Source: Ignavibacteriota bacterium (lineage in GTDB: Bacteria > Bacteroidota > Ignavibacteria > UBA10030). From it: a stretch of 64,000 bases of DNA. The stretch is taken from assembly GCA_003170475.1 (NCBI GenBank), contig PMZI01000016.1, forward strand, positions 9,165 through 73,164, in the 5' to 3' direction. This document shows, piece after piece, positions 1 through 64,000 of this stretch. The notes below the pieces were generated by a model, which was given only the letters and a program-made list of their open reading frames with translations, was not told the origin of the DNA and did no database searches. Made by a program: the position numbers and the translations under genes. Position 1 is the stretch's first letter. The number at the start of each line of letters is the position of its first letter.

Positions 1-1
1 C

Positions 2-232
2 TGGCAGGCCAATCAGTCCTGCGGCATCGCAAACGTCGAAATCGTTGGCGTCGACCCGGGAGCGCTTGGGACCTATCTGTTCGACAAACACAAGATCTTC
101 ACGACACCCATCATTCATGACGAATTCAGAGGCACACGCATCACCCCGAGCGTCTACACCACGCTCAAAGAACTCGATCGGTTCGCCGATGTCATGACCA
201 CCATCGCCAAGAAAGGTCTTCCGAAAAGTTAG
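2..232 (+). CDS. 3' fragment of an aminotransferase class V-like (cysteine desulfurase / isopenicillin-N epimerase family) gene, start outside window
   Basis: Frame 2 from the window edge reads WQANQSCGIANVEIVGVDPGALGTYLFDKHKIFTTPIIHDEFRGTRITPSVYTTLKELDRFADVMTTIAKKGLPKS then stop TAG at 230-232. This is a typical C-terminal small domain of fold-type I class V aminotransferases. Confidence 0.45.
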   Translation, partial: WQANQSCGIANVEIVGVDPGALGTYLFDKHKIFTTPIIHDEFRGTRITPSVYTTLKELDRFADVMTTIAKKGLPKS

Positions 233-274
233 TTCGCTTCACACTTCATCGTTCATCATCTAAGGAGAGTTCAC

Positions 275-1141
275 ATGAAACGATTCCTCGGTTTGGCGTT
301 GATTGTCATCCTCGCAGTTCTCGTCGCGGGACAGGATGCTTTGACTCAAACGCCCCAGTCACCGCAGCTACCGTTGCTGCGGGTTCCACGAATCAGCCAG
401 GGTGCAAAGATCACCCAGGTTGTTGGCCTCAGCGAAGTGACCATCTATTACCACCGACCCGGCGTCAAGGGGCGCGTCATCTGGGGTGGATTGCTCCCGT
501 ATGATTCCGTCTGGCGCGCAGGTGCCAATGAACCAACGTTGTTCACCTTCAGCGATGAAGTGACCATCGAAGGAAAGAAGCTCGCAGCGGGGACCTATCG
601 TCTCGTTACGTTTCCGGGAAAGAACACATGGACGGTCGTTTTCAATTCCGAAGTGAAAAACTGGGGAACGATGTACGACTCTCAATACGATGTTCTGAAG
701 TTCAGCGTGACGCCCGAAGCAGGGCAGCCCGAAGAGTGGATGTCATTCAGCTTCACGGATCTCACGCCCTCGTCTGCCCGCGTCATGCTGGCATGGGAAA
801 AAGTGAAGATCGGTTTCAAGATTGAATTCAATACGGCAGGAAAGCTCCAGGGATCCGTTGGCACATGGCAGGTCCTCAATGGCGCGGCACGCTACGCACT
901 CACGGAGAAGGTGTACAACACCGAAGCGATGGGATGGGTCGAGCGTTCGATCGCGATGGACAAGAATCCGACGAACCTCGGAACGAAAGCTGAACTCCTT
1001 GCCGCATCCGGAAAGAGCAAGGAAGCCATCGCCGCTGCCGAGGAAGCAATGGCAGTCGGGAAAGCAAAGGATCCAAAGTTCGACGGATCACGTCAAGGAC
1101 AAGCACTCGCGAAGCTTCTTGGTGACTGGAAGAAGAAATAG
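275..1141 (+). CDS. secreted DUF2911-domain protein with C-terminal TPR-like/helical extension
   Basis: RBS taaGGAGag 10 nt upstream of the ATG. N-terminal signal peptide (MKRFLGLALIVILAVLVAG). Core 'GAKITQVVGLSEVTIYYHRPGVKGRVIWGGLLPYDSVWRAGANEPTLFTFSDEVTIEGKKLAAGTY' matches the DUF2911 family signature as I remember it. A rho-independent terminator follows. Confidence 0.65.
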   Translation: MKRFLGLALIVILAVLVAGQDALTQTPQSPQLPLLRVPRISQGAKITQVVGLSEVTIYYHRPGVKGRVIWGGLLPYDSVWRAGANEPTLFTFSDEVTIEGKKLAAGTYRLVTFPGKNTWTVVFNSEVKNWGTMYDSQYDVLKFSVTPEAGQPEEWMSFSFTDLTPSSARVMLAWEKVKIGFKIEFNTAGKLQGSVGTWQVLNGAARYALTEKVYNTEAMGWVERSIAMDKNPTNLGTKAELLAASGKSKEAIAAAEEAMAVGKAKDPKFDGSRQGQALAKLLGDWKKK

Positions 1142-1148
1142 CGGTCAC

Positions 1149-2951
1149 TCAGAGCGATCTTGATTCCAAGGTATGCGGTACAGAAGAAAGCCTCATCGGA
1201 AAATCGATGAGGCTTTTTGTTTTCACTCTCTCTGGCTCTGCTTTGCTCGAAAAGACAGCACCACCATGACGACCTGCTAAAAACATCTGCAGAACAATCG
1301 CCACAGCTAGGACCACCACACATCCAACCACGTTATACCATAGCCACGGGATTGATGTGAAGAAGTAGCAGCACAGAACAACAATCTCGCCTGCAAATGC
1401 CGCCCAGAACGTCGCCGTCCCTCCGATCCACTTCAGGTAGAACGCTATCAGGAAGATCGCCAGCATCGTACCGTAGAAGAGCGATCCGAGGATATTGACT
1501 GCCTCGATGAGCGACCCCAGCCTGCTCGCATACTGAGCGAAGAACACCGCATAGACTCCCCAACATGCCATCGCCAGGCGGGAGACCAGCAAATAGTGTT
1601 TCTCCTCCCCCTCTTTGTTGATGTGCCGCCGGTAGACGTCCACGACGGAACACGCAGCGAGAGCGCTGAGCTCACCCGACGTCGACGACATTGACGCCGC
1701 AAAAATGCAGGCAAAAAGGAGCCCAACAAGGCCCACGGGCAGGTACTTCATCACGAACGTCAGGAAGATGTAGTTCGTGTCATTCGTGTCTGCCTGAGGG
1801 TCGTTTGCCTGAAGGATTTTGATTCCCTCAGCCCGGATTTCCTCTGCCTGATGCGACGCGACAAGAAACTTTGACTGGGTGATCGCGATATTCCCCTCGT
1901 CGCTGAGTTTTCTTGCTTCCACATACTCGATGGCGGCCGCAGACTTCCGATCGAGGGCCTGGTTGTAGCGCTGCTCGGTCTCCAGGAATTGTCCTCCGTG
2001 CTCACTCTGCCGCACTTTCTCAACCTCCACAGGATTGAAGAAGATTGGCGGGCGCTCGAACTGAAAGAACGCAAAGACCATCGCACCGATCAACAAAATG
2101 AAAAACTGCATCGGGACTTTTGCCATCCCATTGAACAAAAGCCCCAGGCGGCTTTGCGTAACGGACGCACCAGTCAGGTAGCGCTGCACCTGGGACTGAT
2201 CCGTGCCGAAATACGCCAGGGCGACGAAGAGACCGCCCACAAGCCCTGACCAGAAATTATATCGACTGTGGAGATCGAACGAAAAATCAATGGCGTTGAG
2301 TCTCCCCATCCCGCCTGCAACGTGGAGCGCATCGATGAACCCGACATTCTTTGGCAGAAGAACGATCGTCATCACAAAGGCCACGACCATGCCTGCCATG
2401 ATGATGATCATCTGCTGAACGTCGGTCCAGTTCACCGCCTTCACCCCCCCCGACGTGGTGTACACGATGATGATGCCACCGATAAGCGTGGAAGTCAAAC
2501 GAATGTCCCAACCGAGCATCACCGAAAGAACGAGCGACGGAGCATAAATCGTTATTCCAACAGCCAGGCCGCGCTGTATCAGGAAAATAATACTGGTGAG
2601 CGTTCGCGTTTTGACGTCAAACCGATGCTCGAGGTATTCGTAGGCGGTGTAGACGCCAAGTTTATGATAGATAGGAACTGCGGTGATCGAGAGAATCACC
2701 ATCGCAAGAGGAAGGCCGAAATAGAATTGGACGAAGCGCATCCCGTCAACATATGCTTGACCGGGAGTCGAAGTGAACGTGACTGCGCTTGCCTGCGTTG
2801 CCATGATCGAAAGGGCAACCGCGAACCAGCGCATTTTCCGGTCGGCCAGGAGGTATCCTTTGAGATTCGAACTCCCTCTTCCCTTGTAGAGGCCGTAGAG
2901 AACGATGGAAAGAAGTGTACCACCGAGAACGATCCAGTCGGGCGTCTTCAT
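1149..2951 (-). CDS. sodium:solute symporter (SSS/SSF family) with a ~100-aa charged cytoplasmic insertion
   Basis: 600-aa polytopic protein, about 13 TM segments. The region 'ADRKMRWFAVALSIMATQASAVTFTSTPGQAYVDGMRFVQFYFGLPLAMVI' is typical of the SSF family. Residues about 300-400 are hydrophilic and coiled-coil-like (ETEQRYNQALDRKSAAAIEYVEARK...), which is an unusual insert. Confidence 0.7.
   Translation of the reverse strand: MKTPDWIVLGGTLLSIVLYGLYKGRGSSNLKGYLLADRKMRWFAVALSIMATQASAVTFTSTPGQAYVDGMRFVQFYFGLPLAMVILSITAVPIYHKLGVYTAYEYLEHRFDVKTRTLTSIIFLIQRGLAVGITIYAPSLVLSVMLGWDIRLTSTLIGGIIIVYTTSGGVKAVNWTDVQQMIIIMAGMVVAFVMTIVLLPKNVGFIDALHVAGGMGRLNAIDFSFDLHSRYNFWSGLVGGLFVALAYFGTDQSQVQRYLTGASVTQSRLGLLFNGMAKVPMQFFILLIGAMVFAFFQFERPPIFFNPVEVEKVRQSEHGGQFLETEQRYNQALDRKSAAAIEYVEARKLSDEGNIAITQSKFLVASHQAEEIRAEGIKILQANDPQADTNDTNYIFLTFVMKYLPVGLVGLLFACIFAASMSSTSGELSALAACSVVDVYRRHINKEGEEKHYLLVSRLAMACWGVYAVFFAQYASRLGSLIEAVNILGSLFYGTMLAIFLIAFYLKWIGGTATFWAAFAGEIVVLCCYFFTSIPWLWYNVVGCVVVLAVAIVLQMFLAGRHGGAVFSSKAEPERVKTKSLIDFPMRLSSVPHTLESRSL
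1187..1224 (+). terminator. rho-independent terminator (gcctcatcg-gaaaat-cgatgaggc + TTTTTGTTTT) after the DUF2911 gene; overlaps the last codons of the convergent symporter ORF
   Basis: Perfect 9-bp stem, 6-nt loop and a T-run seen directly at 1190-1224. Confidence 0.6.
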
Positions 2952-3070
2952 TCAAACGCCTTCGTAAAGAGGTAAAACAGAAGAATAAGGATCGCGAGTT
3001 CAGCAATCACAAACATATAAAGACGCTGCCATGATCCTAGAACAGGAGGAGGGCTTTCAGAAGCTTCCAT
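2948..3070 (-). CDS. 40-aa single-TM peptide translationally coupled (ATGA overlap) to the symporter gene; possible small symporter subunit
   Basis: MEASESPPPVLGSWQRLYMFVIAELAILILLFYLFTKAFE. Its stop TGA overlaps the symporter ATG at 2948-2951. The hydrophobic core is 20 aa. The upstream part of the ORF-track entry 2948..3337 is actually the tail of the frameshifted gene below. Confidence 0.3.
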   Translation of the reverse strand: MEASESPPPVLGSWQRLYMFVIAELAILILLFYLFTKAFE

Positions 3071-3105
3071 TGGCCGGGTTGAGATTCGAGTTTTGAGTTT
3101 TGAGT

Positions 3106-3587
3106 TCACTTGAACTTGATACCTCTGAGGCCCGCGCTTTTCAGGTAGTTCATCAATCCGCCGATCATTTTCCCGACTTCTGCAGCATGATTGTAAGCCG
3201 TGGTAAACACGTCCAGACTCAAATAGCCCTGATGGAGTCCGACGTAAAGATGACTTATGACTTCGGAAACCGATCCTTTCGCAATTGAAAGGAACTGGAT
3301 AAACTCCCTTGTTCCTCCTCTTCCGGCCCTTCGGCAATGTTCGCCATCACTGAAACTGCAGCACGCCGGAATTGGTCTCTCAGGGGAAAATCCCAGCTGA
3401 AATTGCCTTGCCGAGAAACACGACAGATTTCAGAAACCAACGACCGTGCCTTCGCCAAGCGTCGATTGCCTCCAGCTCCGTAAACGTGGGCAAGAAAGTC
3501 TCCAGCTTGTAGTCCGCGAAAAGGAATTCTCTTCTCAAAACTACAAACTTCTGAACTCAGAACCTCTGATCTACCTCGAACTGCCAA
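3106..3587 (-). pseudogene. four-helix-bundle protein (23S rRNA intervening-sequence protein family, TIGR02436-like) interrupted by a -1 frameshift near 3325-3335
   Basis: Frame a (ORF 3255..3587) gives ...FPLRDQFRRAAVSVMANIAEG then nonsense (PEEEEQGS...). Frame b, continuing from the same point, gives AGRGGTREFIQFLSIAKGSVSEVISHLYVGLHQGYLSLDVFTTAYNHAAEVGKMIGGLMNYLKSAGLRGIKFK*. Together these are the canonical '..RRAaVSIpaNIAEG.gR.s.kEFiqFL.IA.GS..E' family signature. The shift sits in a G/C run (gaagggccgg). The 5' end overlaps the PIG-L gene start by 17 nt. Confidence 0.55.
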
Positions 3588-6057
3588 GCGAAATCAAGTT
3601 CACAAACAGCCTGTACGCGCCGGGAACTCCCGCGGGAAGTTGCCGGAAGAACGCGTATCCCGTAAACACATACGTCCCCTTACCGTACGAAGCGACAAGC
3701 AATCCCCCCTCTCTCGATGGCTCACCGGGATCGTTGCTCGCAAGAATGGCAGTATAGTGCGAGTCCCACTTGTCAGCGAAGTAAAGTCCGCGTTCCTGAA
3801 CCCAGCCATCAAAATCTGCCTGAGTAATCTTGTTAGGAGTGTTCAGCACCGCATGAGTCGGGGCAAGAAATCGTACCGGCGCTTCCTCCACCGACACACG
3901 ATCACTCGTGATATTGAATGGATAGGGCCCGAGGTTTTCGGTCTCAGCTCTCCGAGCAGTCATGTACTGAACGATATACGTTCCCCCTTTTTCCACGAAC
4001 TCCATCAGCTTGCGCTGATTTGCTTTCAGGACAGGTCGAGTGTTGTAGGCCCTCACACCGGCGATGATGACGTCGTACTGGTTCAGTCCGCCGTTCTTGA
4101 GATCCTCGTCTGCGATCAACCCAACAGCGTAACCCAGCTGCCTCAGTACCGTAGGAATGTCGTCACCGGCCCCCATGATGTAGCCGATTCGGCGATCAGT
4201 GATCTTCAAGTCGAGACGGAGCAGGCGTCCCTCCGCCTCCGGAAAAACCGTCTGAGGAGGAATATGCGGATAGCGTATCGTGAGCATGTCCTGGTGCATA
4301 CGGACATCCCCGACAGTCGCCTCAGCACCGAACGACCCCGATGCTGACCCATTTGTGGGCTCAACCTGGAAAACGAGCGACAAGTTTTCATCCTTCTGTT
4401 TTAGATCAAACGGATAGGACGGAGGAGTCACCTTCCACCCCTCGGGAGTTCGAAGCGCGACTGTTCCGGAAGTCATGGAAATGTTATTGCGAAGGTTCAC
4501 CTGTATTGACCGCTGCTTGTGGTCCGGAAATACGTATGTTTTCTCCGGCAAATTCAAAGTGACAGGCGGAATGATCGCAAACGGCCGGTACTGTTCGCCT
4601 TCAACGGGATCAACACCTCGGAAACGCACCGGGACCTCAAACGTCATCGCTCCGTCATTCGAGACGAGCGTCATGCTCATCGTCAGCGCGGGGACATTTT
4701 CCGGCTGACCGACGAGTTCCTGACGAGGGATTCTGTATGCGCCGAGTTCCGATGGTTCGACAAGCCAATACGGTTGAGAATACTGCAAATCCTTTGGCAG
4801 TTTCACAGCAAATGTGAATTGAACCTGCTGATTGCTCTGCAACTGTGCAGTCATGGTCGTATCAAACCGACCGAACGGGCCCACAATCTTCGTAAGCCGA
4901 AACGGATACGATGATCGATTCAGCGCTGATCCGGTGATCTTGATTTCTCCGCCAGGCACCCCAAAGTTGTCGGAAGAAAGAGCGTCAAGCCACAGTCCGC
5001 CGCACAGCTTGATGACTTCAGCAAGTTCACGCTTCTTGACCTGGATCCATGGATCTCTTTTCAACTTCTCAATTTCCGCATACGCATGCAGAAGTGCGGG
5101 AAGAGATTTCGCAGGATTCTCGTCATCAAACGTACGGTAAGCCTCCTCCAGGAGTCTTGCGACGCCTTCGGCTCCGGCGACGCGTGACCATGTCGTGCTG
5201 ACTCCATCGAAGAGATCAGCACTTGCCATATCGCCGGCGATATGTTGAAAGTAGTTGACGAACTCACCTCTGTTCTGACCCGCTCCAAACCCCTGACTCT
5301 TGTGCATGCTTCGACTGCGGCCGGCAATTTCTGTGAACGACTCTCCCAACACCGGGCTATACACTCCGAGATCGATGGTCAGCGAACTGTCCGGTTTTGC
5401 CGGTCGGTCGCTTTGCTGAAAACGAAACACGTTCCACAGAAGTCTTTTCGGTTTCCAGACCTGAACGAATTTCAGCTGTTCAGGAAAGCGTAGCGGATCG
5501 CCGGCGGCGGTGTACGCTTCCTCGGCGAGAGCGGCAGAACTCGTGTGATTCCCATGGCCACCCAGCGTGGGTGTGAATCTCGTGACAACAACATCCGGAC
5601 GGTACGAGCGGATAACCCACACCACGTCCGAGAGTGTTCTTTCCTTCCCCCAAATTCTCATCGTCTCATCGAGTGTTTTCGAATAGCCGAAGTCGATTGC
5701 TCGCGTGAAGTATTGCTCAGCGCCATCGATACGGCGCGCGGCAAGGAGTTCCTGAGTTCGTATGATTCCCATCAGGTCGCCCTGTTCGGCACCGAGGAGA
5801 TTTTGCCCTCCCTCACCCCGCGTCACCGCCAGGTAGGCAGAGCGCATCAATCGACCCTTCGCCATATAAGCAAGGAATGCCGTGTTCTCGTCGTCCGGAT
5901 GAGCGGCGATGAAGAGCACCGAGCCAAGCACGTTGAGCTTCTTGATCGCCAGCCGGAGTTCTGCCGCATCAAGTGATCTGGGAGATTGGGGTTGTGCAAT
6001 AAGGGAAATCGTGAGTGAAGAGATCAGCAGAACAAGAGCAAGTAGCTTGCGCGCCAT
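3571..6057 (-). CDS. secreted PIG-L/LmbE-family deacetylase fused to a large C-terminal ThuA/class-I-glutamine-amidotransferase-like domain (828 aa)
   Basis: Signal peptide MARKLLALVLLISSLTISLIAQ. The 'VLFIAAHPDDENTAFLAYMAKG' HPDDE zinc-deacetylase motif follows. The C-terminal domain is about 550 aa. Confidence 0.6.
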   Translation of the reverse strand: MARKLLALVLLISSLTISLIAQPQSPRSLDAAELRLAIKKLNVLGSVLFIAAHPDDENTAFLAYMAKGRLMRSAYLAVTRGEGGQNLLGAEQGDLMGIIRTQELLAARRIDGAEQYFTRAIDFGYSKTLDETMRIWGKERTLSDVVWVIRSYRPDVVVTRFTPTLGGHGNHTSSAALAEEAYTAAGDPLRFPEQLKFVQVWKPKRLLWNVFRFQQSDRPAKPDSSLTIDLGVYSPVLGESFTEIAGRSRSMHKSQGFGAGQNRGEFVNYFQHIAGDMASADLFDGVSTTWSRVAGAEGVARLLEEAYRTFDDENPAKSLPALLHAYAEIEKLKRDPWIQVKKRELAEVIKLCGGLWLDALSSDNFGVPGGEIKITGSALNRSSYPFRLTKIVGPFGRFDTTMTAQLQSNQQVQFTFAVKLPKDLQYSQPYWLVEPSELGAYRIPRQELVGQPENVPALTMSMTLVSNDGAMTFEVPVRFRGVDPVEGEQYRPFAIIPPVTLNLPEKTYVFPDHKQRSIQVNLRNNISMTSGTVALRTPEGWKVTPPSYPFDLKQKDENLSLVFQVEPTNGSASGSFGAEATVGDVRMHQDMLTIRYPHIPPQTVFPEAEGRLLRLDLKITDRRIGYIMGAGDDIPTVLRQLGYAVGLIADEDLKNGGLNQYDVIIAGVRAYNTRPVLKANQRKLMEFVEKGGTYIVQYMTARRAETENLGPYPFNITSDRVSVEEAPVRFLAPTHAVLNTPNKITQADFDGWVQERGLYFADKWDSHYTAILASNDPGEPSREGGLLVASYGKGTYVFTGYAFFRQLPAGVPGAYRLFVNLISLGSSR

Positions 6058-6307
6058 CGCGGATCCTTTATGCCAATGGGAGGTTGGGAAGAGCAGAATC
6101 AGAGTGATTTCCGGCCTTTTCTGCGCGGAAATATACCATTCCCACCCAGAAGCCGCAAGGAGAAAGGGACCAGCAGCGAAAAGATCACCCGGTTCGGCAG
6201 CCTTTGATAAACAAAGGTCGTCTCATGAATGTTCCTGCGAACGCCACATCGAGCGGATCCACCGGCTTGCTCATCACCGTCTGCGAACCGTCGCACCTTT
6301 TCGATCA

Positions 6308-6349
6308 GTGTAGCGTTCTGCAATCTCCAGACATCTAACTGTTGAGCAG
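6308..6349 (+). promoter_or_regulatory. copy A of a conserved composite element GTGTAGCG-N16-CATCTAACTgTTGAGCAG, ~110 nt upstream of the 6461 gene
   Basis: Near-identical to 27658-27699 (8/8 + 18/19 identities, identical 16-nt spacer length; an extra CCTTT(T)CG block lies just upstream in both). See findings. Confidence 0.45.
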
Positions 6350-6460
6350 TGTGGACATCAACCGGTGATGTCACCCACCACATCGTTACCTCCGGCACGC
6401 CGCTCATGTTTACGACTCTGTAACCATCTGGCAATCACCAGGCATTCCAGGGAGGAATCC

Positions 6461-7783
6461 ATGGCAGCGTTCAAGTTCCGCGTACCGTCGTTATTCCAGC
6501 TTGTCGTTCTCTCCATTGTGTGCTCCTTTCCTCTGTTCTCACAGGCTCCTGCGGACACGGTAGACATCATGCAGAAATCCGCCGTGAAGATTTACGTCGA
6601 CTGCAGCCTCTGCGATCAGGACTATTTCCGGACAGAGCTGACATATGTCAATTTTGTTCGCGACCGGAAGCAGGCACACGTGCATATTATGATCACGCAG
6701 ATGTACACCGGGAGCGGCGGAACAGAGTACACAATGACATTCATCGGACAACTGGAATTTGAGGGAGTTAACGACACGCTGAAGTACAATGCCAATAAGA
6801 CCGACACTCAGGATATGACGCGGAAAGGGATGCTGAAAGTTCTGAAGACGGGACTCGTCCGCTACGTCATCCACACACCACTCGGCGAGTTCTTCAACAT
6901 TACGTACAACAAACCAACGGCTGCGACCAAAGTTGCAGACCGGTGGGACTACTGGGTCATCAATGCGAACCTCAGCAGCTGGTTCAACGGCGAATCTCAA
7001 TATAAATCGTCGCAACTCTGGGGAGGGCTGACTGCCAGCCGGGTAACGGACGACTGGAAATTCCGGTTTTCAGTGAACTTCAGCTACAACGACAACGCGT
7101 ACGATGTTCAAACGGATGACACAACGACGGTGACCAGCAGATCGATCAGCCGAAGCCAGTGGTTCAACGGCTTCATTGTCAAGAGCATCAACGACCATTG
7201 GTCCGTCGGACTCTTCACCTACCTGAGTTCTGCGACCTACAGCAATATCGATTTCTCTTCCCGCGTGGAACCCGGAATCGAATACAATATTTTCCCGTTC
7301 AGCGAATCAACCCATCGTCAGCTTCGCATCGGCTACCAGATCGGCGTCGGTTCGAGACGTTATATCGACACTACCATCTACTTCAAGAAATCAGAGGTCC
7401 TCTATTCCCATTCACTTTCCGCCACTCTCTCTCTCCAGCAGCCGTGGGGATCAACATCGATCACACTTGCCGAATCACAGTTCCTTCACGACTTCTCAAA
7501 AAATAGTTTCAATGCATCCGGGAGCATGTCGATCCGAGTGTTCGAAGGCCTTTCTGTCACCCTCTATGGCGGATACACCGCAGTCCATGACCAGCTTTCC
7601 CTCGCCAAGAGTTCGCTGACAGAAGCGGAGATTTATCAGCAGCGACGTGAGTTGGCGAAAAGCTATTCCTACTACGGTTCGTTCGGTTTCAGCTACTCAA
7701 TTGGCTCGATTTACAACAATATTGTCAATTCCAGATTTGGCAATCAGGGCGGTGGCGGAACCACCATAATCACGAGCGATTGA
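6461..7783 (+). CDS. secreted hypothetical protein, probable outer-membrane beta-barrel (alternating amphipathic beta-strand pattern, aromatic-rich)
   Basis: Strong RBS GGGAGG 8 nt before the ATG at 6461 (MAAFKFRVPSLFQLVVLSIVCSFPLFSQA signal peptide). The ORF-track start at 6365 is an N-terminal over-extension. A terminator lies downstream. Confidence 0.5.
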   Translation: MAAFKFRVPSLFQLVVLSIVCSFPLFSQAPADTVDIMQKSAVKIYVDCSLCDQDYFRTELTYVNFVRDRKQAHVHIMITQMYTGSGGTEYTMTFIGQLEFEGVNDTLKYNANKTDTQDMTRKGMLKVLKTGLVRYVIHTPLGEFFNITYNKPTAATKVADRWDYWVINANLSSWFNGESQYKSSQLWGGLTASRVTDDWKFRFSVNFSYNDNAYDVQTDDTTTVTSRSISRSQWFNGFIVKSINDHWSVGLFTYLSSATYSNIDFSSRVEPGIEYNIFPFSESTHRQLRIGYQIGVGSRRYIDTTIYFKKSEVLYSHSLSATLSLQQPWGSTSITLAESQFLHDFSKNSFNASGSMSIRVFEGLSVTLYGGYTAVHDQLSLAKSSLTEAEIYQQRRELAKSYSYYGSFGFSYSIGSIYNNIVNSRFGNQGGGGTTIITSD

Positions 7784-7808
7784 GCATTGAGACTATCCAG
7801 ACATTCCT

Positions 7809-7838
7809 GAGCCGCCCCCCCGTGGCGGCTTTTTTTTG
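7809..7838 (+). terminator. rho-independent terminator (gccgcc-ccccgtg-ggcggc + T9)
   Basis: GC stem 7811-7816/7824-7829 followed by TTTTTTTTT. Confidence 0.7.
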
Positions 7839-7970
7839 TTCTTCCGATATGTGCGTTCCGCCTTCACTTTTTTGAATTCATTTCCTTATCTTAGACAGCG
7901 CTTCAAGGCGCCTTGCACACGGGCTCTTTCTCGAGCCACTTCCCAACAGGACATCAAAACATTTCTTGCC

Positions 7971-8474
7971 ATGAGAGTATCGATCACATTCGTCTTCCAT
8001 CTGCTGAGCATCGGGACATTAATGACCACCCTCGTCGCCGGCTTCATCCTCGACAGAAAGATCAGGAGAGAACCCGACATTCATTTGAAGATCTACACAG
8101 CGGGACTCTCAAAGTCCATCGGGCTTCTGTCGCCTGTCGCGGCGATACTCCTCTTACTTACCGGCATTGCGAACATTCACAATCGCTTCTTGGGATATCC
8201 TTCTGAGTGGTATTCCGAAGGCTGGCTTGTTGCGAAAATCATTTTGTACGCCGTGATGGTTTTCAACGGAATGTTTTACGGCCCCGGTCTGATGCGCGGC
8301 CGCCTGAAAGTCCTTCGATCGCAGGCCGAGCAATCCGCTCCCACAAATGCCGACAGTCAGATCCGATCCTACAACACTCAGATCACACTCTTCTACGCAG
8401 TCCAGATCATGCTCTTTCTTTTGATTGTTTACATTTCAGTGTTTGGCACCGCAAAACACCCTGGAGCAATTTAG
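7971..8474 (+). CDS. small integral membrane protein (4 predicted TM helices), unknown function
   Basis: Start chosen at MRVSITFVFHLLSIG..., because the ORF-track start at 7836 lies inside the upstream terminator T-run. Hydrophobic segments alternate with short loops. Confidence 0.4.
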   Translation: MRVSITFVFHLLSIGTLMTTLVAGFILDRKIRREPDIHLKIYTAGLSKSIGLLSPVAAILLLLTGIANIHNRFLGYPSEWYSEGWLVAKIILYAVMVFNGMFYGPGLMRGRLKVLRSQAEQSAPTNADSQIRSYNTQITLFYAVQIMLFLLIVYISVFGTAKHPGAI

Positions 8475-8486
8475 AAAGTCCGTGTT

Positions 8487-9731
8487 ATGAAGCTCGCCTA
8501 TGCTTTTTTTGTTCTCTGTATCGTTCTGACCCTTGCCGCGTGTCAGCAGGCACCGCCTCCCCAGCAGGCAATGTGGAAAGGCACTCTCGAACTCCCCGGT
8601 CAGAAACAGCTTCCCTTCCTCGTCTTTCTCGACCTCAAACAACCAGCGCCATCAGGATATTTCCTGAACGGCTCCGAGCAAACTCCGATTCCTGAGGTTG
8701 AGTTGCACGGAGACTCGTTGACCTTTGTCTTTTCAGAGTATGGGGCTGCTATGCGAGGAATCTGGAAACGTGGGAAGCTCGCGGGAGAATTCCTTCGCTT
8801 CCGAAAAGACACGATGGTCAACAAGTTTGAGGCGGTGCCGGTGACTTCAACCGAACAAACTCCGCAGTCAAAGATGAGTACCGAAGTCCCCCTCGTGGGA
8901 AAATTCCAGGCGTACTTCAAGCAGAAAGAAGGGATCGACAGCTCGTCGCAGGCAACATTCTGGGCTCATGGAGATTCGGTGTATGGAACCATCGTGGAGT
9001 CATCCGGGGACATCGGACTGATGGCCGGAAAGCAAACCGGCAACTCGGTTCTCCTCACGCGATTCACAGGTTGGCAAGGTCAGATGATTGAGCTCACGCG
9101 CGTACAGAATGCGTGGAGCGGAACCTTGTACTATCGCATCCCGCCACCCGTCTCTTTCACTCTTGAGCCCCGTGCGACACTGGTTGAAGAGCTCGCTGAG
9201 GCAAACAGACCTTCGCTGAAAAATGTCCGAAAACCCTTCGCGTTCTCCGGAACGACGGTCATGGGTGACACGGTGAACAATCTTTCTCCGCAGTTCAAGG
9301 GAAAGGTTCTCCTTCTCGACATCATGGGAACATGGTGCCACAATTGCATGGACGCTGCGCCATTACTCCAGAAGCTCTCTTCGGAGTTTGGGAGCCAGGG
9401 GCTCGAAGTCGTTGGTCTTTCCTTCGAACTGAGTGACGATCCCACCACAGCACGGAGAAACCTGCTACTCTTCGAAGAACGCTACGGGATTACATTCCCG
9501 GTGTTGTTCTGCGGCTCAACAAGCCCCGCGAACATCGAAGCCAGAGTGAAATCGCAGATCAACAATTTCCCCGGATATCCAACGACACTTTTCATTGATC
9601 GCAACGGCTCGGTCTCTACGATCCATGGCGGCTTCAATGGACCGGGTACAGGCGAGTATTTCCAGGCCCAGATCAACCGTTACTATGATCTTGTAAGGAC
9701 CTTGCTCAAAAGTAACAAGTCGAAACGCTGA
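8487..9731 (+). CDS. lipoprotein with C-terminal TlpA/ResA-like thioredoxin-fold thiol:disulfide oxidoreductase domain
   Basis: Lipobox MKLAYAFFVLCIVLTLAAC. The C-terminal 'GKVLLLDIMGTWCHNCMDAAPLL' carries a WCxxC active site, followed by the '...GYPTTLFIDRNGSV' thioredoxin-fold end. Confidence 0.65.
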   Translation: MKLAYAFFVLCIVLTLAACQQAPPPQQAMWKGTLELPGQKQLPFLVFLDLKQPAPSGYFLNGSEQTPIPEVELHGDSLTFVFSEYGAAMRGIWKRGKLAGEFLRFRKDTMVNKFEAVPVTSTEQTPQSKMSTEVPLVGKFQAYFKQKEGIDSSSQATFWAHGDSVYGTIVESSGDIGLMAGKQTGNSVLLTRFTGWQGQMIELTRVQNAWSGTLYYRIPPPVSFTLEPRATLVEELAEANRPSLKNVRKPFAFSGTTVMGDTVNNLSPQFKGKVLLLDIMGTWCHNCMDAAPLLQKLSSEFGSQGLEVVGLSFELSDDPTTARRNLLLFEERYGITFPVLFCGSTSPANIEARVKSQINNFPGYPTTLFIDRNGSVSTIHGGFNGPGTGEYFQAQINRYYDLVRTLLKSNKSKR

Positions 9732-9806
9732 CGTTTCTCCGGCCCTGACGAAGGACGGACAGCGACCCAGATTCTTCACCCTATTGCAACCTTCTCAAAG
9801 GAAAGC

Positions 9807-10145
9807 GTGAACTCTATGGACCATTCGCTCGTCACCACTAATTTCCAACTTGACGGATTCAAGATCGTGAAGAACATGGGAGTCGTACGAGGTATCGTTG
9901 TGCGTTCCCGTTCAGTATTCGGAAACATTGGAGCAGGACTCCAGATATTGTTCGGAGGGAATATCACGCTTTACACCGAGCTCTGTGAGGCAACGCGAAG
10001 GGACGCTTTTGAACTGATGATCCAGCATGCCCAGGCCATCGGTGCGAATTCAATTATCGGATTCCGCTACGACGCCACAGAGATTATGGGGGGTGTGACC
10101 GAGGTCCTCGCATACGGAACCGCATGCGTCGTGGAAAAACTGTGA
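9807..10145 (+). CDS. YbjQ/UPF0145 (DUF74) family protein
   Basis: 112 aa. 'FKIVKNMGVVRGIVVRSRSVFGNIGAGLQILFGGNITLYTELCEATRRDAFELMIQHAQAIGANSIIGFRYDATEI' is the family pattern. Start is GTG at 9807 or ATG at 9816. Confidence 0.65.
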   Translation: MNSMDHSLVTTNFQLDGFKIVKNMGVVRGIVVRSRSVFGNIGAGLQILFGGNITLYTELCEATRRDAFELMIQHAQAIGANSIIGFRYDATEIMGGVTEVLAYGTACVVEKL

Positions 10146-10190
10146 TGCATCTCTAAACCGATCACGTTTCAACTACTACACAAGATTACT

Positions 10191-11900
10191 ATGGATATCC
10201 AAAATAAGACCGTCCTCGTACTCGGAGGCTGGGGCCTCGTTGGCTCCGCCGTGTGCCGGCAGATGATGCCGGAGAAACCGAAGCGCATCATCGTCACTTC
10301 CTTGCTCGAACAGGAGGCAAAGGAAGCTGTTGACCTCCTGCGAACTGAATATCCCAAGGCAGGCAAGAACTTTTTTGTCCCGTGGTGGGGGAATATTTTC
10401 GTCCGACACGCATTGAAGGATACTGCCCGCGATGCGATCCTGCAGAACAGGGATACTCGTGGAATGCTGATCGACGATTTGCTCGATGAACTGACCATGC
10501 CGGTGTTGGAGCGCTCTTCGATCTACCAGCTTCTGCAGCAATTCAAGCCTGATATTGTTGTCGACTGCATCAACTCAGCGACCGCCATTGCCTATCAGGA
10601 CCTGTTTCATGTTGCACGAGAGGTCCGAAAAGCGCTTCGCGCAGCCAAGAGCGACAAAGACTCAGAGTTGCATGATCACACCGAACGTCTGCTCGCAACG
10701 CTCTACATGCCACAGCTGATCCGTCACGTTCAAATCCTGTACAGGACGATGCAGTTGGTTGGAACGACGACATACGTCAAGATTGGGACAAGCGGCACGG
10801 GCGGCATGGGCCTCAACATCCCGTACACACACAGTGAAGAGCGGCCGTCAAGTGTGCTGTTGAGCAAATCAGCGGTCGCCGGGGCTCACACACTTTTGCT
10901 CTTTCTTATGGGACGCACTCCCGATGCACCGATCACAAAGGAAATCAAACCGACCGCTGCCATCGCGTGGAAGAAGATCGGCTACGGTGAAATCAAAAAG
11001 CGCGGCAAGGCCATCGAGCTCATCGATTGTTCCCCGGAGCAGGGATTCAAACTGGACGCGACGCTGAAGCTTCATGACGAGAAACTGATGTTCAAGTCGA
11101 CGAATCAGCGGCTGCAATCCGTATATATTGACACGGGGGAGAACGGCGTGTTCTCCCGCGGTGAATTCGAAGCGATTTCCACGCCGGGACAAATGGAGTT
11201 CGTCACTCCCGAGGAGATTGCTGAGTCTGTCCTCTACGAAATCAAAGGGGGCAATACCGGCCACGACATCATCAACGCTCTGGATAATGCATCATTGGCG
11301 CCGACGTATCGCGCCGGATTCATGTTCGAGTCTGCGATGAGAGAAATGAAGCGCCTTGAGAAAGAGCACAAGACACACAGCATTGCGTTCGAATTTCTCG
11401 GACCTCCCCGCCTCTCCAAACTTCTGTATGAGGCATACCTCCTGAAGCTCGTCTATGGCAGTGTCGACCAGGTCGCAAACGCTTCGGCGAAGTCTATGTC
11501 CGCCAAACTTGAAGCTCTCATCCGGGAAAATGTCCAGTTGCGGTCCCAGATCATTTCCATCGGGATCCCCATTCTTCTCTCTGATGGCAAGACGCTCCTG
11601 CGTGGACCCGAGATCAAGATCCCACCCTATCGCGGAGAGAACGAACTGAAGATCACCGAAAAATTCCTCAACGCGTGGGCTCACGATGGATGGGTGGATT
11701 TGCGAACGAAGAGCATGCAACAATGGAAATCCCGACTTCAGATCATCCTGAACGAGGTCACGGCGATTCCGAAAGGCGACACTTCATCGCGCCAGATGCG
11801 CAACAACGCCTACTGGGACAACTTCAGGGAAATCGATCCAGGCAAAATCGTTGGATGGATCTTCTCCGAAGAGGAGCATGGGAAGAGGATGAAGGCTTAG
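10191..11900 (+). CDS. 569-aa protein with N-terminal NAD(P)-binding Rossmann motif (VLVLGGWGLVGSAVCRQM); function unknown
   Basis: GxGxxG within the first 30 aa. The rest of the protein, including a second glycine-rich stretch GTSGTGGMG around residue 200, does not match any family I can name from memory. Confidence 0.5.
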   Translation: MDIQNKTVLVLGGWGLVGSAVCRQMMPEKPKRIIVTSLLEQEAKEAVDLLRTEYPKAGKNFFVPWWGNIFVRHALKDTARDAILQNRDTRGMLIDDLLDELTMPVLERSSIYQLLQQFKPDIVVDCINSATAIAYQDLFHVAREVRKALRAAKSDKDSELHDHTERLLATLYMPQLIRHVQILYRTMQLVGTTTYVKIGTSGTGGMGLNIPYTHSEERPSSVLLSKSAVAGAHTLLLFLMGRTPDAPITKEIKPTAAIAWKKIGYGEIKKRGKAIELIDCSPEQGFKLDATLKLHDEKLMFKSTNQRLQSVYIDTGENGVFSRGEFEAISTPGQMEFVTPEEIAESVLYEIKGGNTGHDIINALDNASLAPTYRAGFMFESAMREMKRLEKEHKTHSIAFEFLGPPRLSKLLYEAYLLKLVYGSVDQVANASAKSMSAKLEALIRENVQLRSQIISIGIPILLSDGKTLLRGPEIKIPPYRGENELKITEKFLNAWAHDGWVDLRTKSMQQWKSRLQIILNEVTAIPKGDTSSRQMRNNAYWDNFREIDPGKIVGWIFSEEEHGKRMKA

Positions 11901-11943
11901 CAGCCGGAGGTCTGCCTCACGATCCGAAGGGATGGAAAATACG

Positions 11944-11990
11944 AAGGCCGAACGTCGACCATACAGGTCAGCCGTTCGGCCTTGTTGTTT
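11944..11990. terminator. bidirectional hairpin (aaggccgaacg...cgttcggcctt, 11-bp stem) between convergent genes, U-rich on both flanks
   Basis: Stem 11944-11954/11973-11983. gttgttt lies downstream on the plus strand and tcgtatttt on the minus strand. The loop is 18 nt, longer than canonical. Confidence 0.45.
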
Positions 11991-12006
11991 CAGATTCGCG
12001 TGCTCG

Positions 12007-13239
12007 CTACTCGTACCGCAGTGCCTCGATCGGATCGAGGTTGGCGGCCTTCCATGCGGGATAGACCCCGAAGACCACGCCAATGAATGCACAGAGAAGG
12101 AACCCGATGATGGCCCAGTCGATCGGAAACACCGGCGGCATCGAGAAGGCAATTGCCGCAAGATTTCCCCCAAGAACGCCTAAACCGATCCCCACGAGTC
12201 CACCCATCTGACAGAGCACGATTGCTTCGGTCATGAACTGGCTGAGGATATTTCCCTTTCGCGCTCCCACAGATTTTCTCAGTCCGATTTCCTTGGTTCG
12301 TTCAGTCACGGAGACCAGCATAATATTCATGATTCCAACCCCTGCCGCCAACAGCGAGATAAAGCTGATGAACCCTATTCCCATCTTTACATACTGAGTA
12401 AACTCGTTAAACGTGGAAATGAGGGAGTCATTTGAGAAGATGGCAAAATCGTCGTCCTTCCCCGGTTCCACTTTCCTCACGGTGCGCAGCGCCATGCGGG
12501 CCTCTTCCATACATTCGTCGAACACCTCGGGGCTCTTCGCCTTGATCATGATGTTGAGAGATCGGATCTTCCCGAAGTGATTCAGAAATGAGCTGAGGGG
12601 AATTGCCACAAAGTTATCTGCATTGCCACCGAGCGAACCACCTTTGGGCTCAAAGATTCCAATGACGGTGTAACGTTCACCCTGGATTTTTATCTCAGAT
12701 CCGATCGCGCCGCCGCGAGGGAAAATCTTTTTTTCGACGTCCGGACCCAGGATCACCACACTTCCGCTGTAGGTCTGATCGTTGTCTGTGAAACTGCGTC
12801 CATCTCTGATCGACCAGTTATTGGCGGGAATTCCGTCGGGAACTTCACCCATAATCTGGACATTGGGATTCGTCTTTTCACCGCTCAGAGCCTGTATGCT
12901 GAACCCGCCGGTGCCGCCTTCAATGGCTGCGTACTTTGCCAGCGTCATGTGATCTCTTACGAACTCACCCTGAGCCAACGTGATGTCTTTCCGGCGCCGG
13001 AATTTCTCCCACTGATCATGACCGCCGACGAAGAGTGCCGGAAATTTCTGAATTTGAAAGGTGTGTGTCCCGAGGTTACTCAGACCGCTTTCAATGCTGT
13101 TTTGCAGAACCTGGACAGCAGTCATCACGCCAATGATGGAAAACACACCAACCACGACGCCCAACAATGTCAATGCAGACCGGAGCTTGTTCATCCGGAT
13201 TGCATTGAGCGCAATTCTTATGATCTCAAAAAGGAGCAC
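12007..13239 (-). CDS. ABC transporter permease, MacB/FtsX family
   Basis: 410 aa. N-terminal TM, large periplasmic MacB-like domain, then a C-terminal FtsX 3-TM bundle. The tail 'DPIEALRYE' is typical. Confidence 0.75.
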   Translation of the reverse strand: MLLFEIIRIALNAIRMNKLRSALTLLGVVVGVFSIIGVMTAVQVLQNSIESGLSNLGTHTFQIQKFPALFVGGHDQWEKFRRRKDITLAQGEFVRDHMTLAKYAAIEGGTGGFSIQALSGEKTNPNVQIMGEVPDGIPANNWSIRDGRSFTDNDQTYSGSVVILGPDVEKKIFPRGGAIGSEIKIQGERYTVIGIFEPKGGSLGGNADNFVAIPLSSFLNHFGKIRSLNIMIKAKSPEVFDECMEEARMALRTVRKVEPGKDDDFAIFSNDSLISTFNEFTQYVKMGIGFISFISLLAAGVGIMNIMLVSVTERTKEIGLRKSVGARKGNILSQFMTEAIVLCQMGGLVGIGLGVLGGNLAAIAFSMPPVFPIDWAIIGFLLCAFIGVVFGVYPAWKAANLDPIEALRYE

Positions 13240-13271
13240 AGTTTTTTCCCGATATCAGTGAATTCCAGTTT

Positions 13272-14501
13272 CTATTCGTAGCGCAATGCATCCACCGGGT
13301 CGAGGCGAGAAGCCCGAAATGCCGGCAAGAAACCTGACACCAGTCCCACAAACAACGACACAAGAATCGCAATCGCGACGATGCTCAAGGGCATCGCCGT
13401 CGGCAGGATCTGGTCGATGATGAGGCTCAGGGGAAAGGAAATCATCAATCCGATGACTCCGCCCATCAGACACAATGCGGCGGATTCCATGAGGAACTGT
13501 TGCAGGATGGTCCTCCGGGGAGCGCCGATCGCCATCCGGATTCCTATCTCCTTGGTCCGTTCAGTGACCGACACGAACATGATGTTCATGATGCCGATGC
13601 CACCGACGAAGAGAGACAGCCCAGTGATGAAAAGTCCGACTCCCGCGATGACAACGCCGATCGTGTTAAACGTCTGGATGATCATTTCTTGTTGGTTGAT
13701 GGCGAAATCATCAGCTTGTTTGGGATGGAGTCCACGCGCTTTGCGCATGATCCCACGCACCTCCTCCTTCGCTTCGTCCAGGTCCTTCATCGAGATGGCC
13801 TTGACCATAATCTGAATGCCGCCAAAGCGACTTTGAAAGTTCTTGAAGAACCTGTTGATGGGGATGTACGCTCGATTGTCAAGGCTCTCCATACCAAGAA
13901 TGCTTCCCTGCTTTTCGATGACTCCGACAATCTTGTAATTACCTGAGCCGAGCTTGATAGTTTTGCCGAGAGGATTCTCATTGGTGAAGAGATTGGCTGC
14001 GACTTCAGACCCAATTGCGCACACCGGTCTCCCGCCATCATCTTCTGCCGAGGTGAAGAATCGTCCGAACTCTACGTTGACGCCGAGAGTCGTAAGGAAA
14101 TCAGCGTTCGTCCCCACGATCACGACGTTTTCCAAGACCTTCTGGTTGTACTTTGCTTGTCTCCTTGCTCCCGCCGCGGGTGATACGGACCGCGCAAATT
14201 CAGCCTGCTTTTCGACAGCCCTTGCCTGCTGGATCAGAATGTCCTTGCGATTCCGAATCTTCCACCAATCCTCACCACCGCCCCACGGCCATTTCTGTAC
14301 GTAGAGAACGTCCGCACCAATTGCAGCGATACTCTTGTTAAACGCCCGGTTGAGACCCTCGATGGCAGTCCCCATCAGTGTCACCGAGACAATGCCAATG
14401 ATGATGCCGAGAGCAGTCAGCACCGAGCGCATTTTATTGGCTCTGATCGCAGTGAACGCGATCAGCAAGCCCTCACGAAACTCTCCAAATGCATATTTCA
14501 T
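13272..14501 (-). CDS. ABC transporter permease, MacB/FtsX family (second paralogue)
   Basis: 409 aa. Same architecture and identical C-terminal 'DPVDALRYE' tail. Confidence 0.75.
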   Translation of the reverse strand: MKYAFGEFREGLLIAFTAIRANKMRSVLTALGIIIGIVSVTLMGTAIEGLNRAFNKSIAAIGADVLYVQKWPWGGGEDWWKIRNRKDILIQQARAVEKQAEFARSVSPAAGARRQAKYNQKVLENVVIVGTNADFLTTLGVNVEFGRFFTSAEDDGGRPVCAIGSEVAANLFTNENPLGKTIKLGSGNYKIVGVIEKQGSILGMESLDNRAYIPINRFFKNFQSRFGGIQIMVKAISMKDLDEAKEEVRGIMRKARGLHPKQADDFAINQQEMIIQTFNTIGVVIAGVGLFITGLSLFVGGIGIMNIMFVSVTERTKEIGIRMAIGAPRRTILQQFLMESAALCLMGGVIGLMISFPLSLIIDQILPTAMPLSIVAIAILVSLFVGLVSGFLPAFRASRLDPVDALRYE

Positions 14502-14503
14502 AG

Positions 14504-15226
14504 TTAGCCAATCTTGCCAGTCGTGACCGCTACTCGTTTGTTTTGCACTGCCTGATCGGATTCGATGTTTCCGTCACGCAATCGGATGATGCGATCCGTA
14601 TGCTCCGCGATGTATTCTTCGTGCGTGACGAGGATAATCGTATTCCCTTCCTTCTGGAGAGTATCAAACAAGGCCATAATTTCGTCACCGGTCTTGCTAT
14701 CCAGGTTTCCCGTGGGTTCGTCGGCGAGCAAAATCGATGGCTGCGTGACAAGAGCTCTCGCGATAGCGACTCTCTGTCGCTGTCCACCGGAAAGCTCATT
14801 GGGTTTGTGATGAATGCGCTCCGTCAGACCAACACGCCCTATAGCTTCGCGCGCCATCTTCTTCCGTTCACTCGAGCTGACTCCGCCGTAGATGAGCGGC
14901 AGCTCAACATTGTGCAGAACATCGGAGCGGGCTAGCAGATTGAAGGTCTGGAACACAAACCCGATTTCCTTGTTTCGAATTCTCGCCAACTGGTTATCAT
15001 TCATCTCGCTGACGTTGGTCTTGTTCAACTCATACAGCCCGGACGTCGGGGTATCAAGGCAGCCAACGATATTCATTAAGGTCGACTTTCCTGATCCCGA
15101 AGGTCCCATGATCGCAACGTATTCATTCTTGTGGATCTCCAACGAAACGCTCTGGAGAGCATGCACGTCTTCGGAACCGACGTGATAAATCTTGGTGATG
15201 TTGTTCAGCCTGATGACTGTATCCAT
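14504..15226 (-). CDS. ABC transporter ATP-binding protein (MacB/LolD type)
   Basis: Walker [11 protein letters not shown], signature [15 protein letters not shown], Walker [13 protein letters not shown]. Confidence 0.85.
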
Positions 15227-15252
15227 GCCGACATTCCTCGTGGATGAAATTG

Positions 15253-16212
15253 TTATTGAAGCTCTTTGATCTTCTTTTCGGCCGTCGTTCTGTATTCCGG
15301 CGAAATATCCAGAACCAACAGGCGCTCGTAATTCTCGCGCGCCTCTTTTTTCTGGCCGTTCAACTCATACGCCTGAGCAAGCACGTGTATCGCGTTGATG
15401 TTTTCATGATCGAGCGTCAGGGCTTTCTTTGCGTTCGCAATCGCTTGAGTTGCATCCTTGTTCTGATAGCACGCAAGGGCAAGCCACTGATGCGAATCAG
15501 CCGTATCCGGCCGCAGAGCGGCATACTTCTCAAACGAAGCGATCGCTTCATCGGTCACCTGGTTGCGCCAGAAGAACATGCCTGCCACCCGCCACGCATG
15601 CCAGTCACCGGTCCGATGCTGGGTCAGGGTCTTCATCTCCTGAGATGCATCTGCATTCTTCTTTTCCGCGAGCAAGATATTCGCCTTCAGTGAGCGCCCC
15701 TTCATTTCGTCGAGTTGGATCGCGATGTCCGCTTCGCGGTACGCTTTCTCCATGTCACCGCCCATGATGCCGGGTGCTTGCCAGTAGTACTGTGCCAAAC
15801 CAATGTGGGCATCAACAAGCTGTGGATTCAAGCTGACCGCTTTTTCAAATTCACGCCTCACTTTTGGCGCAAGGAAAGCCTGCTTAATCACTCCTGCACT
15901 CCTTGCCTTCATCCCGTACGCCGCCCCCAAACCATAATGATAGTCGGCGTTTGTTGAGCTGATTTCCACGGCCTGCTCCATGTGGTCAACCGCGTCGTCT
16001 TCGTTCATGAACCGGCGAGAGAGAAGTATCAGTCCCAATCGATAGTGTGCTTCTGCATTCTTGTCATTGTTTTTCAGAACAGACTCGAACACAGCTTTAG
16101 CGTCCGCGAACTTCCCTTTGTTGAACAGCCCAATTCCATCTTCAATCGACTGAGCCGATGCGCAAAGAGGAAAAACCAGGAAGATTCCAATCCAGCCAAG
16201 ACCCTTCATCAC
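15253..16212 (-). CDS. secreted tetratricopeptide-repeat protein embedded in the efflux operon
   Basis: Signal peptide. Repeated 34-aa TPR-like units ([12 protein letters not shown]..., [12 protein letters not shown]..., etc.). Confidence 0.6.
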
Positions 16213-16220
16213 CCTTTTCC

Positions 16221-17495
16221 CTATTTCTTGTCGCCTTCAGCTGAAGCGCCGGTCCTCTTGGTGGTCTTGTTCTCAATTTTCACAGCAGATCCCACTTCAA
16301 GATCCCGATTGATTGCCTTGAACGGACCAACGACGACCTCGGCACTTTCGAGGTTATTACCTTTGACCTCGACATATGTATCGTCACTCAAACCACGCTT
16401 GACGGGGATGGTCTTGGCTTTCCCATCAGCGATAACGAATATCACTTCCTCGAGCTTGTCTTCGTCTTTTTTCGTTGTCTTCTTTGTATCCAGTTTCACG
16501 CCCCCAGCGTCCTGCGCTGCTTCAGGCTTCTTGTCTTCCTTTGGCATCCGCACAGTCACGGACTGGATCGGAACAGCAAGCACGCTGGTATGTGTTTCTG
16601 TCTCAATATCAGCTGCCATGGACATCCCAGGCCGAAAGCTTACACCCGGGGGTGTGCTGATCAGAATTCTGACTTGAAAGTTTGTGACTTCGTCCTGGGT
16701 GCCACTCCCGCGTGATGTTGCAGTGTTCGCGATCTGCGATACCGTCCCAATGAATTTGCGATCAGGGTAGGAGTCTACATCAATTTTTGCAGTGTCGCCG
16801 ACTGAGACGAGAACGACATCATTTTCACCAACGTCCACGCGGGCTTCCATGCGGTTCAAGTCGGAAATCGTCATGATCTCCGTCCCCTGAGTAAACGTGC
16901 TTCCGCTCACCCGTTCCCCGAGTTCAGATATGAGCTGACTTACCACTCCATCCATCGGTGCGTAGATTGCAGACTTGGAATAGGTGTCCTTCGCCGACTT
17001 CAACGATGCAGCCGCCTGATCACGGCTCGCTTTTGCACTCTCATAGGAAGCCTTCGAAAGCTCGAGCTCCGCATCGGAGATAAGCTTCTTTCCGATGAGT
17101 TCCTGTGAACGCTTGTAGTCCGCTTCCGCCTTCCGGAGATTCGCCTCGCTCATGTTCATCTGAGCATCGGCTTGGTCAACCCCGGCTTGGTAGGCATCCG
17201 GTTTGATCCGGACAAGTAACTGTCCTTTGCTCACACGCTGGCCCTCACGCACAGGCAGTCCGATGAGCTCCCCGGAGACTTCAGCATTGATTTTAACTTT
17301 GATGACAGGTTGGATTTTTCCGGTTGCCGAGACGATCTGAGTGATCGTCCGCCGCTGAATCTTCTCGGTCTGGACTGTTACCACTGCATCCTTCTTGCTT
17401 CCCAGGAACACAAGGAGGACCAGAACCACCAGCACGAGTCCAATGACAGAGAATATGATGATCTTCTTCTTCGATTTTTTTCCGTTCGTTGCCAT
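16221..17495 (-). CDS. efflux transporter periplasmic adaptor subunit (HlyD/MacA family)
   Basis: N-terminal TM anchor, long coiled-coil hairpin region and C-terminal beta-barrel domain. Confidence 0.75.
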   Translation of the reverse strand: MATNGKKSKKKIIIFSVIGLVLVVLVLLVFLGSKKDAVVTVQTEKIQRRTITQIVSATGKIQPVIKVKINAEVSGELIGLPVREGQRVSKGQLLVRIKPDAYQAGVDQADAQMNMSEANLRKAEADYKRSQELIGKKLISDAELELSKASYESAKASRDQAAASLKSAKDTYSKSAIYAPMDGVVSQLISELGERVSGSTFTQGTEIMTISDLNRMEARVDVGENDVVLVSVGDTAKIDVDSYPDRKFIGTVSQIANTATSRGSGTQDEVTNFQVRILISTPPGVSFRPGMSMAADIETETHTSVLAVPIQSVTVRMPKEDKKPEAAQDAGGVKLDTKKTTKKDEDKLEEVIFVIADGKAKTIPVKRGLSDDTYVEVKGNNLESAEVVVGPFKAINRDLEVGSAVKIENKTTKRTGASAEGDKK

Positions 17496-17542
17496 GGAAA
17501 CACACTCCTTTGAAATTTGGAAACCCCGAGGCTTTTCCCCCG

Positions 17543-18901
17543 TTAGTATTTCTTCTCGCCAACGACATAGTCGAGGTTTCGGCCTGCAATAATGTAGTTG
17601 TATGTAGCGTTGACCTGATTGACCTGAGCATTGACCAGACCCGCATTTGCAGTCAACAGATCGACGAGTGTTCCGGAGCCCAGGTTGTAGCGTTCCTGTG
17701 CTACCCTGCTGTCCTGCGTTGCCGATTGCACACCCGACAAACTCGCGTCGTACTGTTTTCCGGCGGCATCAAGATCAAGAAGGGCTTTTTTGACATCGAC
17801 ATCAATATTTCGTTGCGTCTGAAGAATCGTGAGCTCAGCATTACGGCGCGTCGCAACTGCACTCTCGATTGATCGGTTCGTTTGGAACCCGTCAAAGATT
17901 GTCCAGCTTAAACTAACACCCCAACTGATGCCCTTGCTCTGTGAGAGCAGAGAAAAATCGGTGTTGGACAAATTGTACCCCGCCGATGCCGAAATGCTCG
18001 GGAAGTAGTTGCTCCATGCGGCTGTCACACCTGATTGGGCAGCACTATAGCTCTCTCTAGCACCGATGAGGTCCGGCCGCGCCGCAAGAGCCCGCTGACG
18101 TATGTCCTCAAACCCAGCTGATTTCGCCTTCAATGCATCGATGTCCGCAGGAGCAAGCGAATCAGGAATGCTCGGATCTACAATCTGATAACTTTCGGAC
18201 ACCTGAAGACCGACGAGCGACAGAAGATCAGCAATGGACTTGTCATAGGTACTCTGTGCGCCGATGACACCCACTTCGTCTTGTGCTACGATCGACTGTT
18301 GTCGGTAGACATCTCCGATGGAAAGTGCACCGACGCGGTTCGACTCTGCAATACGTTCCAACTGTCGTTGATCTCGCTTCAGGTTCTCTTCGCTCACCCT
18401 CACCAACTGGCGATTTCTCAGAACGGTCAGATAGGCACTCTGGACCAAGTAGACGATTTGCTGAGACGTCCTGACTGCAAGGTTATTCGCAACATTGGCA
18501 TTAGAAACCGACTGGTTGAAATTTGCCTCGCGGAGAAACCCGTTGAAAATGGTATAGCGTGCATTCAGTCCTGCGGAGTAGTTGTCCGATGTCGAAGCGG
18601 ACGCTGGAAGGATGATTGACTGCCCTCCGATAAGCTGAACGCCGGCAGGCCGGTCCGATTCCTGACGTGTCCAGCCACCACTCGCAGAAAATGTGGGCAA
18701 ATATGATCCGTAGCCTGCCAGAACTCCGCTCTGAGCGGCCACAGCATTGTTTATTGCCTGACGCACGGTGACGTTCTGCTCCAAAGCCGTCGAGACAGCC
18801 TTCTCAAGCGTGAGGACTTTTGTTTGTGATGATGAACCTTGGGCAAACACGATGCCCGCAGTGAGGATTCCAAATGCCAAGAGCAAGGCCAACTTCTTCA
18901 T
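17543..18901 (-). CDS. TolC-family outer-membrane efflux protein
   Basis: 452 aa with signal peptide. Two repeated halves carry the TolC-like alpha-helical/beta-strand pattern. Confidence 0.75.
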   Translation of the reverse strand: MKKLALLLAFGILTAGIVFAQGSSSQTKVLTLEKAVSTALEQNVTVRQAINNAVAAQSGVLAGYGSYLPTFSASGGWTRQESDRPAGVQLIGGQSIILPASASTSDNYSAGLNARYTIFNGFLREANFNQSVSNANVANNLAVRTSQQIVYLVQSAYLTVLRNRQLVRVSEENLKRDQRQLERIAESNRVGALSIGDVYRQQSIVAQDEVGVIGAQSTYDKSIADLLSLVGLQVSESYQIVDPSIPDSLAPADIDALKAKSAGFEDIRQRALAARPDLIGARESYSAAQSGVTAAWSNYFPSISASAGYNLSNTDFSLLSQSKGISWGVSLSWTIFDGFQTNRSIESAVATRRNAELTILQTQRNIDVDVKKALLDLDAAGKQYDASLSGVQSATQDSRVAQERYNLGSGTLVDLLTANAGLVNAQVNQVNATYNYIIAGRNLDYVVGEKKY

Positions 18902-19135
18902 AACAAATCTCCAGATATGGTGGGAAGTGACACGGTGAACAGTTTGTTTTTGTAAACACTAGCTAATAGACGACAAAACTAAGGTAAAGTTTCAGAAATC
19001 ATTGGCATTTCGAGAGAAAGAACGCTTTTGCACATCCAATTCCAGAAGTGGTGACAGTCGCTGGACCCGAAAACAAGGAAAAAGAGTGATTTCTCTTAAG
19101 CCGACCCAATGTCTCTGTGGAAGCCTGCTTAGAAC

Positions 19136-20599
19136 TCAGGAATCGCCCGCGAGGATCTTCTCTTTCACACTCAAGAGAAACTTCAACGCGGCGTCGTGTT
19201 CATTGGGGATGATTCCATCAAGGATGGCGTCCGTGACTGCAGATTTCAATTTCCCCACCGCCCGGCCCGGCTCGATTCCGCACACCTGCATGATCTCGTC
19301 ACCCCTGAGTGGCGGTTGCCAGTTTCGAAGTCGATCTTTCTCCTCCACCTCGATCATCTTCTGCGCTACGAGTTCATAGTTCTTCTTTACCTGCTCGACG
19401 AGCTTCGGGTTCTTCGATGTGATATCAGCGCGGCACAGCATCATCAGATCATCGATATCTTGTCCCGCCTCGAACAAGAGCCGGCGAACGGCAGAATCAG
19501 TCACGCCCTCATCCACCAGCGCCATCGGACGCAGATGGAGTCGAACAATCTTCTCCACGTACGCTTGATGATCGAGCGGGAATTTCATCCGCCGGAAGAT
19601 CGGCTTCACCATTCGTGCTCCGATTTCCTCATGTCCATGAAACGTCCAGCCGATACCCTCCTGAAACGCTTTTGTGCGCGGCTTCGCGATGTCATGCAAG
19701 AGCGCAACGATGCGCAACCAGAGATTATCCGAAACGCTAGCGATATTGTCGACGACCCGCATGGTGTGCTGAAAGACATCTTTGTGATGGAAGTCCTGCC
19801 GCTGGTCGACGCCTCCGAGATGGGCCACTTCGGGAAACACCACCTTCATCACTCCTGTCTCGTGCATCAGCTGAAGGCCGATGGATGGTTTGCGACACGA
19901 CAAGATCTTTGTGAATTCATCGGTGATCCGTTCCTGCGAAACGATTTTGAGCCTGGGCGCCATCAACGTCGCGGCGGCCAGAACAGAGGGCTCGATGGCA
20001 AAACCCAGTTGACAGGAGAATCGAAATGCCCTCATGATACGGAGGGGATCATCGTCGAACGTCGCCGACGGATCAAGCGGAGTTCGCAAGATCTCTTCGA
20101 GCAGTGCGTCTTGACCCTGGAACGGATCAACGAGGCGGCCAAAATCTGCCGCGTTGAGCGAAACTGCCATCGCATTGACTGTGAAGTCTCGCCGGCTCAG
20201 ATCGTCGTCCAGCGTACCCCCTTCCACCTTCGGCTTTCGCGAGAACTTACTGTAGCTTTCTTTTCTTGCGCCGACAAACTCGAGCTTGGTGTTCTCGAGC
20301 TGAAGCATCGCAGTCCCGAAATTTTCGAAGATGACGAGATTGGACCTTTGAAATTCCTGGGCAACGTGGTGACCGAACGCGATTCCGTCTCCGAGAACGA
20401 CGATGTCGAAGTCCTTCACCTGTTTGCCGAGGAGCAAATCGCGAACGAACCCTCCGACAACGAATGCCTGCGTCGAGGTCCTGTCTGCAATCTCGCCGAC
20501 TCGCTTCAGCAGCGGATCCTGTATTTCAATGTGCTGTGACACCGGCTCACTGATCGATCTTTTGTGCATTTCCAAAGAGGCTGGCTGTATTCGCCGCAA
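19136..20599 (-). CDS. CCA tRNA nucleotidyltransferase / poly(A) polymerase family with HD domain
   Basis: 'AFVVGGFVRDLLLGK' polymerase head motif. HD-domain 'LLHDIAKP'. The true start is probably an internal Met, since the ORF overlaps the upstream gene by 53 nt. Confidence 0.75.
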   Translation of the reverse strand: MRRIQPASLEMHKRSISEPVSQHIEIQDPLLKRVGEIADRTSTQAFVVGGFVRDLLLGKQVKDFDIVVLGDGIAFGHHVAQEFQRSNLVIFENFGTAMLQLENTKLEFVGARKESYSKFSRKPKVEGGTLDDDLSRRDFTVNAMAVSLNAADFGRLVDPFQGQDALLEEILRTPLDPSATFDDDPLRIMRAFRFSCQLGFAIEPSVLAAATLMAPRLKIVSQERITDEFTKILSCRKPSIGLQLMHETGVMKVVFPEVAHLGGVDQRQDFHHKDVFQHTMRVVDNIASVSDNLWLRIVALLHDIAKPRTKAFQEGIGWTFHGHEEIGARMVKPIFRRMKFPLDHQAYVEKIVRLHLRPMALVDEGVTDSAVRRLLFEAGQDIDDLMMLCRADITSKNPKLVEQVKKNYELVAQKMIEVEEKDRLRNWQPPLRGDEIMQVCGIEPGRAVGKLKSAVTDAILDGIIPNEHDAALKFLLSVKEKILAGDS

Positions 20600-21566
20600 T
20601 CATCCTGAGGATCTCCTGCGCCACCTCGAGTGCCTGCAGCCCATCACGGCCGGTGACGGGAGGTTCTGTCCCATCCTGAACAGACTTCGCAAAGAGCTCT
20701 AATTCGTATTTCAAAGCGTTCACTTCTTTGACTTCCGGCTGTTCATACACGATGATACGCTTTCTGGTACCCTGATCAATCTTCCCCAACATCATCGTCG
20801 GTTTCACGTTTGGATCACCTTCGTCGACGAGCCGGAATACCTCCGAGAGACCCTGAGAGAAGTCGATCGATATGTATGCATCGTTCTGAAAAAGGCGCAT
20901 CTTGCGCATTTTGTTCTGCGAGATGCGGCTTGCCGTGACGTTTGCAACACAGCCATTTTCAAACTGAAGCCTTGCGTTTGCAATGTCTTCGCTCCCGGAG
21001 ACGACCGACACACCGTTGGCATCCACTCTCACCACCCGCGACTTTACCAGACTGAGGATCAGGTCGATGTCGTGGATCATGAGATCCAACACCACCGCGA
21101 CATCAGATCCCCGCGGATTGAACTGTGCGAGTCGGTGCGACTCTATGAACAATGGCGCGATCTTGTATTGTTCCAGAGCCAGAATGGCGGGATTGAACCG
21201 TTCAATATGGCCGACCTGGATGGATACATTTTTCTTCTCAGCAAGGGCAACCAGCTTTCTCGCCTGGTCGATCGTTTCCGTAATGGGTTTCTCAATAAAC
21301 GTATGCAGTCCCCGGTCGAGAGCTTGACAAGCGACATCGTAGTGCGTTGTCGTTGTGGTCGCTATGCTTACTGCCTGAATATCCCGAAGCAACTCGTCCA
21401 GGCTTGTATACGCCTTCGTCCCGTGCTCGGCAGCCACCTTCAGCGCTTTTTCGGTATCAGCGTCAAATACTCCAACAAGATCAACATTGGTGATTTGCGC
21501 AAACATCTTGGTGTGGAGATTTCCCAAATGCCCCGTCCCCACCACCCCAATTCTGACTTTTTCCAT
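20547..21566 (-). CDS. Gfo/Idh/MocA-family NAD(P)-dependent oxidoreductase
   Basis: MEKVRIGVVGTGHLGNLHTKMF Rossmann N-terminus and the family-typical C-terminal alpha/beta domain. Confidence 0.75.
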   Translation of the reverse strand: MEKVRIGVVGTGHLGNLHTKMFAQITNVDLVGVFDADTEKALKVAAEHGTKAYTSLDELLRDIQAVSIATTTTTHYDVACQALDRGLHTFIEKPITETIDQARKLVALAEKKNVSIQVGHIERFNPAILALEQYKIAPLFIESHRLAQFNPRGSDVAVVLDLMIHDIDLILSLVKSRVVRVDANGVSVVSGSEDIANARLQFENGCVANVTASRISQNKMRKMRLFQNDAYISIDFSQGLSEVFRLVDEGDPNVKPTMMLGKIDQGTRKRIIVYEQPEVKEVNALKYELELFAKSVQDGTEPPVTGRDGLQALEVAQEILRMIAANTASLFGNAQKIDQ

Positions 21567-21587
21567 TCTCGTACCTCGATTTGCGTG

Positions 21588-22829
21588 CTATTCAGTGGTC
21601 TGTTCGTTGCCGCCGGGGCTCAACCGCTGAATGAAACCGATGATGCGGTCATAGCCTCCCAGCCTGTCATCATGATAGTACAGGAAAGCGGAATACGCGT
21701 TCACCGTTCGCCAGTCATTTCCCTCGAGAGTAACCCAGTCATTCGGTCCAACGACATATTGATAGTCGTAGAGACCGCGCCGCAAGGAAGTGGACCAGAC
21801 ATAACGGTGAGTATCATTGTCATACGACATCGTACAATTTGGCGACGGTGTCCAGAGATTGAAGTCGCCGACGACAAAGACCGTTTCATACTGCCGGCTC
21901 TCGGAAGCGAGTTCAAATCGATATGAGACATAGTCTGCGTACCGACCCGTCGTTGTCACAGTGGAAACTCCGTTGTGATCCCCTCTTGGCGGCTGCAGAA
22001 AACGACTGACATCGGATCCCTGACGGGAACGAAGATCCTGCCCCTCGGGATAGTCCGTCACGTTCCGAAGATCGAGGTGGCGGTAATCATTCCCTGGCGG
22101 CACGTTGTCAACCCAAAATCTCATCTTCGTGGTACCGAATCCATCAACAAAAGTATTGGGGCCGGGAAAGTCGGCGTCAATTCTCCAGCGGTTTCCAAGC
22201 TCGCGGTTCTTGTATACGTCCACACCTTTTGTTTTGATGGGATAGAATACTTCCTCCTTTACCAACTCGGGTCGAGGCAGAGCAACCCCCACTTCGATTT
22301 TATTCACCTGATTGTACGGATTGACTTCCGAAGGAAGCGATCGATTGCCGATCTTCATGACAGGAGCAACCATTGCCTCCACGACGAAAAACCGGCCGCG
22401 CGCAACAGCATCCTTCGTGCCCGCATCGACGATTTCGAAGACATAATTCCCCGAGTGAGCAAAATGATCCAAACCGGCGATCCCCGGTAACAGCACATGG
22501 TAGTGGAACCGATACATCCGGACGCCCGCGGGAGCTGGATCAAACGACAACGGTGCTCTCGATCGGTTTTGCGTTTCGTCATTGATGAAATACGAGTTCG
22601 TCACGTTCCAATCTCTGTCGCAATGCAGCACCCGAATAAAGAAGTCGGGAGGCTGGGTATCCGTCACATCAAACTCGATGGTGATAGGGCGCGATTGGAT
22701 CATGGCCACAGGGAAGCCCGCTTCTGCAGACCCGTAAACCCGAAGTCCCCTGACTCGATCAGAGAGAATCTCTTGTGCGAGAGCAAGGTGCGTCAGAAGG
22801 AGCAAACTGGCGAGTACGCATTGTTTCAT
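21588..22829 (-). CDS. secreted protein with C-terminal CBM48/E-set-like (glycogen/starch-binding-type) beta-sandwich
   Basis: Signal peptide MKQCVLASLLLLTHLALAQ. The C-terminal 'VFVVGDFNLWTPSPNCTMSYDNDTHRYVWSTSLRRGLYDYQYVVG' fits the V.V.GdFNnW....M......W.....G.Y.Y.Y.V pattern of CBM48/AMPK-beta glycogen-binding domains. Confidence 0.45.
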   Translation of the reverse strand: MKQCVLASLLLLTHLALAQEILSDRVRGLRVYGSAEAGFPVAMIQSRPITIEFDVTDTQPPDFFIRVLHCDRDWNVTNSYFINDETQNRSRAPLSFDPAPAGVRMYRFHYHVLLPGIAGLDHFAHSGNYVFEIVDAGTKDAVARGRFFVVEAMVAPVMKIGNRSLPSEVNPYNQVNKIEVGVALPRPELVKEEVFYPIKTKGVDVYKNRELGNRWRIDADFPGPNTFVDGFGTTKMRFWVDNVPPGNDYRHLDLRNVTDYPEGQDLRSRQGSDVSRFLQPPRGDHNGVSTVTTTGRYADYVSYRFELASESRQYETVFVVGDFNLWTPSPNCTMSYDNDTHRYVWSTSLRRGLYDYQYVVGPNDWVTLEGNDWRTVNAYSAFLYYHDDRLGGYDRIIGFIQRLSPGGNEQTTE

Positions 22830-24328
22830 CGTTTCACCCTGTACAAAGTGTAGTACATCAATCCAGGCTTGGTGATCCCCAATCCTGGAAACATTCTCGT
22901 CATGACCGGCTCCATAGTCGCGGCGACCAATCGTTCCGGCGTAGGAGAACAGTCAATAACGTACCCGGGCTGAATTGCCGCCTCGTATTTCTTCTCTCTC
23001 ATCCCAGTGTCATAGCTCTCATTGCCGAACGCGCGTCGAACGTCCGGGTCAATGGACCCTGAAACATCAAACGCATTTCGCTCAGAGACATATCCGATGA
23101 CGCCGGCCTGCGGGGCCAGGACCGTCGTCCCTGCCGGAGTGTTGGTTCTCAACCAGTATGCAAGAGGCTTGAGACATTCAGTCACACCCAACTCGAGGTT
23201 GTTCATGTGAGGGAGGACCCAGACCCGGTAGACGACCTGATTCTGCGCAAGGGAAACTCCCGCGATGATCAGGAGAATGATGAAGCCCCGTCGTGGAGAA
23301 ACGAGAGCGGCGATTTCCAGCCTCTTAAGTCCCCAGAGACCATACACAACAAAAATAGGCAGCACAAGAAGCAATTGACGGGATCCCACCTCAATATTGA
23401 AAATAACATACCACAACGGAACAGCGAACGCCCAGAGGAGCGGGAAACACTCTTCACGAACCACACTCCATCCGAACTCTCGCACGGTCACGACCATACC
23501 AACCACGAGAAAGAGGACAAGGAGCAGCTGCGTCGATCCTATGATCTCTGCGGTCGCGAAAATATTCCTCAACATTGTCGACCAGGAAGATCCGCCAAAC
23601 GGGGCATTCTGCAGCTGGTTCGGAAGCAGCGTCCCAAAATGAAGGTACGCAAACCCCAACCACGTCCCTACAACCATAGCGTAGAGCACAACAGATCCCA
23701 CAACTACCCTGATCGCCGACATTCTGCTACGGCTGTTGAGAACCGCATCGATCTGGACGGCAAGGAAGAGGAATACTCCTTCCGGACGTACGAGGGTCAA
23801 CAAACCTGCGACGAGCGACGACGTGACGTACTCTTTTTTATACGCATACCACAACGAAAGCATGGCCAGAAGAACAGCCAGAGACGTTTCCGTTCCGGAA
23901 CCCGTCCACCGAAGGAACCACGCATCGAACGAGAAAATCAAAGTCGCAATGATGGCATACAACCGGTCGCGGATCACCACGTATGCGAACGCCAAGACCG
24001 CCATCAATGCCAAGCTGGCGAGAACGATATCGAGAGTCTTGGCGACTATATACGGATCGAGACTGAGCTTCACCCCTCCTGCAATAAGGATTGCCCATAA
24101 CGGTCCCGAAACTCCGTACGAAGGAGACCCAGCATTAAAGGAGATCCCTTCGCCTCGAGCGATGTTCCTTCCGTATTGCAGATAAACATAAGTATCGTCC
24201 GGCGTATGGCTGAAGTGGAGACTGGCTGTTACATAGAAAATGAGGACGATGATGGCAGCGCCATATTGCAGCACGATCTGCCAGAAGAACATTCTTCTCC
24301 TCAACTGCCGTTCCAATGCCTCAGTCAA
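22826..24328 (-). CDS. GT-C-fold membrane glycosyltransferase (family 39 / ArnT-PMT-like)
   Basis: 500 aa with more than 10 TM segments. The first periplasmic loop carries 'HTPDDTYVY' (the conserved acidic motif of GT39/ArnT). There is a 4-nt overlap with the downstream gene. Confidence 0.55.
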   Translation of the reverse strand: MTEALERQLRRRMFFWQIVLQYGAAIIVLIFYVTASLHFSHTPDDTYVYLQYGRNIARGEGISFNAGSPSYGVSGPLWAILIAGGVKLSLDPYIVAKTLDIVLASLALMAVLAFAYVVIRDRLYAIIATLIFSFDAWFLRWTGSGTETSLAVLLAMLSLWYAYKKEYVTSSLVAGLLTLVRPEGVFLFLAVQIDAVLNSRSRMSAIRVVVGSVVLYAMVVGTWLGFAYLHFGTLLPNQLQNAPFGGSSWSTMLRNIFATAEIIGSTQLLLVLFLVVGMVVTVREFGWSVVREECFPLLWAFAVPLWYVIFNIEVGSRQLLLVLPIFVVYGLWGLKRLEIAALVSPRRGFIILLIIAGVSLAQNQVVYRVWVLPHMNNLELGVTECLKPLAYWLRTNTPAGTTVLAPQAGVIGYVSERNAFDVSGSIDPDVRRAFGNESYDTGMREKKYEAAIQPGYVIDCSPTPERLVAATMEPVMTRMFPGLGITKPGLMYYTLYRVKR

Positions 24329-25067
24329 CTCGGTCCCTTAGCCACGCTGAAAAATCCGCCACAGTGTGAAACGCGTAGTCCGTCTTCATCTGAAGGACTT
24401 TTTCCTTTGTGTATGAGTCCCACAGGACTACTGCAACTCTCACTCCAGCCTCCCGCGCCGCTTTGACATCCCCGACGGAGTCTCCTACCATCAGAACTTC
24501 ATCTTCCCGGAGTGAGAAATGGTCCAGTATTTTTTGAATGCCCTCGGGATCCGGCTTATGGTTTACGACATCATTGCCCGTCACCACATATTCGAAATAC
24601 GGCATCAGTGCAAAAGCCTGCATCGTAATGGTTGCGGTGTGGATACCCTTCCCTGTGAACAACGCACAATGGACTTTCCTCCTCCGAAGAAACCGAAGGA
24701 GATCGAGAATACCAGGGTACAATCGTGCCAACTCTTTGTGATGTCTTCTATAATATGCGAGATACTCCTTCATCACTTGTTCGATTTGCTCTTCAGTCAC
24801 AATATCGAGAAGCGCCCCTTCTTCCGGGGGGCCAAACATTGCGACGATTTCAGAGGGTGAGTACGTCTTCCCTTTGTACTTCATGGCGATGAAGTTGAAG
24901 GAATCGAAAATCAGCTGATTCGTTTCCGTCAATGTGCCATCCATATCGAAGATCACGCACTTGAATTTCGGCTTCTTCCCACGCAACTTTCTCAATGACG
25001 GCAGTCGGGATCGGATCATAGGTAAATCACCTTCAATGAGGTCGGAAATAGGAAAGGCGCCAAGCAC
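24321..25067 (-). CDS. HAD-superfamily hydrolase (phosphatase)
   Basis: Motif I 'KCVIFDMDGTL'. Motif IV 'MVGDSVGDVKAAREAG'. Confidence 0.8.
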   Translation of the reverse strand: MLGAFPISDLIEGDLPMIRSRLPSLRKLRGKKPKFKCVIFDMDGTLTETNQLIFDSFNFIAMKYKGKTYSPSEIVAMFGPPEEGALLDIVTEEQIEQVMKEYLAYYRRHHKELARLYPGILDLLRFLRRRKVHCALFTGKGIHTATITMQAFALMPYFEYVVTGNDVVNHKPDPEGIQKILDHFSLREDEVLMVGDSVGDVKAAREAGVRVAVVLWDSYTKEKVLQMKTDYAFHTVADFSAWLRDRVD

Positions 25068-25323
25068 ACCTCCGGAGAAAACTGCAACGGAGGGATCGAC
25101 GCCTCACACTCTCTCTACGGCACGATGTCGTCGCCCGGTAGACACACGACCAGACTTCTCTGTTGTGGAAAGGACCATTCTCTATGAAATGGCTTCCGGC
25201 GCGGCGTAGAGCCGCTCACCTGATGTTTTTCTGAGTGCTCCACAACTTATTGTGATAAATATACCAAACCTTTCCCTGCCGTGCAATAATGTGGACAGTG
25301 CCCGGAAGGCACGGAAAAGCTTC

Positions 25324-26571
25324 ATGCAATCCAAGCAAAGTGGTAATGATGCTGCGGGTCGCTGCATTGCTTCTCGTTCCAATTCTCTCTACTTTGCCTC
25401 TGTGAAAAAGCAAATCATCCTTCGCAAGAACGAAGAACACCGGATTCTTGCCGGCCATCAGTGGGTGTTTTCCAACGAGATCAAGGCTGTCAACGGCACC
25501 CCTGAGGCAGGCGATGTCGTGGAACTCCTCCGACATGACGAGAAATTCCTGGGAGTAGGCTTCTACAACCCACATTCTCTCATCGCTTTCAGGCTCCTGA
25601 GTCGGGAGATGGACACAATCACGTTTGAATTCTTCGAGCGTCGAATCAGCCAGGCGCTGGAGCTTCGCAAACGGCTGTACCCCGATGCTGAAACCTTCAG
25701 ACTCGTCCATGGCGAGGCAGATTTCCTCCCGGGTCTGGTGATCGACAAGTATAACGAGTATTTCTCAATTCAGACTCTCGCCGTTGGAATGGATCGCCGC
25801 ACAACTCTGATCTGCGACGTCCTCGATTCGATCTTCCATCCTAAAGCGATTATCGAACGAAATGAATCGCCTCTCAGGTCTCTAGAGCAACTTCCTCAGC
25901 AAAAGGGGGTCTTGCGGGGAACCATCGGACAAACCATCGTTTCGGAGTACGGTGTGAAGTTCAAGGCGGCCTTGATGGATGGACAGAAGACCGGCCTCTT
26001 TCTCGACCAGAGGGAAAACAGGCGCGCCATACAGAGGTATGTCAAAGGTGCGTCGGTACTGGATTGCTTCTGCAACGACGGCGGCTTCGCTCTCTATGCT
26101 GCGGTCGCCGGAGCTGGCAGCGTGCTCGCAGTTGACAGTTCAGAAACAGCCATCGCGAACGCCAGGGTCAATGCGACCATGAACGAGGTCCCGGAGATTC
26201 AGTTCGAGACCTGCGATGTCTTTGACAAGCTCCCCGAACTCGACAAAGCCGGGCAACGGTTTGACATCGTTATCCTGGATCCGCCTTCCTTCAGCAGAAA
26301 CAAGAAGACGGTCGCCACAGCCCTCAAGGGCTACCGCGAGATTAATGCGGGAGCACTGAAACTCATCAATCCCGGCGGCATCCTCGTCACGGCATCATGC
26401 TCCCATCACGTCACGGATCAGTCATTCATCGAAACCATTGAGGCCGCTGCACGTTTAACCCATCGTGCGCTTCAACTTCTGGAGTGGCGGGGCGCCGCTC
26501 CCGACCATCCCACGCTTCCGTCCATGCCGGAGACGGCGTATTTGAAATTTGGGATCTTCGCGGTTCGCTGA
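25324..26571 (+). CDS. rlmI: class I SAM-dependent rRNA (cytosine-C5) methyltransferase, RlmI/RlmK-like with N-terminal PUA domain
   Basis: 'ILAGHQWVFSNEI' PUA-like start. 'VLDCFCNDGGFALYAA' SAM motif. 'ILDPPSFSRNKK' catalytic motif. Start taken at the first ATG (MQSKQ...). Confidence 0.7.
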   Translation: MQSKQSGNDAAGRCIASRSNSLYFASVKKQIILRKNEEHRILAGHQWVFSNEIKAVNGTPEAGDVVELLRHDEKFLGVGFYNPHSLIAFRLLSREMDTITFEFFERRISQALELRKRLYPDAETFRLVHGEADFLPGLVIDKYNEYFSIQTLAVGMDRRTTLICDVLDSIFHPKAIIERNESPLRSLEQLPQQKGVLRGTIGQTIVSEYGVKFKAALMDGQKTGLFLDQRENRRAIQRYVKGASVLDCFCNDGGFALYAAVAGAGSVLAVDSSETAIANARVNATMNEVPEIQFETCDVFDKLPELDKAGQRFDIVILDPPSFSRNKKTVATALKGYREINAGALKLINPGGILVTASCSHHVTDQSFIETIEAAARLTHRALQLLEWRGAAPDHPTLPSMPETAYLKFGIFAVR

Positions 26572-26639
26572 AATCTTGCATCTCTGCGCCCTCGGAACTA
26601 TATTATTGGAGTAATCGTTGTGAAGAATGATAACGGGAG

Positions 26640-27392
26640 ATGAGAACGATGAAACGATATCCTGCGTTTTGCGCGGCCTGGCTGCTCGCAATTCTGCCGG
26701 CACTCTCTTTGGCCCAGGAATACCCCCAGCGCGATTCTTCGATTGTTTTCACACCTTCCAGTCCCAACTTAATACAGAAGACGACCTATGAGCCTTATCG
26801 CAGCGCTTGGGGTGTGGACCTTATGCTGTCGAATAACGGTTTCGGGGCAGGAGCGTTCTTCCGGCATGAGTTCTCGGATGTTCTTGCGGGATTCGTTCAG
26901 CTGGCAATTTCTGATGTCAAAGATGACTCTGAAGTCGATTATGTGGATCCCTACACCGGGACCTCGTACACGCCCGGAAAAATTAACCGGCTTATGCTTT
27001 TTCCGCTGACGCTGGGAATGCAGTATCGACTTTTCAGGGAGACTATTGCTGACAATTTCCGCCCCTACCTCAGCGCCGGCCTGGGACCTTCCTTCATCAT
27101 GGTTGCGCCGTATGCGACTCCGACAACGGTGAACGTCGATGGCGGTGGCACGTTTACGTACTTTGAGCAGATCGATTTCTTTGACAGCCTCAAAAAGGCT
27201 CAGATGAAAATGACGCTTGGAGCTTACGTGGGTGCGGGTGCGTACTTCGGCGTGAATGCAGGCACACTGACAGGCATCAGCTTCCGTTACTATTTCATTC
27301 CGTATGCTCCGGGCCTGGAGAGCCTCCAAGATGTCAAGATCACACGGTTCGGAGGTTTCTACATCACGTTGAATTTTGGCTCTCTCATCTAA
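26640..27392 (+). CDS. small outer-membrane beta-barrel protein (OmpW/porin-like, 8-10 strands)
   Basis: Signal peptide, then alternating hydrophobic beta-strand pattern ending ...FYITLNFGSLI. A terminator lies immediately downstream. Confidence 0.5.
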   Translation: MRTMKRYPAFCAAWLLAILPALSLAQEYPQRDSSIVFTPSSPNLIQKTTYEPYRSAWGVDLMLSNNGFGAGAFFRHEFSDVLAGFVQLAISDVKDDSEVDYVDPYTGTSYTPGKINRLMLFPLTLGMQYRLFRETIADNFRPYLSAGLGPSFIMVAPYATPTTVNVDGGGTFTYFEQIDFFDSLKKAQMKMTLGAYVGAGAYFGVNAGTLTGISFRYYFIPYAPGLESLQDVKITRFGGFYITLNFGSLI

Positions 27393-27410
27393 TTTGATCT
27401 TCACTAAAAC

Positions 27411-27440
27411 AAAAAAGCGCACCCTCGGTGCGCTTTTTTG
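27411..27440 (+). terminator. rho-independent terminator (A6-gcgcacc-ctc-ggtgcgc-T6)
   Basis: Perfect 7-bp GC stem 27417-27423/27427-27433 flanked by an A-run and a T-run. Confidence 0.75.
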
Positions 27441-27657
27441 CTATCTGGCATACAGTTCCAAAACAATTGAAGCACTTCGAAACCCATAGAGCCTCCCCTT
27501 CGCTCTATGGACCTGCAAAGTGCTTCACAATTTCGTCTTTAAGGTCGCACGCTGTCCAATATCTTGGTGTGATTCGAGTCACTTCTGCTCCGAATGGGCA
27601 ACCGCATGCAACCATGACCCTCCGCTCCAAAAACCAAACCACAAAGCCTTTCGCAGG

Positions 27658-27699
27658 GTGTAGCGGTTTGCATCCCTCGGGCATCTAACTCTTGAGCAG
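27658..27699 (+). promoter_or_regulatory. copy B of the conserved element GTGTAGCG-N16-CATCTAACTcTTGAGCAG, ending 14 nt before the ECF sigma ATG
   Basis: See copy A (6308-6349). Its position fits an autoregulated ECF promoter or operator. Confidence 0.45.
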
Positions 27700-27713
27700 G
27701 AACTCGCTCACCT

Positions 27714-28241
27714 ATGCAGGACGACAATCACTGGGTCACTCGAGCCAAAAGCGGGAATCAGAGAGCATTCAAGGTCCTTTACGACGAGAATGTCACTCCC
27801 CTTTACCGTTTTCTAAAGCAGTTTTCGCGGGGCGACGAAGAGGTCCACGAGTGGGTTCAACGGGCATTCATCAAAGCGTTTGAACACATCGATTCGTTCG
27901 ATCATCGTTCGAAGTTTTCGTCGTGGCTCTTTAGGCTCGCGATCAATGAAATGAAAATGGACCGGCGCCGCGAGCACATCGTCCGATTCGAATCTCTCGA
28001 AGCTCTCGGTGATGTCGCTGATTCGGAAGAGCCCTCGTTCGAGTGGCACCACACGATGAAAAGCTGGATGGGAGAGCTCGACGATACAAAGCGGATGGTG
28101 TTCATCCTCTATGAAGTCGAAGGCTATTCACACGCAGAGATCGCCTCTGTGATTGGAATCGCAGAGAGTTCTTCGAGAACGCTCTTGACCCGGGCAAAGC
28201 GGATTCTTCAGGACCATTGGAACAAGGAGATGAAACAATGA
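27714..28241 (+). CDS. RNA polymerase sigma-70 factor, ECF subfamily
   Basis: 175 aa. Region 2 'AFKVLYDENVTPLYRFLKQFSRGDEEVHEWVQRAFIKAFEHIDSF'. Region 4 'MVFILYEVEGYSHAEIASVIGIAESSSRTLLTRAKRIL'. Confidence 0.85.
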   Translation: MQDDNHWVTRAKSGNQRAFKVLYDENVTPLYRFLKQFSRGDEEVHEWVQRAFIKAFEHIDSFDHRSKFSSWLFRLAINEMKMDRRREHIVRFESLEALGDVADSEEPSFEWHHTMKSWMGELDDTKRMVFILYEVEGYSHAEIASVIGIAESSSRTLLTRAKRILQDHWNKEMKQ

Positions 28242-28747
28242 CAAAGCCAGAGGATTTCTACACTTCTGACGATTCGCCGGGAAGACGGGCCAGGTCCGGA
28301 ATGTGGCGTGGTATTCAACGGCACACAGCTCCTCTGCAAGCAAACAAATGGTTCGTTAGCGATCGAAGGAGCTTCGTCCTCGGAATGGCCACAACGGTTG
28401 TCATCGGACTCGCTCTCGTCGGAACATGGACTTTGACCCGACAAGCGTTTGAAAATGCGCAACCACAGCCTCTGCGGTTGGAACGAGCGTATATCTCCGC
28501 GATCAACGAATTCGAGCATGTATTGCCGTTCGTCACCGCGAAGGTGTCTCAGACCCCCCAAAGCAAAGAAGAGCTGACTCAGCGAGCCCAGCAATTGTCC
28601 CTCATCGATGCGGCGATCAGCCAGCTGCGTCTTCAAACAAACGTGATCGACCTTTCGCCTCTCATACGAGAACGACTGCGCCAGCTCTACGCGATGAAAC
28701 TTCAGATTCTGCAGCAGATGATCGAAAGAGGAGAAATTGATCTATGA
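28238..28747 (+). CDS. anti-sigma factor (single-pass membrane protein)
   Basis: ATGA overlap with the sigma gene stop. It has a cytoplasmic N-terminus, one TM segment (FVLGMATTVVIGLALVGTW) and a periplasmic C-terminus. Confidence 0.6.
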   Translation: MTKPEDFYTSDDSPGRRARSGMWRGIQRHTAPLQANKWFVSDRRSFVLGMATTVVIGLALVGTWTLTRQAFENAQPQPLRLERAYISAINEFEHVLPFVTAKVSQTPQSKEELTQRAQQLSLIDAAISQLRLQTNVIDLSPLIRERLRQLYAMKLQILQQMIERGEIDL

Positions 28748-30162
28748 AGACTCTGATGGTTGCGATGATGATAGCATCGTCATCAGGATTCATCGCGGGA
28801 AATCCCGAACGAGTCCGCACTATTGAACAGCACTTCCCGACACAGGCGTCACAAAAGATCGAGTTGCATGGTTTCAGCGGATCCGAAATCAGAGTCCAGT
28901 CGTGGGACAAGAATGAAATCTCTGTGAAGCTGAATATCACGTTTTCCTCATCGTATCCGGAGGATGAGCAGCGTTACCTCGACGAAATCGCCCTCAAAGA
29001 AGACAAGAACTCCGATCGATACAGCCTCACTCTCGAGGAACCCAAGATGATGTCGCGGAGCCACTTGTCATTGTGGTCTTGGGTGACGTCCGTCTTTAGA
29101 GGCACGGTCACCAGAAAGGTCATTGAAGGTGAGATCTTTGTGCCACGTTCAAATGCAATTCTTGCCGGCATAAAATATGGTTCGGTCTCGCTGGACGGGA
29201 TGAGCGGGCAAGTAACCGTTCAAGGGACCAGCAATTCGGTCACACTCAAGAACTGTGCATCGGTCTCGGAGGTTGCCAATGACTACGGCAGAACCACCAT
29301 AGAACGGTGCGGGGGTAATCTCCAGCTCTCGTGCAAAAGTGGAACGATCAACATTGACCAGTTCAAGGGCAAGATAACGCTCGAGGCTGATTACTCGCAG
29401 ATCCGCGTGCAGGATGTCACGCAATCGCTCTCGATCTATTCCGCGAGCAGCACGATGACCGTTGAGAGGATCGGCGGAGACGCGACCATACACTCGAACT
29501 ATTCGCAGCTCACGGTGAACAACGTTCTCGGGTTCCTGGAAATCAAGGACAGCGGAGGCAGGATTCGTGTGAAGACCGCCGATGGAATTCGAATCAATGG
29601 GGACTATTCCCAAATGGAGATCAGTGATGTGTCCGGGAAGGCGTCGAAGGAGATATCGATCCGCGGTCAGTCCGCACCGATTGCCATTGCCAATGCTACC
29701 GGCAATGTGAAGATCGACAACCCATACGGCATGGTCGAGCTCAGAAACATCCACGGGAATGTGGATCTGGATTCCAAGGGTGCGCGCATCATGGCGGACT
29801 ATGTTGTTGGCGATTGGCAGACCGATGCCGAATACTGCAGTTTCGAGCTTACTCGAATCAGTGCGAAGCGGGTGACGATTTCGAACAAGAGCGGCAAGAT
29901 CAATGTGGAGTTGAAGATTGTGCCCACGTTCGTCAACATCAAGAATGAATATGCTGACGTTAACCTCGATTTGCCATCCGGCTTTGGCGGTGACGTCGAC
30001 TTAAACGTCTCGTATGGCAATCTCTCTACAAACTTGCCATCGCTGAAACAAAAGAAGCTCGATAATGGATCAGGCGCGTACGGTTTGCGAACGGTAGGGA
30101 ATGAATCAGTGAAGATCGCTATCGAAACGAAATCAGCAAACATCAGCGTCATGCAGCGGTAA
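28744..30162 (+). CDS. DUF4097-family beta-strand-repeat (putative adhesin-like) protein
   Basis: 472 aa. Many imperfect ~20-aa repeats of the 'G.I.V....G.V.......G.I' type that is typical of DUF4097/DUF4098. Four-nt overlap with the anti-sigma gene. Confidence 0.6.
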   Translation: MKTLMVAMMIASSSGFIAGNPERVRTIEQHFPTQASQKIELHGFSGSEIRVQSWDKNEISVKLNITFSSSYPEDEQRYLDEIALKEDKNSDRYSLTLEEPKMMSRSHLSLWSWVTSVFRGTVTRKVIEGEIFVPRSNAILAGIKYGSVSLDGMSGQVTVQGTSNSVTLKNCASVSEVANDYGRTTIERCGGNLQLSCKSGTINIDQFKGKITLEADYSQIRVQDVTQSLSIYSASSTMTVERIGGDATIHSNYSQLTVNNVLGFLEIKDSGGRIRVKTADGIRINGDYSQMEISDVSGKASKEISIRGQSAPIAIANATGNVKIDNPYGMVELRNIHGNVDLDSKGARIMADYVVGDWQTDAEYCSFELTRISAKRVTISNKSGKINVELKIVPTFVNIKNEYADVNLDLPSGFGGDVDLNVSYGNLSTNLPSLKQKKLDNGSGAYGLRTVGNESVKIAIETKSANISVMQR

Positions 30163-30195
30163 TGCCAGGCAGGGCAAGCACGTTGTGGAATCGAA

Positions 30196-33072
30196 TCACA
30201 AGTACTCCTTCAGGAACTTGCCCGTATACGAGGCAGACACTTTTGCCACCTCTTCCGGAGTTCCCGTCGCAACGACCTTTCCGCCCGCTTCGCCTCCTTC
30301 TGGGCCGAGATCAATGATATAGTCTGCACACTTCACCACATCCATGTTGTGTTCAATCACGACGATGGAATGCCCGGCTTCGACCAACGCGTTGAAGCAC
30401 TTGAGCAACTTTGCGATGTCGTCAAAGTGAAGACCGGTTGTCGGCTCATCAAAGATGAAAAGCGCCCGGCCTTCCGATTCTGACGCCGACAAGTGATTCG
30501 CGAGTTTGATGCGCTGGGCCTCTCCGCCGGAAAGCGTGGTTGCGGGCTGCCCGAGCCGGACATATCCCAAGCCGACATCATCGAGGACCTTGAGTCGCTG
30601 TGCCACTCGTTTGCCATCGGCGTGTTGGCCGAAGAACTCTATCGCCTCGGTCACCGTCATTTTCAAGATGTCATCGACATTCTTCCCATGATACCGGATT
30701 TCCAGTACTTCCTGCTTGAACCGCTTTCCCTTGCAAGACTCACAGGTGAGATAGAGATCGGCGAGGAACTGCATTTCGATTTTCTGGAAACCATCTCCCT
30801 CGCAGACGTCGCACCGTCCGCCCGGAACATTGAACGAGAAATGGCCCGGCATGTATCCGCGGATGCGCGCTGCCTGTGTATGAGCGAGGAGATCGCGCAT
30901 ATGATCAAAGACCTTGATGTAGGTGACAGGATTTGACCTCGGTGAACGGCCAATCGGGGATTGATCGACCAGCTCAATTCTCTCGAGATTCTCTGCCCCC
31001 TGAATCGCGCCGAATCGTCCGACGCTCCCTTCGAAACCTCCCTTCATTTTCTGTATCCCTGCGTAGAGAATCTCGTGCACGAGCGTGCTCTTCCCTGAGC
31101 CGCTGACACCGGTGACGCAGACAAACATTCCCAGAGGAATCCTCACGTCGACATTCTTGAGATTGTGCTCGGAGGCCCCTTTGATCAATATGCTCTGCTC
31201 CATATCGCGACGACGCTTCTTCGGAATCGGAATTACGAGCCCGCCGGTAAGATATTGTGAAGTGAGGGACTCCGGATGCTTTAAGAGTTCGTCAAAGGAC
31301 CCGCAAAACACAAGTTCACCGCCATGTTCACCAGCTCGTGGCCCCATGTCGACAACGACGTCCGCTGAGCGCATCATCTCTTCGTCGTGCTCAACGACGA
31401 GAACCGTATTACCGACATCACGGAGCGACTTGAGGATGTTGATCAGTTTGTTATTGTCCCGCGGATGCAGTCCGATACTCGGCTCGTCCAACACATACAG
31501 AGATCCCACTAACGAGGAGCCGAGGGACGTCGCCAGATTGATCCGCTGGGACTCCCCGCCCGAGAGTGTCATCGTCAGGCGATCAAGTGTGAGGTAACCG
31601 ATGCCAACATCGTAAAGGAACTTGAGCCTTTTTCTGATCTCTTCGAGGATGCGCTTCGCAATCTCCGCTTCAAATTTGGTGAGCTTGATTGTGCGGAAGA
31701 ATTCGTTCGCTTCCTCAATCGTTATTCGAACGATGTCATGAATGGTCTTCCCGGCAACCCGGATATTCAAGGCGTCACTCCGGAGTCGGGCACCATTGCA
31801 CTCATCGCATATCGTGTAGCCGCGATAGCGGCTCAGGAATACGCGATAATGGATCTTGTAGGATTTTCGTTCGATATACTTGAAGAACTTATGGATGCCG
31901 TCGAATCCTGGGTGCCCGTTCAGTATGACTTCCAACTGCTTGGGCGTCAGTTGTTTGAAGGGAACATCAACCGGAATGTCGGCTTCTCTGGCTATTTTCA
32001 GAAGGTCGCGCAGATTTTCACGCCACTTCGGCGTGGTCCAGGGATGAATGGCACCTTGCCGGATCGACTTATTCGGATCTGGTACGACGAGATCCATATC
32101 GATCCCCATGGAACGCCCGAACCCCTGGCACTTGGGGCACGCGCCTACAGGATTGTTGAAGGAGAACATTCGAGGGTCCGGATCTTCGTAGCGAATGCCG
32201 TCATTCGCACACTCGTAGTGTTGCGAGAATCGAAGCGACTGACCGGATTCTAAAAGGAGGGCATGAGCATATCCTTCGCCTTCGCTGAAAGCAGTCTCTA
32301 TGGAATCTGTAAGACGCTTTTCGCTCTCCTCATCGCCTTTGCGCACCACAAGCCGGTCGACAAGAACGAAGATCCCCTTTTTACTTTTCGCCTTGAATTC
32401 CTTTTCGTTCAAATCGATGACGTCACCATTGACCACAATCCTGAAGAATCCACGCTTCTTGAGCGCGTCGCACTCCTCTTTGACAGAATGCCCCTGGTGA
32501 TCGTGCAGCGGAAACATAACAAACATCTTCGCCCCCTCGGACTCCCGCTGAAGACGATCAACGACAGACGAAACGGAATCACGTTTCACCAACTCCCCGC
32601 ACGAACGACAAAACGTTTGGCCTATTCTTCCGAATAGAAGGCGCAGGTAGTCGTAAACTTCTGTCGTGGTGGCGACTGTTGAGCGGGGATTGCGGGTTGC
32701 GGTCTTCTGCTCGATGGCAATCGAAGGACTGATGCCCTGAATGAAATCGACGTCCGGTTTGTCCATCCGCTCAAGGAACTGGCGGGCATACGACGAAAGA
32801 CTCTCGACATATCGTCGCTGTCCTTCGGCGTAGATGGTATCGAAAGCGAGGCTCGACTTCCCTGAACCGCTCACCCCTGTCATAACGATGAGTTTGTTCC
32901 GGGGAAGCTCAATATTCACGTTTTTGAGATTGTGGACCCTCGCTCCCCGAATAATAATCGTTTTCAGCTTCTTGTCCTGGCGCGCTGCAACAGGAGCTTC
33001 AGGAACTGGATTCTCCGCCGGTACTGCTATGTGCTTCTTTTTCGCCAACGTCTGATGACCCCTTCGTCTCAC
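30196..33072 (-). CDS. uvrA: excinuclease ABC subunit A
   Basis: 958 aa. '[62 protein letters not shown]' N-terminus. Two ABC modules, zinc-finger CxxC motifs and the second Walker A '[10 protein letters not shown]'. Confidence 0.95.
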
Positions 33073-33305
33073 AACGCTTTTTTGATCTCTTCAATCGACA
33101 TTCGGAAGTCGGAGATCGCCAATTGCTTATCAACGTACACCTACTGAACGGTAAAATCAATCCGAAAATTCCATCTCCACTCACTCTTGTCCCATCTCCC
33201 ATGACAGAGCGGTGCGGCTGTCGCATGCATCGAAAACTCCTCGCCGTTTGTTGCCTTTCACTGCTGTGATGTCTACATTTATTTGGATCTTAAGGGAACA
33301 ATCCA

Positions 33306-34169
33306 ATGCGTTGCAGTGCTCTCTTGTTGCTTATCTTCGCGATCTTCACTCCTTCAGCCCTCGCTCAACAGGACTCAAGTCGCTCAGCGAAAGTCTATCG
33401 CCTAACATTGAATGACGGTTCTGAGATTATCGGCACAATCATCAAAGAAGACACGCTACAGGTCGAATTTCAGTCGATCTCGAACATTACGATGCGCGTC
33501 CCAAAGCTTCAAATCGCCAGGATGATGCTTCTTTCGGGAATCGTCGTCGACGGGGAGTATCGGCGATCAGATCCTAACTCAACCCGACTGTTTTTCTCTC
33601 CGACCGGGCGAGCGATCGGGAATGGACAGGGATATTTTTCTGCGTATGAGATCTTCTTCCCTTCCATCGCTGTGGGAATTGGTGACGTCGTTTCCCTGTC
33701 GGGAGGGATATCGCTGCTGCCGGGGGTCGAGAGTCAAATCATCTATTTTGCCCCTAAGGTTACACCTCTCCACATTCACAATTTCGATCTCTCTGCCGGC
33801 ATCCTTTTCGCGGGCGGCACTCGCAGGGCCAGCTCAGGAGGAGGCATTGTCTACGGGGTCGGGACGTACGGTTCCGAGGACAACTCCCTCACGATGGGGC
33901 TGGGTTGGGCATTTTCCGGAGGAGACCTCAGCAGCAGGCCCATCGTCCTCCTTGGCGGTGAAATCAGGCTCTCCAACAGTATAAAACTCATCTCAGAGAA
34001 CTGGTTCCCCCCTTGGACGGATGTCATCATCTACTCTTTTGGCCTTCGGTTTTTCGGCGAGAATCTCGCTGCGGATTTGGGTTTTGCGCGAACGTCTGCT
34101 AAAATGGTAACGAGCGGTTTCCCGTTCATTCCATGGATAGGATTCACTTATAATTTCGGCGCCCACTAG
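33306..34169 (+). CDS. secreted hypothetical protein
   Basis: Signal peptide MRCSALLLLIFAIFTPSALAQQ. Gly/Ser-rich beta-strand-like body. Sits 2 nt before the fpg/nei gene. Confidence 0.4.
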   Translation: MRCSALLLLIFAIFTPSALAQQDSSRSAKVYRLTLNDGSEIIGTIIKEDTLQVEFQSISNITMRVPKLQIARMMLLSGIVVDGEYRRSDPNSTRLFFSPTGRAIGNGQGYFSAYEIFFPSIAVGIGDVVSLSGGISLLPGVESQIIYFAPKVTPLHIHNFDLSAGILFAGGTRRASSGGGIVYGVGTYGSEDNSLTMGLGWAFSGGDLSSRPIVLLGGEIRLSNSIKLISENWFPPWTDVIIYSFGLRFFGENLAADLGFARTSAKMVTSGFPFIPWIGFTYNFGAH

Positions 34170-34170
34170 C

Positions 34171-35073
34171 ATGCCCGAACTTCCCGACATCACGATGTAC
34201 GTCGAAAGCCTTGAATCAAGAATCAAAGGGGCGCGCCTCGAAAAGATCCGGCTCGGCAATACGTTCATTCTCCGCACGTTTGATCCGCCGCTGATCGCTG
34301 CTTCGGGCAAGACGATTCAGAGCGTCGAGAGGATTGGGAAGAGAATTGTTCTTTCCCTCGAGGATGAGCTCTTCATCATCATCCACCTCATGATTGCAGG
34401 GCGGTTCCACTGGAAGAAACCCTTGAGCAAAATCCCCGGGAGAGTCGGACACGCGGCATTTGATTTTCCCGATGGGACGCTCCTGCTGACAGAGGCCAGC
34501 ACGAAGAAACGGGCATCGATGCATCTGGTCATTGGCCGTCCGGGATTGGCGACATTCGATCGCGGCGGCTTGGAAATCCTTGGCTCCAGCGTGGATACTT
34601 TCAGCGCTGCATTGATGAGAGAGAATCGAACACTCAAACGCGCCCTCACCGATCCCCGACTTTTCAGCGGCATAGGAAACGCCTATTCAGACGAAATTCT
34701 TCATCGCTCGAGGCTGTCGCCGCTCACACTTACTCAGAAGCTCACCGATGAAGAAATCACCCGACTCCATGCAGCAACGACAGCAACCATGAAAGAATGG
34801 ATCAAGCGCCTGCGAGAAGAAACTGGCGGCAGTTTTCCAGAGAAGGTGACCGCGTTCCACGAGGAGATGGGTGTTCACGGGAAATTTGGGAAGCCTTGCC
34901 CGGTTTGTGGAACAAGAGTGCAGCGAATTGTCTATGCGGAGAATGAGTCCAACTACTGCCCGAGATGCCAGACAGGCGGAAAAATGCTTTCTGACCGATC
35001 ACTCGCCAGATTGCTGAAGGATGACTGGCCGAAGACAATCGATGAACTCGAGCAAAGTGAACTGGGAAAATAG
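34171..35073 (+). CDS. Fpg/Nei-family DNA glycosylase/AP lyase
   Basis: N-terminal 'MPELPDITMY' (catalytic Pro2/Glu3). C-terminal zinc finger 'CPVCGTRVQRIVYAENESNYCPRCQ'. H2TH region in the middle. Confidence 0.75.
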   Translation: MPELPDITMYVESLESRIKGARLEKIRLGNTFILRTFDPPLIAASGKTIQSVERIGKRIVLSLEDELFIIIHLMIAGRFHWKKPLSKIPGRVGHAAFDFPDGTLLLTEASTKKRASMHLVIGRPGLATFDRGGLEILGSSVDTFSAALMRENRTLKRALTDPRLFSGIGNAYSDEILHRSRLSPLTLTQKLTDEEITRLHAATTATMKEWIKRLREETGGSFPEKVTAFHEEMGVHGKFGKPCPVCGTRVQRIVYAENESNYCPRCQTGGKMLSDRSLARLLKDDWPKTIDELEQSELGK

Positions 35074-35080
35074 AGGATGC

Positions 35081-36013
35081 TCAGAAGCGAATGGTGAGCC
35101 GTGCAGTCGGGACAAACTCGACGAAGTCCACGGACCGAACGACCGGCTGGAGGTGTGCTTCGAGTTTGACCTGATTGTTGAATTGAGCAGCGCTCCACGC
35201 TGCATCGAGAGCCGAAAGAAAATGATTGACGACGAGAAGGACTGACCCCGTTGTCGCGATGTTGTAGTAATCATTTGCCTTCCCGCGCATGGCAGCGTAG
35301 TCCAGAAAGCGCTGCGACACATCGCTGCTCAGGATTCTTTGCGGAGTCATGACACCGGCATCATCCCATCCGGCGGAAAATTGCGGATACTTTCCGATGA
35401 GTTCATAGTATTGCTGCAACGGCCGATGCGGCAACAGATGCGTAAAACCGTTGCCTGACATTTGCGCGATCCGGCTTTCGATGGCATTCAACACGTCCCA
35501 GTTCACACGATCCCAAGGCTGGAGATTTTCTGTGCCCGGAATCAACCACCCGGTGAAGCTCGTCACATCCGGATTGAGCTTCGCGGAGTTGTCCTGAATC
35601 CACTGCGCATAACGGACAACGGAGTAGTGGTCATCGGCATAGTTCTGGAACAAGGTTGTTTGCCTGTCGCCCTTGGAAGAGTACACTGCATGCACGGCCC
35701 AGAGTCCGGCCTCCGCAAGGATGAATCCGCCTGCACGCCAATAGCTCTTCGTATAGAATTCCCCTGCACCCGGAACAGCGAGTGAGAGAACGCCTGCAAG
35801 CAGGCCCGATTTCTTTCCCTGGTCAGCCTTCACAAGGACGGTATCCTTCAATTTCATCGCCCCGATGAATGCCAGCAAATCGAGTCGGTCGTTCCCCGTG
35901 AGCAGAACTGTTCCTGAGGAGTGCATGTTCCCCGCGACCTCTTGTTGACTCTTCGCGGAAACAACGATCAGAAGCATTGAGGCCATCACAACAAATGCTG
36001 CCCTGCTCTTCAT
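35081..36013 (-). CDS. secreted/membrane hypothetical protein (last gene of the 42994->35081 operon)
   Basis: Signal peptide, two hydrophobic segments (GLLAGVLSLAVPGAG..., GGFILAEAGLWAVHAV), then a soluble Trp/Tyr-rich domain. Confidence 0.35.
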   Translation of the reverse strand: MKSRAAFVVMASMLLIVVSAKSQQEVAGNMHSSGTVLLTGNDRLDLLAFIGAMKLKDTVLVKADQGKKSGLLAGVLSLAVPGAGEFYTKSYWRAGGFILAEAGLWAVHAVYSSKGDRQTTLFQNYADDHYSVVRYAQWIQDNSAKLNPDVTSFTGWLIPGTENLQPWDRVNWDVLNAIESRIAQMSGNGFTHLLPHRPLQQYYELIGKYPQFSAGWDDAGVMTPQRILSSDVSQRFLDYAAMRGKANDYYNIATTGSVLLVVNHFLSALDAAWSAAQFNNQVKLEAHLQPVVRSVDFVEFVPTARLTIRF

Positions 36014-36017
36014 TCCA

Positions 36018-39000
36018 CTACCTCGCTCTGTAGGTCAACTGTTGAAGATTCCGGCTGAAGGGATTCATCTCGAAGTCAAATAGAATTCCAAGATAGAATC
36101 TCCATTCTTTTCCGTAGGCCACATCGGTATTGTTGAACGTCCGGTTGAAACGGTCGAAGCCATATGCCCCTGAGAAAAAGATCCGTGTCGGATACTGGTA
36201 AAACGAGAACGACTCCAACCTGAGTTCAAAGCCCGCGTCCTTCTTCCACGTCCCCACATCCGGAGTTGGGCCTGTCCACGCGTCACCATAATCGGCGAAG
36301 ACCGAACCATACAACTTCGTGAAGTAGAATTGGAGGAACCGGAAGTTTAGTTTGCTCACGAGCGGGAACCGATACGCGGCACTCACAACGGCGAGGTCGT
36401 TCCCACCCAGTCCATAAAACGGGTACCCGCGCATTCCGATGAACCCGCCGCCGTAGAAATCAAAGAAATCGTCAACCCGCTTCCCCAACGTACTCGCACC
36501 ATGCACCGACAGTGTCAAAGTGTGTTTGTCGATGGGCAAAGAGAGATGCTCATTCCAGAGAACTTCTACCGTGTGGAAACTCGGCTTGGTGTACTGCGGC
36601 ACCAGCGTGCCGTTCTCGATGCTAAACTCCCCGTCTGGATTGAACTTGTTGAACGCGAAGGAGTATCGCAGCGTAAATGTGCGTCCTATCGGATTGATGT
36701 CACGATCGAGATTCGGTACAATGCCATCGTGGGTCAATTGTGCGGACAATGTGTTGCCGACGAGATAGACATTCCGGAATCCGGGAGAATCCCCGGAACC
36801 AGGTATGTAGAATGAACCGATGTCCGCATTGTATCTGCTGAGTGAATAGCGAAGGGCCAGCTGTGTGTGATCGTCAAAGATGGTTTGTCTGAGCCCGAAA
36901 TCGAATTCAAGAAGGTTATAGACCACTTCCGTCTGGAGCTCGTACTGCTTGTCGGTGAACAACGGGATCGTTGCAGTGGTTTGTCGCGAGATATTATAAA
37001 TCTCAAGAGAAACAGCCGGAGCGAGTCCAAGCTGATAGAAGATCGGGAAAGCGTCGCGATACTCGACGATGGCAAACAAGTCACGTTCCAGCTGCCGATT
37101 GATGACTGCACCTCCAAACAAGGAAAGCCTGTCCAGTACGTCACTGGACGTGAAGTAGAATCCAGGACGAATCACGTCAATCCCTTTATTATGGGGATTG
37201 TAGTTGTCCACACGCAAAATCGGAATGATCGACAGACTCGTGAACCTATTCGAGTATGGTCGAGCTTTCAAAGGGGCAAGTTTTGATGTGTCGTCGGGAG
37301 CGACGGTAACCGTTCCTGCCGCCGGGGTAGTCACAGCAACGGGAGTTCCATCGACCCGATCCATTTTCTTCAGTTGCCACAGCGGCACATCGCGCCGAGG
37401 AGGGATCGCGAGCGCAGAAGGATTCTTGAGCAGGTTGATCTTGAAACCCGTCGACGTATATGAACTGAAGGCAAAGTCCCCATGCCCGTTGACCGCGGGC
37501 AAAAATGCCCCACCGAGGACATTCGTAAGTTGAGACCTCCCACCCGCCTGGAGATCGAGCGAATAGAGATTGAATATGCCCCCCTCAGCAGAGGCATAGA
37601 TGAGTGAGCGCCCGTCGTGTGAGAAGACAGGATTCCGCGCATCGAACCCGCTCACGACGACTTTGAATCCAGTTCCGTCTTCGTTGACGACTGCCACGGA
37701 TTGCCTATCGTCTGCCGAGAAGCCAAAGGTGATCATGGTACCATCCGGCGACCACTGCGGCGTATACACTTGTTCACCGTTGACGAACTTCGTTACCTGT
37801 CGAACGTTTTTCCCGTCTGCATCACAAGTCCCGATGTTTACAGTGCCATCACTACCGGATGCAAAAACGATTTTCTTTCCGTCCGCTGACAGGTTTGGAT
37901 TCCACGCCCGCAGTCCGTGCGTGAGACGCTCCTCGCTCCGTTTGTCCAGATCGTACCGATAGAGATCATACAGCTTGGCCCAGAAACCGTTCTTACGGCT
38001 AAGCTTTGAGTAGTAAAGATAACGTCCATCAGGAGAAAACGACAGCGTAGAACGCACATTGAGGTCGAGATCCTTCGACGTTTTTGATTCAAAATCGTAG
38101 AGGTAAACCGAACTCAAACCAAAATAGTCCTGGCCTTTGTTGGATACATAGGCAAGTTTTTTCCCGTCCGGAGTAAATGCAGGAAACGAGTTGCCAAACC
38201 CTTCTTTTTCGATCAACTCGCCTTCGACGCGGGCGGGTGCAATCTGGTTTCCAACGCTCTTGTACTGCTCAATCTTGGCCGACTTCCATCGTTGATACAA
38301 TTCTTCCCCGGAAATCCCTAACACGGCTTCAATGGCACCATCGATGGTCACTCGGGGCAGACTGCTGAGTGCTCTAGAGATTTCCTTAAGCTTCTCTGCA
38401 CCATAGGTCTCTGCAATGTATGAGACGATGGAGAATCCCGCATTGTACGAAGACTCGTTGCCGAGGCTCGTCTTGCCGAAAACAGCCATCTCCTCCCACG
38501 TCAGGGGATTACCCTCAAGCATGTACATCCTCAGAATCATATCCCGATGCGAGTCCCAGTAATCATAGGTGAAGCTCGGGTGGTTGTATTGCGCAACTCC
38601 CTCGGCAAACCATGCGGGAACAACAAATGCGGAAAACGGATAGGAGACGATGGTATTCGGATAGCCGTAGAGCACATCCGGCCGGCGTTCTGATTCGTAC
38701 CCCAGCCATTGGAAATAGACGGCGGGAAATGTCCGTCCCAGCTTCATCGCTGTCTGAATCTGAACAATGTGAGTGAACTCGTGAGAAACGACATCACGGA
38801 TCCACGGATGAGTTCCGCGAAGTTCGAAATCGAGAGCCGGCGCCCAGAGCTCAATCTTGTTGTCGTAGAAATAGGCCGCGCCGTTCGAATAGTCTTCGTG
38901 GTCGCGGATCACCAGGCTCACCTTGCTGTCGGGCTCATGCTGATACAATTGTGTGATGGGACCATAGACGCCTTCTGCAATATTCGCGATTTCGCGGGCC

Positions 39001-39152
39001 GATCGTTCCTCTCCGGAGTGAAAGTGGACTAGAAAATGCGCCGACTCAATCGTTTTCCAGTTCAGATCGGGACGCGGAAAGTCATCATCCTGCGCGATCG
39101 CAAGACCGAGAGTGAGCAAAACGAACAGTACGGAGAGGAGGAGCTTCTTCAC
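36018..39152 (-). CDS. 1044-aa secreted protein: N-terminal HExxH zincin-like domain + TolB/PD40 beta-propeller repeats + C-terminal beta-barrel-like domain
   Basis: Signal peptide. 'VVSHEFTHIVQ' HExxH. PD40-type repeats (FSPDGRYLYYS, PQWSPDGTMITFGF, NPVFSHDGRSLIYAS...). The C-terminal ~400 aa alternate in aromatic/hydrophobic residues like an outer-membrane barrel. Confidence 0.5.
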   Translation of the reverse strand: MKKLLLSVLFVLLTLGLAIAQDDDFPRPDLNWKTIESAHFLVHFHSGEERSAREIANIAEGVYGPITQLYQHEPDSKVSLVIRDHEDYSNGAAYFYDNKIELWAPALDFELRGTHPWIRDVVSHEFTHIVQIQTAMKLGRTFPAVYFQWLGYESERRPDVLYGYPNTIVSYPFSAFVVPAWFAEGVAQYNHPSFTYDYWDSHRDMILRMYMLEGNPLTWEEMAVFGKTSLGNESSYNAGFSIVSYIAETYGAEKLKEISRALSSLPRVTIDGAIEAVLGISGEELYQRWKSAKIEQYKSVGNQIAPARVEGELIEKEGFGNSFPAFTPDGKKLAYVSNKGQDYFGLSSVYLYDFESKTSKDLDLNVRSTLSFSPDGRYLYYSKLSRKNGFWAKLYDLYRYDLDKRSEERLTHGLRAWNPNLSADGKKIVFASGSDGTVNIGTCDADGKNVRQVTKFVNGEQVYTPQWSPDGTMITFGFSADDRQSVAVVNEDGTGFKVVVSGFDARNPVFSHDGRSLIYASAEGGIFNLYSLDLQAGGRSQLTNVLGGAFLPAVNGHGDFAFSSYTSTGFKINLLKNPSALAIPPRRDVPLWQLKKMDRVDGTPVAVTTPAAGTVTVAPDDTSKLAPLKARPYSNRFTSLSIIPILRVDNYNPHNKGIDVIRPGFYFTSSDVLDRLSLFGGAVINRQLERDLFAIVEYRDAFPIFYQLGLAPAVSLEIYNISRQTTATIPLFTDKQYELQTEVVYNLLEFDFGLRQTIFDDHTQLALRYSLSRYNADIGSFYIPGSGDSPGFRNVYLVGNTLSAQLTHDGIVPNLDRDINPIGRTFTLRYSFAFNKFNPDGEFSIENGTLVPQYTKPSFHTVEVLWNEHLSLPIDKHTLTLSVHGASTLGKRVDDFFDFYGGGFIGMRGYPFYGLGGNDLAVVSAAYRFPLVSKLNFRFLQFYFTKLYGSVFADYGDAWTGPTPDVGTWKKDAGFELRLESFSFYQYPTRIFFSGAYGFDRFNRTFNNTDVAYGKEWRFYLGILFDFEMNPFSRNLQQLTYRAR

Positions 39153-39161
39153 AGTGTGTAT

Positions 39162-39845
39162 TTAGATGGTGAAATCACGACGCGTGACCTGATCTTTGTC
39201 GACGGTGAGGGACACTCCGCGATGGACATCGAGATAAAGCTCAAGGCCAATCGAGGGTGTAATCCGATAGTTTCCAAAAAAATACGAATCAACACTGCTA
39301 AAGCGCGGCACAGGATAGAATCCCACAGGAAGATTTTCATCCGGGATAACGTAGTGACCCAGAGAATCCGTCACAGCGGTGATGGCGCCATCAACGACGA
39401 CAGTATACGATGCCCGCGAAACGTTGTTCATGCTGAACTCTACTGTATAGACTCCGCTCGGAGCCAAATTGCCGAGCCCGTCATGTTTGTCCCACTCAAA
39501 ATCCATGGTTCCCACGGGTGAGTGCCCCGCGAACAGTACAGCAACGACCGTCTGACTTCGGCTAAACACCTGAACGCGGGCAGTCTTCGCAGAATCATCT
39601 ACATAGAAGGAAGGAGAAGGCAGATGAAGAGTATCAACGAATTCGTAGTCGTACCACAATCCCACCCGAACCCCCTTGAGGGGAACTCCGAGATGATCCG
39701 TGATGTAGCCTTCAACTTGATAACCCACTATCGGTTTTTCCGCAGGAGCCACATACGGCAGATCCCGTTCGCAACCCACCACACCTCCCAGAAGGAGAAC
39801 AAGCATCGTACAAAGCGGAAATCCCCTCACCATCCGAGCCCTCAC
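39162..39845 (-). CDS. lipoprotein, unknown function
   Basis: Lipobox LLLGGVVGC. 4-nt overlap with the upstream gene. Confidence 0.4.
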   Translation of the reverse strand: MRARMVRGFPLCTMLVLLLGGVVGCERDLPYVAPAEKPIVGYQVEGYITDHLGVPLKGVRVGLWYDYEFVDTLHLPSPSFYVDDSAKTARVQVFSRSQTVVAVLFAGHSPVGTMDFEWDKHDGLGNLAPSGVYTVEFSMNNVSRASYTVVVDGAITAVTDSLGHYVIPDENLPVGFYPVPRFSSVDSYFFGNYRITPSIGLELYLDVHRGVSLTVDKDQVTRRDFTI

Positions 39846-42800
39846 TTTACGACTGCAATCTTGATGATCGCCACGTGGCTGCCGCTCCCCCCCGTCGCTT
39901 CAATACGCGCAAGGTACACTCCGCTCTGCATACCGGAAACATCCCACGTCACTTCTCCGTCGAGGCCAGCTTTGGACTGCCCGTGAAGCTCTGTGATCTT
40001 CATCCCCGCCAGATCGAACACTTTGATGGAGATGGACGCATCCTCAGGCGTGTAGTAACGGATCTGCGTTGATGATCCGCGAACAGGATTCGGCCAGTTG
40101 TAGACTCGATCTGAAGGCAGATATGCCGTTGAGGGAGTAACAGTCACCGGAATGAGTGGATCGTTGCTTGAATGGCGACCGTCCCTGAGATATTGCGACC
40201 AGGAAAAACTCTGCGCGCCGTACGGGTTATTGATCTCAATCGCCTGGAGTACACCCGAGGTCGTCATTCCTGCAATTCCAATGTTTGCGGCGGAACTTAG
40301 AAAAGAAGCCACAAGCGTTCGGCCGATCGGCGCGAATTGAACGGGGAATCCTTCAACAGCACCGCCGGTTCTATCATACGCCATGATGTCCCCAGTGCTC
40401 ATTGCGACAAGAATGTCAGGTTTTTTATCTCCGTTCACATCCCCCACAAGCAGGTTTCCGGCAAATGTCTTTGTCGTTGGAGCAGAAACCGGGAAACCGG
40501 CCAGCGATGCACCGAGACGATTGAGAGCATAGATCTTGTCCTCAGTCACAAACACGATATCCTTCTGACCGTCTCCATCAATATCTGTGGAGAGCAGATC
40601 CATAATGGCACCGGAGGCGATGGTCGTTTCGAGGAATTTTTGTGATAGATCACGGCTGAACGCAAGAACTTTCTTCCCGCCAAGTTGAGCAACCGCGACC
40701 AAATCCACAGGCGGTCCCTGCACGCCGACCGCAATCCATGGGAGGCTCGAATCGCCAAGTGCGACAGAGGATTGTCCGCTGTAGAGACGACCGCCGCATG
40801 TGAAGTACAATGCCGCCGGACTTGACAGCGAAGGGGAAGAAAGTTGTGTCAGCGAACTGACAGGGCTCGATGAAACGACGATTTTGTTCTGCAGAGCGCC
40901 GCCGTAGGAGTAAGACCAGACCGTGCCGCGGCTGGTTCCGACCACGATAGAGGATGCAAGGCTCAGATCAGCAAACATCGCCGGAGTCGTGATACGGTCT
41001 CCGAGTGGAACAGCCGAGCTTCTGACGCTGTCGATCTGTGCATCCGGGGTTTTGGAGTACGCGTTCAGAATGTAGAGGGTACTGTCTTGCGAACCCGCAA
41101 TGACGATCGAGCTGCCGAGATCTGTCGCTGCGAGAGAGAATCCTCCCCCCTTCGAAAACAAGAGACCGGTCGTATCCTTCGTCTTGCTGCTTCCATCTGA
41201 TCGGAACGCCAGAACAGTACCATCGAGTCCGACGAAAACGGTAGAAGAGACAACGCTCGGCGCTGTGGCGCCCTTCTTTACCGAAAGCCTTCTCGAAAAG
41301 GCCGGGATTCTTTTCACCTGATTGTCGCCGATAACGATGGTGGCTGTCATGTGCGGCGACCGCTTGCTGAATCCACGCGCCGTCACGAGACTCGCCGCTC
41401 CGCTGTAACTCCGGCTGTTCGGATTCGAATTCTGATCGAAGACATTCTTGTAGATATTCAGCGTATCCTTGCCGACGACGTAGAGAACCGCATTCCCGTC
41501 GAACCAGAAATCCAGCGGCCAGCCCAGTTCCGTCCCCGACCCGGGATCGGAGAACTGACTGTAGACGCGGCCGATGTCCTGTGATCCGTCGGCTTCTTCG
41601 AGCGACACGCCGCGATGAGCCGGATCAGCGTTCACGGTATTGTCCGCCATCCCACGCGCAATGACGTCTTCGTCGATATGCCAGATAAGAATACCGCCAC
41701 CGCGAAGCGTATCACTTTGAAGCGCATACCCCGGAAGCGCCCAGTCGAAATCCTCGACGTCTATGACCGAGCCGGAGATGGAACTCACATCCGCGTAATT
41801 GAACCCGTTGCTGTCTGTCGTAAACGATCGGGTGAAGGTCGAATTTCCTTTTCGCACGGTCAGCCGCTGGCCATTCTGATATGGATCACGGCTTCGGTTT
41901 TCAATAAGAAAGTACTCACGATCCGTGATGGGAATCTTGTAGACCGTGTCCCGGCCTGTCTTAAGTCCGACAGCCGGCAAGGAGATCGTGGATGTTCCGG
42001 CCGGCACCACAATTGGTGTCACCCATCCGAGAAAGATTTTTTCCCAGGCGGATGGTTCCGGCGGGAACAACCCTGAATAAAAGCTCAGGTTTCCCGCAGG
42101 ATCCATTAATCCGAAATCGCCGATGCCGGCCAATCCAGTCTTCGTGTCAAAGAGATCGGGTAATCCGAGATAGCTGCCGAACGAATTTGCAACCAAGCCA
42201 TTGATACTTTCCTGAATCGTATCGGCCGATAATCCGGATGTAATAATCCGTGACTCCGTTTCCGGCAGGAGGAGCGTATTGGTGATTTGGAATGAGCCTT
42301 TGCTGACAGCAACACCGGCGAAACTCGCATCGCCGAGATACTTGCGAAAGGTCGAGAGATTGAATGTAATGGATGGAATATCGTACGGTGCAGGATCATA
42401 GCCGTAGCGCGACACAACATCGATATCTCTTCCGATGCCGGCGTGGAAGATGATGAACGCGTCATACTTCGCAAACTGGATGGACGGATAGAGTGAATCC
42501 GCTCGATGCCAACTCTCCGTGACAAGGTTTGCAAGAAGTCTGTCATTGCTTCCGTCTTTCGGCGGAGAGTACCGGGCCATCGTATCTGAAAGCGTGATGA
42601 CGCGACCGAACACCTCACCCTTGATATTCAGCTTGCCGTTGGAGACTTTCCGGAAGTAGTTCGAAAGGAAAACCAGTTTGTAAGCGAAGTAGGCTGAGTC
42701 GTGCGGTGCCGGATCGATTGCGTTCGGCCATACCGACCCGTCAAGCTGAAATCGACCCGCGCCCGAGGTCAAAGGATCTTTGTCAGTCTGGAAATCAACC

Positions 42801-42994
42801 ATCACCGCCAGAACCCTCAGGGTATCCTGGCTCCCGAGGGTTCGGACGAACATGTTGGATGCGGATTGATCCACTCGGGCGTGCTGGAGGCTCATCACTG
42901 CCCCGCCGACCTTTGCCATTTGCAGAGGTCGCACCTGACCAAATGCCGAGGTGCCGCAAAGAATGAGCCAAACAACGAGGCGACGTACTGGCAT
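39842..42994 (-). CDS. 1050-aa secreted FG-GAP/VCBS-repeat protein with C-terminal T9SS sorting domain (T9SS cargo)
   Basis: Signal peptide. FG-GAP-like Ca-binding loops 'DIDGDGQKDIVFV' and 'GDVNGDKKPDILVAMSTGD'. C-terminal 'NWPNPVRGSSTQIRYYTPEDASISIKVFDLAGMKITELHG...GEVTWDVSGMQSGVYLARIEA...IKIAVVK' is a type-A T9SS CTD. Confidence 0.65.
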   Translation of the reverse strand: MPVRRLVVWLILCGTSAFGQVRPLQMAKVGGAVMSLQHARVDQSASNMFVRTLGSQDTLRVLAVMVDFQTDKDPLTSGAGRFQLDGSVWPNAIDPAPHDSAYFAYKLVFLSNYFRKVSNGKLNIKGEVFGRVITLSDTMARYSPPKDGSNDRLLANLVTESWHRADSLYPSIQFAKYDAFIIFHAGIGRDIDVVSRYGYDPAPYDIPSITFNLSTFRKYLGDASFAGVAVSKGSFQITNTLLLPETESRIITSGLSADTIQESINGLVANSFGSYLGLPDLFDTKTGLAGIGDFGLMDPAGNLSFYSGLFPPEPSAWEKIFLGWVTPIVVPAGTSTISLPAVGLKTGRDTVYKIPITDREYFLIENRSRDPYQNGQRLTVRKGNSTFTRSFTTDSNGFNYADVSSISGSVIDVEDFDWALPGYALQSDTLRGGGILIWHIDEDVIARGMADNTVNADPAHRGVSLEEADGSQDIGRVYSQFSDPGSGTELGWPLDFWFDGNAVLYVVGKDTLNIYKNVFDQNSNPNSRSYSGAASLVTARGFSKRSPHMTATIVIGDNQVKRIPAFSRRLSVKKGATAPSVVSSTVFVGLDGTVLAFRSDGSSKTKDTTGLLFSKGGGFSLAATDLGSSIVIAGSQDSTLYILNAYSKTPDAQIDSVRSSAVPLGDRITTPAMFADLSLASSIVVGTSRGTVWSYSYGGALQNKIVVSSSPVSSLTQLSSPSLSSPAALYFTCGGRLYSGQSSVALGDSSLPWIAVGVQGPPVDLVAVAQLGGKKVLAFSRDLSQKFLETTIASGAIMDLLSTDIDGDGQKDIVFVTEDKIYALNRLGASLAGFPVSAPTTKTFAGNLLVGDVNGDKKPDILVAMSTGDIMAYDRTGGAVEGFPVQFAPIGRTLVASFLSSAANIGIAGMTTSGVLQAIEINNPYGAQSFSWSQYLRDGRHSSNDPLIPVTVTPSTAYLPSDRVYNWPNPVRGSSTQIRYYTPEDASISIKVFDLAGMKITELHGQSKAGLDGEVTWDVSGMQSGVYLARIEATGGSGSHVAIIKIAVVK

Positions 42995-43037
42995 GACTCT
43001 CCAGGTTGCTCTGTGAATAGAAAATCCGACGACTCGA

Positions 43038-44180
43038 TTAATTCGTCGGCGTCACTTCAGTTGGTTGAGCTGAAATGCCCCCCCAAGAAATGAGCAACGT
43101 GAATCGCAGCGTATCGCCGAGAGGATGGTTCTGTTCGGACGTGCTGATGTAGCTGAAGTCGAACCCGTAAACGTCGTACCGGATGCCTGCACCGAAGGTC
43201 ATGAACTTTCGATTGCCATATGCCGGATCCTCATAGAAATACCCGCCCCGCAATCCAATCCACCGAGGTGAACCGTACCAGTATTCAAATCCGACACTGG
43301 TGTCAAACTCGCGTAACTCTTCCCGGAATGGCTTGTCGGTCCATGACGTGAAGATCGCTTTGTAGAATGGGTCGCTCGTCCCGTCGCCACGGTTTCGAAC
43401 CAGCAGTTTGTTCACATCGATAATTGCGGTGAGGTTGTTAAACTGACTCGAGATGATCTTGTACCCGATACCAAGACGCAGATTCGTCGGTAGAGGATCC
43501 GCCTGCGCTCGATCGATGTAGCTCATCTGAGGTCCAAGATTGGAGAGATCGAATCCTGCGCTGAAATGTTCTCCAATGTCCAAACCGGTGAAAGGAATTT
43601 CTAGCGTTGTCGGCTTGTAAAGCATACCGACATCGAAACTGAAGTCGGACGAGACGCCTTTTCCCTGCTCTTCGGCAGCTCCAAACGGCGACAAACGACT
43701 GTAGATGAATCGTCCGTTGAGCCCGATGCTGAGCACATCCGACAACTTGGTGGAATACCCGGCGGTGACTGCAAACTCATAGGCCTTGAAGGTCTCCAAG
43801 ACCGTTGGATCGTTCACGGTTCGGTTGAATGTTCCAAGATTCAGGTAAGTAATGCTCGCGCCGATTGTCCCATCCAATTCCGGCATCTGGCGACGATAGG
43901 CGAGATAATCGATGAAAAGGTCGGAGAGGTTGAATGCCGGCAGCCAGTTGGCGTGCGAAATGCTGATTTCCGAACCTTCCTGAAATGCAAGGCCTGCGGG
44001 GTTCCAGTACAGCGCCGTCGCGTCATCCGCAAGAGCCACCCCGGCTTCTCCCATCCCACCGGCGCGGGAGTTTGGCGCGATCAACAGAAACGGAACAGCA
44101 GACGTTGAGACCTGAGCATTCAGCATTTGGGTCCCTGCGAGCAGTAGCACAACCGCACACCCAATGAGTTTCTTTACCAT
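43038..44180 (-). CDS. porV: type IX secretion system outer-membrane shuttle protein PorV (PorV/PorQ, FadL-like barrel)
   Basis: RBS AGGAGG 9 nt before the ATG at 44180 (MVKKLIGCAVVLLLAGTQMLNAQ). N-terminal 'SAVPFLLIAPNSRAGGMGEAGVALADDATALYWNPAGLAF' is the family hallmark. The gene lies immediately downstream of porU, as in Bacteroidota. Confidence 0.65.
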   Translation of the reverse strand: MVKKLIGCAVVLLLAGTQMLNAQVSTSAVPFLLIAPNSRAGGMGEAGVALADDATALYWNPAGLAFQEGSEISISHANWLPAFNLSDLFIDYLAYRRQMPELDGTIGASITYLNLGTFNRTVNDPTVLETFKAYEFAVTAGYSTKLSDVLSIGLNGRFIYSRLSPFGAAEEQGKGVSSDFSFDVGMLYKPTTLEIPFTGLDIGEHFSAGFDLSNLGPQMSYIDRAQADPLPTNLRLGIGYKIISSQFNNLTAIIDVNKLLVRNRGDGTSDPFYKAIFTSWTDKPFREELREFDTSVGFEYWYGSPRWIGLRGGYFYEDPAYGNRKFMTFGAGIRYDVYGFDFSYISTSEQNHPLGDTLRFTLLISWGGISAQPTEVTPTN

Positions 44181-44329
44181 GACAAACATCCTCCTAGAAA
44201 AATGGAATCTCCGAAACAGCTCAATCGGAGTAAGTAAGTTACTCGCTTTTAACCTAATTTTCAACCGACTCCAGAGCCATCCAGGAAGGAGACTCCGGGA
44301 AGAAACCAAATACTTTTGACCTACATGGG

Positions 44330-47300
44330 TTATCGAAGGACTGCCAGTTTTCCTATCACTTCGCTTGTTGATGTTCGGTCGAGCGATTTTGCGATCACTC
44401 GGTACAAATACACGCCATTCGCCAACTCACTTCCGTCACGGTCCCGCCCATCCCATGGAATCTGCACAAACCGATCGACGATGGATGACGCCTCAAGAGT
44501 CTGAATCAATCGCCCGGCAACCGTGTACACTTTGATTTCGATGTCGATCGGATCACTGGAAGTCCGTTGAAATGTGAACGTCGTCGTGCGCGCAAAGGGA
44601 TTCGGGACATTGAAGACATTATAAAGAGAAAGCTGGGACGACGCCCGGACTTCGAAGAACGCTTCGGCAGATGACGAGTTGTTGTAAATGTCCCATGCCT
44701 TTACAGAGATCGTGTGACGTCCTTCAGGAAGAGCGGTGAACTGATAGCGAATCTGTCCGCTTTGATAGGTGTCGAGGTTTCCGCGATAGGAACCCGTCAG
44801 GTCAATCGTATTCTTGGAAGCATCGAGAACCGCTTCGAGCTTGTGGCCGATCCCTGCCGTCGACGTATTGATGCCGCTGCTGTCGGCAAGATCGACGATC
44901 ATCGTCGCATCCGGGGAAATGACTCCGCCGGCGTGAGCTGTCTGGTCGTCGAAATAGATCTTGACGCTCGGGCCGGTCGTGTCAACGACCGCGACTGACG
45001 TTCCCGTGATCGAGAAGTTTTCGGTGTATCCAACAGCATCTGTTGAATCGTTGGACGCGTAGAGCGAGATCCTCGAGCGATCATTTCCGTAGGAGACATC
45101 CTTTGGAATGGGGAATGTCCCCTGCACCTGACCATTGCGTACGGATACCTGACCGCGGTAAATGAGGCTGCCGTTCACCACGAAGGAGTAGTCTCCCCAC
45201 TCGGGAACGAGCACTTTCCTTTTCGAATCATACACCTCGAGTAACGACTGGCCGCGGAGAGAAATCGGGGTTGATCCGTCGGACTTTTTCACGCTCCCGA
45301 GGACCTTGACTTTCGAAAGCGCCCCTGCGGTGACGAGCGATGTCGCTGATTGTCCGTTGACGCTATCGATGGACACAATGCCCCGCGGAACTGCGAGCCG
45401 CATCGTAGGATCTCCCAGAAGGTGATGCTTCTGGTCGTTCGTGCTGTTCAGCGTTTGCTTCGTCTGCCACATCGCGTCCCCAAGCCGCACCGGCTTGCCC
45501 TGAGCATCCACTTTGAGAAGATTGTCGTAGAGTGCCCAGTTCAATATTGCATTGTCACCTGAATACACAACCCGGTCTGGTGTCACCTCGGCAATGGCAC
45601 CGCGGTCGGACATCAACAGCAATTGCTCCCCGCCGCTTGCATCAGAGGCGCTGGTTGGAAAATCATAGCGGGCAAAATCACAAGTCGCCGCGACCAGAAA
45701 AAACAGCTTTCCTTTGTTGTTGAGGAGGGGGAAATCCTGATCAACCGAGAAGACCTTCTCATGCGCCCATTGCTGGGTGTTACCGTGGCCGGTCCAGTTC
45801 AGGATCACCGTGCCTGTGTTGATCGCTTCATCAATCGCCTGGTTCGCCGTGGGCTTCGTGCGTCCCGTTGTTGTATTCACAGTAGGATATTCGACTATAA
45901 AGATCTTGTCCTTCGTGAAACTGTCGGATGTGTGTATTTGCGCCAGCACTTCCGACTGGTCCGTATGGATATTGCCGTCATCCCCTGTCGAAGTCAGTCC
46001 GTCATCTGCAGCAAACGTTATCCGGTTTCTCCACGAGTCGAATACTGGATTGGATTCATAAGAGAGAATCTTGTTGACAACTGTTTGTGCATCGGTGAGC
46101 GACCTGATTGGCAGGCGGCCAATCTTCATCGAAATCGTCTGAGTGTTGGGATCAAGGAAAACAAAGTAATCATCGCTGGCCAGTGTGAGAATCTGGATAT
46201 TCGATTCCAGCGTCTCATACGGCGGGACCCAGTTCGTCGCGCTCGTCTTGATGTTCTTGTAGTCATAGTTTCCAGCCCCGAAGAGAAGGACATACTGCGG
46301 CTGGAGCTTCCACGCGGTCTGTGTGTATTTCAGAAAGTCGCGGATTGCCATCGGATCCGGGTTCCCGGAAGAAAACTCATTGTAGACCTGATCGAGATTG
46401 ATGACCGAAACCGTCATTTGATCGGTCTGTTCGCGATGGGTCTTCAAGCGTTGCGCTTCGCTGGAAAAATCCGGCGGCGTCAGGATGATGAAATCCGCTC
46501 CTGCGGTGCTGCCGTGAAGATTTGAATTCGAAATTCGTTTCACATTGGCCGCCGTTTTGTACCCCTTCGGACCCGCCACAAAAAGTTCACGGATGGAACC
46601 GCTCGTCTGGCCCAGCTGAAACCGCACGATAGATGCGTCTGCTGCATCGAAGGCAAGGTTGGTAATTTGCTTCACGGCGTTATGCTGCGTCACATCGAAG
46701 ACGTAGACATCTCTCGATGAGAAACCCGACGCCTCATAGTTGATCACAGCGTTTGTGTCCGGCGAAACAATGAGCAAGGAATCGTTCACTGCCGCGAGAC
46801 GGCTGCGGAAGAGAATCTCGAACCAATCCAGCCAACCCAGTGCGGCCTGATTGCCCGTTCCGAACTGAATTCGCAGCAGACTTCGGTCATTGGGGAGCGC
46901 TCCGATACGATTGAACTCGAACATCGGAGCCCGATAGGCATATTCTTGTTCGATGGAGGACAGGTCGACGGAATACATCTGCATCGGCAATCCCAGGGGC
47001 TGGCCGTTCTCGAGCACAGTGAAAGTATCTGCGGATGCAGATCGGCTATACATGGCAAACCGATACGTTATCGGCTTCGTAGAAACGACACCGGAAAGAC
47101 TGTTTGTGAAGGACTGATAGTTCTGATAGAAGTCAAATGATTCTCCCACCCACTCGCGGCCAGAGTTTACGAAATTGACCTTCTCATGTTCGACGAAAAT
47201 CTTTGCCTGAGTGTCCGTCGGTTTGTAGCCGCCGGCAACGCTTGTGGAAGAAACTGAATCCATGTTCTTCCCGCGTCCAGATCCGCCGAAGGTCAGGAAG

Positions 47301-48316
47301 TAGACATTTGATTCGGTGTAATGGTTGAGATAATGATTGAAGGTCTTGTCCGTCGGCGAATAGTTCCATCCCCGCGGGGATTTTCCGTAGAAGAGCACGA
47401 AGTCATCCGCATCCAGAACACCGTTTCCGTTTTTGTCCACCACCAGGCGAGGAATTTCCACATTTCCGTTTGGCCGCGCGGCATTCAAGTCTTCCGGAAG
47501 TTCCTGCCCATCGTTGCCGAATATCCTGATGGAATTAATGTTGCCAATCGCACTGGAAGAGATACCGGACTTCGTGAGAAATGTCTGATCGATTCGATAG
47601 ATACCAGTCTCCGTAACTTCCATCCTGTACCAATCCCCTTGAGCCAGCGGCGAATCGGATGCAAGGATCTGAGCTACCGTCGCTTCGGTCTTAAGCAGTT
47701 GCGAAGGGAATCGATTCTTCAAGAACGCTGAAGCGACCGGTGACGTGGAGCGACTGCCAGCGAAGTCAATTCGGACGACCATTCTGCGAAAGACCCGGAC
47801 TTCGTTTCTGCTGAGCGAGAACTGCACTGGATACATCTTCAATGTCCCGAGGAGCACACCTCTGGAGAGGCTGACATTCGTCACTTCGACACTCTGGTTC
47901 GGAACTCGGTCGGCAACGAGGTATTTCGGCTTCGGCGAAGAATAGACCGGACTCAGACCGAATCCCTTGAGAGCCTGCAACGACGGACGAGTCGCTGCCT
48001 TTGTCGATGGAAGGTCGTCGAAGTCCTGGGCAATCACCTCCACTGAATACCGGCGCGACGGCAATTGAAGCAGCACCGGCCGGAACGGCACAAGAGGCGA
48101 ACCCGGCTCACTCGGAACGAACACGGCGCCCTGGAACTCAAAGCGTGTGTATTTGACGCCATCCGTGCCGGACACAACCGAATTGGCATAGTGCGGCGTG
48201 AACTCAATCACGATCGAATTCGGGGTCTCGCTGATAACGCGAAGATCAGCCGGCGTTTGAGCGCCAGCGCTCGCAACAACCAGGAGACTGAGCAATATGA
48301 ACGGGATAGGTCTCAT
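44330..48316 (-). CDS. porU: type IX secretion system sortase PorU (gingipain/C25-family peptidase-like) retaining its own T9SS CTD
   Basis: 1328 aa from the signal-peptide Met (MRPIPFILLSLLVVASAGAQ). C-terminal 'VPNPFARTTTFTFQRT...IEIKVYTVAGRLIQTL...WDGRDRDGSELANGVYLYRVIA' is a T9SS CTD. Size, the CTD and the porU-porV synteny support the call. The catalytic Cys/His were not identified by eye. Confidence 0.55.
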   Translation of the reverse strand: MRPIPFILLSLLVVASAGAQTPADLRVISETPNSIVIEFTPHYANSVVSGTDGVKYTRFEFQGAVFVPSEPGSPLVPFRPVLLQLPSRRYSVEVIAQDFDDLPSTKAATRPSLQALKGFGLSPVYSSPKPKYLVADRVPNQSVEVTNVSLSRGVLLGTLKMYPVQFSLSRNEVRVFRRMVVRIDFAGSRSTSPVASAFLKNRFPSQLLKTEATVAQILASDSPLAQGDWYRMEVTETGIYRIDQTFLTKSGISSSAIGNINSIRIFGNDGQELPEDLNAARPNGNVEIPRLVVDKNGNGVLDADDFVLFYGKSPRGWNYSPTDKTFNHYLNHYTESNVYFLTFGGSGRGKNMDSVSSTSVAGGYKPTDTQAKIFVEHEKVNFVNSGREWVGESFDFYQNYQSFTNSLSGVVSTKPITYRFAMYSRSASADTFTVLENGQPLGLPMQMYSVDLSSIEQEYAYRAPMFEFNRIGALPNDRSLLRIQFGTGNQAALGWLDWFEILFRSRLAAVNDSLLIVSPDTNAVINYEASGFSSRDVYVFDVTQHNAVKQITNLAFDAADASIVRFQLGQTSGSIRELFVAGPKGYKTAANVKRISNSNLHGSTAGADFIILTPPDFSSEAQRLKTHREQTDQMTVSVINLDQVYNEFSSGNPDPMAIRDFLKYTQTAWKLQPQYVLLFGAGNYDYKNIKTSATNWVPPYETLESNIQILTLASDDYFVFLDPNTQTISMKIGRLPIRSLTDAQTVVNKILSYESNPVFDSWRNRITFAADDGLTSTGDDGNIHTDQSEVLAQIHTSDSFTKDKIFIVEYPTVNTTTGRTKPTANQAIDEAINTGTVILNWTGHGNTQQWAHEKVFSVDQDFPLLNNKGKLFFLVAATCDFARYDFPTSASDASGGEQLLLMSDRGAIAEVTPDRVVYSGDNAILNWALYDNLLKVDAQGKPVRLGDAMWQTKQTLNSTNDQKHHLLGDPTMRLAVPRGIVSIDSVNGQSATSLVTAGALSKVKVLGSVKKSDGSTPISLRGQSLLEVYDSKRKVLVPEWGDYSFVVNGSLIYRGQVSVRNGQVQGTFPIPKDVSYGNDRSRISLYASNDSTDAVGYTENFSITGTSVAVVDTTGPSVKIYFDDQTAHAGGVISPDATMIVDLADSSGINTSTAGIGHKLEAVLDASKNTIDLTGSYRGNLDTYQSGQIRYQFTALPEGRHTISVKAWDIYNNSSSAEAFFEVRASSQLSLYNVFNVPNPFARTTTFTFQRTSSDPIDIEIKVYTVAGRLIQTLEASSIVDRFVQIPWDGRDRDGSELANGVYLYRVIAKSLDRTSTSEVIGKLAVLR

Positions 48317-48871
48317 AGAAACGAAAAAAGCCGAACGAGAGGAACATGCCTTCTCATCCGGCCACATAGTACGGGAGAACACCGAATTTGAAAAAGGCTT
48401 GTTCACGTATGGAACTTAGCGTCTGAACAGCAATGCTGTCGACCTGCTCAGAAACTAACCTTTAACAAACTCGCTATACGCTCTCCTCATCCTGAAATTT
48501 GATGGTGTAATATAGAAACGTTCCAAGCGAGAGTCAAGACCTTTTTGAGAACGCCTGCTTACGATCAATCGATTCCCAGTTCCCCCGCTGGAGTCTGACC
48601 GCTGAATCGTCATGGCTCTCATGCGCAGAGTGACAAGAGACAACCCGGGAATTCCGCTGAGCCTCTGCAAGCCGTGGCACGACAGTGTCGACTCAACCGA
48701 TGGGTCTCAGAAATTCCCCAGTTCAGAAATCCAAACACGGAGAAGTCGTTTCTAACTCAACAGAGATGAGTATTGGCGACGCCGAGCAACCAAATCCTTT
48801 TTTGATTGCGTATCTGGCAAATCTTGAGTAAATTTACTCGGTTTTCTACTATTTTCCTCAAATGGGGCTCA

Positions 48872-50353
48872 ATGTCTAAACCTTTAAACGTCTTGTTTTT
48901 GTCGAGTGAGGTTGATCCATTTGCAAAAACCGGAGGCTTGGCCGATGTCTCCAGCGCTCTCCCTCAGGCAATCAAAGAGTTGGGGCATGAGATTAGGATC
49001 ATGATGCCCCGCTATCGTTTCATCAGCGAACGGCGATTCAAACTTCATGACATCATCCGACTCAAGGAAATACCGGTTTCCGTCGGCAAAGAAACCGAGC
49101 TGGGGAACGTCAAATCGTCCTTCATCAGCAATCTCAAAGAGAAGGTCCAGGTTTACTTCCTCGACAACGCGAACTACTTTGGGAGAGATGGAATCTATCA
49201 GAGTCCCGTCGGACGCAAGGATTACAAAGACAACGATGAGCGGTTCATTTTCTTCTGCCGGGGTGTGCTCGAAACCCTCAAGAGGCTCGGTTGGCAGCCC
49301 GACATCATTCATTGCAACGACTGGCAGACAGGTCTCGTGCCTGCCTATTTGAAGAGCCTCTATAGCAACGATCCTTTTCTCAAGCCCATCAAGACCGTCT
49401 TCACAATTCACAACATGGCATACCAGGGAGCATTCCCCGCCGATTCGTTTCCGAAGTCGGGACTCCCAAAGAACTTCTACCAGGTTGACGGCGTTGAGGC
49501 GTACGGCAAGTTCAATTTTCTGAAAGCGGGGCTTTTCTATTCGGACGCGATTACAACGGTGAGCCAGAAGTACGCCGAAGAAATTTCGACCTCCGAAGAG
49601 TATGGCGCCGGCCTGAGCGGTTTACTCTCGAGAAGAAAAAAGGACCTGCATGGGATTCTGAATGGCATTGACTACCATGTGTGGAATCCAGCAACCGACG
49701 ATCTGATCTATCGAAAATACGATGCCAAATCGCTCGACGCCAAGCCGGACAACAAGCGTGCCTTGACGGGCCGGTTTAATCTTCCGTTCAACGAGACGAC
49801 ACCAGTCATCGGTGCGATTTCCAGGCTGGTAGAACAGAAGGGATTTGACCTGGTATTGGAGATCTTCGATGAACTCATGAAAATGGGTTTTCAGTTCGTT
49901 CTCCTGGGTGACGGCGACAAGAGCACCGAGAAGGCATTTGAGTCTCTTCACAAGAAATATCCGGAGCAAGTGGGTGTGTTCTTCGGATTTGACAAGGAGC
50001 TGGCCCACCTGATCGAGGCAGGGAGCGATCTTTTTGTCATGCCGTCGAGATATGAGCCGTGCGGGTTGAACCAGATGTATAGCATGCGCTACGGCACGAT
50101 TCCCGTGGTCCGGGCTACCGGAGGACTCGACGACACCGTTGAAGATCATGCTGGCAGCGGAAAAGGAACAGGTTTCAAGTTCGCGAACTACGACGCGAAG
50201 GACCTCCTGAAGGCACTTCAGCATGCCCACAAAGTGTTCCAACAACCCGAGGAGTGGAAGAAAGTGATGCGAAATGGGATGGCGAAAGATTTTTCGTGGG
50301 AACACTCCGCCAGGCAATACGTCAACCTATACAAAGAGCTCCTCAAGCAATAA
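48872..50353 (+). CDS. glgA: glycogen synthase (ADP-glucose type)
   Basis: 'VLFLSSEVDPFAKTGGLADV' is the KTGGL motif. C-terminal GT-B domain 'RYEPCGLNQMYSMRYGTIPVVRATGGLDDTV'. Confidence 0.9.
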   Translation: MSKPLNVLFLSSEVDPFAKTGGLADVSSALPQAIKELGHEIRIMMPRYRFISERRFKLHDIIRLKEIPVSVGKETELGNVKSSFISNLKEKVQVYFLDNANYFGRDGIYQSPVGRKDYKDNDERFIFFCRGVLETLKRLGWQPDIIHCNDWQTGLVPAYLKSLYSNDPFLKPIKTVFTIHNMAYQGAFPADSFPKSGLPKNFYQVDGVEAYGKFNFLKAGLFYSDAITTVSQKYAEEISTSEEYGAGLSGLLSRRKKDLHGILNGIDYHVWNPATDDLIYRKYDAKSLDAKPDNKRALTGRFNLPFNETTPVIGAISRLVEQKGFDLVLEIFDELMKMGFQFVLLGDGDKSTEKAFESLHKKYPEQVGVFFGFDKELAHLIEAGSDLFVMPSRYEPCGLNQMYSMRYGTIPVVRATGGLDDTVEDHAGSGKGTGFKFANYDAKDLLKALQHAHKVFQQPEEWKKVMRNGMAKDFSWEHSARQYVNLYKELLKQ

Positions 50354-50549
50354 ACTCGTGTGCACCGACCACTGGATGGCGTGCTCATCTCTATGGGTCA
50401 CTCCTTATTCTGTCGGGCCCCGGTTCGAGTCTCCTGTTCGCCCGTTCCTCAAGCAACAGTGCAAGGTGTTGCAGTGATAATTGTGCCACATATCGGTCCT
50501 GCGGCTCTCCTCTTTTCATCGCAGGGTTCATCATCAGTATGGAGTTGAA

Positions 50550-51716
50550 GTGCTACGATCTCACATAACCGCTTTTCTCTTCTCTGCGTTTTTCGTTTTC
50601 ATTGCGGCAGGTTGTTCGGAGACTCCAAACCAGGTTGGATCGAAGCTTCTACCCGGCAAGGATCTCCTTCTCATCGACACGACGACGGTGTTTGCCGTTT
50701 CGAGCACGAGTATCCCCGTAATCAATACTACTGCGAGTTCGCCAAGGCTCCTTCTCGGCAAAGTCAATACCATAGAGTCCTGGGGGCTCATACGATTTGC
50801 GTCGCTCCCGGATTCGATCAAACTATTGCCATTCATCAGCGCACAACTGAATCTGAGGACCATCTACCACTTTGGCGATTCTCTCGGTACGTTCTCCGTG
50901 GCGATCCACAACGTGTTGATGTACTGGAGCTCGGACTCCCTGACCATCGACTCTCTGAAAGCTCCGGGATTCTATGACACAAAGATCAGCGGTACGGGCA
51001 ACTTCAGTTCGGTCGTCGATACCGAGACGATTACCATCAGTGTCGATACTTCGATGATCCGGACATGGGGAACAGTGAGCGACACCCTCACGACCAATTT
51101 CGGCATCCTCCTGCAACCCACGAACTCCAGTGTCGTCAAAGGCTTCGGGACATTCTCTCAAGGCGACGCGACTTTATGGCCTCAACTCGTTCTCTGCTTT
51201 CAGGGTTCCGGCGGAGTGACAGACACCCTGATCGTCAATACCGGATCAAACAGATTCGTTGCCACGGGTCCGGCACCGAACTGGCCGTCTGACTCTACAC
51301 ACATTTATGTTCAGAATGGATTCGCTTATCGCGGCGCCGTCGACTTCGACGTAAGTTCATTACCGCTTCATGCTGCAATTCATAAGGCAACGCTGCAACT
51401 CACCTTCGACCCAAATCGTTCTAAGTCAAACTACTTCACAACGGATTCGCTCAGGGCTTACTTTGTGGGAGACGACGGCACAACACTTACGTATCTCGAA
51501 TCCATCAGCGAAGTGTCACAGGTTGGCACTGCCAAACTCTACCAAATCCCTGTCGGTCCTTTTATCCAACGATGGCTCAGAGGCTCTATTTCGCGGAGGC
51601 TCGTCATCGCAGGATTTGATGAGTGGAGCGCGCTCGACCTCTTCTCTCTGTATGGTGCCGCGTCCGACAAAAGCCTGAAGCCAAAAATGACCATCTATTA
51701 TTCTCTCATTCAGTAG
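50550..51716 (+). CDS. lipoprotein, possibly DUF4270 family (the family usually paired with glgA in Bacteroidota)
   Basis: GTG start at 50550 preceded by GGAG. Lipobox VFIAAGC. Ser/Thr-rich beta-type body. The DUF4270 assignment rests on synteny memory, not on a motif. Confidence 0.35.
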   Translation: MLRSHITAFLFSAFFVFIAAGCSETPNQVGSKLLPGKDLLLIDTTTVFAVSSTSIPVINTTASSPRLLLGKVNTIESWGLIRFASLPDSIKLLPFISAQLNLRTIYHFGDSLGTFSVAIHNVLMYWSSDSLTIDSLKAPGFYDTKISGTGNFSSVVDTETITISVDTSMIRTWGTVSDTLTTNFGILLQPTNSSVVKGFGTFSQGDATLWPQLVLCFQGSGGVTDTLIVNTGSNRFVATGPAPNWPSDSTHIYVQNGFAYRGAVDFDVSSLPLHAAIHKATLQLTFDPNRSKSNYFTTDSLRAYFVGDDGTTLTYLESISEVSQVGTAKLYQIPVGPFIQRWLRGSISRRLVIAGFDEWSALDLFSLYGAASDKSLKPKMTIYYSLIQ

Positions 51717-51726
51717 GACTGAGCTC

Positions 51727-52971
51727 ATGAAGATGAAAACGAATTCCCTGAGCATCATCCTCTGCACACTCCTTCTCTCTCTTGGAGCTTCTTCGACATC
51801 GTTCGCAGGAGGTTCAATCTATAGTCGGTTTGGAGTCGGTGATCTCTTGCGCTACGGAGGCGGCAGAATTGACGCCATGGGTGGAGCGGGAATTTCGCTG
51901 ATCGGCGATGGATTCCTGAACACATTGAATCCGGCCGGAATTGCGCGCATCGCTTTCACGAGGATCTCGGCCGATTTCGAATACTCAGGCTATTCCTCCG
52001 CCGATGCGAGTGGAAGCAGCTTCTATGGCCGGGGCGCATTCAAAGGACTGAGTGTCGGCTTTCCGATCTCTCGGGAGAACGGGATTGCCATGATGCTGGA
52101 GACCTCACCGTACTCGACAGTGAACTATTCAACGCAGACGGCCGACACCTCGTTGCAGCAGAATTATTACGGAACCGGCGGACTGTCAATGCTCAGCATC
52201 GGCGCTACCTACGCTCCGCTGAAACGACTCGCGTTTGGCGTCAAGATGAACCACGTCTACGGCCGCATCCGCCAGGTGGGCAGCTTCACATTCTCCGACG
52301 CATCATTTCTCAGCAGTGATATCGAACGATCAGAGTACTACGGTGGGTTCACATTTACCTTCGGCGGCATTTTTGACGGATTCGGAGACTTGTTCAACTC
52401 TCCGTCTCTTGAGCCGTTGAGCGTAGGATTCGTGCTCACAACTCCGACCACCCTTTCTGTGGACCTCGAGAGCATTCTGACAACCACCGCGTCGACGGAT
52501 ACCACGCTGCGAGGGACTGGAAAGGTGGACCTTCCTGTTTCGTTTGGATTCGGACTTTCTTACCTTTTCGCGAATCGCTACGTCGTCACTGGCGATGCTT
52601 CCTTCATGCAATGGCAGAATGCCCAGTTCTTCGGGAGCACAGTACCCCAAATGAGAAACTCCTCGCGATTCGGGATTGGCTTCGAGGCTCTTCCAGATCG
52701 GGAGACTGAATCATTTCTCAAAAGAGTTATCTATCGGGCCGGGATCTCCTACAACGCAACAAACTATCTCATCAATGGAACAGGAATCAACGAAATCTTC
52801 CTCACGGGCGGAGTTGGCCTCCCTATTGGTCCTGATACGCGCTTGAACATCGGTCTCCAGGCAGGCACACGGGGAACGACGACCAACAGCCTCCAGAGGG
52901 ATACGATTCTTCGCCTCTCGCTCTCCATCACGGCAAGCGAAATCTGGTTCATGAAAGTTGAAGACGAATAA
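51727..52971 (+). CDS. PorV/PorQ-family (FadL-like) outer-membrane beta-barrel protein, second paralogue
   Basis: Signal peptide. 'GGSIYSRFGVGDLLRYGGGRIDAMGGAGISLIGDGFLNTLNPAGIARIAF' parallels the PorV N-terminal hallmark. Confidence 0.45.
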   Translation: MKMKTNSLSIILCTLLLSLGASSTSFAGGSIYSRFGVGDLLRYGGGRIDAMGGAGISLIGDGFLNTLNPAGIARIAFTRISADFEYSGYSSADASGSSFYGRGAFKGLSVGFPISRENGIAMMLETSPYSTVNYSTQTADTSLQQNYYGTGGLSMLSIGATYAPLKRLAFGVKMNHVYGRIRQVGSFTFSDASFLSSDIERSEYYGGFTFTFGGIFDGFGDLFNSPSLEPLSVGFVLTTPTTLSVDLESILTTTASTDTTLRGTGKVDLPVSFGFGLSYLFANRYVVTGDASFMQWQNAQFFGSTVPQMRNSSRFGIGFEALPDRETESFLKRVIYRAGISYNATNYLINGTGINEIFLTGGVGLPIGPDTRLNIGLQAGTRGTTTNSLQRDTILRLSLSITASEIWFMKVEDE

Positions 52972-52997
52972 ACTGACTGTTGCCGGAGCCCAAGACT

Positions 52998-53435
52998 ATG
53001 ATAGCCCTCGCCAGTGATCACGCCGGCTTTGAATACAAAGAGAAACTCAAAACGCTCTTGGATGAATTGCATCAGCCGTATCGCGATTTTGGCCCTCCGA
53101 CAGGAGCACGAACCGACTATCCGGACTGGGGTCATCTCGCATCAGAAGCTATTTCCACCGGCCAATGCGACCGTGGGATTCTTATCTGCGGTACCGGCAT
53201 CGGAATGTCGATCGTCGCGAACAAGCATAAGGGTGTTCGAGCAGCGGCGTGCGAGTCCGCCTCAGCTGCCCGACTTGCGCGACAGCACAACGATGCCAAT
53301 GTGCTGACGCTTGGCGAACGGCTCACGGGATGGGAAGCCGTCATCGACATTGTGAAGATGTTTCTTTCCGCTACGTTCGAGGGGGGAAGGCACGCAGAGC
53401 GGGTCTCAAAAATCCATTCGCTGACAAAACTTTAG
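52998..53435 (+). CDS. rpiB: ribose-5-phosphate isomerase B
   Basis: 'MIALASDHAGFEYKEKL' N-terminus. 'ILICGTGIGMSIVANKHKGVRAA' is the RpiB/LacAB motif. Confidence 0.85.
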   Translation: MIALASDHAGFEYKEKLKTLLDELHQPYRDFGPPTGARTDYPDWGHLASEAISTGQCDRGILICGTGIGMSIVANKHKGVRAAACESASAARLARQHNDANVLTLGERLTGWEAVIDIVKMFLSATFEGGRHAERVSKIHSLTKL

Positions 53436-53560
53436 ACCGCTGGATCTCCTCTTGAAGGTGGAAACAACGAATGATAGAGGAACGTATCCTTCCAAGAATC
53501 CGGAACACCCTCAGTCAGCCTGCATTCAAAACACCATCGTCATCAGAGCGAGCATACCCT

Positions 53561-54865
53561 ATGCAGCATCTTCAGAGTGTCGACCCTGAAATTTTCAATG
53601 CTGTCCAGAACGAAATCAACCGTCAGCATTCGAAACTTGAGCTCATCGCATCAGAGAATTTCGTGAGCCTCGCTGTTCTCGAGGCGCTCGGATCCGTTCT
53701 CACGAATAAGTACGCCGAAGGCTATCCGGGCAAGCGCTATTACGGCGGCTGTGAGTATGTAGATGTCGCCGAGAACCTCGCCCGTGACCGGGCAAAGAAA
53801 GTTTTTGGCGCAGAATACTCAAACGTGCAGCCACATTCCGGTTCTCAGGCGAATATGGCCGTCTACTTCACGTTTCTCAAGCCGGGTGACAAGGTCCTCG
53901 GCATGAATCTCCAGCACGGAGGTCACCTGACTCACGGCGCCTCGGTGAATTTCTCTGGCCAGCTTTACAACTTCGTTGCGTACGGCGTTTCCAAGGAAAC
54001 CGGGACAATCGATTACAATGAAGTCGAAGCGGTGGCAAAGAAGGAGCATCCGAAAATGATTACGGTCGGTGCCAGCGCTTATTCGCGCAACATCGACTAC
54101 AAAGCTTTTCGCGCCATCGCGGACCAGGTCGGAGCATTTCTGTTTGCGGATATCGCCCATCCGGCCGGACTCATCGCCAGCAAGCTGTTGAACGATCCAC
54201 TCCCCTACTGCCACGTGGTTACCTCAACAACACACAAGACGCTGCGCGGACCGCGCGGCGGTTTGATTCTCATGGGGAAGGATTTTGAAAATCCGTTTGG
54301 CGTGGTAGCGCCAAAATCGGGTCGCCGAAAAATGATGTCCGAGTTGATTGATTCCATGGTCATCCCGGGAATCCAGGGAGGCCCGCTCATGCATGTCATC
54401 GCTGCAAAGGCCGTCGCCTTTCGGGAAAACCTGCAGCCTTCGTTCGTCGAGTATTCAAAACAAGTAATTCGAAACGCGCAGACACTTGCTGCGGCCCTCG
54501 TCAAACGCGGATTCAATATTATCTCAGGCGGAACGGACAACCATTTGATGCTCGCCGACTTGCGCGGCAAGAACGTCACTGGAAAAGATGCCCAGGAGGC
54601 GCTTGACCTCGCCGGCATAACGGTGAACAAAAACGGCGTGCCGTTCGACGACAAATCCCCTCTGATCACCAGTGGCATACGGATTGGAACTCCAGCCCTC
54701 ACGACGCGCGGCATGAAGGAGAGCGAGATGGAAGTCGTTGCAGAACTGATCGATCGGGTGGTGAGCAACATTGGAAACGAGTCTGTGTACAGCAGCGTGC
54801 GCAGCGACATTGAAAAACTCTGTTCGTCATTTCCTCTATATCGGGAACTGGCACAATCACGCTAG
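53561..54865 (+). CDS. glyA: serine hydroxymethyltransferase
   Basis: '[29 protein letters not shown]'. PLP-lysine motif '[15 protein letters not shown]'. Confidence 0.95.
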
Positions 54866-54944
54866 GTAGACGGTGATCAAACAACTGCTTCTTCGAATTC
54901 TGCGCGGCAAGAATGCCGGTGGCCTCAACCTTGATCAGAAGGAA

Positions 54945-55709
54945 ATGTCTTTTCTTGATCATCTCGAGGAATTGCGTTGGCATGTGGTAAAGGCTCTTGC
55001 CGGGTTGGCCATCGGCATGATCTTGTGCGGCATCTTCGCGGAGTTCATTGTCCAGAAGATCCTCCTCGCTCCTTTGCTCGCTGTCGGGCTCAAGGCTCAG
55101 GTGCTTGCGCCTTATGGTATCGTCATGCTCTACATTCAGGCCGCACTTGTCTCCGGTTTTATTTTGAGCATGCCCAACACTCTCTACTGGCTTTGGAAGT
55201 TCATCGCTCCGGGCCTGATGCCGAATGAACGCCGCTATGTATCCGGAATCGTCGGATGGACATCGTTCCTCTTTTTTGGCGGATGCGCATTCGGATATTT
55301 TGTCCTTGTGCCGACCGCCCTCACGTTTTTTGCGGGATTCGGGACTGCGAACATCTCCTTGAACATCGCTGTCGACCGATACATCACGTTCCTTCTGGCA
55401 CTTGTCCTCGGGACAGGATTGGTCTTTGAACTTCCCATGCTGTCGTATTTCCTCGCCAAGTTGGGAATTATGTCCGCTGAGTTCATGCGCAAGTACCGGA
55501 GACACGCCTATGTTGTCATTCTTCTCATTGCCGGGATTGTGACACCCACACCGGACATGGTGACACAACTGCTGATGGCTTCTCCTATGTTTGTGCTCTA
55601 CGAAGTGAGCATCTTCATCGCAAAGTTTGTCTACAAGAAGAAAGAGAAGGAAAAGGAGCAACAGGCGACGGAAGAGGATGTCTCAGGATCAGATGACGAG
55701 GGCTGGTAA
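54945..55709 (+). CDS. tatC: twin-arginine translocase subunit TatC
   Basis: 'MSFLDHLEELRWHVVKALAGLAIGM' N-terminus. Six TM segments. Confidence 0.85.
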   Translation: MSFLDHLEELRWHVVKALAGLAIGMILCGIFAEFIVQKILLAPLLAVGLKAQVLAPYGIVMLYIQAALVSGFILSMPNTLYWLWKFIAPGLMPNERRYVSGIVGWTSFLFFGGCAFGYFVLVPTALTFFAGFGTANISLNIAVDRYITFLLALVLGTGLVFELPMLSYFLAKLGIMSAEFMRKYRRHAYVVILLIAGIVTPTPDMVTQLLMASPMFVLYEVSIFIAKFVYKKKEKEKEQQATEEDVSGSDDEGW

Positions 55710-55711
55710 TC

Positions 55712-56701
55712 GTGAAAGACTTCACAACAGCGTCTCTCAACAATATCAAGGCACCGATTGAGACGGAACTCAAGGAGTTCGGGGCCTTTTTCCGAGAATC
55801 GATGCGATCGCGCGTGGGGCTCATTGACCTCATCGCCCGTTATATTGTTCGCCAAAAAGGCAAGAGAGTGCGGCCTATTCTCGTCTTCCTGAGCGCCAAA
55901 GCCTGCGGTGAAGTGAGGGACAGTACCTATCGCGCTGCCACACTCGTCGAGATCCTGCACACTGCCACCCTGATCCACGACGATGTTGTCGATGACGCCG
56001 ACACACGGAGAGGACTGGCTTCCATCAACGCTGTCTGGAAGAACAAGGTGGCGGTCCTGATGGGCGACTATCTGCTGTCGAGAGGTCTGCTGCTCTCCCT
56101 GGAGAACGACGATCATTACTTCCTCAGGTGCACCTCGAACGCCGTGAAGAGAATGAGCGAGGGAGAGTTACTCCAAATCCAGAAGAGCCGTCAGCTTAAC
56201 ATCGACGAGGAAACCTATCTCAAGATCATTGCTGACAAGACAGCTTCCTTGCTCTCAACTTGCACAGAAATCGGTGCAGCGAGTACCACCCAGGATCCTG
56301 AACGCAGACGCCAGATGCGCGATTTTGGCGAGCATGTGGGCATTGCGTTCCAGATCCGCGACGATCTCCTTGACTATCTAGGCCGGAGAAGCGTCATAGG
56401 CAAGCCAACCGGCATCGACCTCAAAGAAAAGAAGCTCACCCTCCCGCTGATTCACGCGCTCACTCATGGATCACGAAGCGATGCCAAACAGGCCATACGA
56501 ATCGTCAAGAACGGGGCAAAGCAGAAAGATATCCATTGGGTCATGGATTTCGTAAAGAGCGCTGGAGGAATCGACTATGCGATCGACCGGGCACGGAACT
56601 TCTCCGATCTGGCCCGAAATGATCTCTCCCTCCTTCCTGATTCTCCGTCGAAACACGCTCTCCTCGAATTCGTCGATTTTGTTACAGAGAGGGAAAGTTA
56701 G
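55712..56701 (+). CDS. polyprenyl diphosphate synthase (trans-IPPS family; octa/heptaprenyl type)
   Basis: FARM 'LIHDDVVDDADTRRG'. SARM 'FQIRDDLLDY'. Confidence 0.85.
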   Translation: MKDFTTASLNNIKAPIETELKEFGAFFRESMRSRVGLIDLIARYIVRQKGKRVRPILVFLSAKACGEVRDSTYRAATLVEILHTATLIHDDVVDDADTRRGLASINAVWKNKVAVLMGDYLLSRGLLLSLENDDHYFLRCTSNAVKRMSEGELLQIQKSRQLNIDEETYLKIIADKTASLLSTCTEIGAASTTQDPERRRQMRDFGEHVGIAFQIRDDLLDYLGRRSVIGKPTGIDLKEKKLTLPLIHALTHGSRSDAKQAIRIVKNGAKQKDIHWVMDFVKSAGGIDYAIDRARNFSDLARNDLSLLPDSPSKHALLEFVDFVTERES

Positions 56702-56741
56702 GAAATCTCGCCTACTCGTCTTCAATCAAATGAAGGAAACA

Positions 56742-56778
56742 AGAAAGCCCGACCTGACTATTCCAGGGCGGGCTTTCT
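56742..56778. terminator. hairpin (agaaagcccg...cgggctttct, 10-bp stem) between convergent genes
   Basis: Stem 56742-56751/56769-56778. The loop is 17 nt, long. The flank is U-rich on the minus strand only. Confidence 0.4.
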
Positions 56779-56810
56779 CTTGAAGACCACAGCGTACCGT
56801 GTTTCGAGAA

Positions 56811-57341
56811 CTACACTTTCACAAACTCCTTCTCTGCCATGCGGACCACAAGAACCGGACACGGCGCATGTCGTACAACTTTCTCCGCAGTGCTGCCGAA
56901 GAGGACGTGTTCCATGCCCGAGTGGCCATGGGTGGCGATGATGATCAGGTCGACCGATTCCTCTCTTGCATACTGCTCAATTTCGTAAGCCGCTTTGCCT
57001 GTTCTCACGCCGCTCCGAGCCTTGACGCGGGCGCCAATCTCACGCTTGATCAGCCCTTCAAGCTCTTCGGCACCACGCTGTCTCAGCTCATCCTCCACAG
57101 CCGGAAATCCCACCTGCCCGAAGCTGAAGTCAGCCGGGTAGATTGCCGGCTCCACCACATAGAGCAGATCGATTGAGGCTTTGAATTGTTCGGCGAAAGG
57201 AATTGCGTACTGCAGGGCCTTTTTGGAATGATCGGAAAAATCGATCGGAACAAGAATCCGTCGGAGGTCGATTCGAGATTGGGTGCGCTGATTACCGCGC
57301 GCCGGCCGCTTTTTTGACCGTGCCGGTCGGCTTTGCATTGT
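56811..57341 (-). CDS. universal stress protein (UspA family)
   Basis: 'ILVPIDFSDHSKKALQYAIPFAEQFKASIDLLYVVEP'. 'IIIATHGHSGMEHVLFGSTAEKVVRHAPCPVLVV'. The ORF extends to 57473, but I chose a start at an internal Met (MQSRP...) to limit overlap with the upstream gene. The start is uncertain. Confidence 0.7.
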   Translation of the reverse strand, partial: TMQSRPARSKKRPARGNQRTQSRIDLRRILVPIDFSDHSKKALQYAIPFAEQFKASIDLLYVVEPAIYPADFSFGQVGFPAVEDELRQRGAEELEGLIKREIGARVKARSGVRTGKAAYEIEQYAREESVDLIIIATHGHSGMEHVLFGSTAEKVVRHAPCPVLVVRMAEKEFVKV

Positions 57342-57960
57342 TTTTGCCATCGTGGTCATCCGGTGAAATTGGTTTTCCTTTTTCACTGCGGGAAACGAGA
57401 CGGTCGAGCTGGCTCTGAACTTTGGAAAGCTCTTTGTCGGTCTTTCGAAGGCGTGTTGCGAGGATCTCGGCAAATTTCATGACAATCTTCATACCGAGGT
57501 CGGGGTTCTCTTTGATCAGCTCCATCAAATCTGTTCTGAAAAATCCGATCACGGAACAATCAGTTTTGCAGAAGGCAGTCGCTGATCGCGGCGATTCATC
57601 AAGGAGAGCGAGTTCGCCAAAGAAGTCGCCGTCCGTCAGAACAGCCAACTCCTTCTCCTCTCCTTCCCGCTCGGAGATACGAATGGAGATTTCTCCCTCC
57701 TGGATAATGAACATCCCCAGGCCCGGGTCCCCCTGGTAGAAGACCGGTTCACCTGCTTTGTATTCCCTTTTGTGAACGATCGCGGCAACCCGACGCAAGT
57801 CGCGGGCAGAAAGATCCGCAAACGCGGGGACCTTGCTCAGAACTGCTTCTGTGCTCCCGTCGAGTATGCTTTTTCCGGAGAAGAGGTTTCTCCAGACTGC
57901 GTTTCCATTCGATGAGTTTGACACGCTGGAATCTCCTGCAATTACACGAAATCTAGCCAA
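57292..57960 (-). CDS. cyclic-nucleotide-binding domain protein (no HTH; stand-alone cNMP sensor)
   Basis: 'EPVFYQGDPGLGMFIIQEGEISIRIS...FFGELALLDESPRSATAF' is the cNMP phosphate-binding cassette. The C-terminal 60 aa are low-complexity and basic. Confidence 0.7.
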   Translation of the reverse strand: MARFRVIAGDSSVSNSSNGNAVWRNLFSGKSILDGSTEAVLSKVPAFADLSARDLRRVAAIVHKREYKAGEPVFYQGDPGLGMFIIQEGEISIRISEREGEEKELAVLTDGDFFGELALLDESPRSATAFCKTDCSVIGFFRTDLMELIKENPDLGMKIVMKFAEILATRLRKTDKELSKVQSQLDRLVSRSEKGKPISPDDHDGKNNAKPTGTVKKAAGAR

Positions 57961-58859
57961 CCGTACTTGTCCGCGCCGCCGCGAACGACGTCAAAGAACA
58001 TCTCTTGAAGTTTCTTGGTCATCGGCCCGGGCTTTCCCACGCCGACAGCGATCTTGTCGACGGAACGGACGGGCGTAATCTCGGCCGCGGTGCCCGTCAA
58101 GAACACCTCATCCGCCACATACAACATTTCCCTGGGAATCGGACCTTCGATGATCCGAAATCCGGCCTCCGCAGCAAGCTTCATGACGCAAAGGCGTGTG
58201 ATACCCGGCAGAATCGATGCAATCAGTGGCGGAGTGTACATCACATGATCACGCACGATAAAGATGTTTTCGCCGCTCCCTTCGCTGATGTAACCACTCA
58301 CATCAAGAGCAATGCCTTCAGCATACCCGTCAAGAAGCGCTTCCATCTTGATCAACTGCGAGCCAAGATAGTTGCCGCCGGACTTTGCCATCGTCGGCAG
58401 AGTGTTCGGTGCCGGTCGATTCCAGGAAGAGACACAGACATCGATACCATTGTCCAGAGCTTCACTTCCAAGATACGTGCCCCATTCCCACACGGCGATC
58501 ATGATATCAACAGGGGAACCGAGTGGGTTCACTCCGGGCTCACCGTAGCCTCGATACGCCAACGGCCGGATATAGCAGGCCTTCAATTTGTTTGCGCGAA
58601 TGGTCTCTTTCACGCCATCGATCAGCTGCTGCCGCGTGAACGGTATCTCCGCCCTGTACATCTTCGTCGAGTCAAAAAGCCTTCGGATGTGCGCATCGAG
58701 ACACAGAACTGCTGAACCGCGTTTTGTGTCGTAGCATCGGATTCCTTCGAACCAGCTTGATCCATAGTGCAGAGCGTGGGTGAGCACGTGAACTTTGGCA
58801 TCGTCCCAGTTCACGAGTTTCCCGTTCATCCAAATTTTCTCGACTTTGTTTATCGGCAT
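57942..58859 (-). CDS. ilvE: branched-chain amino acid aminotransferase (fold type IV)
   Basis: 'IWMNGKLVNWDDAKVHVLTHALHYGSSWFEGIRCY' N-terminus. Type-IV PLP fold motifs. Confidence 0.85.
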   Translation of the reverse strand: MPINKVEKIWMNGKLVNWDDAKVHVLTHALHYGSSWFEGIRCYDTKRGSAVLCLDAHIRRLFDSTKMYRAEIPFTRQQLIDGVKETIRANKLKACYIRPLAYRGYGEPGVNPLGSPVDIMIAVWEWGTYLGSEALDNGIDVCVSSWNRPAPNTLPTMAKSGGNYLGSQLIKMEALLDGYAEGIALDVSGYISEGSGENIFIVRDHVMYTPPLIASILPGITRLCVMKLAAEAGFRIIEGPIPREMLYVADEVFLTGTAAEITPVRSVDKIAVGVGKPGPMTKKLQEMFFDVVRGGADKYGWLDFV

Positions 58860-58899
58860 ATAATATCCCGGTTCCGTTCGATAAGCGAGGCTTTCGTTT

Positions 58900-60021
58900 T
58901 CAGATCAGCAGCTCGTAGATGCGGTGACGTTTGGTGATTTTCCCGTTCATCGCTTCGGCGGATTTGTTCATCCTGACGTTGTCTTCGAGAACCCAACTTG
59001 CTTCGCCATAGGCGTAGCCAAGCTTGCGTGCCCGGACCGCAGTTTCATAGAACAATACACCTGCTGCACCGCTATTGAGATATTCAGGAAGAACGCCAAG
59101 CACAATAACGCGCACCAAGTTAATTTCTTTCTTACGCAAATACAACTGCAACAGTCCCGGCAAGAGGCGACCTTTCCTGTTGTACCAGAGTGCCACGTTG
59201 ATGTCCGGCAGAGAGAGGGCGAATCCGATCGTCTTTCCCTTGCTTTCAGCGAAGAGAACGAGTTCAGGAACGATAACCGGCTTCAAGTCTTCTGCCAACG
59301 CGTCCATTTCCGCATCCGTCATCGGAACCGCTCCCCAGTTCTTCGCCCACGCGGCATTGTAGACTTGTTTCACGAGCGCCACATCACTATCGAAGTTCTT
59401 CATGTTCACCGTGCGAATGGTGAGGCTGTTCCTTTCTTTCACGAGTGCGTTTGCTCTGTTGAACCGATCGGAGTAGACCGTCTCTTGCGAAAGATTGTAT
59501 GAGTACAGGTCTTTGGCCTTCTTGAATCCGTACCCTTCGACAAGCTTTACGTAATATTCCGGATTATAGGGCATCAGGACCGTCGGGCGTTCGGTGAATC
59601 CTTCGACCAGCAATCCGTACTCGTCATTCACAGAAGGATTCGCGGGGCCGCGGAACGACGTCATCCCCTTCGCCTTCACGTAAGCCTTGGCCTTTTCAAA
59701 AAGAACATCGGCTACCTGTTGATCGTTGATGCACTCGAAGAAGCCGAAGAAGCCGGTTTTCTCACTATGCTCTTTGTTATGATTGTGATTGACGATTGCC
59801 GCAATGCGACCGACCATGACACCATCTCGCTTCGCAATGTAGAACTCGGCATCCGAGTGCGCATAGAACGGGTTCTTCTTCTTGTCCATGAGCTTTCTGC
59901 GATCCATCAGAAGGGGCGGAACCCAGTAGGGGTTCCCTTCGTAGATCTTCCAGAGAAACTTGATGAATTGATCACGGTCAGCGTTTGTGACAACCGGCTG
60001 AATGACGACTTCACTCATAAG
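58900..60021 (-). CDS. ~373-aa GNAT-fold-like acyl-CoA N-acyltransferase; candidate bacterial ceramide synthase (bCerS-like) by synteny with spt
   Basis: Start at MSEVVIQPVV.... Family-typical 'FIKFLWKIYEGNPYWVPPLLMDRRKLMDKKKNPFYAHSDAEFYIAKRDGVMVGRIAAIVNH'. Sits 37 nt downstream of, and co-oriented with, the Spt-like gene. Its exact enzymatic function is not provable from sequence alone. Confidence 0.4.
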   Translation of the reverse strand, partial: LMSEVVIQPVVTNADRDQFIKFLWKIYEGNPYWVPPLLMDRRKLMDKKKNPFYAHSDAEFYIAKRDGVMVGRIAAIVNHNHNKEHSEKTGFFGFFECINDQQVADVLFEKAKAYVKAKGMTSFRGPANPSVNDEYGLLVEGFTERPTVLMPYNPEYYVKLVEGYGFKKAKDLYSYNLSQETVYSDRFNRANALVKERNSLTIRTVNMKNFDSDVALVKQVYNAAWAKNWGAVPMTDAEMDALAEDLKPVIVPELVLFAESKGKTIGFALSLPDINVALWYNRKGRLLPGLLQLYLRKKEINLVRVIVLGVLPEYLNSGAAGVLFYETAVRARKLGYAYGEASWVLEDNVRMNKSAEAMNGKITKRHRIYELLI

Positions 60022-60138
60022 CACACCTGACGAAATATGATTGATTGGAATGGTTACTGCTGGAACAAAAAAGCCGCCACGTATACCGCGGCGGCTTCTC
60101 AATTCTTACGATGCATTCCGAAAAGCCATGGGCTGAAC

Positions 60139-61353
60139 TCAGCTGATGACACCAAATTTCTTGCCCACATCAGAGAACACGCTCAAGATCTTATCGAGAT
60201 GGACATCCTCGTGAGTCGCCATATAGCTCGTTCGGAGCATCTCCAGTCCGGGAGGAACGCCGGGCCGGATAAATGCGTTGACGAATACCCCGCCCTCAAA
60301 GAGCGATTTCCACATCATCAGGACTTTTTCTGTGTCCCCAATAATGACAGGAACCACAGCAGAATCATGTTCACTGACCTTGTAGCCCATCCCTTTCAAT
60401 CCCTGTCGCATCTTGCGAGCATTGCGCATGAGCTTCTCGATCCGCCACGGTTCTGTTTCAAGCACATCCAGGGCGGCCAACGCAGCTGCGACGGATGACG
60501 GAGTCGGGCTGGCGCTGAATATCAAGGCAGGTGCATGATGCTTCAAATAGTTGATCACGGACCGATCACCAACGACAAACCCGCCAAGAGACGCAAAGGT
60601 CTTGCTGAACGTTCCCATGGTCATGTCGACCTGATTCTCCAATCCGTAATGGCTCGCTGTTCCCCGCCCCCCCTTACCGATGACGCCGATAGCATGAGCA
60701 TCATCAATCAAAATACGAGCGTTATATTTTTTTGCGACAGCGACCATGCTGGGCAGATCGACAATTTCTCCCGAGGTACTGAAGACTCCGTCCGAGACGA
60801 TCAACTTTGGTGCATCCAACGGCAATTTGGAAATCATCGTCTCCATGTGCTTCATGTCGTTGTGTTTGTACCGAACCACCGTCTGAGCATCTTTGTCGAC
60901 AAAGGCTCCAGCTCCATTGGCGATAAGATTGCCTGCTACGATACAAGCGTGGTTGTCTTTGTCAGAAACGACATAGGATCCCGGCTCCACCAGGGTCGGA
61001 ATGATCCCTTGTGCCGTCTGAAACCCGGTGCTGAAAAGGAGGCAGTCCTCCTTCCCCATAAACTTTGCCAGTCGGGCCTCAAGCTCCACGTGCAGATCAA
61101 GCGTGCCAGTCAGGTATCGTGAGCCGGAACACCCGGTGCCGTACTTGTGCACCGCTTTGATGGCTGCTTCTTTCACCTTGGGATGAGTAGTCAGGCCAAG
61201 GTAGTTGTTCGAGCCAGCCATCACGATTTTCCTGCCCTCGATCTGGACGACGGGTCCTTCACTTTCTTGTATAGCATGAAAGTACGGATAGCATCCTAAA
61301 GCTTTTGTGTCGTCAGCGCGTGTAAAGTTCTTGCATTTATCAAAGAGATCCAC
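60139..61353 (-). CDS. spt: alpha-oxoamine synthase, serine palmitoyltransferase (Spt)-like
   Basis: Bacteroidota-Spt-like motifs: 'GCYPYF', '[26 protein letters not shown]', 'LLFSTGF', 'YKHNDM', PLP-lysine '[16 protein letters not shown]', and C-terminal '[20 protein letters not shown]...MATH'. It is closer to Spt than to Kbl/BioF by these landmarks. Confidence 0.7.
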
Positions 61354-61481
61354 ACTTACCTCAGTCTAATGGAGAGTAAAAGAAGAGAAATGGGTGCGAC
61401 TTTGCTAATCCAAACTTTTTTGAATATACTTCAATAAGCAACGAAAGTCAACGAAACCGTCCAATTCAAGGAGATTCGCCG

Positions 61482-62465
61482 ATTCCAACTGCACTCGTCA
61501 CTGGCGGAACAGGATTTGTCGGAAGCCATACGATGGAGCTCTTGCTTCAGCGTGGATTTCAGGTTCGATGCCTGGTGCGTCGAAGCCGCCCGGACCTCGG
61601 CTGGGCCGAAGGACTGCCCGTTGAAATAGTACGCGGAAGCTACTATGACGTTGACTCACTCCGAGAAGCCGTCGGAACTGTCGACTATATCTTCCACATC
61701 GCCGGTATAACGAAAGCGCGGAAACCGCGCGAGTACAACGATGGCAACGTCCTCTCGACTCGCAATCTCCTTGAGGCCGCTGCAACAAATTCTCATTTGA
61801 AGAAATTCTGTCTCATCAGCAGTCTCACGGCCGCGGGTCCCAGCCTCGATGGCAAACTGTTGGATGAGAATTCACCGTGCAAGCCAATCACAACTTACGG
61901 TGCCACAAAACTCGCGGCCGAGACGATCTGCCAGCTCCACTCCAAACAAATCCCCATCGTCATCCTGCGACCTCCCGCTGTGTATGGCCCCAGAGATCAT
62001 GACGGTCTGCAGATTTTCCAGTGGGCCAGCAAGGGCTTCATTCCTGGAATGGGGGGAAGAGAAAAAATGGTCAGCCTGATTTACGGACCTGAGCTCGCAC
62101 GGGCCATCGTCGAGGCGACAGTCTCGGAGAGGACGACGGGAGAAACTTATTTCGTTGCTGACCCGGAGGACTACTCGTTCTGCGATTCCATGGCGCAGGT
62201 GGCAGGCATGGCTGGAAAACGTGCCCGGACCCTCGTCATCCCGAAGTGGCTCCTCTTCGGCATTGCGGGAATCTCCGAAGCCGTCTCTCTCTTCCAATCG
62301 AAACCCCCCGTGCTGAACATCGAGAAAGTCCGAGATCTCGTCCAGAAATATTGGGTGTGCAGCCCAAAAAAGTTGGAGGATCACATAGGATTCCGAACTC
62401 AGGTCTCGATCGAGGATGGCCTGAAGCGCACATTCGAGTGGTACAAGGAGCATGGCTGGCTCTAG
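61482..62465 (+). CDS. NAD-dependent epimerase/dehydratase-family (extended SDR) reductase; candidate ceramide/3-ketodihydrosphingosine reductase (CerR-like)
   Basis: The Rossmann motif 'ALVTGGTGFVGSHTMELLL' begins upstream of the first ATG (61533). The in-frame open stretch back to the TAA at 61377 has no ATG/GTG/TTG, and ATT at 61482 follows AAGGAG. 'YGATKLAAE' is the SDR YxxxK. Confidence 0.6.
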   Translation: MPTALVTGGTGFVGSHTMELLLQRGFQVRCLVRRSRPDLGWAEGLPVEIVRGSYYDVDSLREAVGTVDYIFHIAGITKARKPREYNDGNVLSTRNLLEAAATNSHLKKFCLISSLTAAGPSLDGKLLDENSPCKPITTYGATKLAAETICQLHSKQIPIVILRPPAVYGPRDHDGLQIFQWASKGFIPGMGGREKMVSLIYGPELARAIVEATVSERTTGETYFVADPEDYSFCDSMAQVAGMAGKRARTLVIPKWLLFGIAGISEAVSLFQSKPPVLNIEKVRDLVQKYWVCSPKKLEDHIGFRTQVSIEDGLKRTFEWYKEHGWL

Positions 62466-62503
62466 CCATCATCTCTTCGACACATCGACAATCATCTTTG
62501 AGC

Positions 62504-62878
62504 ATGCAAAACTACTTTTTGGTATTTGTTGGCGGAGGAATAGGAGCGGCCGCCCGTTATTGGCTGTCGGGCTGGGTACCGGCCAAGATCCAAAGCGACT
62601 TGCCCGTTGGAACGCTCACAGTCAACATCCTCGGATGCTTTCTCATCGGTTTCCTCATGTCCGCGTTCGAGGAACGATTTCTGGCTCAACCTTCTATGCG
62701 CGTCTTCCTCACGATCGGCATCCTTGGAGGATTCACAACCTTCTCCACCTTCAGCTTCGAGACCGTAGCATTGATGAGAGATGGGGAAGTTCTCTTCGCG
62801 ACGGCTAACATTGTCGTGAGCATCCTCACGTGCATCGGGGGAACGGCAATCGGAATGTACGTCGGCAGGCTCATCTGA
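62504..62878 (+). CDS. crcB: fluoride ion channel CrcB/Fluc
   Basis: 124 aa. 'MQNYFLVFVGGGIGAAARYWLSG' N-terminus. Four TM segments. Starts 38 nt after the reductase stop. The ORF-track 5' extension is rejected. Confidence 0.85.
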   Translation: MQNYFLVFVGGGIGAAARYWLSGWVPAKIQSDLPVGTLTVNILGCFLIGFLMSAFEERFLAQPSMRVFLTIGILGGFTTFSTFSFETVALMRDGEVLFATANIVVSILTCIGGTAIGMYVGRLI

Positions 62879-62896
62879 TACTTTGGAGAAGATCCT

Positions 62897-63253
62897 ATGA
62901 AACTGGCAGGTGACGGAAAACTTCTGAGGATTTTCCTTGGAGAGTCTGATATTCTGGATCACAAACCCCTCTATGAGATCATCGTCAGGGCCGCTCGCAA
63001 AGAGGGCCTCGCGGGAGCGACGGTCTTGAGAGGAGTAGAAGGATATGGTGCGGACAGCCGCATTATCCACACGGCGAAGATACTTCGTCTCTCCGAGGAT
63101 CTTCCCATCGTAATCGAACTCGTCGACACGGAGGAGAACATCAGGAGGTTCCTCCCTACCGTCGATGGACTATTTGATCAGGCAGGATGCGGCGGCATGG
63201 TGACAATCGAAAAGGCTGAAGTGATCCGCTACAAGGCTGGAAAACAACAATAG
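62897..63253 (+). CDS. DUF190 (PII-like, CrcB-associated) protein
   Basis: 'LLRIFLGESDILDHKPLYEIIVRAARKEGLAGATVLRGVEGYG' matches the DUF190 family that habitually follows crcB. Confidence 0.7.
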   Translation: MKLAGDGKLLRIFLGESDILDHKPLYEIIVRAARKEGLAGATVLRGVEGYGADSRIIHTAKILRLSEDLPIVIELVDTEENIRRFLPTVDGLFDQAGCGGMVTIEKAEVIRYKAGKQQ

Positions 63254-63282
63254 AATATCGGAACGGAGAGAAACAGGGAATC

Positions 63283-63612
63283 TCAGCCTACATCGAATCC
63301 AAAAGTATCATTGCAGGAAACCAACTCATCTTCATGGGATCCATAGACCCGGTATTCGATGCGGTCACCTGATTCGAAGGCTCCCAAGTTCATCACCCAA
63401 TAAGAATTGTTGCGCGATTCGCTGTTTGAATTCCACTGGGCCGGCATTTTGCAGAACAGTTCTCTCCCGTCTTGGGTGTAGAGGGTTATCTCAAGCCAGA
63501 CAGACTGCCCTCCCTCGATCGGATAGGTTCCGATCCATAGCTCCACCTCCTGGCCTGCGGTGACATATTCCGGTATTCGTGAAGCGTCGACGGTGTTGTG
63601 CCAGATAATCAT
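63283..63612 (-). CDS. small hypothetical protein (beta-sandwich-like)
   Basis: ORF 63283..63666. Start placed at MIIWHNTVD.... No recognisable family. Confidence 0.25.
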   Translation of the reverse strand: MIIWHNTVDASRIPEYVTAGQEVELWIGTYPIEGGQSVWLEITLYTQDGRELFCKMPAQWNSNSESRNNSYWVMNLGAFESGDRIEYRVYGSHEDELVSCNDTFGFDVG

Positions 63613-64000
63613 TTGCACCTCCTCCGTTGCTGCAATGGACTCTGTTCCGCAGAACAACGGTGGCAAGTCTCCTCTTCGCTGACAACTCGAAGCTTCCCGA
63701 CTTCTTCATGAGGATTAGCATGGCGAGTCAGGAAGGAGAGAGAACACTCAGGATAAGTGATACCCTGCTCACTCTATACAAACCAAGTCATTTGCCCGGT
63801 AAAAAGCAAATAGGCGACAAGACGTAAGCCTTATCAGCCTTGTCATAATTGGCAACGCAGGAATCACCCCGAGGAACATGGAAGTGGTTCCAAACCGAGA
63901 ACAGAGAGGAAACGGGCACATTCACTCAACGTCGTGAGCTTCCTCAATCAGAATTTGCATCAACTTTTGTCTGCACTCTACGTATGGAAGAAGCTGATTC

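Follow-up and report, generated by a model that had tools for sequence, protein, structure and literature searches.

The two copies of a bipartite sequence element found in the 64-kb stretch of Ignavibacteriota DNA analysed here (the window) are very probably promoters recognised by RNA polymerase in complex with the ECF σ factor encoded at 27714–28241. One copy precedes the operon of this σ factor and the other precedes a distant gene whose product is predicted to be an outer-membrane β-barrel protein. From the logic of autoregulation we infer that the motif depends on this particular σ factor; some ECF groups do not follow the autoregulation rule. In the promoter anatomy that we propose on the basis of sequence, an A/T tract precedes the −35 block TGTAGCGTTT, which is separated by 13 unconstrained bases from the −10 block (G)CATCTAAC; three further bases lead to the trinucleotide TGA, and transcription most likely starts at the G or the A of TGA. 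It is a well-supported conclusion that architecture and logic are those of an ordinary autoregulated ECF σ factor and do not challenge the textbook scheme.

Searching the window with the pattern GTGTAGCG-N16-CATCTAACTNTTGAGCAG returned two matches, both on the plus strand and both without mismatch, at 6308–6349 (copy A) and 27658–27699 (copy B). Allowing up to three mismatches revealed no further match in the window, and 100 dinucleotide shuffles contained none, the chance expectation being zero. The initial annotation of this DNA had considered chance recurrence of the element to be negligible, and two perfect matches against none expected bear this out. By pairwise alignment the likeness between the copies is limited to approximately 57 nt, with a layout common to both: CCTTT(T)CG, 4 nt, GTGTAGCG, a 16-nt spacer and an 18-nt block. 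The 8/8 identity of the first block and the length of the spacer were described correctly at the outset, but the second block is identical at 17 of 18 positions rather than at 18 of 19. Similarly, the additional CCTTT(T)CG block is indeed present in both copies (6296–6303 and 27647–27653) but is separated from the rest of the element by 4 nt and not by about 6 nt.

In copy A, to which we refer as promoter P2, the T-rich tract CCTTTTCG (6296–6303, plus strand) lies 4 nt upstream of the −35 and is probably a proximal UP-like element. The −35 block TGTAGCGTTC (6309–6318) fits the family consensus TGTAGCGTTT and the −10 block CATCTAAC (6332–6339) fits the family consensus (G)CATCTAAC. The TGA at 6343–6345, with its pyrimidine at −1 and purine at +1, is the predicted start region, and a +1 at G6344 would give a 5′ UTR of 117 nt. 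The corresponding plus-strand features of copy B, the promoter of the σ operon, are the T-rich tract CCTTTCG (27647–27653), also 4 nt upstream of the −35, the −35 block TGTAGCGGTT (27659–27668), the −10 block CATCTAAC (27682–27689) and a predicted start region TGA (27693–27695); here a +1 at G27694 would give a 5′ UTR of 20 nt. The distances to the downstream genes agree with those first reported: 14 nt separate the end of copy B from the ATG of the σ gene (27714), and copy A ends 111 nt before the ATG of the barrel gene (6461), which is preceded by a GGGAGG ribosome-binding site.

The σ factor (175 aa; 27714–28241, plus strand) consists of σ2 and σ4 domains only (Sigma70_r2, 2.7e-13; Sigma70_r4_2, 3.2e-12). 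Among NCBIfam models it passes the cut-off of the generic ECF superfamily model TIGR02937 only, with no match to a specific NCBIfam σ family, and its closest solved structures are CnrH, SigW and RpoE. No other open reading frame encoding a σ70-family or ECF σ factor was found in the window. The ATG of the second gene (28238–28747, plus strand) overlaps the σ stop codon (ATGA), so that this gene, encoding a single-pass membrane protein of 169 aa, is translationally coupled to the σ gene. We presume this protein to be the anti-σ factor, an assignment made from position only because it has no Pfam, NCBIfam or PDB match and no recognised anti-σ domain. The membrane-protein gene lies directly 3′ of the σ gene in 23 of 24 orthologous loci, and at the lone locus without it the sequence stops approximately 120 nt past the σ gene. 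Overlapping the membrane-protein gene is the third gene of the operon (28744–30162, plus strand), which encodes a 472-aa DUF4097 (Toastrack, LiaG-like) protein (DUF4097, 3.1e-08; LiaG, 1.1e-06) and is kept in every orthologous locus long enough to show the third position. Homologues come from Ignavibacteria/Bacteroidota metagenome-assembled genomes, and a literature search for a paper linking DUF4097, ECF and anti-σ factors found none.

The gene downstream of copy A (6461–7783, plus strand) encodes a 440-aa protein with an N-terminal α/β domain and a C-terminal β-barrel. This product had been proposed to be secreted and probably located in the outer membrane, and both a signal peptide and a β-barrel are indeed predicted. 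The protein carries an invariant CxxC motif (C48, C51) and has no Pfam family and more than 3000 homologues. Its AlphaFold model (mean pLDDT 73.7) has β strands across residues 165–412, of which 12 long strands span residues 165–376 and one spans residues 400–412, and its best fold matches in the PDB, as found by Foldseek, are OmpC, OmpG, NanC and PcoB. Past the gene lies an intrinsic terminator (7809–7840, plus strand) with a stem of eight pairs, six of them G–C, followed by TTTTTTGTTC; since this strong terminator closes the unit, the barrel gene is monocistronic.

A metagenome scan with the σ alignment yielded 19 orthologous loci, their σ proteins being 41–65% identical to that of the window, and in all 19 except L023, the most distant, TGTAGCG-N16-CATCT occurs a few tens of nucleotides ahead of the start codon. 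Five further orthologous σ loci were added from a scan of 596 Gb of genomes, and in 24 orthologous σ loci, drawn from metagenomes and GTDB genomes, the motif precedes the start codon by 16–60 nt. The gap between GCG and CATC is 16 nt in every one of the σ-gene promoters (24/24) and in all four barrel-gene promoters described below. Two blocks at a constant distance upstream of 24 σ orthologues, separated by a spacer free to vary, uphold the original reading of the element as an autoregulated promoter dependent on the ECF σ factor.

The profile of the 24 sites resolves this architecture by position. The −35 reads T-G-T-A-G-C-G-T-T-T with 0.95–1.76 bits per position (consensus TGTAGCGTTT), the spacer consists of 13 weakly constrained bases (about 0.1–0.7 bits) and the −10 reads (G)-C-A-T-C-T-a-A-C with 1.1–1.76 bits at its best positions (consensus (G)CATCTAAC). 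Three free bases follow the −10, and then T-G-A with 0.75–1.1 bits (positions 34–36). Upstream, an A-tract followed by a T-tract occupies positions −17 to −10 relative to TGTAGCG (0.4–0.6 bits), and it is with this family-wide T-tract that the CCTTT(T)CG block coincides. The −35 core is AGC, with G in 92% of sites, and the −10 core is CAT, with A in 96%; rare variants in the family are an AAC core in L019 and CGTC in L022, and the −10 of two orthologues, L008 and L010, reads GCATCCAAC. If the −10 is at its usual position, TGA would supply the pyrimidine (−1) and purine (+1) of the start, and its placement 6 nt after TCTAA fits the ECF start sites of PMC7776599. Genuine ECF promoters have as their hallmarks 5′ UTRs of 20–40 nt, a pyrimidine–purine start and UP-like A/T tracts, with UP subsites upstream of approximately 25% of them (Todor et al., 2020, PMC7776599). 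The predicted 20-nt σ leader is at the lower edge of the 20–40 nt peak (PMC7776599) and the predicted barrel-gene leader, at 117 nt, is longer.

Several lines of evidence place copy A within this promoter family. First, a weight matrix trained on the σ-gene promoters alone, with copy A left out, gave scores of 33.9 bits for copy A, 32.5 bits for copy B and 10.1 bits for the third-best site of the window. Copy A was the top site in 128 kb (both strands), and the best site of 20 shuffled windows scored 18.8 bits. A core-only matrix picked out the same two sites of the window, copies A and B. Second, a blind scan of the 596 Gb of species-representative genomes with the pattern TGTAGCGKTY-N13-CATCTAAC gave 25 hits, each in a different genome and never more than one exact copy per genome. 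Five of these stand 16–38 nt ahead of σ orthologues, and one, in L107 (Bacteroidota MAG SPRUCE 430), precedes a barrel-gene orthologue (phmmer 1e-230; 75% identity) by 217 nt; the remaining 19 either map to coding sequence or are not followed by any consistent gene, L109 and L112 being ambiguous. Third, the motif is found at the same place upstream of the barrel-gene orthologues of L113, as TGTAGCATTC-N13-CATCTAAC, and of L115/116, as TGTAGCGTTT-N13-CATCTTAC.

Among these four barrel-gene lineages mean pairwise identity is 0.90 in the −35 block and 0.94 in the −10 block, as against 0.37 in the spacer and 0.39–0.40 in the flanks, and TT is invariant at the position of the T-tract. A promoter under selection would be expected to show this pattern, with the blocks conserved and the spacer and flanks free to vary. 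The proposal that the gene at 6461 belongs to the regulon therefore gains support both from the top score of the held-out copy A and from the motif at orthologues in three other lineages. P2 is present in about four of the nine barrel-gene lineages examined and is limited to closer relatives (at least 73% protein identity), so membership of the regulon appears to be lineage-specific. Among the sequences available, the σ promoter and the barrel-gene promoter can be read together in the window only.

The barrel gene carries a second promoter-like sequence. P1 (GCAGC-N17-CGTCTCA; 6197–6225, plus strand), upstream of P2 and aligned with the P1 of orthologues, is a more canonical ECF-type promoter. 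Its positional homologues, (T)GCAAC-N16/17-CGTCTAA, occur in L085, L086, L107, L113, L114 and L115/116, and in L107, L113 and L115/116 a promoter of the form GCAAC(T/C)TT-N-CGTCTAA stands approximately 25 nt upstream of the σ-type motif. L085, L086 and L114 possess P1 without P2, L087 possesses neither promoter and L117 has only a P1-related variant, GCATC-N17-CGTCTGA. The exact pattern GCAAC-N15-18-CGTCT has no hit in the window, where P1 is a GCAGC variant; the relaxed pattern G[CT]A[AG]C-N16/17-C[GA]TCT[ACT]A finds three sites on the two strands of the window, namely P1, P2 and the σ promoter. Since P1 is present in more barrel lineages and P2 in closer relatives, P1 appears to be the older and more widespread input, and the presence of P1 beside P2 suggests that in this sub-lineage the barrel gene has two tandem ECF inputs. 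Separate σ factors for P1 and P2 are favoured because no σ-gene promoter in the family has GCAAC.

P1 bears upon the alternative that survives best, in which the motif is of ECF type and a paralogous ECF σ factor encoded outside the window recognises one site or both, leaving the barrel gene outside the control of the 27714 σ factor. With a P1 of different flavour at the barrel gene, more than one ECF σ factor probably acts there; moreover, Bacteroidota genomes have many ECF σ factors (PMC7826278) and cross-recognition between ECF σ factors is documented (PMC6180224). We nevertheless consider this alternative improbable, since the motif tracks the family of the 27714 σ factor over 24 loci, 16–60 nt from the start codon, which is the standard signature of autoregulation, and since copy A fits the matrix of that family better than does copy B itself.

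Less probable still is that the element is an operator for a repressor or activator common to both genes rather than a σ site. Conservation does run a few bases past the −10 into the start region, and two blocks alone would be compatible with a monomeric or heterodimeric binder. However, there are no inverted or direct repeats inside either copy; the blocks are unlike each other and stand 16 nt apart across a free spacer; and they coincide with the −35/−10 frame of ECF promoters, the A/T tract and the pyrimidine–purine start also being where these are expected. The repressor operator that had been offered as an alternative thus finds no dyad or direct-repeat symmetry in its favour.

A conserved RNA leader had been the other alternative offered, and that the element acts as RNA, whether as a conserved 5′ leader or as a small structured motif in both transcripts, we regard as highly implausible. 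The transcript would include the last six to seven bases of the shared block (GAGCAG), and in copy B a 5-bp stem with GCTCA is possible, but the majority of the conserved positions are located 5′ of the predicted start. Folds computed for single sequences do not surpass those of shuffled sequences (z from −0.96 to +0.96) and are unlike between the copies, and RNAalifold applied to 26 aligned sites predicts no structure (0.0 kcal/mol). No Rfam family matched at the gathering threshold in the whole window or at a relaxed threshold in the two intergenic regions, where only terminator-like noise far below the cut-offs appeared. With neither a shared fold nor an Rfam family, the RNA leader can be set aside in favour of the promoter reading.

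Equally hard to credit is the notion that copy A is a recent non-functional duplicate or gene-conversion product (approximately 45 nt) of the σ promoter, or a dispersed repeat: its start-region 8-mer TTGAGCAG is identical to that of the window's σ promoter and differs at three positions from the barrel orthologues L107 (CGGAGTGG) and L113 (TGGAGTGG), but three other lineages retain the motif at the corresponding site, with conservation restricted to the blocks, the two copies cannot be recent since their spacers are identical at only 8 of 16 positions, and a dispersed repeat or mobile element (REP, MITE) was rejected with just two copies in 64 kb, kept at orthologous positions, and no more than a single exact copy in any genome of the 596-Gb scan. 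As for the start region itself, the near-complete identity (17/18) that continues beyond the −10 into the predicted transcript (TTGAGCAG) exceeds the strict needs of a promoter, and the σ promoters of relatives keep CTCTTGAGC(A/C)GG there. The shared TTGAGCAG could reflect either local gene conversion or selection acting on the first bases of the transcript.

Other candidate features were examined in the two promoter regions. A σ54 promoter (TGGCAC-N5-TTGC) was rejected: TGCA is present in both copies, but 12 nt upstream of it stands GT and not GG. A scan of both regions with the σ70 consensus found no site. Copy A is flanked by an 8/9 direct repeat (GATCAGTGT / GAGCAGTGT) that is absent from copy B and from the orthologues, and we take it to be a chance occurrence.

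The motif had initially been described as unlike the classic ECF consensus. This holds for the letters, in that AGC stands in the −35 where most ECF promoters have AAC and CAT stands in the −10 instead of CGT; the frame, however, is the same (TGTAGC-N17-CATC as compared with GGAAC/TGTAAC-N16/17-CGTC). To speak of an unusual specificity is therefore an overstatement, because the G-A-C/N17/C-TC frame of ECF promoters accommodates the motif and precedents for each of its halves have been published. The E. coli rpoE P2 promoter and σE regulon have GGAACTT-N16-TCAAA/TCTAA, and B. subtilis SigX, SigM and SigW have TGTAAC, TGCAAC or TGAAAC followed by N16-17-CGxC. The promoter of S. meliloti RpoE8 (group ECF29) has a −35 of GGGAAC and a −10 of GCATCCAA, and that of RpoE7 has a −35 of TGTAAC (Lang et al., 2018, PMC6180224). 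The −10 found here, GCATC(T/C)AA, is nearly the same as that of ECF29, and the TGTAAC of RpoE7 is one base from the TGTAGC found here; the combination of −35 and −10, in contrast, lies outside the published consensus pairs that we checked.

The likeness to the promoters of autoregulated ECF (group IV) σ factors, whose architecture and logic are described in PMC7826278 and PMC7776599, extends further. As in those systems, a bipartite −35/−10 with a rigid spacer of 16–17 nt lies directly upstream of an operon for a σ factor and a (here presumed) anti-σ factor, TCTAA is found within the −10, a TGTxxC −35 is followed by T-rich bases, and the predicted regulon is small and includes a gene for an envelope (outer-membrane) protein. 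The present system differs in its AGC rather than AAC −35 core and its CATC rather than CGTC −10, in a putative anti-σ factor without a recognisable domain, and in the Toastrack protein encoded by its third gene. Membrane-anchored Toastrack modules associated with a σ factor have been proposed to convert signals at the membrane into a transcriptional response (Ravi et al., 2024, PMC11237479), and the Toastrack (DUF4097, LiaG-type) protein is in an operon with a σ factor both there and here. That study, however, describes a general association and gives no promoter motif or target gene for the Ignavibacteria/Bacteroidota clade.

In the mechanism that we propose, the 169-aa membrane protein would keep the σ factor inactive until an envelope signal, possibly sensed together with the Toastrack protein, frees it. 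The freed σ factor would then amplify its own operon and raise synthesis of the barrel protein: copy B would drive the σ/membrane protein/DUF4097 operon through a 20-nt leader, producing positive autoregulation, and copy A (P2) would drive the monocistronic outer-membrane barrel gene at 6461–7783 through a 117-nt leader. Such a system would give an uncharacterised ECF σ factor/Toastrack envelope-stress module, in a lineage that is uncultured and without genetics, a concrete promoter code and its first regulon member, and with the motif the regulon could be catalogued for any complete genome from the clade. The tandem P1 and P2 would represent a small natural example of the recruitment of a gene into a second ECF regulon.

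More speculatively, and with odds that we judge to be against it, the operon of σ factor, 169-aa protein and Toastrack protein may represent a hitherto undescribed ECF group within the Ignavibacteria-like Bacteroidota, with the promoter code TGTAGCGTTT-N13-GCATCTAAC and an anti-σ factor of a new type, whose regulon was enlarged when P2 was born beside the older P1 in one sub-lineage. If this were true, the barrel gene would have been caught in the act of regulon rewiring between two ECF σ factors, and the identity of TTGAGCAG in the two copies would point to concerted evolution or to an extra constraint on the initial transcribed sequence.

Finally, an alignment of nine loci revealed a strongly conserved intergenic block upstream of the σ promoter, with features that read on the minus strand. 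The palindrome GTGAYNNGAGTCAC (27569–27582, minus strand) is present in 16 of 24 loci, and in orthologues, on that strand, it is centred near −41.5 and accompanied by a TATATT −10. At 27469–27526 (minus strand) there is a hairpin of 20 pairs with an invariant GGGGA in its loop, followed by a U-run. Compensatory changes occur in 14 of the 20 pairs and none of 500 shuffles reached the observed values, and sliding the structure by one to three columns lowers pairing to 31–49%; the minus strand is favoured because of the many G–U pairs. The hairpin matched no Rfam family, and predicted pairing with the barrel-gene or σ leaders was no better than that of shuffled sequences. Judged from these features, the block has the appearance of a previously undescribed gene for a small RNA, oriented divergently from the σ operon.

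The minus strand divergent from the ECF sigma operon (sigma gene, 27714-28241) carries a candidate for an undescribed small RNA gene at 27457-27585, predicted from a conserved hairpin with its U-run and a palindrome lying upstream. The hairpin (27469-27526, minus strand) comprises 20 pairs closed by an invariant GGGGA loop and is followed by the U-run. Comparison of 14 loci revealed compensatory changes in 14 of the 20 pairs, none of 500 shuffles matched the observed hairpin values, and it is the minus strand that the G-U pairs speak for. Upstream of the hairpin is a conserved CRP/FNR-like palindrome, GTGAYNNGAGTCAC (27569-27582, minus strand), whose centre in orthologues of the locus falls at about −41.5 relative to a TATATT −10 subsequence; in the window itself this −10 is degenerate. 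No Rfam family matched the candidate, and its predicted pairing with the leaders of the sigma gene or of the gene for the secreted beta-barrel protein (6461-7783) did not rise above that of shuffles. Between the candidate and the upstream gene for a 250-aa protein (26640-27392) is a GC-rich hairpin, AAAAAAGCGCACC-CTCG-GTGCGCTTTTTT (27407-27437), bordered by runs of A and of T and kept in orthologues, which looks like a bidirectional terminator common to both.

Within the sigma operon, the gene at 28238-28747 encodes the presumed anti-sigma factor, a 169-aa protein with one transmembrane helix and approximately 45 cytoplasmic residues, and in 23 of the 24 loci this gene is conserved in the position after the sigma gene. 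The protein contains neither cysteines nor a zinc motif, has no sequence match in Pfam, NCBIfam or PDB, and may represent an unclassified type of anti-sigma factor.

Upstream of the barrel gene, a block present across all of the orthologous regions, AAATATACCA...GAAGCCGCAAG (6130-6158), reads on the minus strand as TTGCGG-N17-TATATT, and from this sequence we predict it to be a housekeeping-type promoter of the PIG-L deacetylase gene (3571-6057), which is transcribed divergently. A direct repeat, GATCAGTGT and GAGCAGTGT (6303-6311 and 6344-6352; eight of nine positions identical, 41 nt apart), encloses the core of copy A, the predicted ECF promoter of the barrel gene (6308-6349). Since this repeat is absent around copy B, the corresponding promoter of the sigma gene, and in orthologues, it is probably due to chance, though it could be a trace of the promoter's origin. 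About 10 nt inside the predicted barrel-gene leader is a perfect 7-bp hairpin, GACATCA-ACCGG-TGATGTC (6354-6372), seen only in the centroid fold; three orthologous leaders (L107, L113 and L115) do not keep it and have other stems.

Outside the orthologous loci, the bipartite pattern of the sigma-gene promoters has an exact match in a Sphingobacteriales MAG (locus L109, 4952-4982), 19 nt 5' of a gene for a 239-aa lipoprotein, with paralogous lipoprotein genes on its two sides. This match may be a genuine site used by a related sigma factor in a different order of Bacteroidota, or may have arisen by chance.

Finally, the N-terminal domain of the barrel protein contains an invariant CxxC (C48, C51), and of the conserved neighbours beyond the barrel-gene terminator, 7836-8474 encodes a CopD/DUF2269-like membrane protein and 8487-9731 a 414-aa AhpC/TSA-redoxin protein. 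Taken together, these features hint that the region 6461-9731 has a redox- or copper-related function in the envelope.

What the first reader, a model, noticed from the sequence alone, without database searches (positions are those of the whole stretch)
35081..42994. Four-gene secreted-protein operon: T9SS-sorted FG-GAP giant, lipoprotein, HExxH-PD40-beta-barrel giant, small envelope protein
All four genes are co-directional and tightly packed (4-nt and 10-nt junctions, 5-nt gap). The first product is a 1050-aa Ca-binding FG-GAP/VCBS protein exported and surface-anchored via a T9SS C-terminal domain. The third is a 1044-aa fusion I do not recognise as a described family. It joins a zincin-like HEFTH motif, a TolB-type PD40 propeller and a C-terminal 400-aa region with outer-membrane-barrel character. 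Operonic linkage suggests a dedicated surface proteolytic or substrate-capture complex, or a self-contained secretion/maturation pair, riding on the T9SS whose core genes porU/porV sit right next door (43038-48316).
Basis: partly seen in the sequence, partly recalled or inferred. Interest (0 to 1): 0.55.

Follow-up and report, generated by a model that had tools for sequence, protein, structure and literature searches.

The report
T9SS-linked pseudoprotease and protease-bearing Omp85 operon
The four genes are real and form the tail of a six-gene porU-porV operon, conserved across several bacterial phyla, that links the type IX secretion sorting proteins to a dead protease on the cell surface, an uncharacterised outer-membrane barrel carrying a live protease, and a small unknown partner.

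Summary
Four tightly packed minus-strand genes lie at 35081-42994, directly behind porV and porU.

- **Gene 1** is more than an FG-GAP protein. It scores 822 bits against NCBIfam NF052323, "T9SS-dependent M6-like inactivated metalloprotease". Its HExxH motif is lost in all about 150 relatives examined.
- **Gene 4** is a helical protein with a weak DUF5683 match. It ends in a beta-signal-like hairpin and has no structural match.

I found no published description of the linkage. PorV lies directly upstream of M6i in 67 of 67 metagenome loci and PorU in 46 of 47. The Omp85-zincin follows M6i in 72 of 74 Ignavibacteria species and in Calditrichaeota, KSB1 and Marinimicrobia loci.

My best reading is an outer-membrane module attached to T9SS sorting. 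By precedent from other Omp85 proteins, the protease would face the periplasm rather than the surface. This mechanism is inferred, not shown.

Interest is moderate to good: the families are known and the module appears new.

The parts
44330..48406 (-). porU, the T9SS sortase (C25-like, with its own C-terminal sorting domain). It is the first gene of the conserved cluster. Gene callers use a 1345-aa start near 48367.
   Evidence: NF033707 T9SS_sortase scores 974 bits against a cut-off of 420, and Peptidase_C25 has E 1.6e-88. PorU lies upstream of PorV in 54 of 56 species loci and 46 of 47 metagenome loci.
43038..44180 (-). porV, the outer-membrane shuttle barrel (380 aa from M44). The listed ORF extends to 44309 but is over-long.
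   Evidence: NF033710 scores 292 bits against a cut-off of 250 and Pfam PorV has E 2e-38. The signal-like hydrophobic stretch is at residues 39-63 of the long ORF. Callers give 380 aa. PorV lies directly upstream of M6i in 62 of 62 and 67 of 67 loci.
39842..42994 (-). M6i: a T9SS-dependent, M6-like inactivated metalloprotease (1050 aa). It contains a signal peptide, an M6-like domain, an FG-GAP region and a type A C-terminal sorting domain.
   Evidence: NF052323 scores 822 bits against a cut-off of 600, aligned over residues 45-1050.
42146..42190 (-). Degenerate metal-binding motif of M6i, ANSFGSYLGLPDLFD (residues 269-283). The HExxH is replaced while the following LGLPDLFD is kept.
   Evidence: No HExxH appears in about 70 species loci or in 80 metagenome loci. 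LGLPDLF is almost invariant.
40400..40627 (-). FG-GAP repeats of M6i with two Ca-loop-like motifs, DIDGDGQKD (804) and DVNGDKKPD (852).
   Evidence: FG-GAP_3 has E 3e-7 over residues 804-863. The motifs are located.
39845..40096 (-). Type A T9SS C-terminal sorting domain of M6i (residues 967-1050).
   Evidence: Por_Secre_tail has E 5.5e-7 (Pfam) and TIGR04183 has E 1.4e-7.
39162..39845 (-). Lipoprotein with a FlgD-Ig-like domain (223-227 aa). It is a lineage-specific insert found only in the Ignavibacteria-type clusters.
   Evidence: The lipobox VVG-C is at residues 22-25. FlgD_ig has E 3.5e-8. It is detected in 44 of 74 species loci and is absent from the six distant-phylum loci.
36018..39152 (-). 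Omp85z (1044 aa): a signal peptide, an MA-clan zincin, a TolB-like PD40 propeller, a disordered linker and a 16-strand Omp85 barrel.
38223..39074 (-). Zincin domain (residues about 27-310) with HEFTH at 124-128 (38769-38783) and the WFAEGVAQY glutamate E184 (38601-38603).
   Evidence: Peptidase_MA_2 scores 34.7 bits against a cut-off of 32.4. H124, E125, H128 and E184 are invariant in 47 sequences, and the equivalent residues are invariant in 16 distant sequences. HExxH is present in 61 of 61 representatives.
37425..38222 (-). TolB-like PD40 beta-propeller (residues about 311-576).
36072..37262 (-). Omp85-type 16-strand barrel (residues about 631-1027). The L6 motif M-R-G-Y is at 907-910 (36423-36434) and F-x-D-x-G is at 952-956 (36285-36299). 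A beta-signal-like LGILFDF is followed by a non-conserved 17-residue tail.
35081..36013 (-). P310: a secreted, mostly helical protein. It has a DUF5683-like PG.GE/Q.Y motif, a conserved polar patch (QQYYE.IGKY.QF..GWDD) and a C-terminal amphipathic beta-hairpin ending in F.
48509..48537 (-). Best sigma-70-like promoter match upstream of porU (TTGACT-17-TATATT). This is weak evidence only.
   Evidence: One search finds 10 of 12 matches. Overall promoter and terminator counts do not exceed shuffled controls, and no convincing internal terminator was found.

Best explanation
**What is shown.** The region is the distal two-thirds of one conserved operon, porU-porV-M6i-(lipoprotein)-Omp85z-P310.
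- M6i is a T9SS type-A cargo. It is an M6 (InhA-like) protease fold that has lost its zinc-binding HExxH in every relative examined, while keeping the neighbouring LGLPDLFD motif, an FG-GAP region and the sorting domain.
- Omp85z is a member of the uncharacterised WD40-like Omp85 subfamily. It combines a 16-strand BamA-type barrel with a TolB-like propeller and a zincin whose catalytic residues are invariant.
- P310 is a secreted helical protein with a C-terminal beta-signal-like hairpin.

**What is inferred.** The products work together at the outer membrane as an accessory module of the T9SS sorting and attachment step.
1. M6i is exported by the T9SS and stays on the surface as a non-catalytic binding partner. 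PorV or PorU would hold it through its sorting domain, in the way PorZ and PorU are held in Porphyromonas.
2. Omp85z sits in the outer membrane with its zincin and propeller on the periplasmic side, as in every Omp85 protein whose topology has been tested.
3. There it acts as a membrane-tethered protease, with the propeller gating access. It would process or clear T9SS clients or components beneath the PorV/PorU station.
4. P310 docks to the Omp85z barrel seam through its terminal hairpin.
For: **Identity of the parts**
- Omp85 Pfam hits occur in 32 of 68 family barrels.
- The L6 M-(R/K)-G-Y motif and the invariant D and G of FxDxG are counted. The motif definition is given in PMC12611786.
- The catalytic H, E, H and E are invariant at 55-87% identity and at 25-31% identity. 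HExxH is present in 61 of 61 representatives.
- M6i lacks HExxH in about 150 loci.

**Coupling of the genes**
- In 80 species-level genomes, M6i is adjacent upstream of Omp85z in 72 of 74. PorV is upstream in 62 of 62, PorU in 54 of 56, and P310 downstream in 68 of 71.
- The PorV-M6i-Omp85z-P310 block recurs in Calditrichaeota, KSB1, Marinimicrobia and other distant loci, 6 of 6 examined.
- From the M6i side, PorV is directly upstream in 67 of 67 loci and PorU in 46 of 47.
- Gaps inside the window are 9 nt or less from M6i onward.

**Periplasmic orientation**
- The N-terminal domain of PlpD, an Omp85 protein, is periplasmic, and POTRA domains have never been seen outside the periplasm (PMC11116518).
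- TolB is a periplasmic protein (PMC4104836).

**P310 hairpin**
- The hydrophobic-x-hydrophobic-x-F/W C-terminus is conserved across phyla.
Against: - No experiment or complex prediction supports any physical contact.
- The topology of Omp85z is argued only by precedent. I could not inspect model coordinates.
- Heinz and Lithgow's WD40-like group also lists proteins from Myxococcus, Anaeromyxobacter, Sorangium and Geobacter. These lineages are not known to have a T9SS, so the broader subfamily cannot be T9SS-specific.
- Twelve of 63 M6i loci carry a GT2 glycosyltransferase instead of Omp85z. Omp85z is therefore dispensable next to PorU-PorV-M6i in some lineages.
- A surface M6i and a periplasmic zincin would lie on opposite sides of the membrane, so a direct protease-pseudoprotease pairing is hard to picture.
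- Transcription as one unit is inferred from spacing and synteny alone. The promoter and terminator scans were uninformative.
Confidence: 0.4

Rival explanations
1. **A BAM-like assembly station.** Omp85z would act as an insertase or assembly scaffold rather than mainly as a protease. PorV (a FadL-type barrel) would play the part of BamG, and surface M6i the part of the extracellular canopy (BamH, BamM). P310 would be the periplasmic subunit that inserts a segment at the seam, as BamP does. Together they would form a dedicated machine that assembles T9SS outer-membrane components or exposes cargo on the surface.
For: - The Flavobacterium BAM complex pairs an Omp85 barrel with a FadL-like outer-membrane protein that anchors extracellular lipoproteins. 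It also has a periplasmic subunit whose loop occupies the lateral seam (PMC12611786).
- PorV gives a weak hit to the FadL family (Toluene_X).
- The Omp85z barrel retains the L6 and FxDxG motifs.
- P310 has a beta-signal-like C-terminus.
- BamD lies directly downstream of the cluster in the Marinimicrobia locus (TIGR03302, 129 bits).
Against: - Omp85z has no POTRA domain.
- The invariant catalytic residues argue that proteolysis is central to its function.
- BamD adjacency was seen in only one of six distant loci.
- The analogy is architectural only. No homology was shown between M6i and BamH or BamM, or between P310 and BamP.
Confidence: 0.2
2. **Operon hitch-hiking.** Omp85z and P310 would be a general envelope quality-control protease pair, analogous to BepA working at BAM. 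Their function would have no specific tie to the T9SS. They would sit behind porU-porV-M6i only through shared ancestry and co-expression of outer-membrane genes.
For: - WD40-like Omp85 proteins are listed from phyla without a known T9SS.
- Twelve of 63 M6i loci lack Omp85z.
- Heinz and Lithgow proposed periplasmic proteolytic quality control as one possible role of another protease-bearing Omp85 subfamily, the "Metallo" group.
- A BAM-associated M48 metalloprotease, BepA, is a precedent (abstract, plus general knowledge).
Against: - Within the family defined by this barrel, every locus with enough flank has M6i immediately upstream. This holds across at least four phylum-level lineages. Such persistence is unusual for functionally unrelated neighbours.
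- The barrel family is small (126 representatives at E <= 1e-30). In the sampled loci it appears confined to this context.
Confidence: 0.2
3. **The first reader's model.** This is a surface proteolytic or substrate-capture complex. The zincin and propeller of gene 3 would be displayed outside the cell, with the barrel acting as an autotransporter-like anchor. They would cooperate there with surface-anchored M6i to bind and cleave extracellular proteins, perhaps feeding peptides inward.
For: - M6i is a T9SS cargo and therefore extracellular.
- Pairing an active protease with an inactive one is easiest if both are on the same side of the membrane.
- The propeller-plus-peptidase arrangement recalls gated peptidases. 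There are faint DPPIV_N and Tricorn_N hits.
- Heinz and Lithgow left topology open for the protease-bearing "Metallo" Omp85 subfamily.
Against: - The type Vd precedent for secreting an Omp85 N-terminal domain has been overturned. The PlpD domain is periplasmic, and translocation of a folded domain was judged energetically unfavourable.
- The Omp85 barrel lumen is occupied by L6, and the motif is retained here.
- The closest structural relative of the propeller, TolB, is periplasmic.
Confidence: 0.12

Closest known systems
WD40-like Omp85 subfamily (Heinz and Lithgow 2014, Front Microbiol 5:370; PMC4104836)
   Same: The tripartite build is the same: a BamA-type barrel, a TolB-like propeller and an N-terminal aminopeptidase-like zincin, with no POTRA domain. 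Members are listed from Caldithrix, Rhodothermus, Salinibacter, Chlorobaculum and Cloacimonas. These are FCB-type lineages like those found here.
   Different: That paper gives no function, does not discuss catalytic residues, and reports no gene context. Its group also includes proteobacterial and myxobacterial proteins. I could not test whether those belong to the same barrel clade as this gene.
NCBIfam NF052323, T9SS-dependent M6-like inactivated metalloprotease
   Same: Gene 1 scores 822 bits against a cut-off of 600 over its full length. The Calditrichaeota and KSB1 neighbours also pass the cut-off.
   Different: This is a curated name only. I found no paper describing the family or its function.
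P. gingivalis T9SS attachment complex (PorU, PorV, PorQ, PorZ)
   Same: PorU and PorV are orthologous. Like PorZ, M6i is a large propeller-containing protein with a type A sorting domain, encoded with or near the sortase machinery. PorZ delivers A-LPS to PorU (PMC8545088, abstract).
   Different: M6i is not homologous to PorZ. The only match is to the sorting domain, at E 6e-4. No PorQ is present in the cluster. The described complex contains no Omp85 protein and no zincin.
PlpD / patatin-like Omp85 (Hanson et al. 2024, PMC11116518)
   Same: It is an Omp85 barrel carrying an N-terminal enzyme domain. It shows that such a domain stays in the periplasm.
   Different: PlpD has a POTRA domain and a lipase, forms dimers, and has no T9SS context.
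Flavobacterium johnsoniae BAM complex (BamA, D, G, H, M, P; PMC12611786)
   Same: An Omp85 barrel is combined with a FadL-like barrel, extracellular partners and a periplasmic subunit that reaches the seam. The L6 xRGY motif is shared.
   Different: Omp85z lacks POTRA domains and carries a protease. None of the partner proteins is shown to be homologous.
BepA (M48 zincin plus TPR) acting at BamA
   Same: A periplasmic zinc protease works at an Omp85 machine for quality control (abstract; general knowledge).
   Different: BepA belongs to a different peptidase family and is a separate soluble protein, not fused to the barrel.

Membership tests
Omp85 superfamily (PF01103) | C-terminal 16-stranded transmembrane beta-barrel | tested here: met
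Omp85 superfamily (PF01103) | Sequence match to the Omp85 profile | tested here: inconclusive
   The window protein's barrel alone gives no Pfam hit, and a PDB profile search finds nothing. However, 32 of 68 orthologous barrels hit PF01103, best E 1.8e-10.
Omp85 superfamily (PF01103) | Loop L6 carrying the conserved (V/L)RG(F/Y) motif, with a partner FxDxG motif in the barrel wall | tested here: met
   M-R-G-Y lies at 907-910, in the long loop between the 11th and 12th strands. G and Y are invariant and R/K splits 34/33. In F952-x-D954-x-G956, D and G are invariant. The L6 motif is as cited in PMC12611786. The FxDxG motif and the strand numbering are from memory.
Omp85 superfamily (PF01103) | [quoted passage not shown] | tested here: not met
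   There is no POTRA hit. Residues 577-630 are a low-confidence linker. The absence is typical of the non-POTRA subfamilies, so it does not exclude superfamily membership.
WD40-like Omp85 subfamily (Heinz and Lithgow 2014) | TolB-like beta-propeller N-terminal to the Omp85 barrel | tested here: met
WD40-like Omp85 subfamily (Heinz and Lithgow 2014) | Aminopeptidase-like (zincin) region at the N-terminus | tested here: met
WD40-like Omp85 subfamily (Heinz and Lithgow 2014) | Direct sequence clustering with their listed members (for example H1XQ58 or D0MEQ5) | not tested
   UniProt sequences could not be fetched. Calditrichaeota homologues with the same architecture were found.
MA-clan gluzincin peptidase (active) | HExxH plus a downstream Glu as third zinc ligand, all conserved | tested here: met
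   H124, E125, H128 and E184 are invariant in 47 sequences. The equivalents H130, E131, H134 and E190 are invariant in 16 sequences at 25-31% identity. HExxH is present in 61 of 61 representatives. Catalytic activity itself cannot be tested here.
NF052323 T9SS-dependent M6-like inactivated metalloprotease | Full-length score above the curated equivalog cut-off | tested here: met
   The score is 822 bits against 600, over residues 45-1050.
NF052323 T9SS-dependent M6-like inactivated metalloprotease | Loss of the catalytic HExxH | tested here: met
   The motif reads ANSFGS in the window. No HExxH appears in about 70 plus 80 relatives.
NF052323 T9SS-dependent M6-like inactivated metalloprotease | Type A T9SS sorting domain | tested here: met
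   TIGR04183 has E 1.4e-7 and PF18962 has E 5.5e-7. Actual T9SS-dependent export cannot be tested here.
T9SS attachment complex component (PorZ-like role for M6i) | Homology to PorZ, or demonstrated binding to PorU, PorV or the anchor glycolipid | tested here: not met
   NF052228 PorZ gives no hit for the window protein. One relative matches only in the sorting domain, at E 6e-4. Binding cannot be tested. Only the gene linkage supports a comparable role.
DUF5683 (PF18935) | Score above the gathering threshold | tested here: not met
   The score is 20.8 bits against 26.7, and only residues 73-105 match. Some orthologues carry precomputed PF18935 hits. P310 shares the N-terminal motif but is not filed as a member.

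The most novel reading that the evidence does not exclude
M6i, the zincin-bearing Omp85 and P310 would be previously unrecognised, ancestral components of the type IX secretion sorting station across the FCB superphylum. This would be the first functional context for the orphan WD40-like Omp85 subfamily. It would also be the first case of an Omp85 protein, carrying an active protease, working inside a T9SS. M6i would stand in for PorZ in lineages outside the Bacteroidia.
Probability: 0.3. Interest if true: 0.8.

Novelty: new variant of a known kind. Interest (0 to 1): 0.6.

Why it matters
**For T9SS biology.** Type IX secretion has been dissected almost entirely in Porphyromonas and Flavobacterium. 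How cargo is sorted and anchored in the many other FCB lineages is unknown. A module that stays glued to porU-porV from Ignavibacteria to Marinimicrobia nominates three concrete candidates for that missing biology.

**For Omp85 biology.** Hanson et al. 2024 still listed the WD40-like Omp85 proteins as uncharacterised and as an attractive target. A fixed genomic partner set (PorV, a surface pseudoprotease and a small hairpin protein) turns "function unknown" into testable hypotheses about topology, partners and substrates.

**If hitch-hiking is the right explanation.** The finding is then mainly an annotation correction. "Biopolymer transporter Tol" and "PD40 domain-containing protein" are misleading names for an Omp85-anchored zincin.

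Tried and rejected
**Searches that returned nothing useful**
- Pfam on the window's barrel segment alone gave no hit. The Omp85 assignment had to come from orthologues, fold comparison and motifs.
- A PDB sequence-profile search with the barrel alignment gave only a chance hit at E 0.18.
- Promoter and terminator scans did not exceed shuffled controls. They say nothing either way about a single transcript.
- The 258-aa genes downstream of the cluster in the Calditrichaeota and KSB1 loci gave no family hits. Only the Marinimicrobia one is BamD, so I dropped a general BamD linkage.

- The AFDB50 fold library was not available.
I rebuilt it from 20 accepted rows.

**Literature searches.** None of these returned a description of this cluster:
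- PorU2/PorV2
- Omp85 with PD40
- T9SS with Omp85 and DUF5683
- DUF5683 alone
- T9SS in non-Bacteroidia FCB phyla

**Ideas considered and dropped**
- M6i as an active secreted protease is ruled out by the lost metal-binding motif.
- P310 as an inner-membrane protein is unlikely. Only its signal peptide is transmembrane-like.

Full report
**1. Observation**

Searches list four minus-strand ORFs at exactly the reported coordinates:
- 39842-42994 (1050 aa)
- 39162-39845 (227 aa)
- 36018-39152 (1044 aa)
- 35081-36013 (310 aa)

The junctions are a 4-nt overlap, a 9-nt gap and a 4-nt gap. Immediately upstream on the same strand are porV (43 nt away) and porU. A convergent fpg gene ends the array at 35073, and a divergent glycogen synthase gene lies beyond porU.

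An identical copy of the region occurs on an Ignavibacteria metagenome-assembled genome, GCA_003152895.1.

**2. Gene 1 (M6i)**

- NCBIfam places the whole protein, residues 45-1050, in NF052323, "T9SS-dependent M6-like inactivated metalloprotease". The score is 822 bits against a cut-off of 600.
- Where M6 peptidases carry HExxH (from memory), this protein reads ANSFGS. The following LGLPDLFD is retained.
- No HExxH is present at this position in about 70 species-level relatives or in 80 metagenome relatives at 33-80% identity.
- Two FG-GAP calcium-loop-like motifs are present at residues 804 and 852.

Gene 1 is therefore a conserved pseudoprotease exported by the T9SS.

**3. Gene 3 (Omp85z)**

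- *Zincin.* The isolated N-terminal domain passes the Peptidase_MA_2 threshold, at 34.7 bits against 32.4.
  - H124, E125, H128 and E184 (in WFAEGVAQY) are invariant in 47 homologues.
  - The equivalent residues are invariant in 16 sequences that share only 25-31% identity.
- *Model.* An AlphaFold2 model (pLDDT 74, pTM 0.70) shows the zincin helices, a propeller, a disordered linker at 586-625 and 16 long strands.
- *Barrel sequence evidence.*
  - The window's own barrel gives no Pfam hit.
  - Thirty-two of 68 orthologous barrels hit PF01103.
  - The L6 loop carries M-(R/K)-G-Y with invariant G and Y.
  - A wall strand carries F-x-D-x-G with invariant D and G. The L6 motif is as quoted in PMC12611786.
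  - Many homologues terminate right after the ...LFxF aromatic residue.

The N-terminus is a zincin fold and the C-terminus is a barrel, specifically an Omp85 barrel without POTRA domains.

**4. The fusion is not an undescribed family**

- Heinz and Lithgow (2014, PMC4104836) defined ten Omp85/TpsB subfamilies, including a "WD40-like" one. Its members hit BamA for the barrel, TolB for the propeller and M1-type aminopeptidases for the N-terminus.
- They list proteins from Caldithrix, Rhodothermus, Salinibacter, Chlorobaculum and Cloacimonas. They also list Myxococcus, Anaeromyxobacter, Sorangium and Geobacter.
- Hanson et al. (2024, PMC11116518) state that this subfamily is still uncharacterised. 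They also show that the N-terminal enzyme domain of another Omp85 protein, PlpD, is periplasmic rather than secreted.
- A profile of this barrel finds a compact family among 1.84 billion representatives: 126 at E <= 1e-30 and 653 at E <= 1e-3.
- All 61 full-length representatives, down to 28% identity, are colinear with gene 3 and carry HExxH.
- Public names for these proteins ("biopolymer transporter Tol", "PD40 domain-containing protein") are uninformative.

**5. Genes 2 and 4**

- *Gene 2* has a lipobox and a FlgD-Ig-like domain. It was detected only in Ignavibacteria-type clusters, in 44 of 74 loci, and is absent from other phyla.
- *Gene 4 (P310)*
  - It has a signal peptide and no other transmembrane-like segment.
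  - It gives a sub-threshold DUF5683 match restricted to a PG.GE/Q.Y motif.
  - Its confident model is mostly helical and ends in a beta-hairpin.
  - Cross-phylum alignment shows conserved polar motifs and a C-terminus that always reads hydrophobic-x-hydrophobic-x-F/W, like an outer-membrane beta-signal.
  - The 310-aa start is supported by conservation of the N-terminal extension.

**6. Gene context**

| Starting point | Neighbour tested | Result |
|---|---|---|
| 80 species-level genomes carrying an Omp85z homologue | M6i adjacent upstream | 72 of 74 |
| same | PorV upstream of M6i | 62 of 62 |
| same | PorU upstream of PorV | 54 of 56 |
| same | P310 within 1 kb downstream | 68 of 71 |
| Six distant homologues | PorV-M6i-Omp85z order | 6 of 6 |
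| same | P310-like gene downstream | 5 of 5 |
| 80 metagenome loci found from the M6i side | PorV directly upstream | 67 of 67 |
| same | PorU upstream | 46 of 47 |
| same | Omp85z downstream | 51 of 63 |

- The counts use only loci with enough flanking sequence.
- The six distant homologues come from Calditrichaeota (two), KSB1, Marinimicrobia, an unlabelled JGI contig and a contig labelled Acidobacteriota.
- Four of their M6i-like genes were scanned against NF052323. They scored 480-627 bits, and the Calditrichaeota (L085) and KSB1 ones exceed the 600-bit cut-off.
- The 12 M6i loci without Omp85z carry a GT2 glycosyltransferase in its place.

The invariant core is therefore PorU-PorV-M6i. 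Omp85z and P310 are attached to it in most lineages. In every sampled locus with enough flank, bar two, this Omp85 clade sits directly behind M6i.

None of my literature searches returned a description of this association.

**7. Mechanism**

*Shown*
- The identities, architectures and conserved or lost catalytic residues.
- The gene linkage.

*Inferred*
1. M6i is exported by the T9SS and acts on the surface as a non-catalytic binding protein associated with PorV or PorU. This is comparable in position, not in ancestry, to PorZ, which retains its sorting domain and serves PorU (PMC8545088).
2. Omp85z sits in the outer membrane with its zincin and propeller in the periplasm. This follows the rule for Omp85 N-terminal domains.
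3. It is an active, propeller-gated protease that processes or clears T9SS clients or components.
4. P310 docks to the barrel seam through its beta-signal-like hairpin.

I give this 0.4.

*Rivals*
- A BAM-like assembly station, by analogy to the Flavobacterium BamA-BamG-BamH/M-BamP complex: 0.2.
- Functionally unrelated operon neighbours, meaning a general quality-control protease: 0.2.

The main weaknesses are as follows:
- There are no interaction or topology data.
- WD40-like Omp85 proteins exist in phyla without a known T9SS.
- Twelve M6i loci lack Omp85z.

**8. Verdict**

- The finding is real and its anatomy was largely read correctly.
- Two of its "unknowns" are already catalogued families, NF052323 and WD40-like Omp85.
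- The surface-protease interpretation is the least likely of the options.
- What appears new is the deep, near-invariant linkage of these orphan proteins to porU and porV. This nominates them as T9SS accessory components and gives the orphan Omp85 subfamily its first functional context.

Noticed in passing
window 21588-22829 (-): A 413-aa ORF matches the first domain of the T9SS plug protein (PF17116, E 1.1e-10). It is a further T9SS component about 12 kb from the cluster.
   Followed up: no
window 12007-18901 (-): A MacAB-TolC-type efflux cluster: two MacB_PCD/FtsX permeases, an ABC ATPase, a TPR protein, a HlyD-family adaptor and an OEP outer-membrane factor.
   Followed up: no
L129, L136, L138, L140, L142, L145, L152, L153, L156, L158, L160, L161: In 12 metagenome loci, PorU-PorV-M6i is followed by another gene and no Omp85z lies within 6 kb. 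Eight loci (L129, L136, L138, L145, L152, L156, L158, L161) show a 341-369-aa ORF there, and the four scanned (L129, L136, L156, L161) are family-2 glycosyltransferases. This hints at a link between M6i and glycan or anchor synthesis. The lineage is unknown.
   Followed up: partly
L087 13760-14548 (+): In the Marinimicrobia locus, BamD (TIGR03302, 129 bits) lies directly downstream of the P310-like gene. The genes at the same position in the Calditrichaeota and KSB1 loci (257-258 aa) have no family match.
   Followed up: partly
window 43038-44309 and 44330-48406 (-): The mechanically listed ORFs for porV (423 aa, TTG) and porU (1358 aa, GTG) are longer than the genes called on identical public contigs (380 and 1345 aa). 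The hydrophobic signal segments begin at residues 39 and 25 of the long ORFs.
   Followed up: yes
L002 7365-9311 (NCBI copy) and L004/L027 6843-9942: On the NCBI MAG contig the otherwise identical M6i gene is called as a 648-aa fragment. In another MAG it is split into 213-, 183- and 599-aa ORFs. These are probably assembly or frameshift artefacts, or possibly pseudogenisation.
   Followed up: no
window: N-termini of genes at 48406, 44180, 42994, 39152, 36013 (-): Five of the six cluster proteins have a Gln right after the predicted signal-peptide cleavage site (AGA-Q, LNA-Q, AFG-Q, AIA-Q, KS-QQ). The exception is the lipoprotein. Q23 of P310 is invariant. This fits the Bacteroidota habit of N-terminal Gln, which is from memory and was not tested.
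   Followed up: no
window 36018-36071 (-): Omp85z has a 17-residue tail (EMNPFSRNLQQLTYRAR) after the beta-signal-like LGILFDF. It is not conserved, and many homologues stop within 1-3 residues of the aromatic residue.
   Followed up: partly
window 30196-35073: Housekeeping DNA-repair genes flank the cluster: uvrA (958 aa, minus strand) and fpg (300 aa, plus strand, convergent with P310). An ECF sigma factor with a DUF4097 protein lies beyond them. These come from the annotation of the identical contig.
   Followed up: no

Follow-up and report, generated by a model that had tools for sequence, protein, structure and literature searches.

The bacterial ceramide pathway of Caulobacter crescentus involves Spt (CC_1162/CCNA_01220), the N-acyltransferase bCerS (CC_1154/CCNA_01212), and the reductase CerR (CC_1164/CCNA_01222), the last of which is an NDUFA9/epimerase-like extended SDR and was reported to be periplasmic and inner-membrane-associated (PMC11087976). 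The same pathway is found in Sphingomonas and in E. coli B, where the counterparts are Spt ECD_02854, yghO/ECD_02850, and ECD_02852 (‘epi’). It was reported that yghO/ECD_02850 is a homologue of CC_1154, the N-acyltransferase of ceramide synthesis, that ECD_02852 is the counterpart of CC_1164, and that the Spt encoded in the yghO cluster of E. coli B has enzymatic activity (PMC9386255). In Bacteroidia (Bacteroides, Porphyromonas), the three genes were reported to be dispersed, and in B. thetaiotaomicron a different, classical-SDR 3-ketosphinganine reductase, BT_0972, was described. In published surveys, the ceramide pathway has been inferred for about 40 phyla, with ‘Ignavibacter’ among the taxa named.

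The stretch of DNA analysed here (the window) comprises 64,000 nucleotides from an Ignavibacteriota bacterium. Its positions 58900–62465 contain three adjoining ORFs, located where the initial annotation had placed them, which encode a tandem-GNAT protein, an alpha-oxoamine synthase (AOS), and a divergent extended-SDR reductase (Table 1). Similar to Caulobacter, E. coli B, and Sphingomonas, the genes of these three families lie within one locus; however, the gene order differs and the reductase gene is divergent. Both gene order and orientation, including the divergent reductase gene, are identical in Aureispira anguillae (Saprospiria), whose proteins are 59% (AOS), 40% (GNAT), and 34% (reductase, E 4e-61) identical to those of the window, although the A. 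anguillae locus, unlike that of the window, is carried on a 122-kb plasmid. Ceramide is present in large amounts in Aureispira marina, a congener of the compared A. anguillae strain. Unlike in Caulobacter, no dedicated AcpR or other dedicated ACP, no AasR, LptF/G paralogues, or desaturase were found in the window; it also contains no condensation-domain protein or LTA-synthase-like gene, and an Rfam scan of its whole length gave 0 matches.

Table 1. Features of the three-gene locus, with positions counted from the first letter of the window
Feature	Position	Strand	Details
bCerS-like N-acyltransferase, tandem-repeat GNAT, YghO/CC_1154 family	58900..60018	-	372 aa, ATG start at 60018
Terminator-like hairpin, then T-run	60067..60096	-	10-bp stem AGCCGCCGCG/CGTGGCGGCT, 5-nt loop; Spt-GNAT spacer
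Spt-like AOS	60139..61353	-	404 aa, GTG start, Schiff-base Lys251; Pfam, NCBIfam, and PDB comparisons
Divergent intergenic region, Spt-like gene/reductase gene	61354..61481	.	sigma-70-like promoter matches back to back, and Shine-Dalgarno sequence
CerR-like NAD(P)H-dependent reductase, extended SDR, epimerase/dehydratase family	61482..62465	+	327 aa from ATT 61482 (most likely start)

The triad is likely to constitute the bacterial ceramide-backbone pathway in a minimal, ACP-independent form. This interpretation, proposed in the initial annotation, is supported by the ranking of the AOS among Spt and related enzymes and by homology of the two other proteins to the YghO/CC_1154 family and to the CerR counterpart, respectively, together with the conserved catalytic motifs and the linkage of the genes in different phyla. 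Judging from these genes, the uncultured Ignavibacteria-like host very probably makes sphingolipids. In the proposed mechanism, the Spt-like PLP enzyme would condense L-serine with a long-chain acyl thioester, yielding 3-ketodihydrosphingosine (3-KDS). The thioester donor would probably be acyl-CoA or housekeeping acyl-ACP, since the window encodes neither a dedicated ACP nor an acyl-ACP synthetase. The long-chain base would then be N-acylated from acyl-CoA by the tandem-GNAT protein, a bCerS/YghO homologue, and the CerR-homologous extended SDR would use NAD(P)H to reduce the 3-keto group, resulting in dihydroceramide; the order of N-acylation and 3-keto reduction is disputed in the literature.

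The Spt-like synthase and its probable amino acid substrate

The AOS matches Pfam Aminotran_1_2 (E 1e-46), and among the NCBIfam models it is ranked best by SerpalmtaseCFB (CFB-Spt, NF047600; 472 bits), followed by bioF (357 bits) and Kbl (337 bits). Because the score of 472 bits falls under the cut-off of 640 trusted for the CFB Spt equivalog NF047600, the protein, apparently a divergent one, is best called Spt-like. A score below this threshold was also obtained for the Aureispira AOS (487 bits). The cut-offs of the Kbl/BioF models are not reached by the window AOS either (NF005394, 337 versus 460; TIGR01822, 279 versus 493; TIGR00858, 357 versus 426). In the PDB, the best match is Sphingobacterium multivorum Spt (SmSPT, 367 bits), then Sphingomonas Spt (269 bits), with lower scores for Kbl (~230 bits), two cysteate acyltransferases (221 and 203 bits), BioF (171 bits), and CqsA (131 bits). 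Both the model and the PDB rankings bear out the initial placement of the AOS nearer to Spt than to Kbl/BioF. Its identity to the Spts of the Caulobacter/E. coli B/Sphingomonas type is 35–37%.

SmSPT (PDB 3A2B/8GUH), the closest characterised Spt, is ACP-independent, as the window system appears to be, and shares its active site with the AOS. The catalytic set of a fold-type I PLP enzyme is present (Lys251, His135, Asp217, and His220), and 11 of the 12 SmSPT active-site residues are identical (Asn, Gly, Ser, His, Ser, Asp, Ala, His, Thr, Ser, and Lys); the position of SmSPT Met271 is occupied by Ile, likewise in the Spts of E. coli B and Sphingomonas. The residues by which SmSPT contacts the serine carboxylate and hydroxyl, directly or via water (Asn52, Gly80, Ser81, His138, Ser243, and Lys244), are all retained.

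The same AOS fold and PLP chemistry are found in SulA/CapB of Alistipes and Capnocytophaga, and sulfonolipids, which arise by analogous chemistry, occur in Bacteroidota. The initial annotation left room for sulfonolipids (capnine) as the product. In such a capnine/sulfobacin pathway, the AOS would be a SulA/CapB cysteate acyltransferase, reduction of 3-ketocapnine would fall to the SDR, and N-acylation of capnine to the GNAT protein. The cysteate acyltransferases of known structure can be recognised as homologues of the AOS, but their scores of 203–221 bits are far below the 367 bits obtained for Spt. In addition, a published discriminator distinguishes Lys in SulA (cysteate/sulfonolipid) from Ala in Spt at position 281 of SulA, which lies 30 residues past the Schiff-base Lys. 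The residue at this position is Ala in the window AOS and in 56/56 linked orthologues; sulfonolipid synthesis is disfavoured by this Spt-type residue and is considered very improbable.

The second debatable issue is whether serine is the amino acid used. If the AOS took alanine, glycine, or another amino acid, then the same chemistry would result in a 1-deoxy-ceramide or another N-acyl amino-alcohol lipid. This is consistent with the AOS score, which stays under the cut-off trusted for the curated CFB Spt model, and with a 10-residue insertion shared by the window AOS and its closest relative. Bacterial Spts were reported to use Ala and Gly at low efficiency (PMC10196870), and according to a speculation by Ding et al., other amino acids may be accepted by Spt-like enzymes. 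However, the serine-contact residues of SmSPT are not only kept but also invariant in 55–56 of the 56 linked orthologues, and the 59% identical Aureispira orthologue belongs to a genus in which ordinary ceramides are abundant. We regard a substrate other than serine as improbable, and we infer that the AOS condenses serine with a long-chain acyl thioester to 3-KDS.

The bCerS-like N-acyltransferase, the CerR-like reductase, and its probable ATT start

The GNAT protein of the window has a tandem-GNAT fold, as expected for a GNAT-fold acyl-CoA N-acyltransferase. It aligns end-to-end with YghO of E. coli (375 aa, 32.5% identical; E 9e-60, calculated for a database size of 1e9) and along the full length with the GNAT of the Sphingomonas spt locus (E 1e-65), which is at odds with a grouping among unrelated acetyltransferases, an outcome that would have counted against the initial annotation. 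It is also a full-length homologue of the Bacteroides finegoldii GNAT (28.5% identity, E 4e-45) and of the GNATs encoded in Streptomyces, Rubrobacter, and Aureispira clusters. No match was obtained for this protein in Pfam or NCBIfam and no significant one in a PDB sequence search; the missing family match carries no information, as neither YghO nor the Sphingomonas GNAT matches any Pfam/NCBIfam model. The protein would N-acylate 3-KDS or sphinganine with long-chain acyl-CoA.

The reductase matches Pfam Epimerase (E 6e-22) and, in agreement with its initial description as a CerR homologue, E. coli ‘epi’ (ECD_02852; 29.4% identity over 316 aa, E 3e-36), the counterpart of CC_1164; it is 30% identical to the Sphingomonas reductase (E 5e-23). 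Its best PDB match reaches only 82 bits and is weaker than the cluster-encoded homologues. The best NCBIfam model is HpnA (hopanoid-associated) with a sub-threshold score, a pattern also obtained for the anchored CerR homologues. The window gene encodes TGxxGFxG (T7, G8, G11, F12, and G14), Ser113/114, and Tyr139-x3-Lys143, which do not vary among six cluster-linked reductases. It should be noted that the link of the window proteins to the characterised Caulobacter enzymes runs via the homologues that PMC9386255 names for E. coli and Sphingomonas, to which their identity is only about 30%.

The start of the reductase gene was initially set at ATG 61533. The Rossmann motif ALVTGGTGFVGSH, however, is located in frame upstream of this codon and would be deleted by such a start; it is translated only from the non-canonical ATT 61482, 51 nt upstream. 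Since ATG 61533 drops the motif and no in-frame ATG, GTG, or TTG precedes it, translation most likely starts at ATT 61482. If ATT were not used, then the reductase would be left without its NAD(P)-binding motif. A Shine-Dalgarno sequence, AAGGAG, can be read directly at 61468–61473. The protein would begin directly with the Rossmann motif, and therefore there is no space for an N-terminal signal peptide; for Caulobacter CerR, a periplasmic location was reported.

Gene linkage across genomes

The linkage of the three genes was analysed in 55 genome loci from many phyla, each flanked by 3 kb or more of sequence on either side. The genome scan was conducted with a closer GNAT alignment, as the first, very diverse one contained no sufficiently conserved block. 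The AOS gene adjoins the GNAT gene in 44 of the 55 loci (80%), and all three genes occur together in 39 (71%), in at least five gene orders. The triad recurs in at least 10 phyla, and the phyla covered include Gemmatimonadota, Zixibacteria, Acidobacteriota, Calditrichota, Verrucomicrobiota, Actinomycetota, and Bdellovibrionota. The flanking ilvE, used as a control, is adjacent in close relatives only. Synteny in close relatives, where the whole neighbourhood is conserved, was left out as evidence. The adjacency of the triad is far beyond chance because it recurs across phyla in shuffled orders, whereas that of ilvE is restricted to close relatives. The GNAT family is not obligatorily linked, since about 20–30% of its loci have no adjacent AOS gene. 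The idea of the unlinked GNATs as a distinct paralogous clade was rejected, since they are scattered among the linked ones in a neighbour-joining tree. The GNAT of B. finegoldii stands alone, in line with the dispersed genes reported for Bacteroidia, while in the window, Ignavibacteria, Melioribacteraceae, and Saprospiria (Aureispira) the genes are clustered.

These data also bear on whether the three genes are merely chance neighbours with housekeeping functions, i.e., a Kbl/BioF, a threonine dehydrogenase or sugar epimerase, and an ordinary GNAT acetyltransferase. AOS enzymes and extended SDRs belong to large, promiscuous families, and Kbl/Tdh pairs are common. The best curated match of the reductase is HpnA, below its threshold, and the GNAT protein belongs to no curated family; both observations are uninformative, since the anchored CerR homologues and YghO behave alike. 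The Kbl and BioF models score under Spt, with every score below its own cut-off, and the Kbl/Tdh reading was rejected on the AOS model and PDB scores. Together with the recurrence of the triad, but not of its flanking genes, in at least 10 phyla, this leaves an assembly of unrelated housekeeping genes with hardly any likelihood.

Predicted expression of the locus and its significance

The spt and GNAT genes are separated by a 120-nt spacer, the fold of which has a predicted energy of −42.7 kcal/mol (z −4.06; 0 of 200 shuffles equally stable). It contains a terminator-like hairpin, and because of it, co-transcription of the two genes is not assured. The hairpin was not among the calls of a simple scanner; in 13 or more related loci, this spacer likewise contains an analogous hairpin with a T-run, of unrelated sequence. 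In the divergent intergenic region, sigma-70-like sites match the consensus at 10/12 positions on the minus strand (61451..61423) and 9/12 on the plus strand (61402..61430), a count not above shuffle expectation and hence weak evidence of promoters. The conserved terminator-like hairpin and the apparent ATT start suggest that synthesis of the three proteins does not follow a fixed 1:1:1 ratio. One of the mechanisms that might be considered, although as an unlikely one, is that in this Ignavibacteria-like lineage the hairpin throttles read-through from spt to bCerS and that an AUU/AUC start, which would be used in at least three related genomes, keeps CerR scarce, and/or that the divergent Spt-like enzyme, with its lineage-specific 10-residue insertion, forms a non-canonical sphingoid base.

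The initial annotation regarded sphingolipid production as a notable trait for a host not belonging to Bacteroides, Porphyromonas, the sphingomonads, or Caulobacter, and the present host indeed belongs to none of these groups; however, the genomic potential of ‘Ignavibacter’ and of about 40 phyla had already been published, so that the presence of the pathway in the host group is predicted by the literature and little is new. The minor new points are the probable ATT start of the reductase and the conserved spt-GNAT hairpin. The understanding of the ceramide pathway itself is unchanged. The analysis provides a well-supported annotation for genes that pipelines call ‘hypothetical protein’, ‘aminotransferase class I/II’, and ‘epimerase’, and indicates that clustering of all three genes is common among members of the FCB group other than Bacteroidia, unlike the dispersed arrangement described for Bacteroides and Porphyromonas. 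It also extends the range of organisms in which ceramide synthesis is expected by one uncultured, Ignavibacteria-like lineage; this is relevant to the assignment of environmental sphingolipid biomarkers, with glycosyl-ceramides having been correlated with Ignavibacteriales (PMC10667739).

The candidate ceramide triad and its host

The window carries, at 58900-62465, the N-acyltransferase, Spt-like alpha-oxoamine synthase (AOS) and reductase genes that the initial annotation had described, in the same order and orientation (see the table). According to Pfam, its neighbours are ilvE and the genes for a cNMP-binding protein and Usp at one end, and crcB and a DUF190 gene at the other. Reference proteins match nothing in the window but the triad; a dedicated ACP, an acyl-ACP synthetase, LptF/G paralogues and a desaturase are all absent from it. 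The host belongs to the FCB group and is an uncultured, Ignavibacteria-like bacterium. The GNAT protein has named relatives in 'Ignavibacteriales', 'Ignavibacteria' and 'Bacteroidota' MAGs, and an ENA metagenome contig carries a 99%-identical copy in the same neighbourhood.

In the mechanical GNAT frame the first codon is a TTG, 28 codons ahead of the conserved ATG; since this extension overlaps a terminator-like hairpin and is missing in homologues, it is almost certainly not translated. The crcB gene (fluoride exporter) and the DUF190 gene directly follow the reductase, and the true crcB start should lie near 62500, because the Pfam match begins only at residue 92 of the mechanical frame. 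No fluoride riboswitch or other Rfam family reached gathering score in the 64-kb window.

Features of the triad locus and of related or reference loci (L-numbers; L001 and L002 are the closest relatives of the window)
Feature	Coordinates	Strand	Remarks
AOS	60139-61353	-	Pfam Aminotran_1_2, E 1e-46
GNAT-like protein, 372 aa	58900-60018	- (same as AOS)	120 nt downstream of AOS
GNAT mechanical ORF	58900-60102	-	TTG start
Epimerase/dehydratase-family SDR	about 61482 to 62465	divergent from AOS	Pfam Epimerase, E 6e-22
Reductase start region	AAGGAG 61468-61473, ATT 61482	+	window sequence
Reductase start region, L001	about 8530-8600	-	
Reductase start region, L002	about 1492-1520	-	
spt-GNAT spacer	60019-60138		MFE -42.7 kcal/mol, z-score -4.06
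Terminator-like hairpin	60067-60096	-	GC-rich hairpin and T-run; missed by a simple terminator scanner
Analogous AOS-GNAT spacer hairpins	L001, L002, L003, L005, L006, L014, L015, L017, L023, L024, L026, L027, L036		
AOS insertion, residues 146-157	about 60883-60918	-	
crcB and DUF190 gene	62466-63253		
E. coli L084 (PN43 record NZ_MG591698.1)	2343-10122		LptF/LptG paralogues beside spt, acpR, epi
S. parapaucimobilis L086	799-10523		LptF/LptG paralogues beside spt, acpR, epi
Streptomyces L083	10042-11289		condensation-domain protein
Rubrobacter L087	8221-10290		LTA-synthase-family protein

Homology of the three proteins

The synthase is Spt-like, as judged from its sequence. Among NCBIfam models, that for the CFB-group serine palmitoyltransferase fits best (472 bits, below its trusted cut-off of 640), followed by bioF (357) and Kbl (337). 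Among solved structures, Sphingobacterium multivorum Spt (SmSPT) leads at 367 bits, with Sphingomonas Spt at 269, Kbl at about 230, cysteate acyltransferases at 221 and 203, and BioF at 171, so that the assignment to Spt rather than Kbl/BioF is upheld. When the description of the SmSPT active site (PMC10196870) was combined with alignment to solved structures, Asn52, Gly80, Ser81, His138, Ser185, Asp210, Ala212, His213, Thr241, Ser243 and Lys244 were found to be kept; Met271, a main-chain contact, is replaced by Ile, a change also present in the Spts of E. coli B and Sphingomonas. It had also been proposed that the same enzyme set could make sulfonolipids. The cysteate acyltransferase of that pathway, SulA, carries Lys281 where Spt has Ala (PMC9304779), and Ala281 is present in the window AOS and in 56/56 orthologues adjoining a GNAT gene, which argues against this alternative. 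Only the window AOS and that of its closest relative, L002, have an insertion of about 10 residues relative to S. multivorum Spt; the remaining orthologues are of the short form.

The GNAT-like protein is assigned by homology to the bCerS/YghO family, which comprises 8,566 clusters at 50% identity. In Caulobacter, CC_1154 is the N-acyltransferase (CerS/bCerS) and CC_1164 the reductase (CerR). According to the Figure 9 legend of PMC9386255, 'aca' denotes CC_1154, yghO/ECD_02850 and S. paucimobilis DRN02_007910, and 'epi' denotes CC_1164 and ECD_02852; the same source reports activity of the E. coli B Spt. A tblastn search with the window GNAT against annotated plasmid and chromid records returned full-length homologues in Sphingomonas parapaucimobilis, E. 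coli (yghO), Streptomyces, Rubrobacter, Aureispira anguillae and Bacteroides finegoldii. BLASTP comparisons (database size 1e9 residues) gave 32.5% identity over 375 aa to YghO (E 9e-60), 32.5% to the Sphingomonas protein (E 1e-65), 39-40% to those of Rubrobacter, Aureispira and Streptomyces (E 2e-85 to 8e-97) and 28.5% to that of Bacteroides finegoldii (E 4e-45), and the seven proteins, aligned end to end, share 25 invariant residues. The full-length homology to YghO, listed with CC_1154, and to the GNAT of the Sphingomonas spt locus supports the earlier reading of a bCerS-type N-acyltransferase. Some family representatives, P0121 (784 aa), P0202 (780 aa), P0247 (648 aa) and P0139 (529 aa), are of roughly double length; two stretches of P0121 match the query, pointing to a tandem duplication, and in P0202 and P0247 the GNAT module forms the C-terminal end of a longer polypeptide.

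The reductase is CerR-like on the same kind of evidence, as had been predicted. It shares 29.4% identity over 316 aa with the E. coli epi protein, the CC_1164 counterpart (BLASTP, E 3e-36), 30% with the Sphingomonas and 34% with the Aureispira protein, and these matches to cluster reductases exceed the best PDB match (82 bits). The SDR motifs TGxxGFxG, Ser113/114 and Tyr139-x3-Lys143 are invariant in an alignment of six cluster-linked reductases. Its best curated match is a sub-threshold one to HpnA. As anchored CerR homologues behave likewise and YghO has no curated model, missing curated matches for the GNAT and the reductase carry no weight. The first canonical start, ATG 61533, lies downstream of the Rossmann motif and would leave it untranslated, and no in-frame ATG, GTG or TTG was found between the preceding stop codon and this motif in the window, L001 or L002; in most of the other orthologues an ATG precedes it by 3-10 codons. 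Because a GGAGG-type Shine-Dalgarno sequence precedes an in-frame ATT or ATC by 4-8 nt in all three, non-canonical initiation at an Ile codon (AUU/AUC) is likely, being the simplest explanation.

Linkage and transcription of the genes

When a single genome of each species was scanned, 80 loci were found to hold a gene of the GNAT family; they come from Ignavibacteria, Melioribacteraceae, Kapaibacteria, Gemmatimonadota, Zixibacteria, Calditrichota, Acidobacteriota, Verrucomicrobiota, Anaerolineae, Bdellovibrionota, Caldisericaceae and others. An AOS lies within 3.5 kb of the GNAT at 56 of them and the full triad is present at 46; where at least 3 kb was available on both sides, the counts are 44/55 and 39/55. 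The linked loci show at least five gene orders, with a median AOS-GNAT gap of 74 nt, and the control gene ilvE is a neighbour only in close relatives. Adjacency of the triad thus exceeds chance. Unlinked GNATs might be thought to form a separate paralogue clade, but a neighbour-joining tree intersperses them with linked ones and so points to dissolution of the cluster in individual lineages. The solitary GNAT of B. finegoldii fits published statements that ceramide genes are dispersed in sphingolipid-producing Bacteroidota.

In the spt-GNAT spacer a T-run follows a strong, GC-rich hairpin of 10 bp. At least 13 related loci have terminator-like hairpins in this spacer as well, though unrelated in sequence. 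This points to partial termination or transcript processing as a conserved feature, so that the two genes may not form a plain single-transcript operon. At L010 the spacer holds a run of direct repeats of about 18 nt, GGGCCAGACAGGTTAGAC. The L037 AOS has in-frame stop codons and is thus a pseudogene or an assembly error.

Reference loci and the proposed pathway

In S. parapaucimobilis the gene order is NAD(P)H-binding protein, ACP, aminotransferase, ATP-binding protein, LptF, LptG, desaturase and N-acetyltransferase (the GNAT homologue), and E. coli yghO neighbours genes for a fatty acyl-AMP ligase, an epimerase-family protein, an ACP, an aminotransferase and LptG/LptF paralogues. The L084 record is labelled plasmid, yet holds the chromosomal glc-yghO region. 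The LptF/LptG paralogues at both loci fit a recent preprint, according to which sphingolipid export in Caulobacter depends on LPS-transport homologues. In Streptomyces and Rubrobacter, the GNAT homologue is central in tight AOS-GNAT-reductase operons, followed by a condensation-domain and an LTA-synthase-family protein, respectively, which may act in tailoring of the lipid or on its head group. Aureispira anguillae carries its GNAT homologue in a triad laid out as in the window, and large amounts of ceramide are reported for its congener A. marina, which gives the pathway an anchor at the level of the organism.

Neither the pathway nor any of the three families is new. Spt-like genes were found in 1,271 MAGs from 38 phyla, many accompanied by bCerS and CerR homologues, bringing potential sphingolipid-producing phyla to 40 (Ding et al., PMC11334938). 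Genetic potential in 'Ignavibacter' is mentioned in PMC10667739, citing Stankeviciute 2022, and monoglycosyl-ceramides were correlated with Ignavibacteriales ASVs (PMC10667739). The host does lie outside the documented groups, the condition that had been set for a notable trait; however, the novelty attached to this does not hold in view of these reports. In the proposed pathway, Spt would condense serine with an acyl thioester to 3-ketodihydrosphingosine, the tandem GNAT would N-acylate this base, and the SDR would reduce the 3-keto group, although published accounts disagree on which of the last two comes first. Substrates, product and expression are inferred throughout, and a bacterial ceramide-backbone pathway, as first proposed, is the best-supported reading of the triad.
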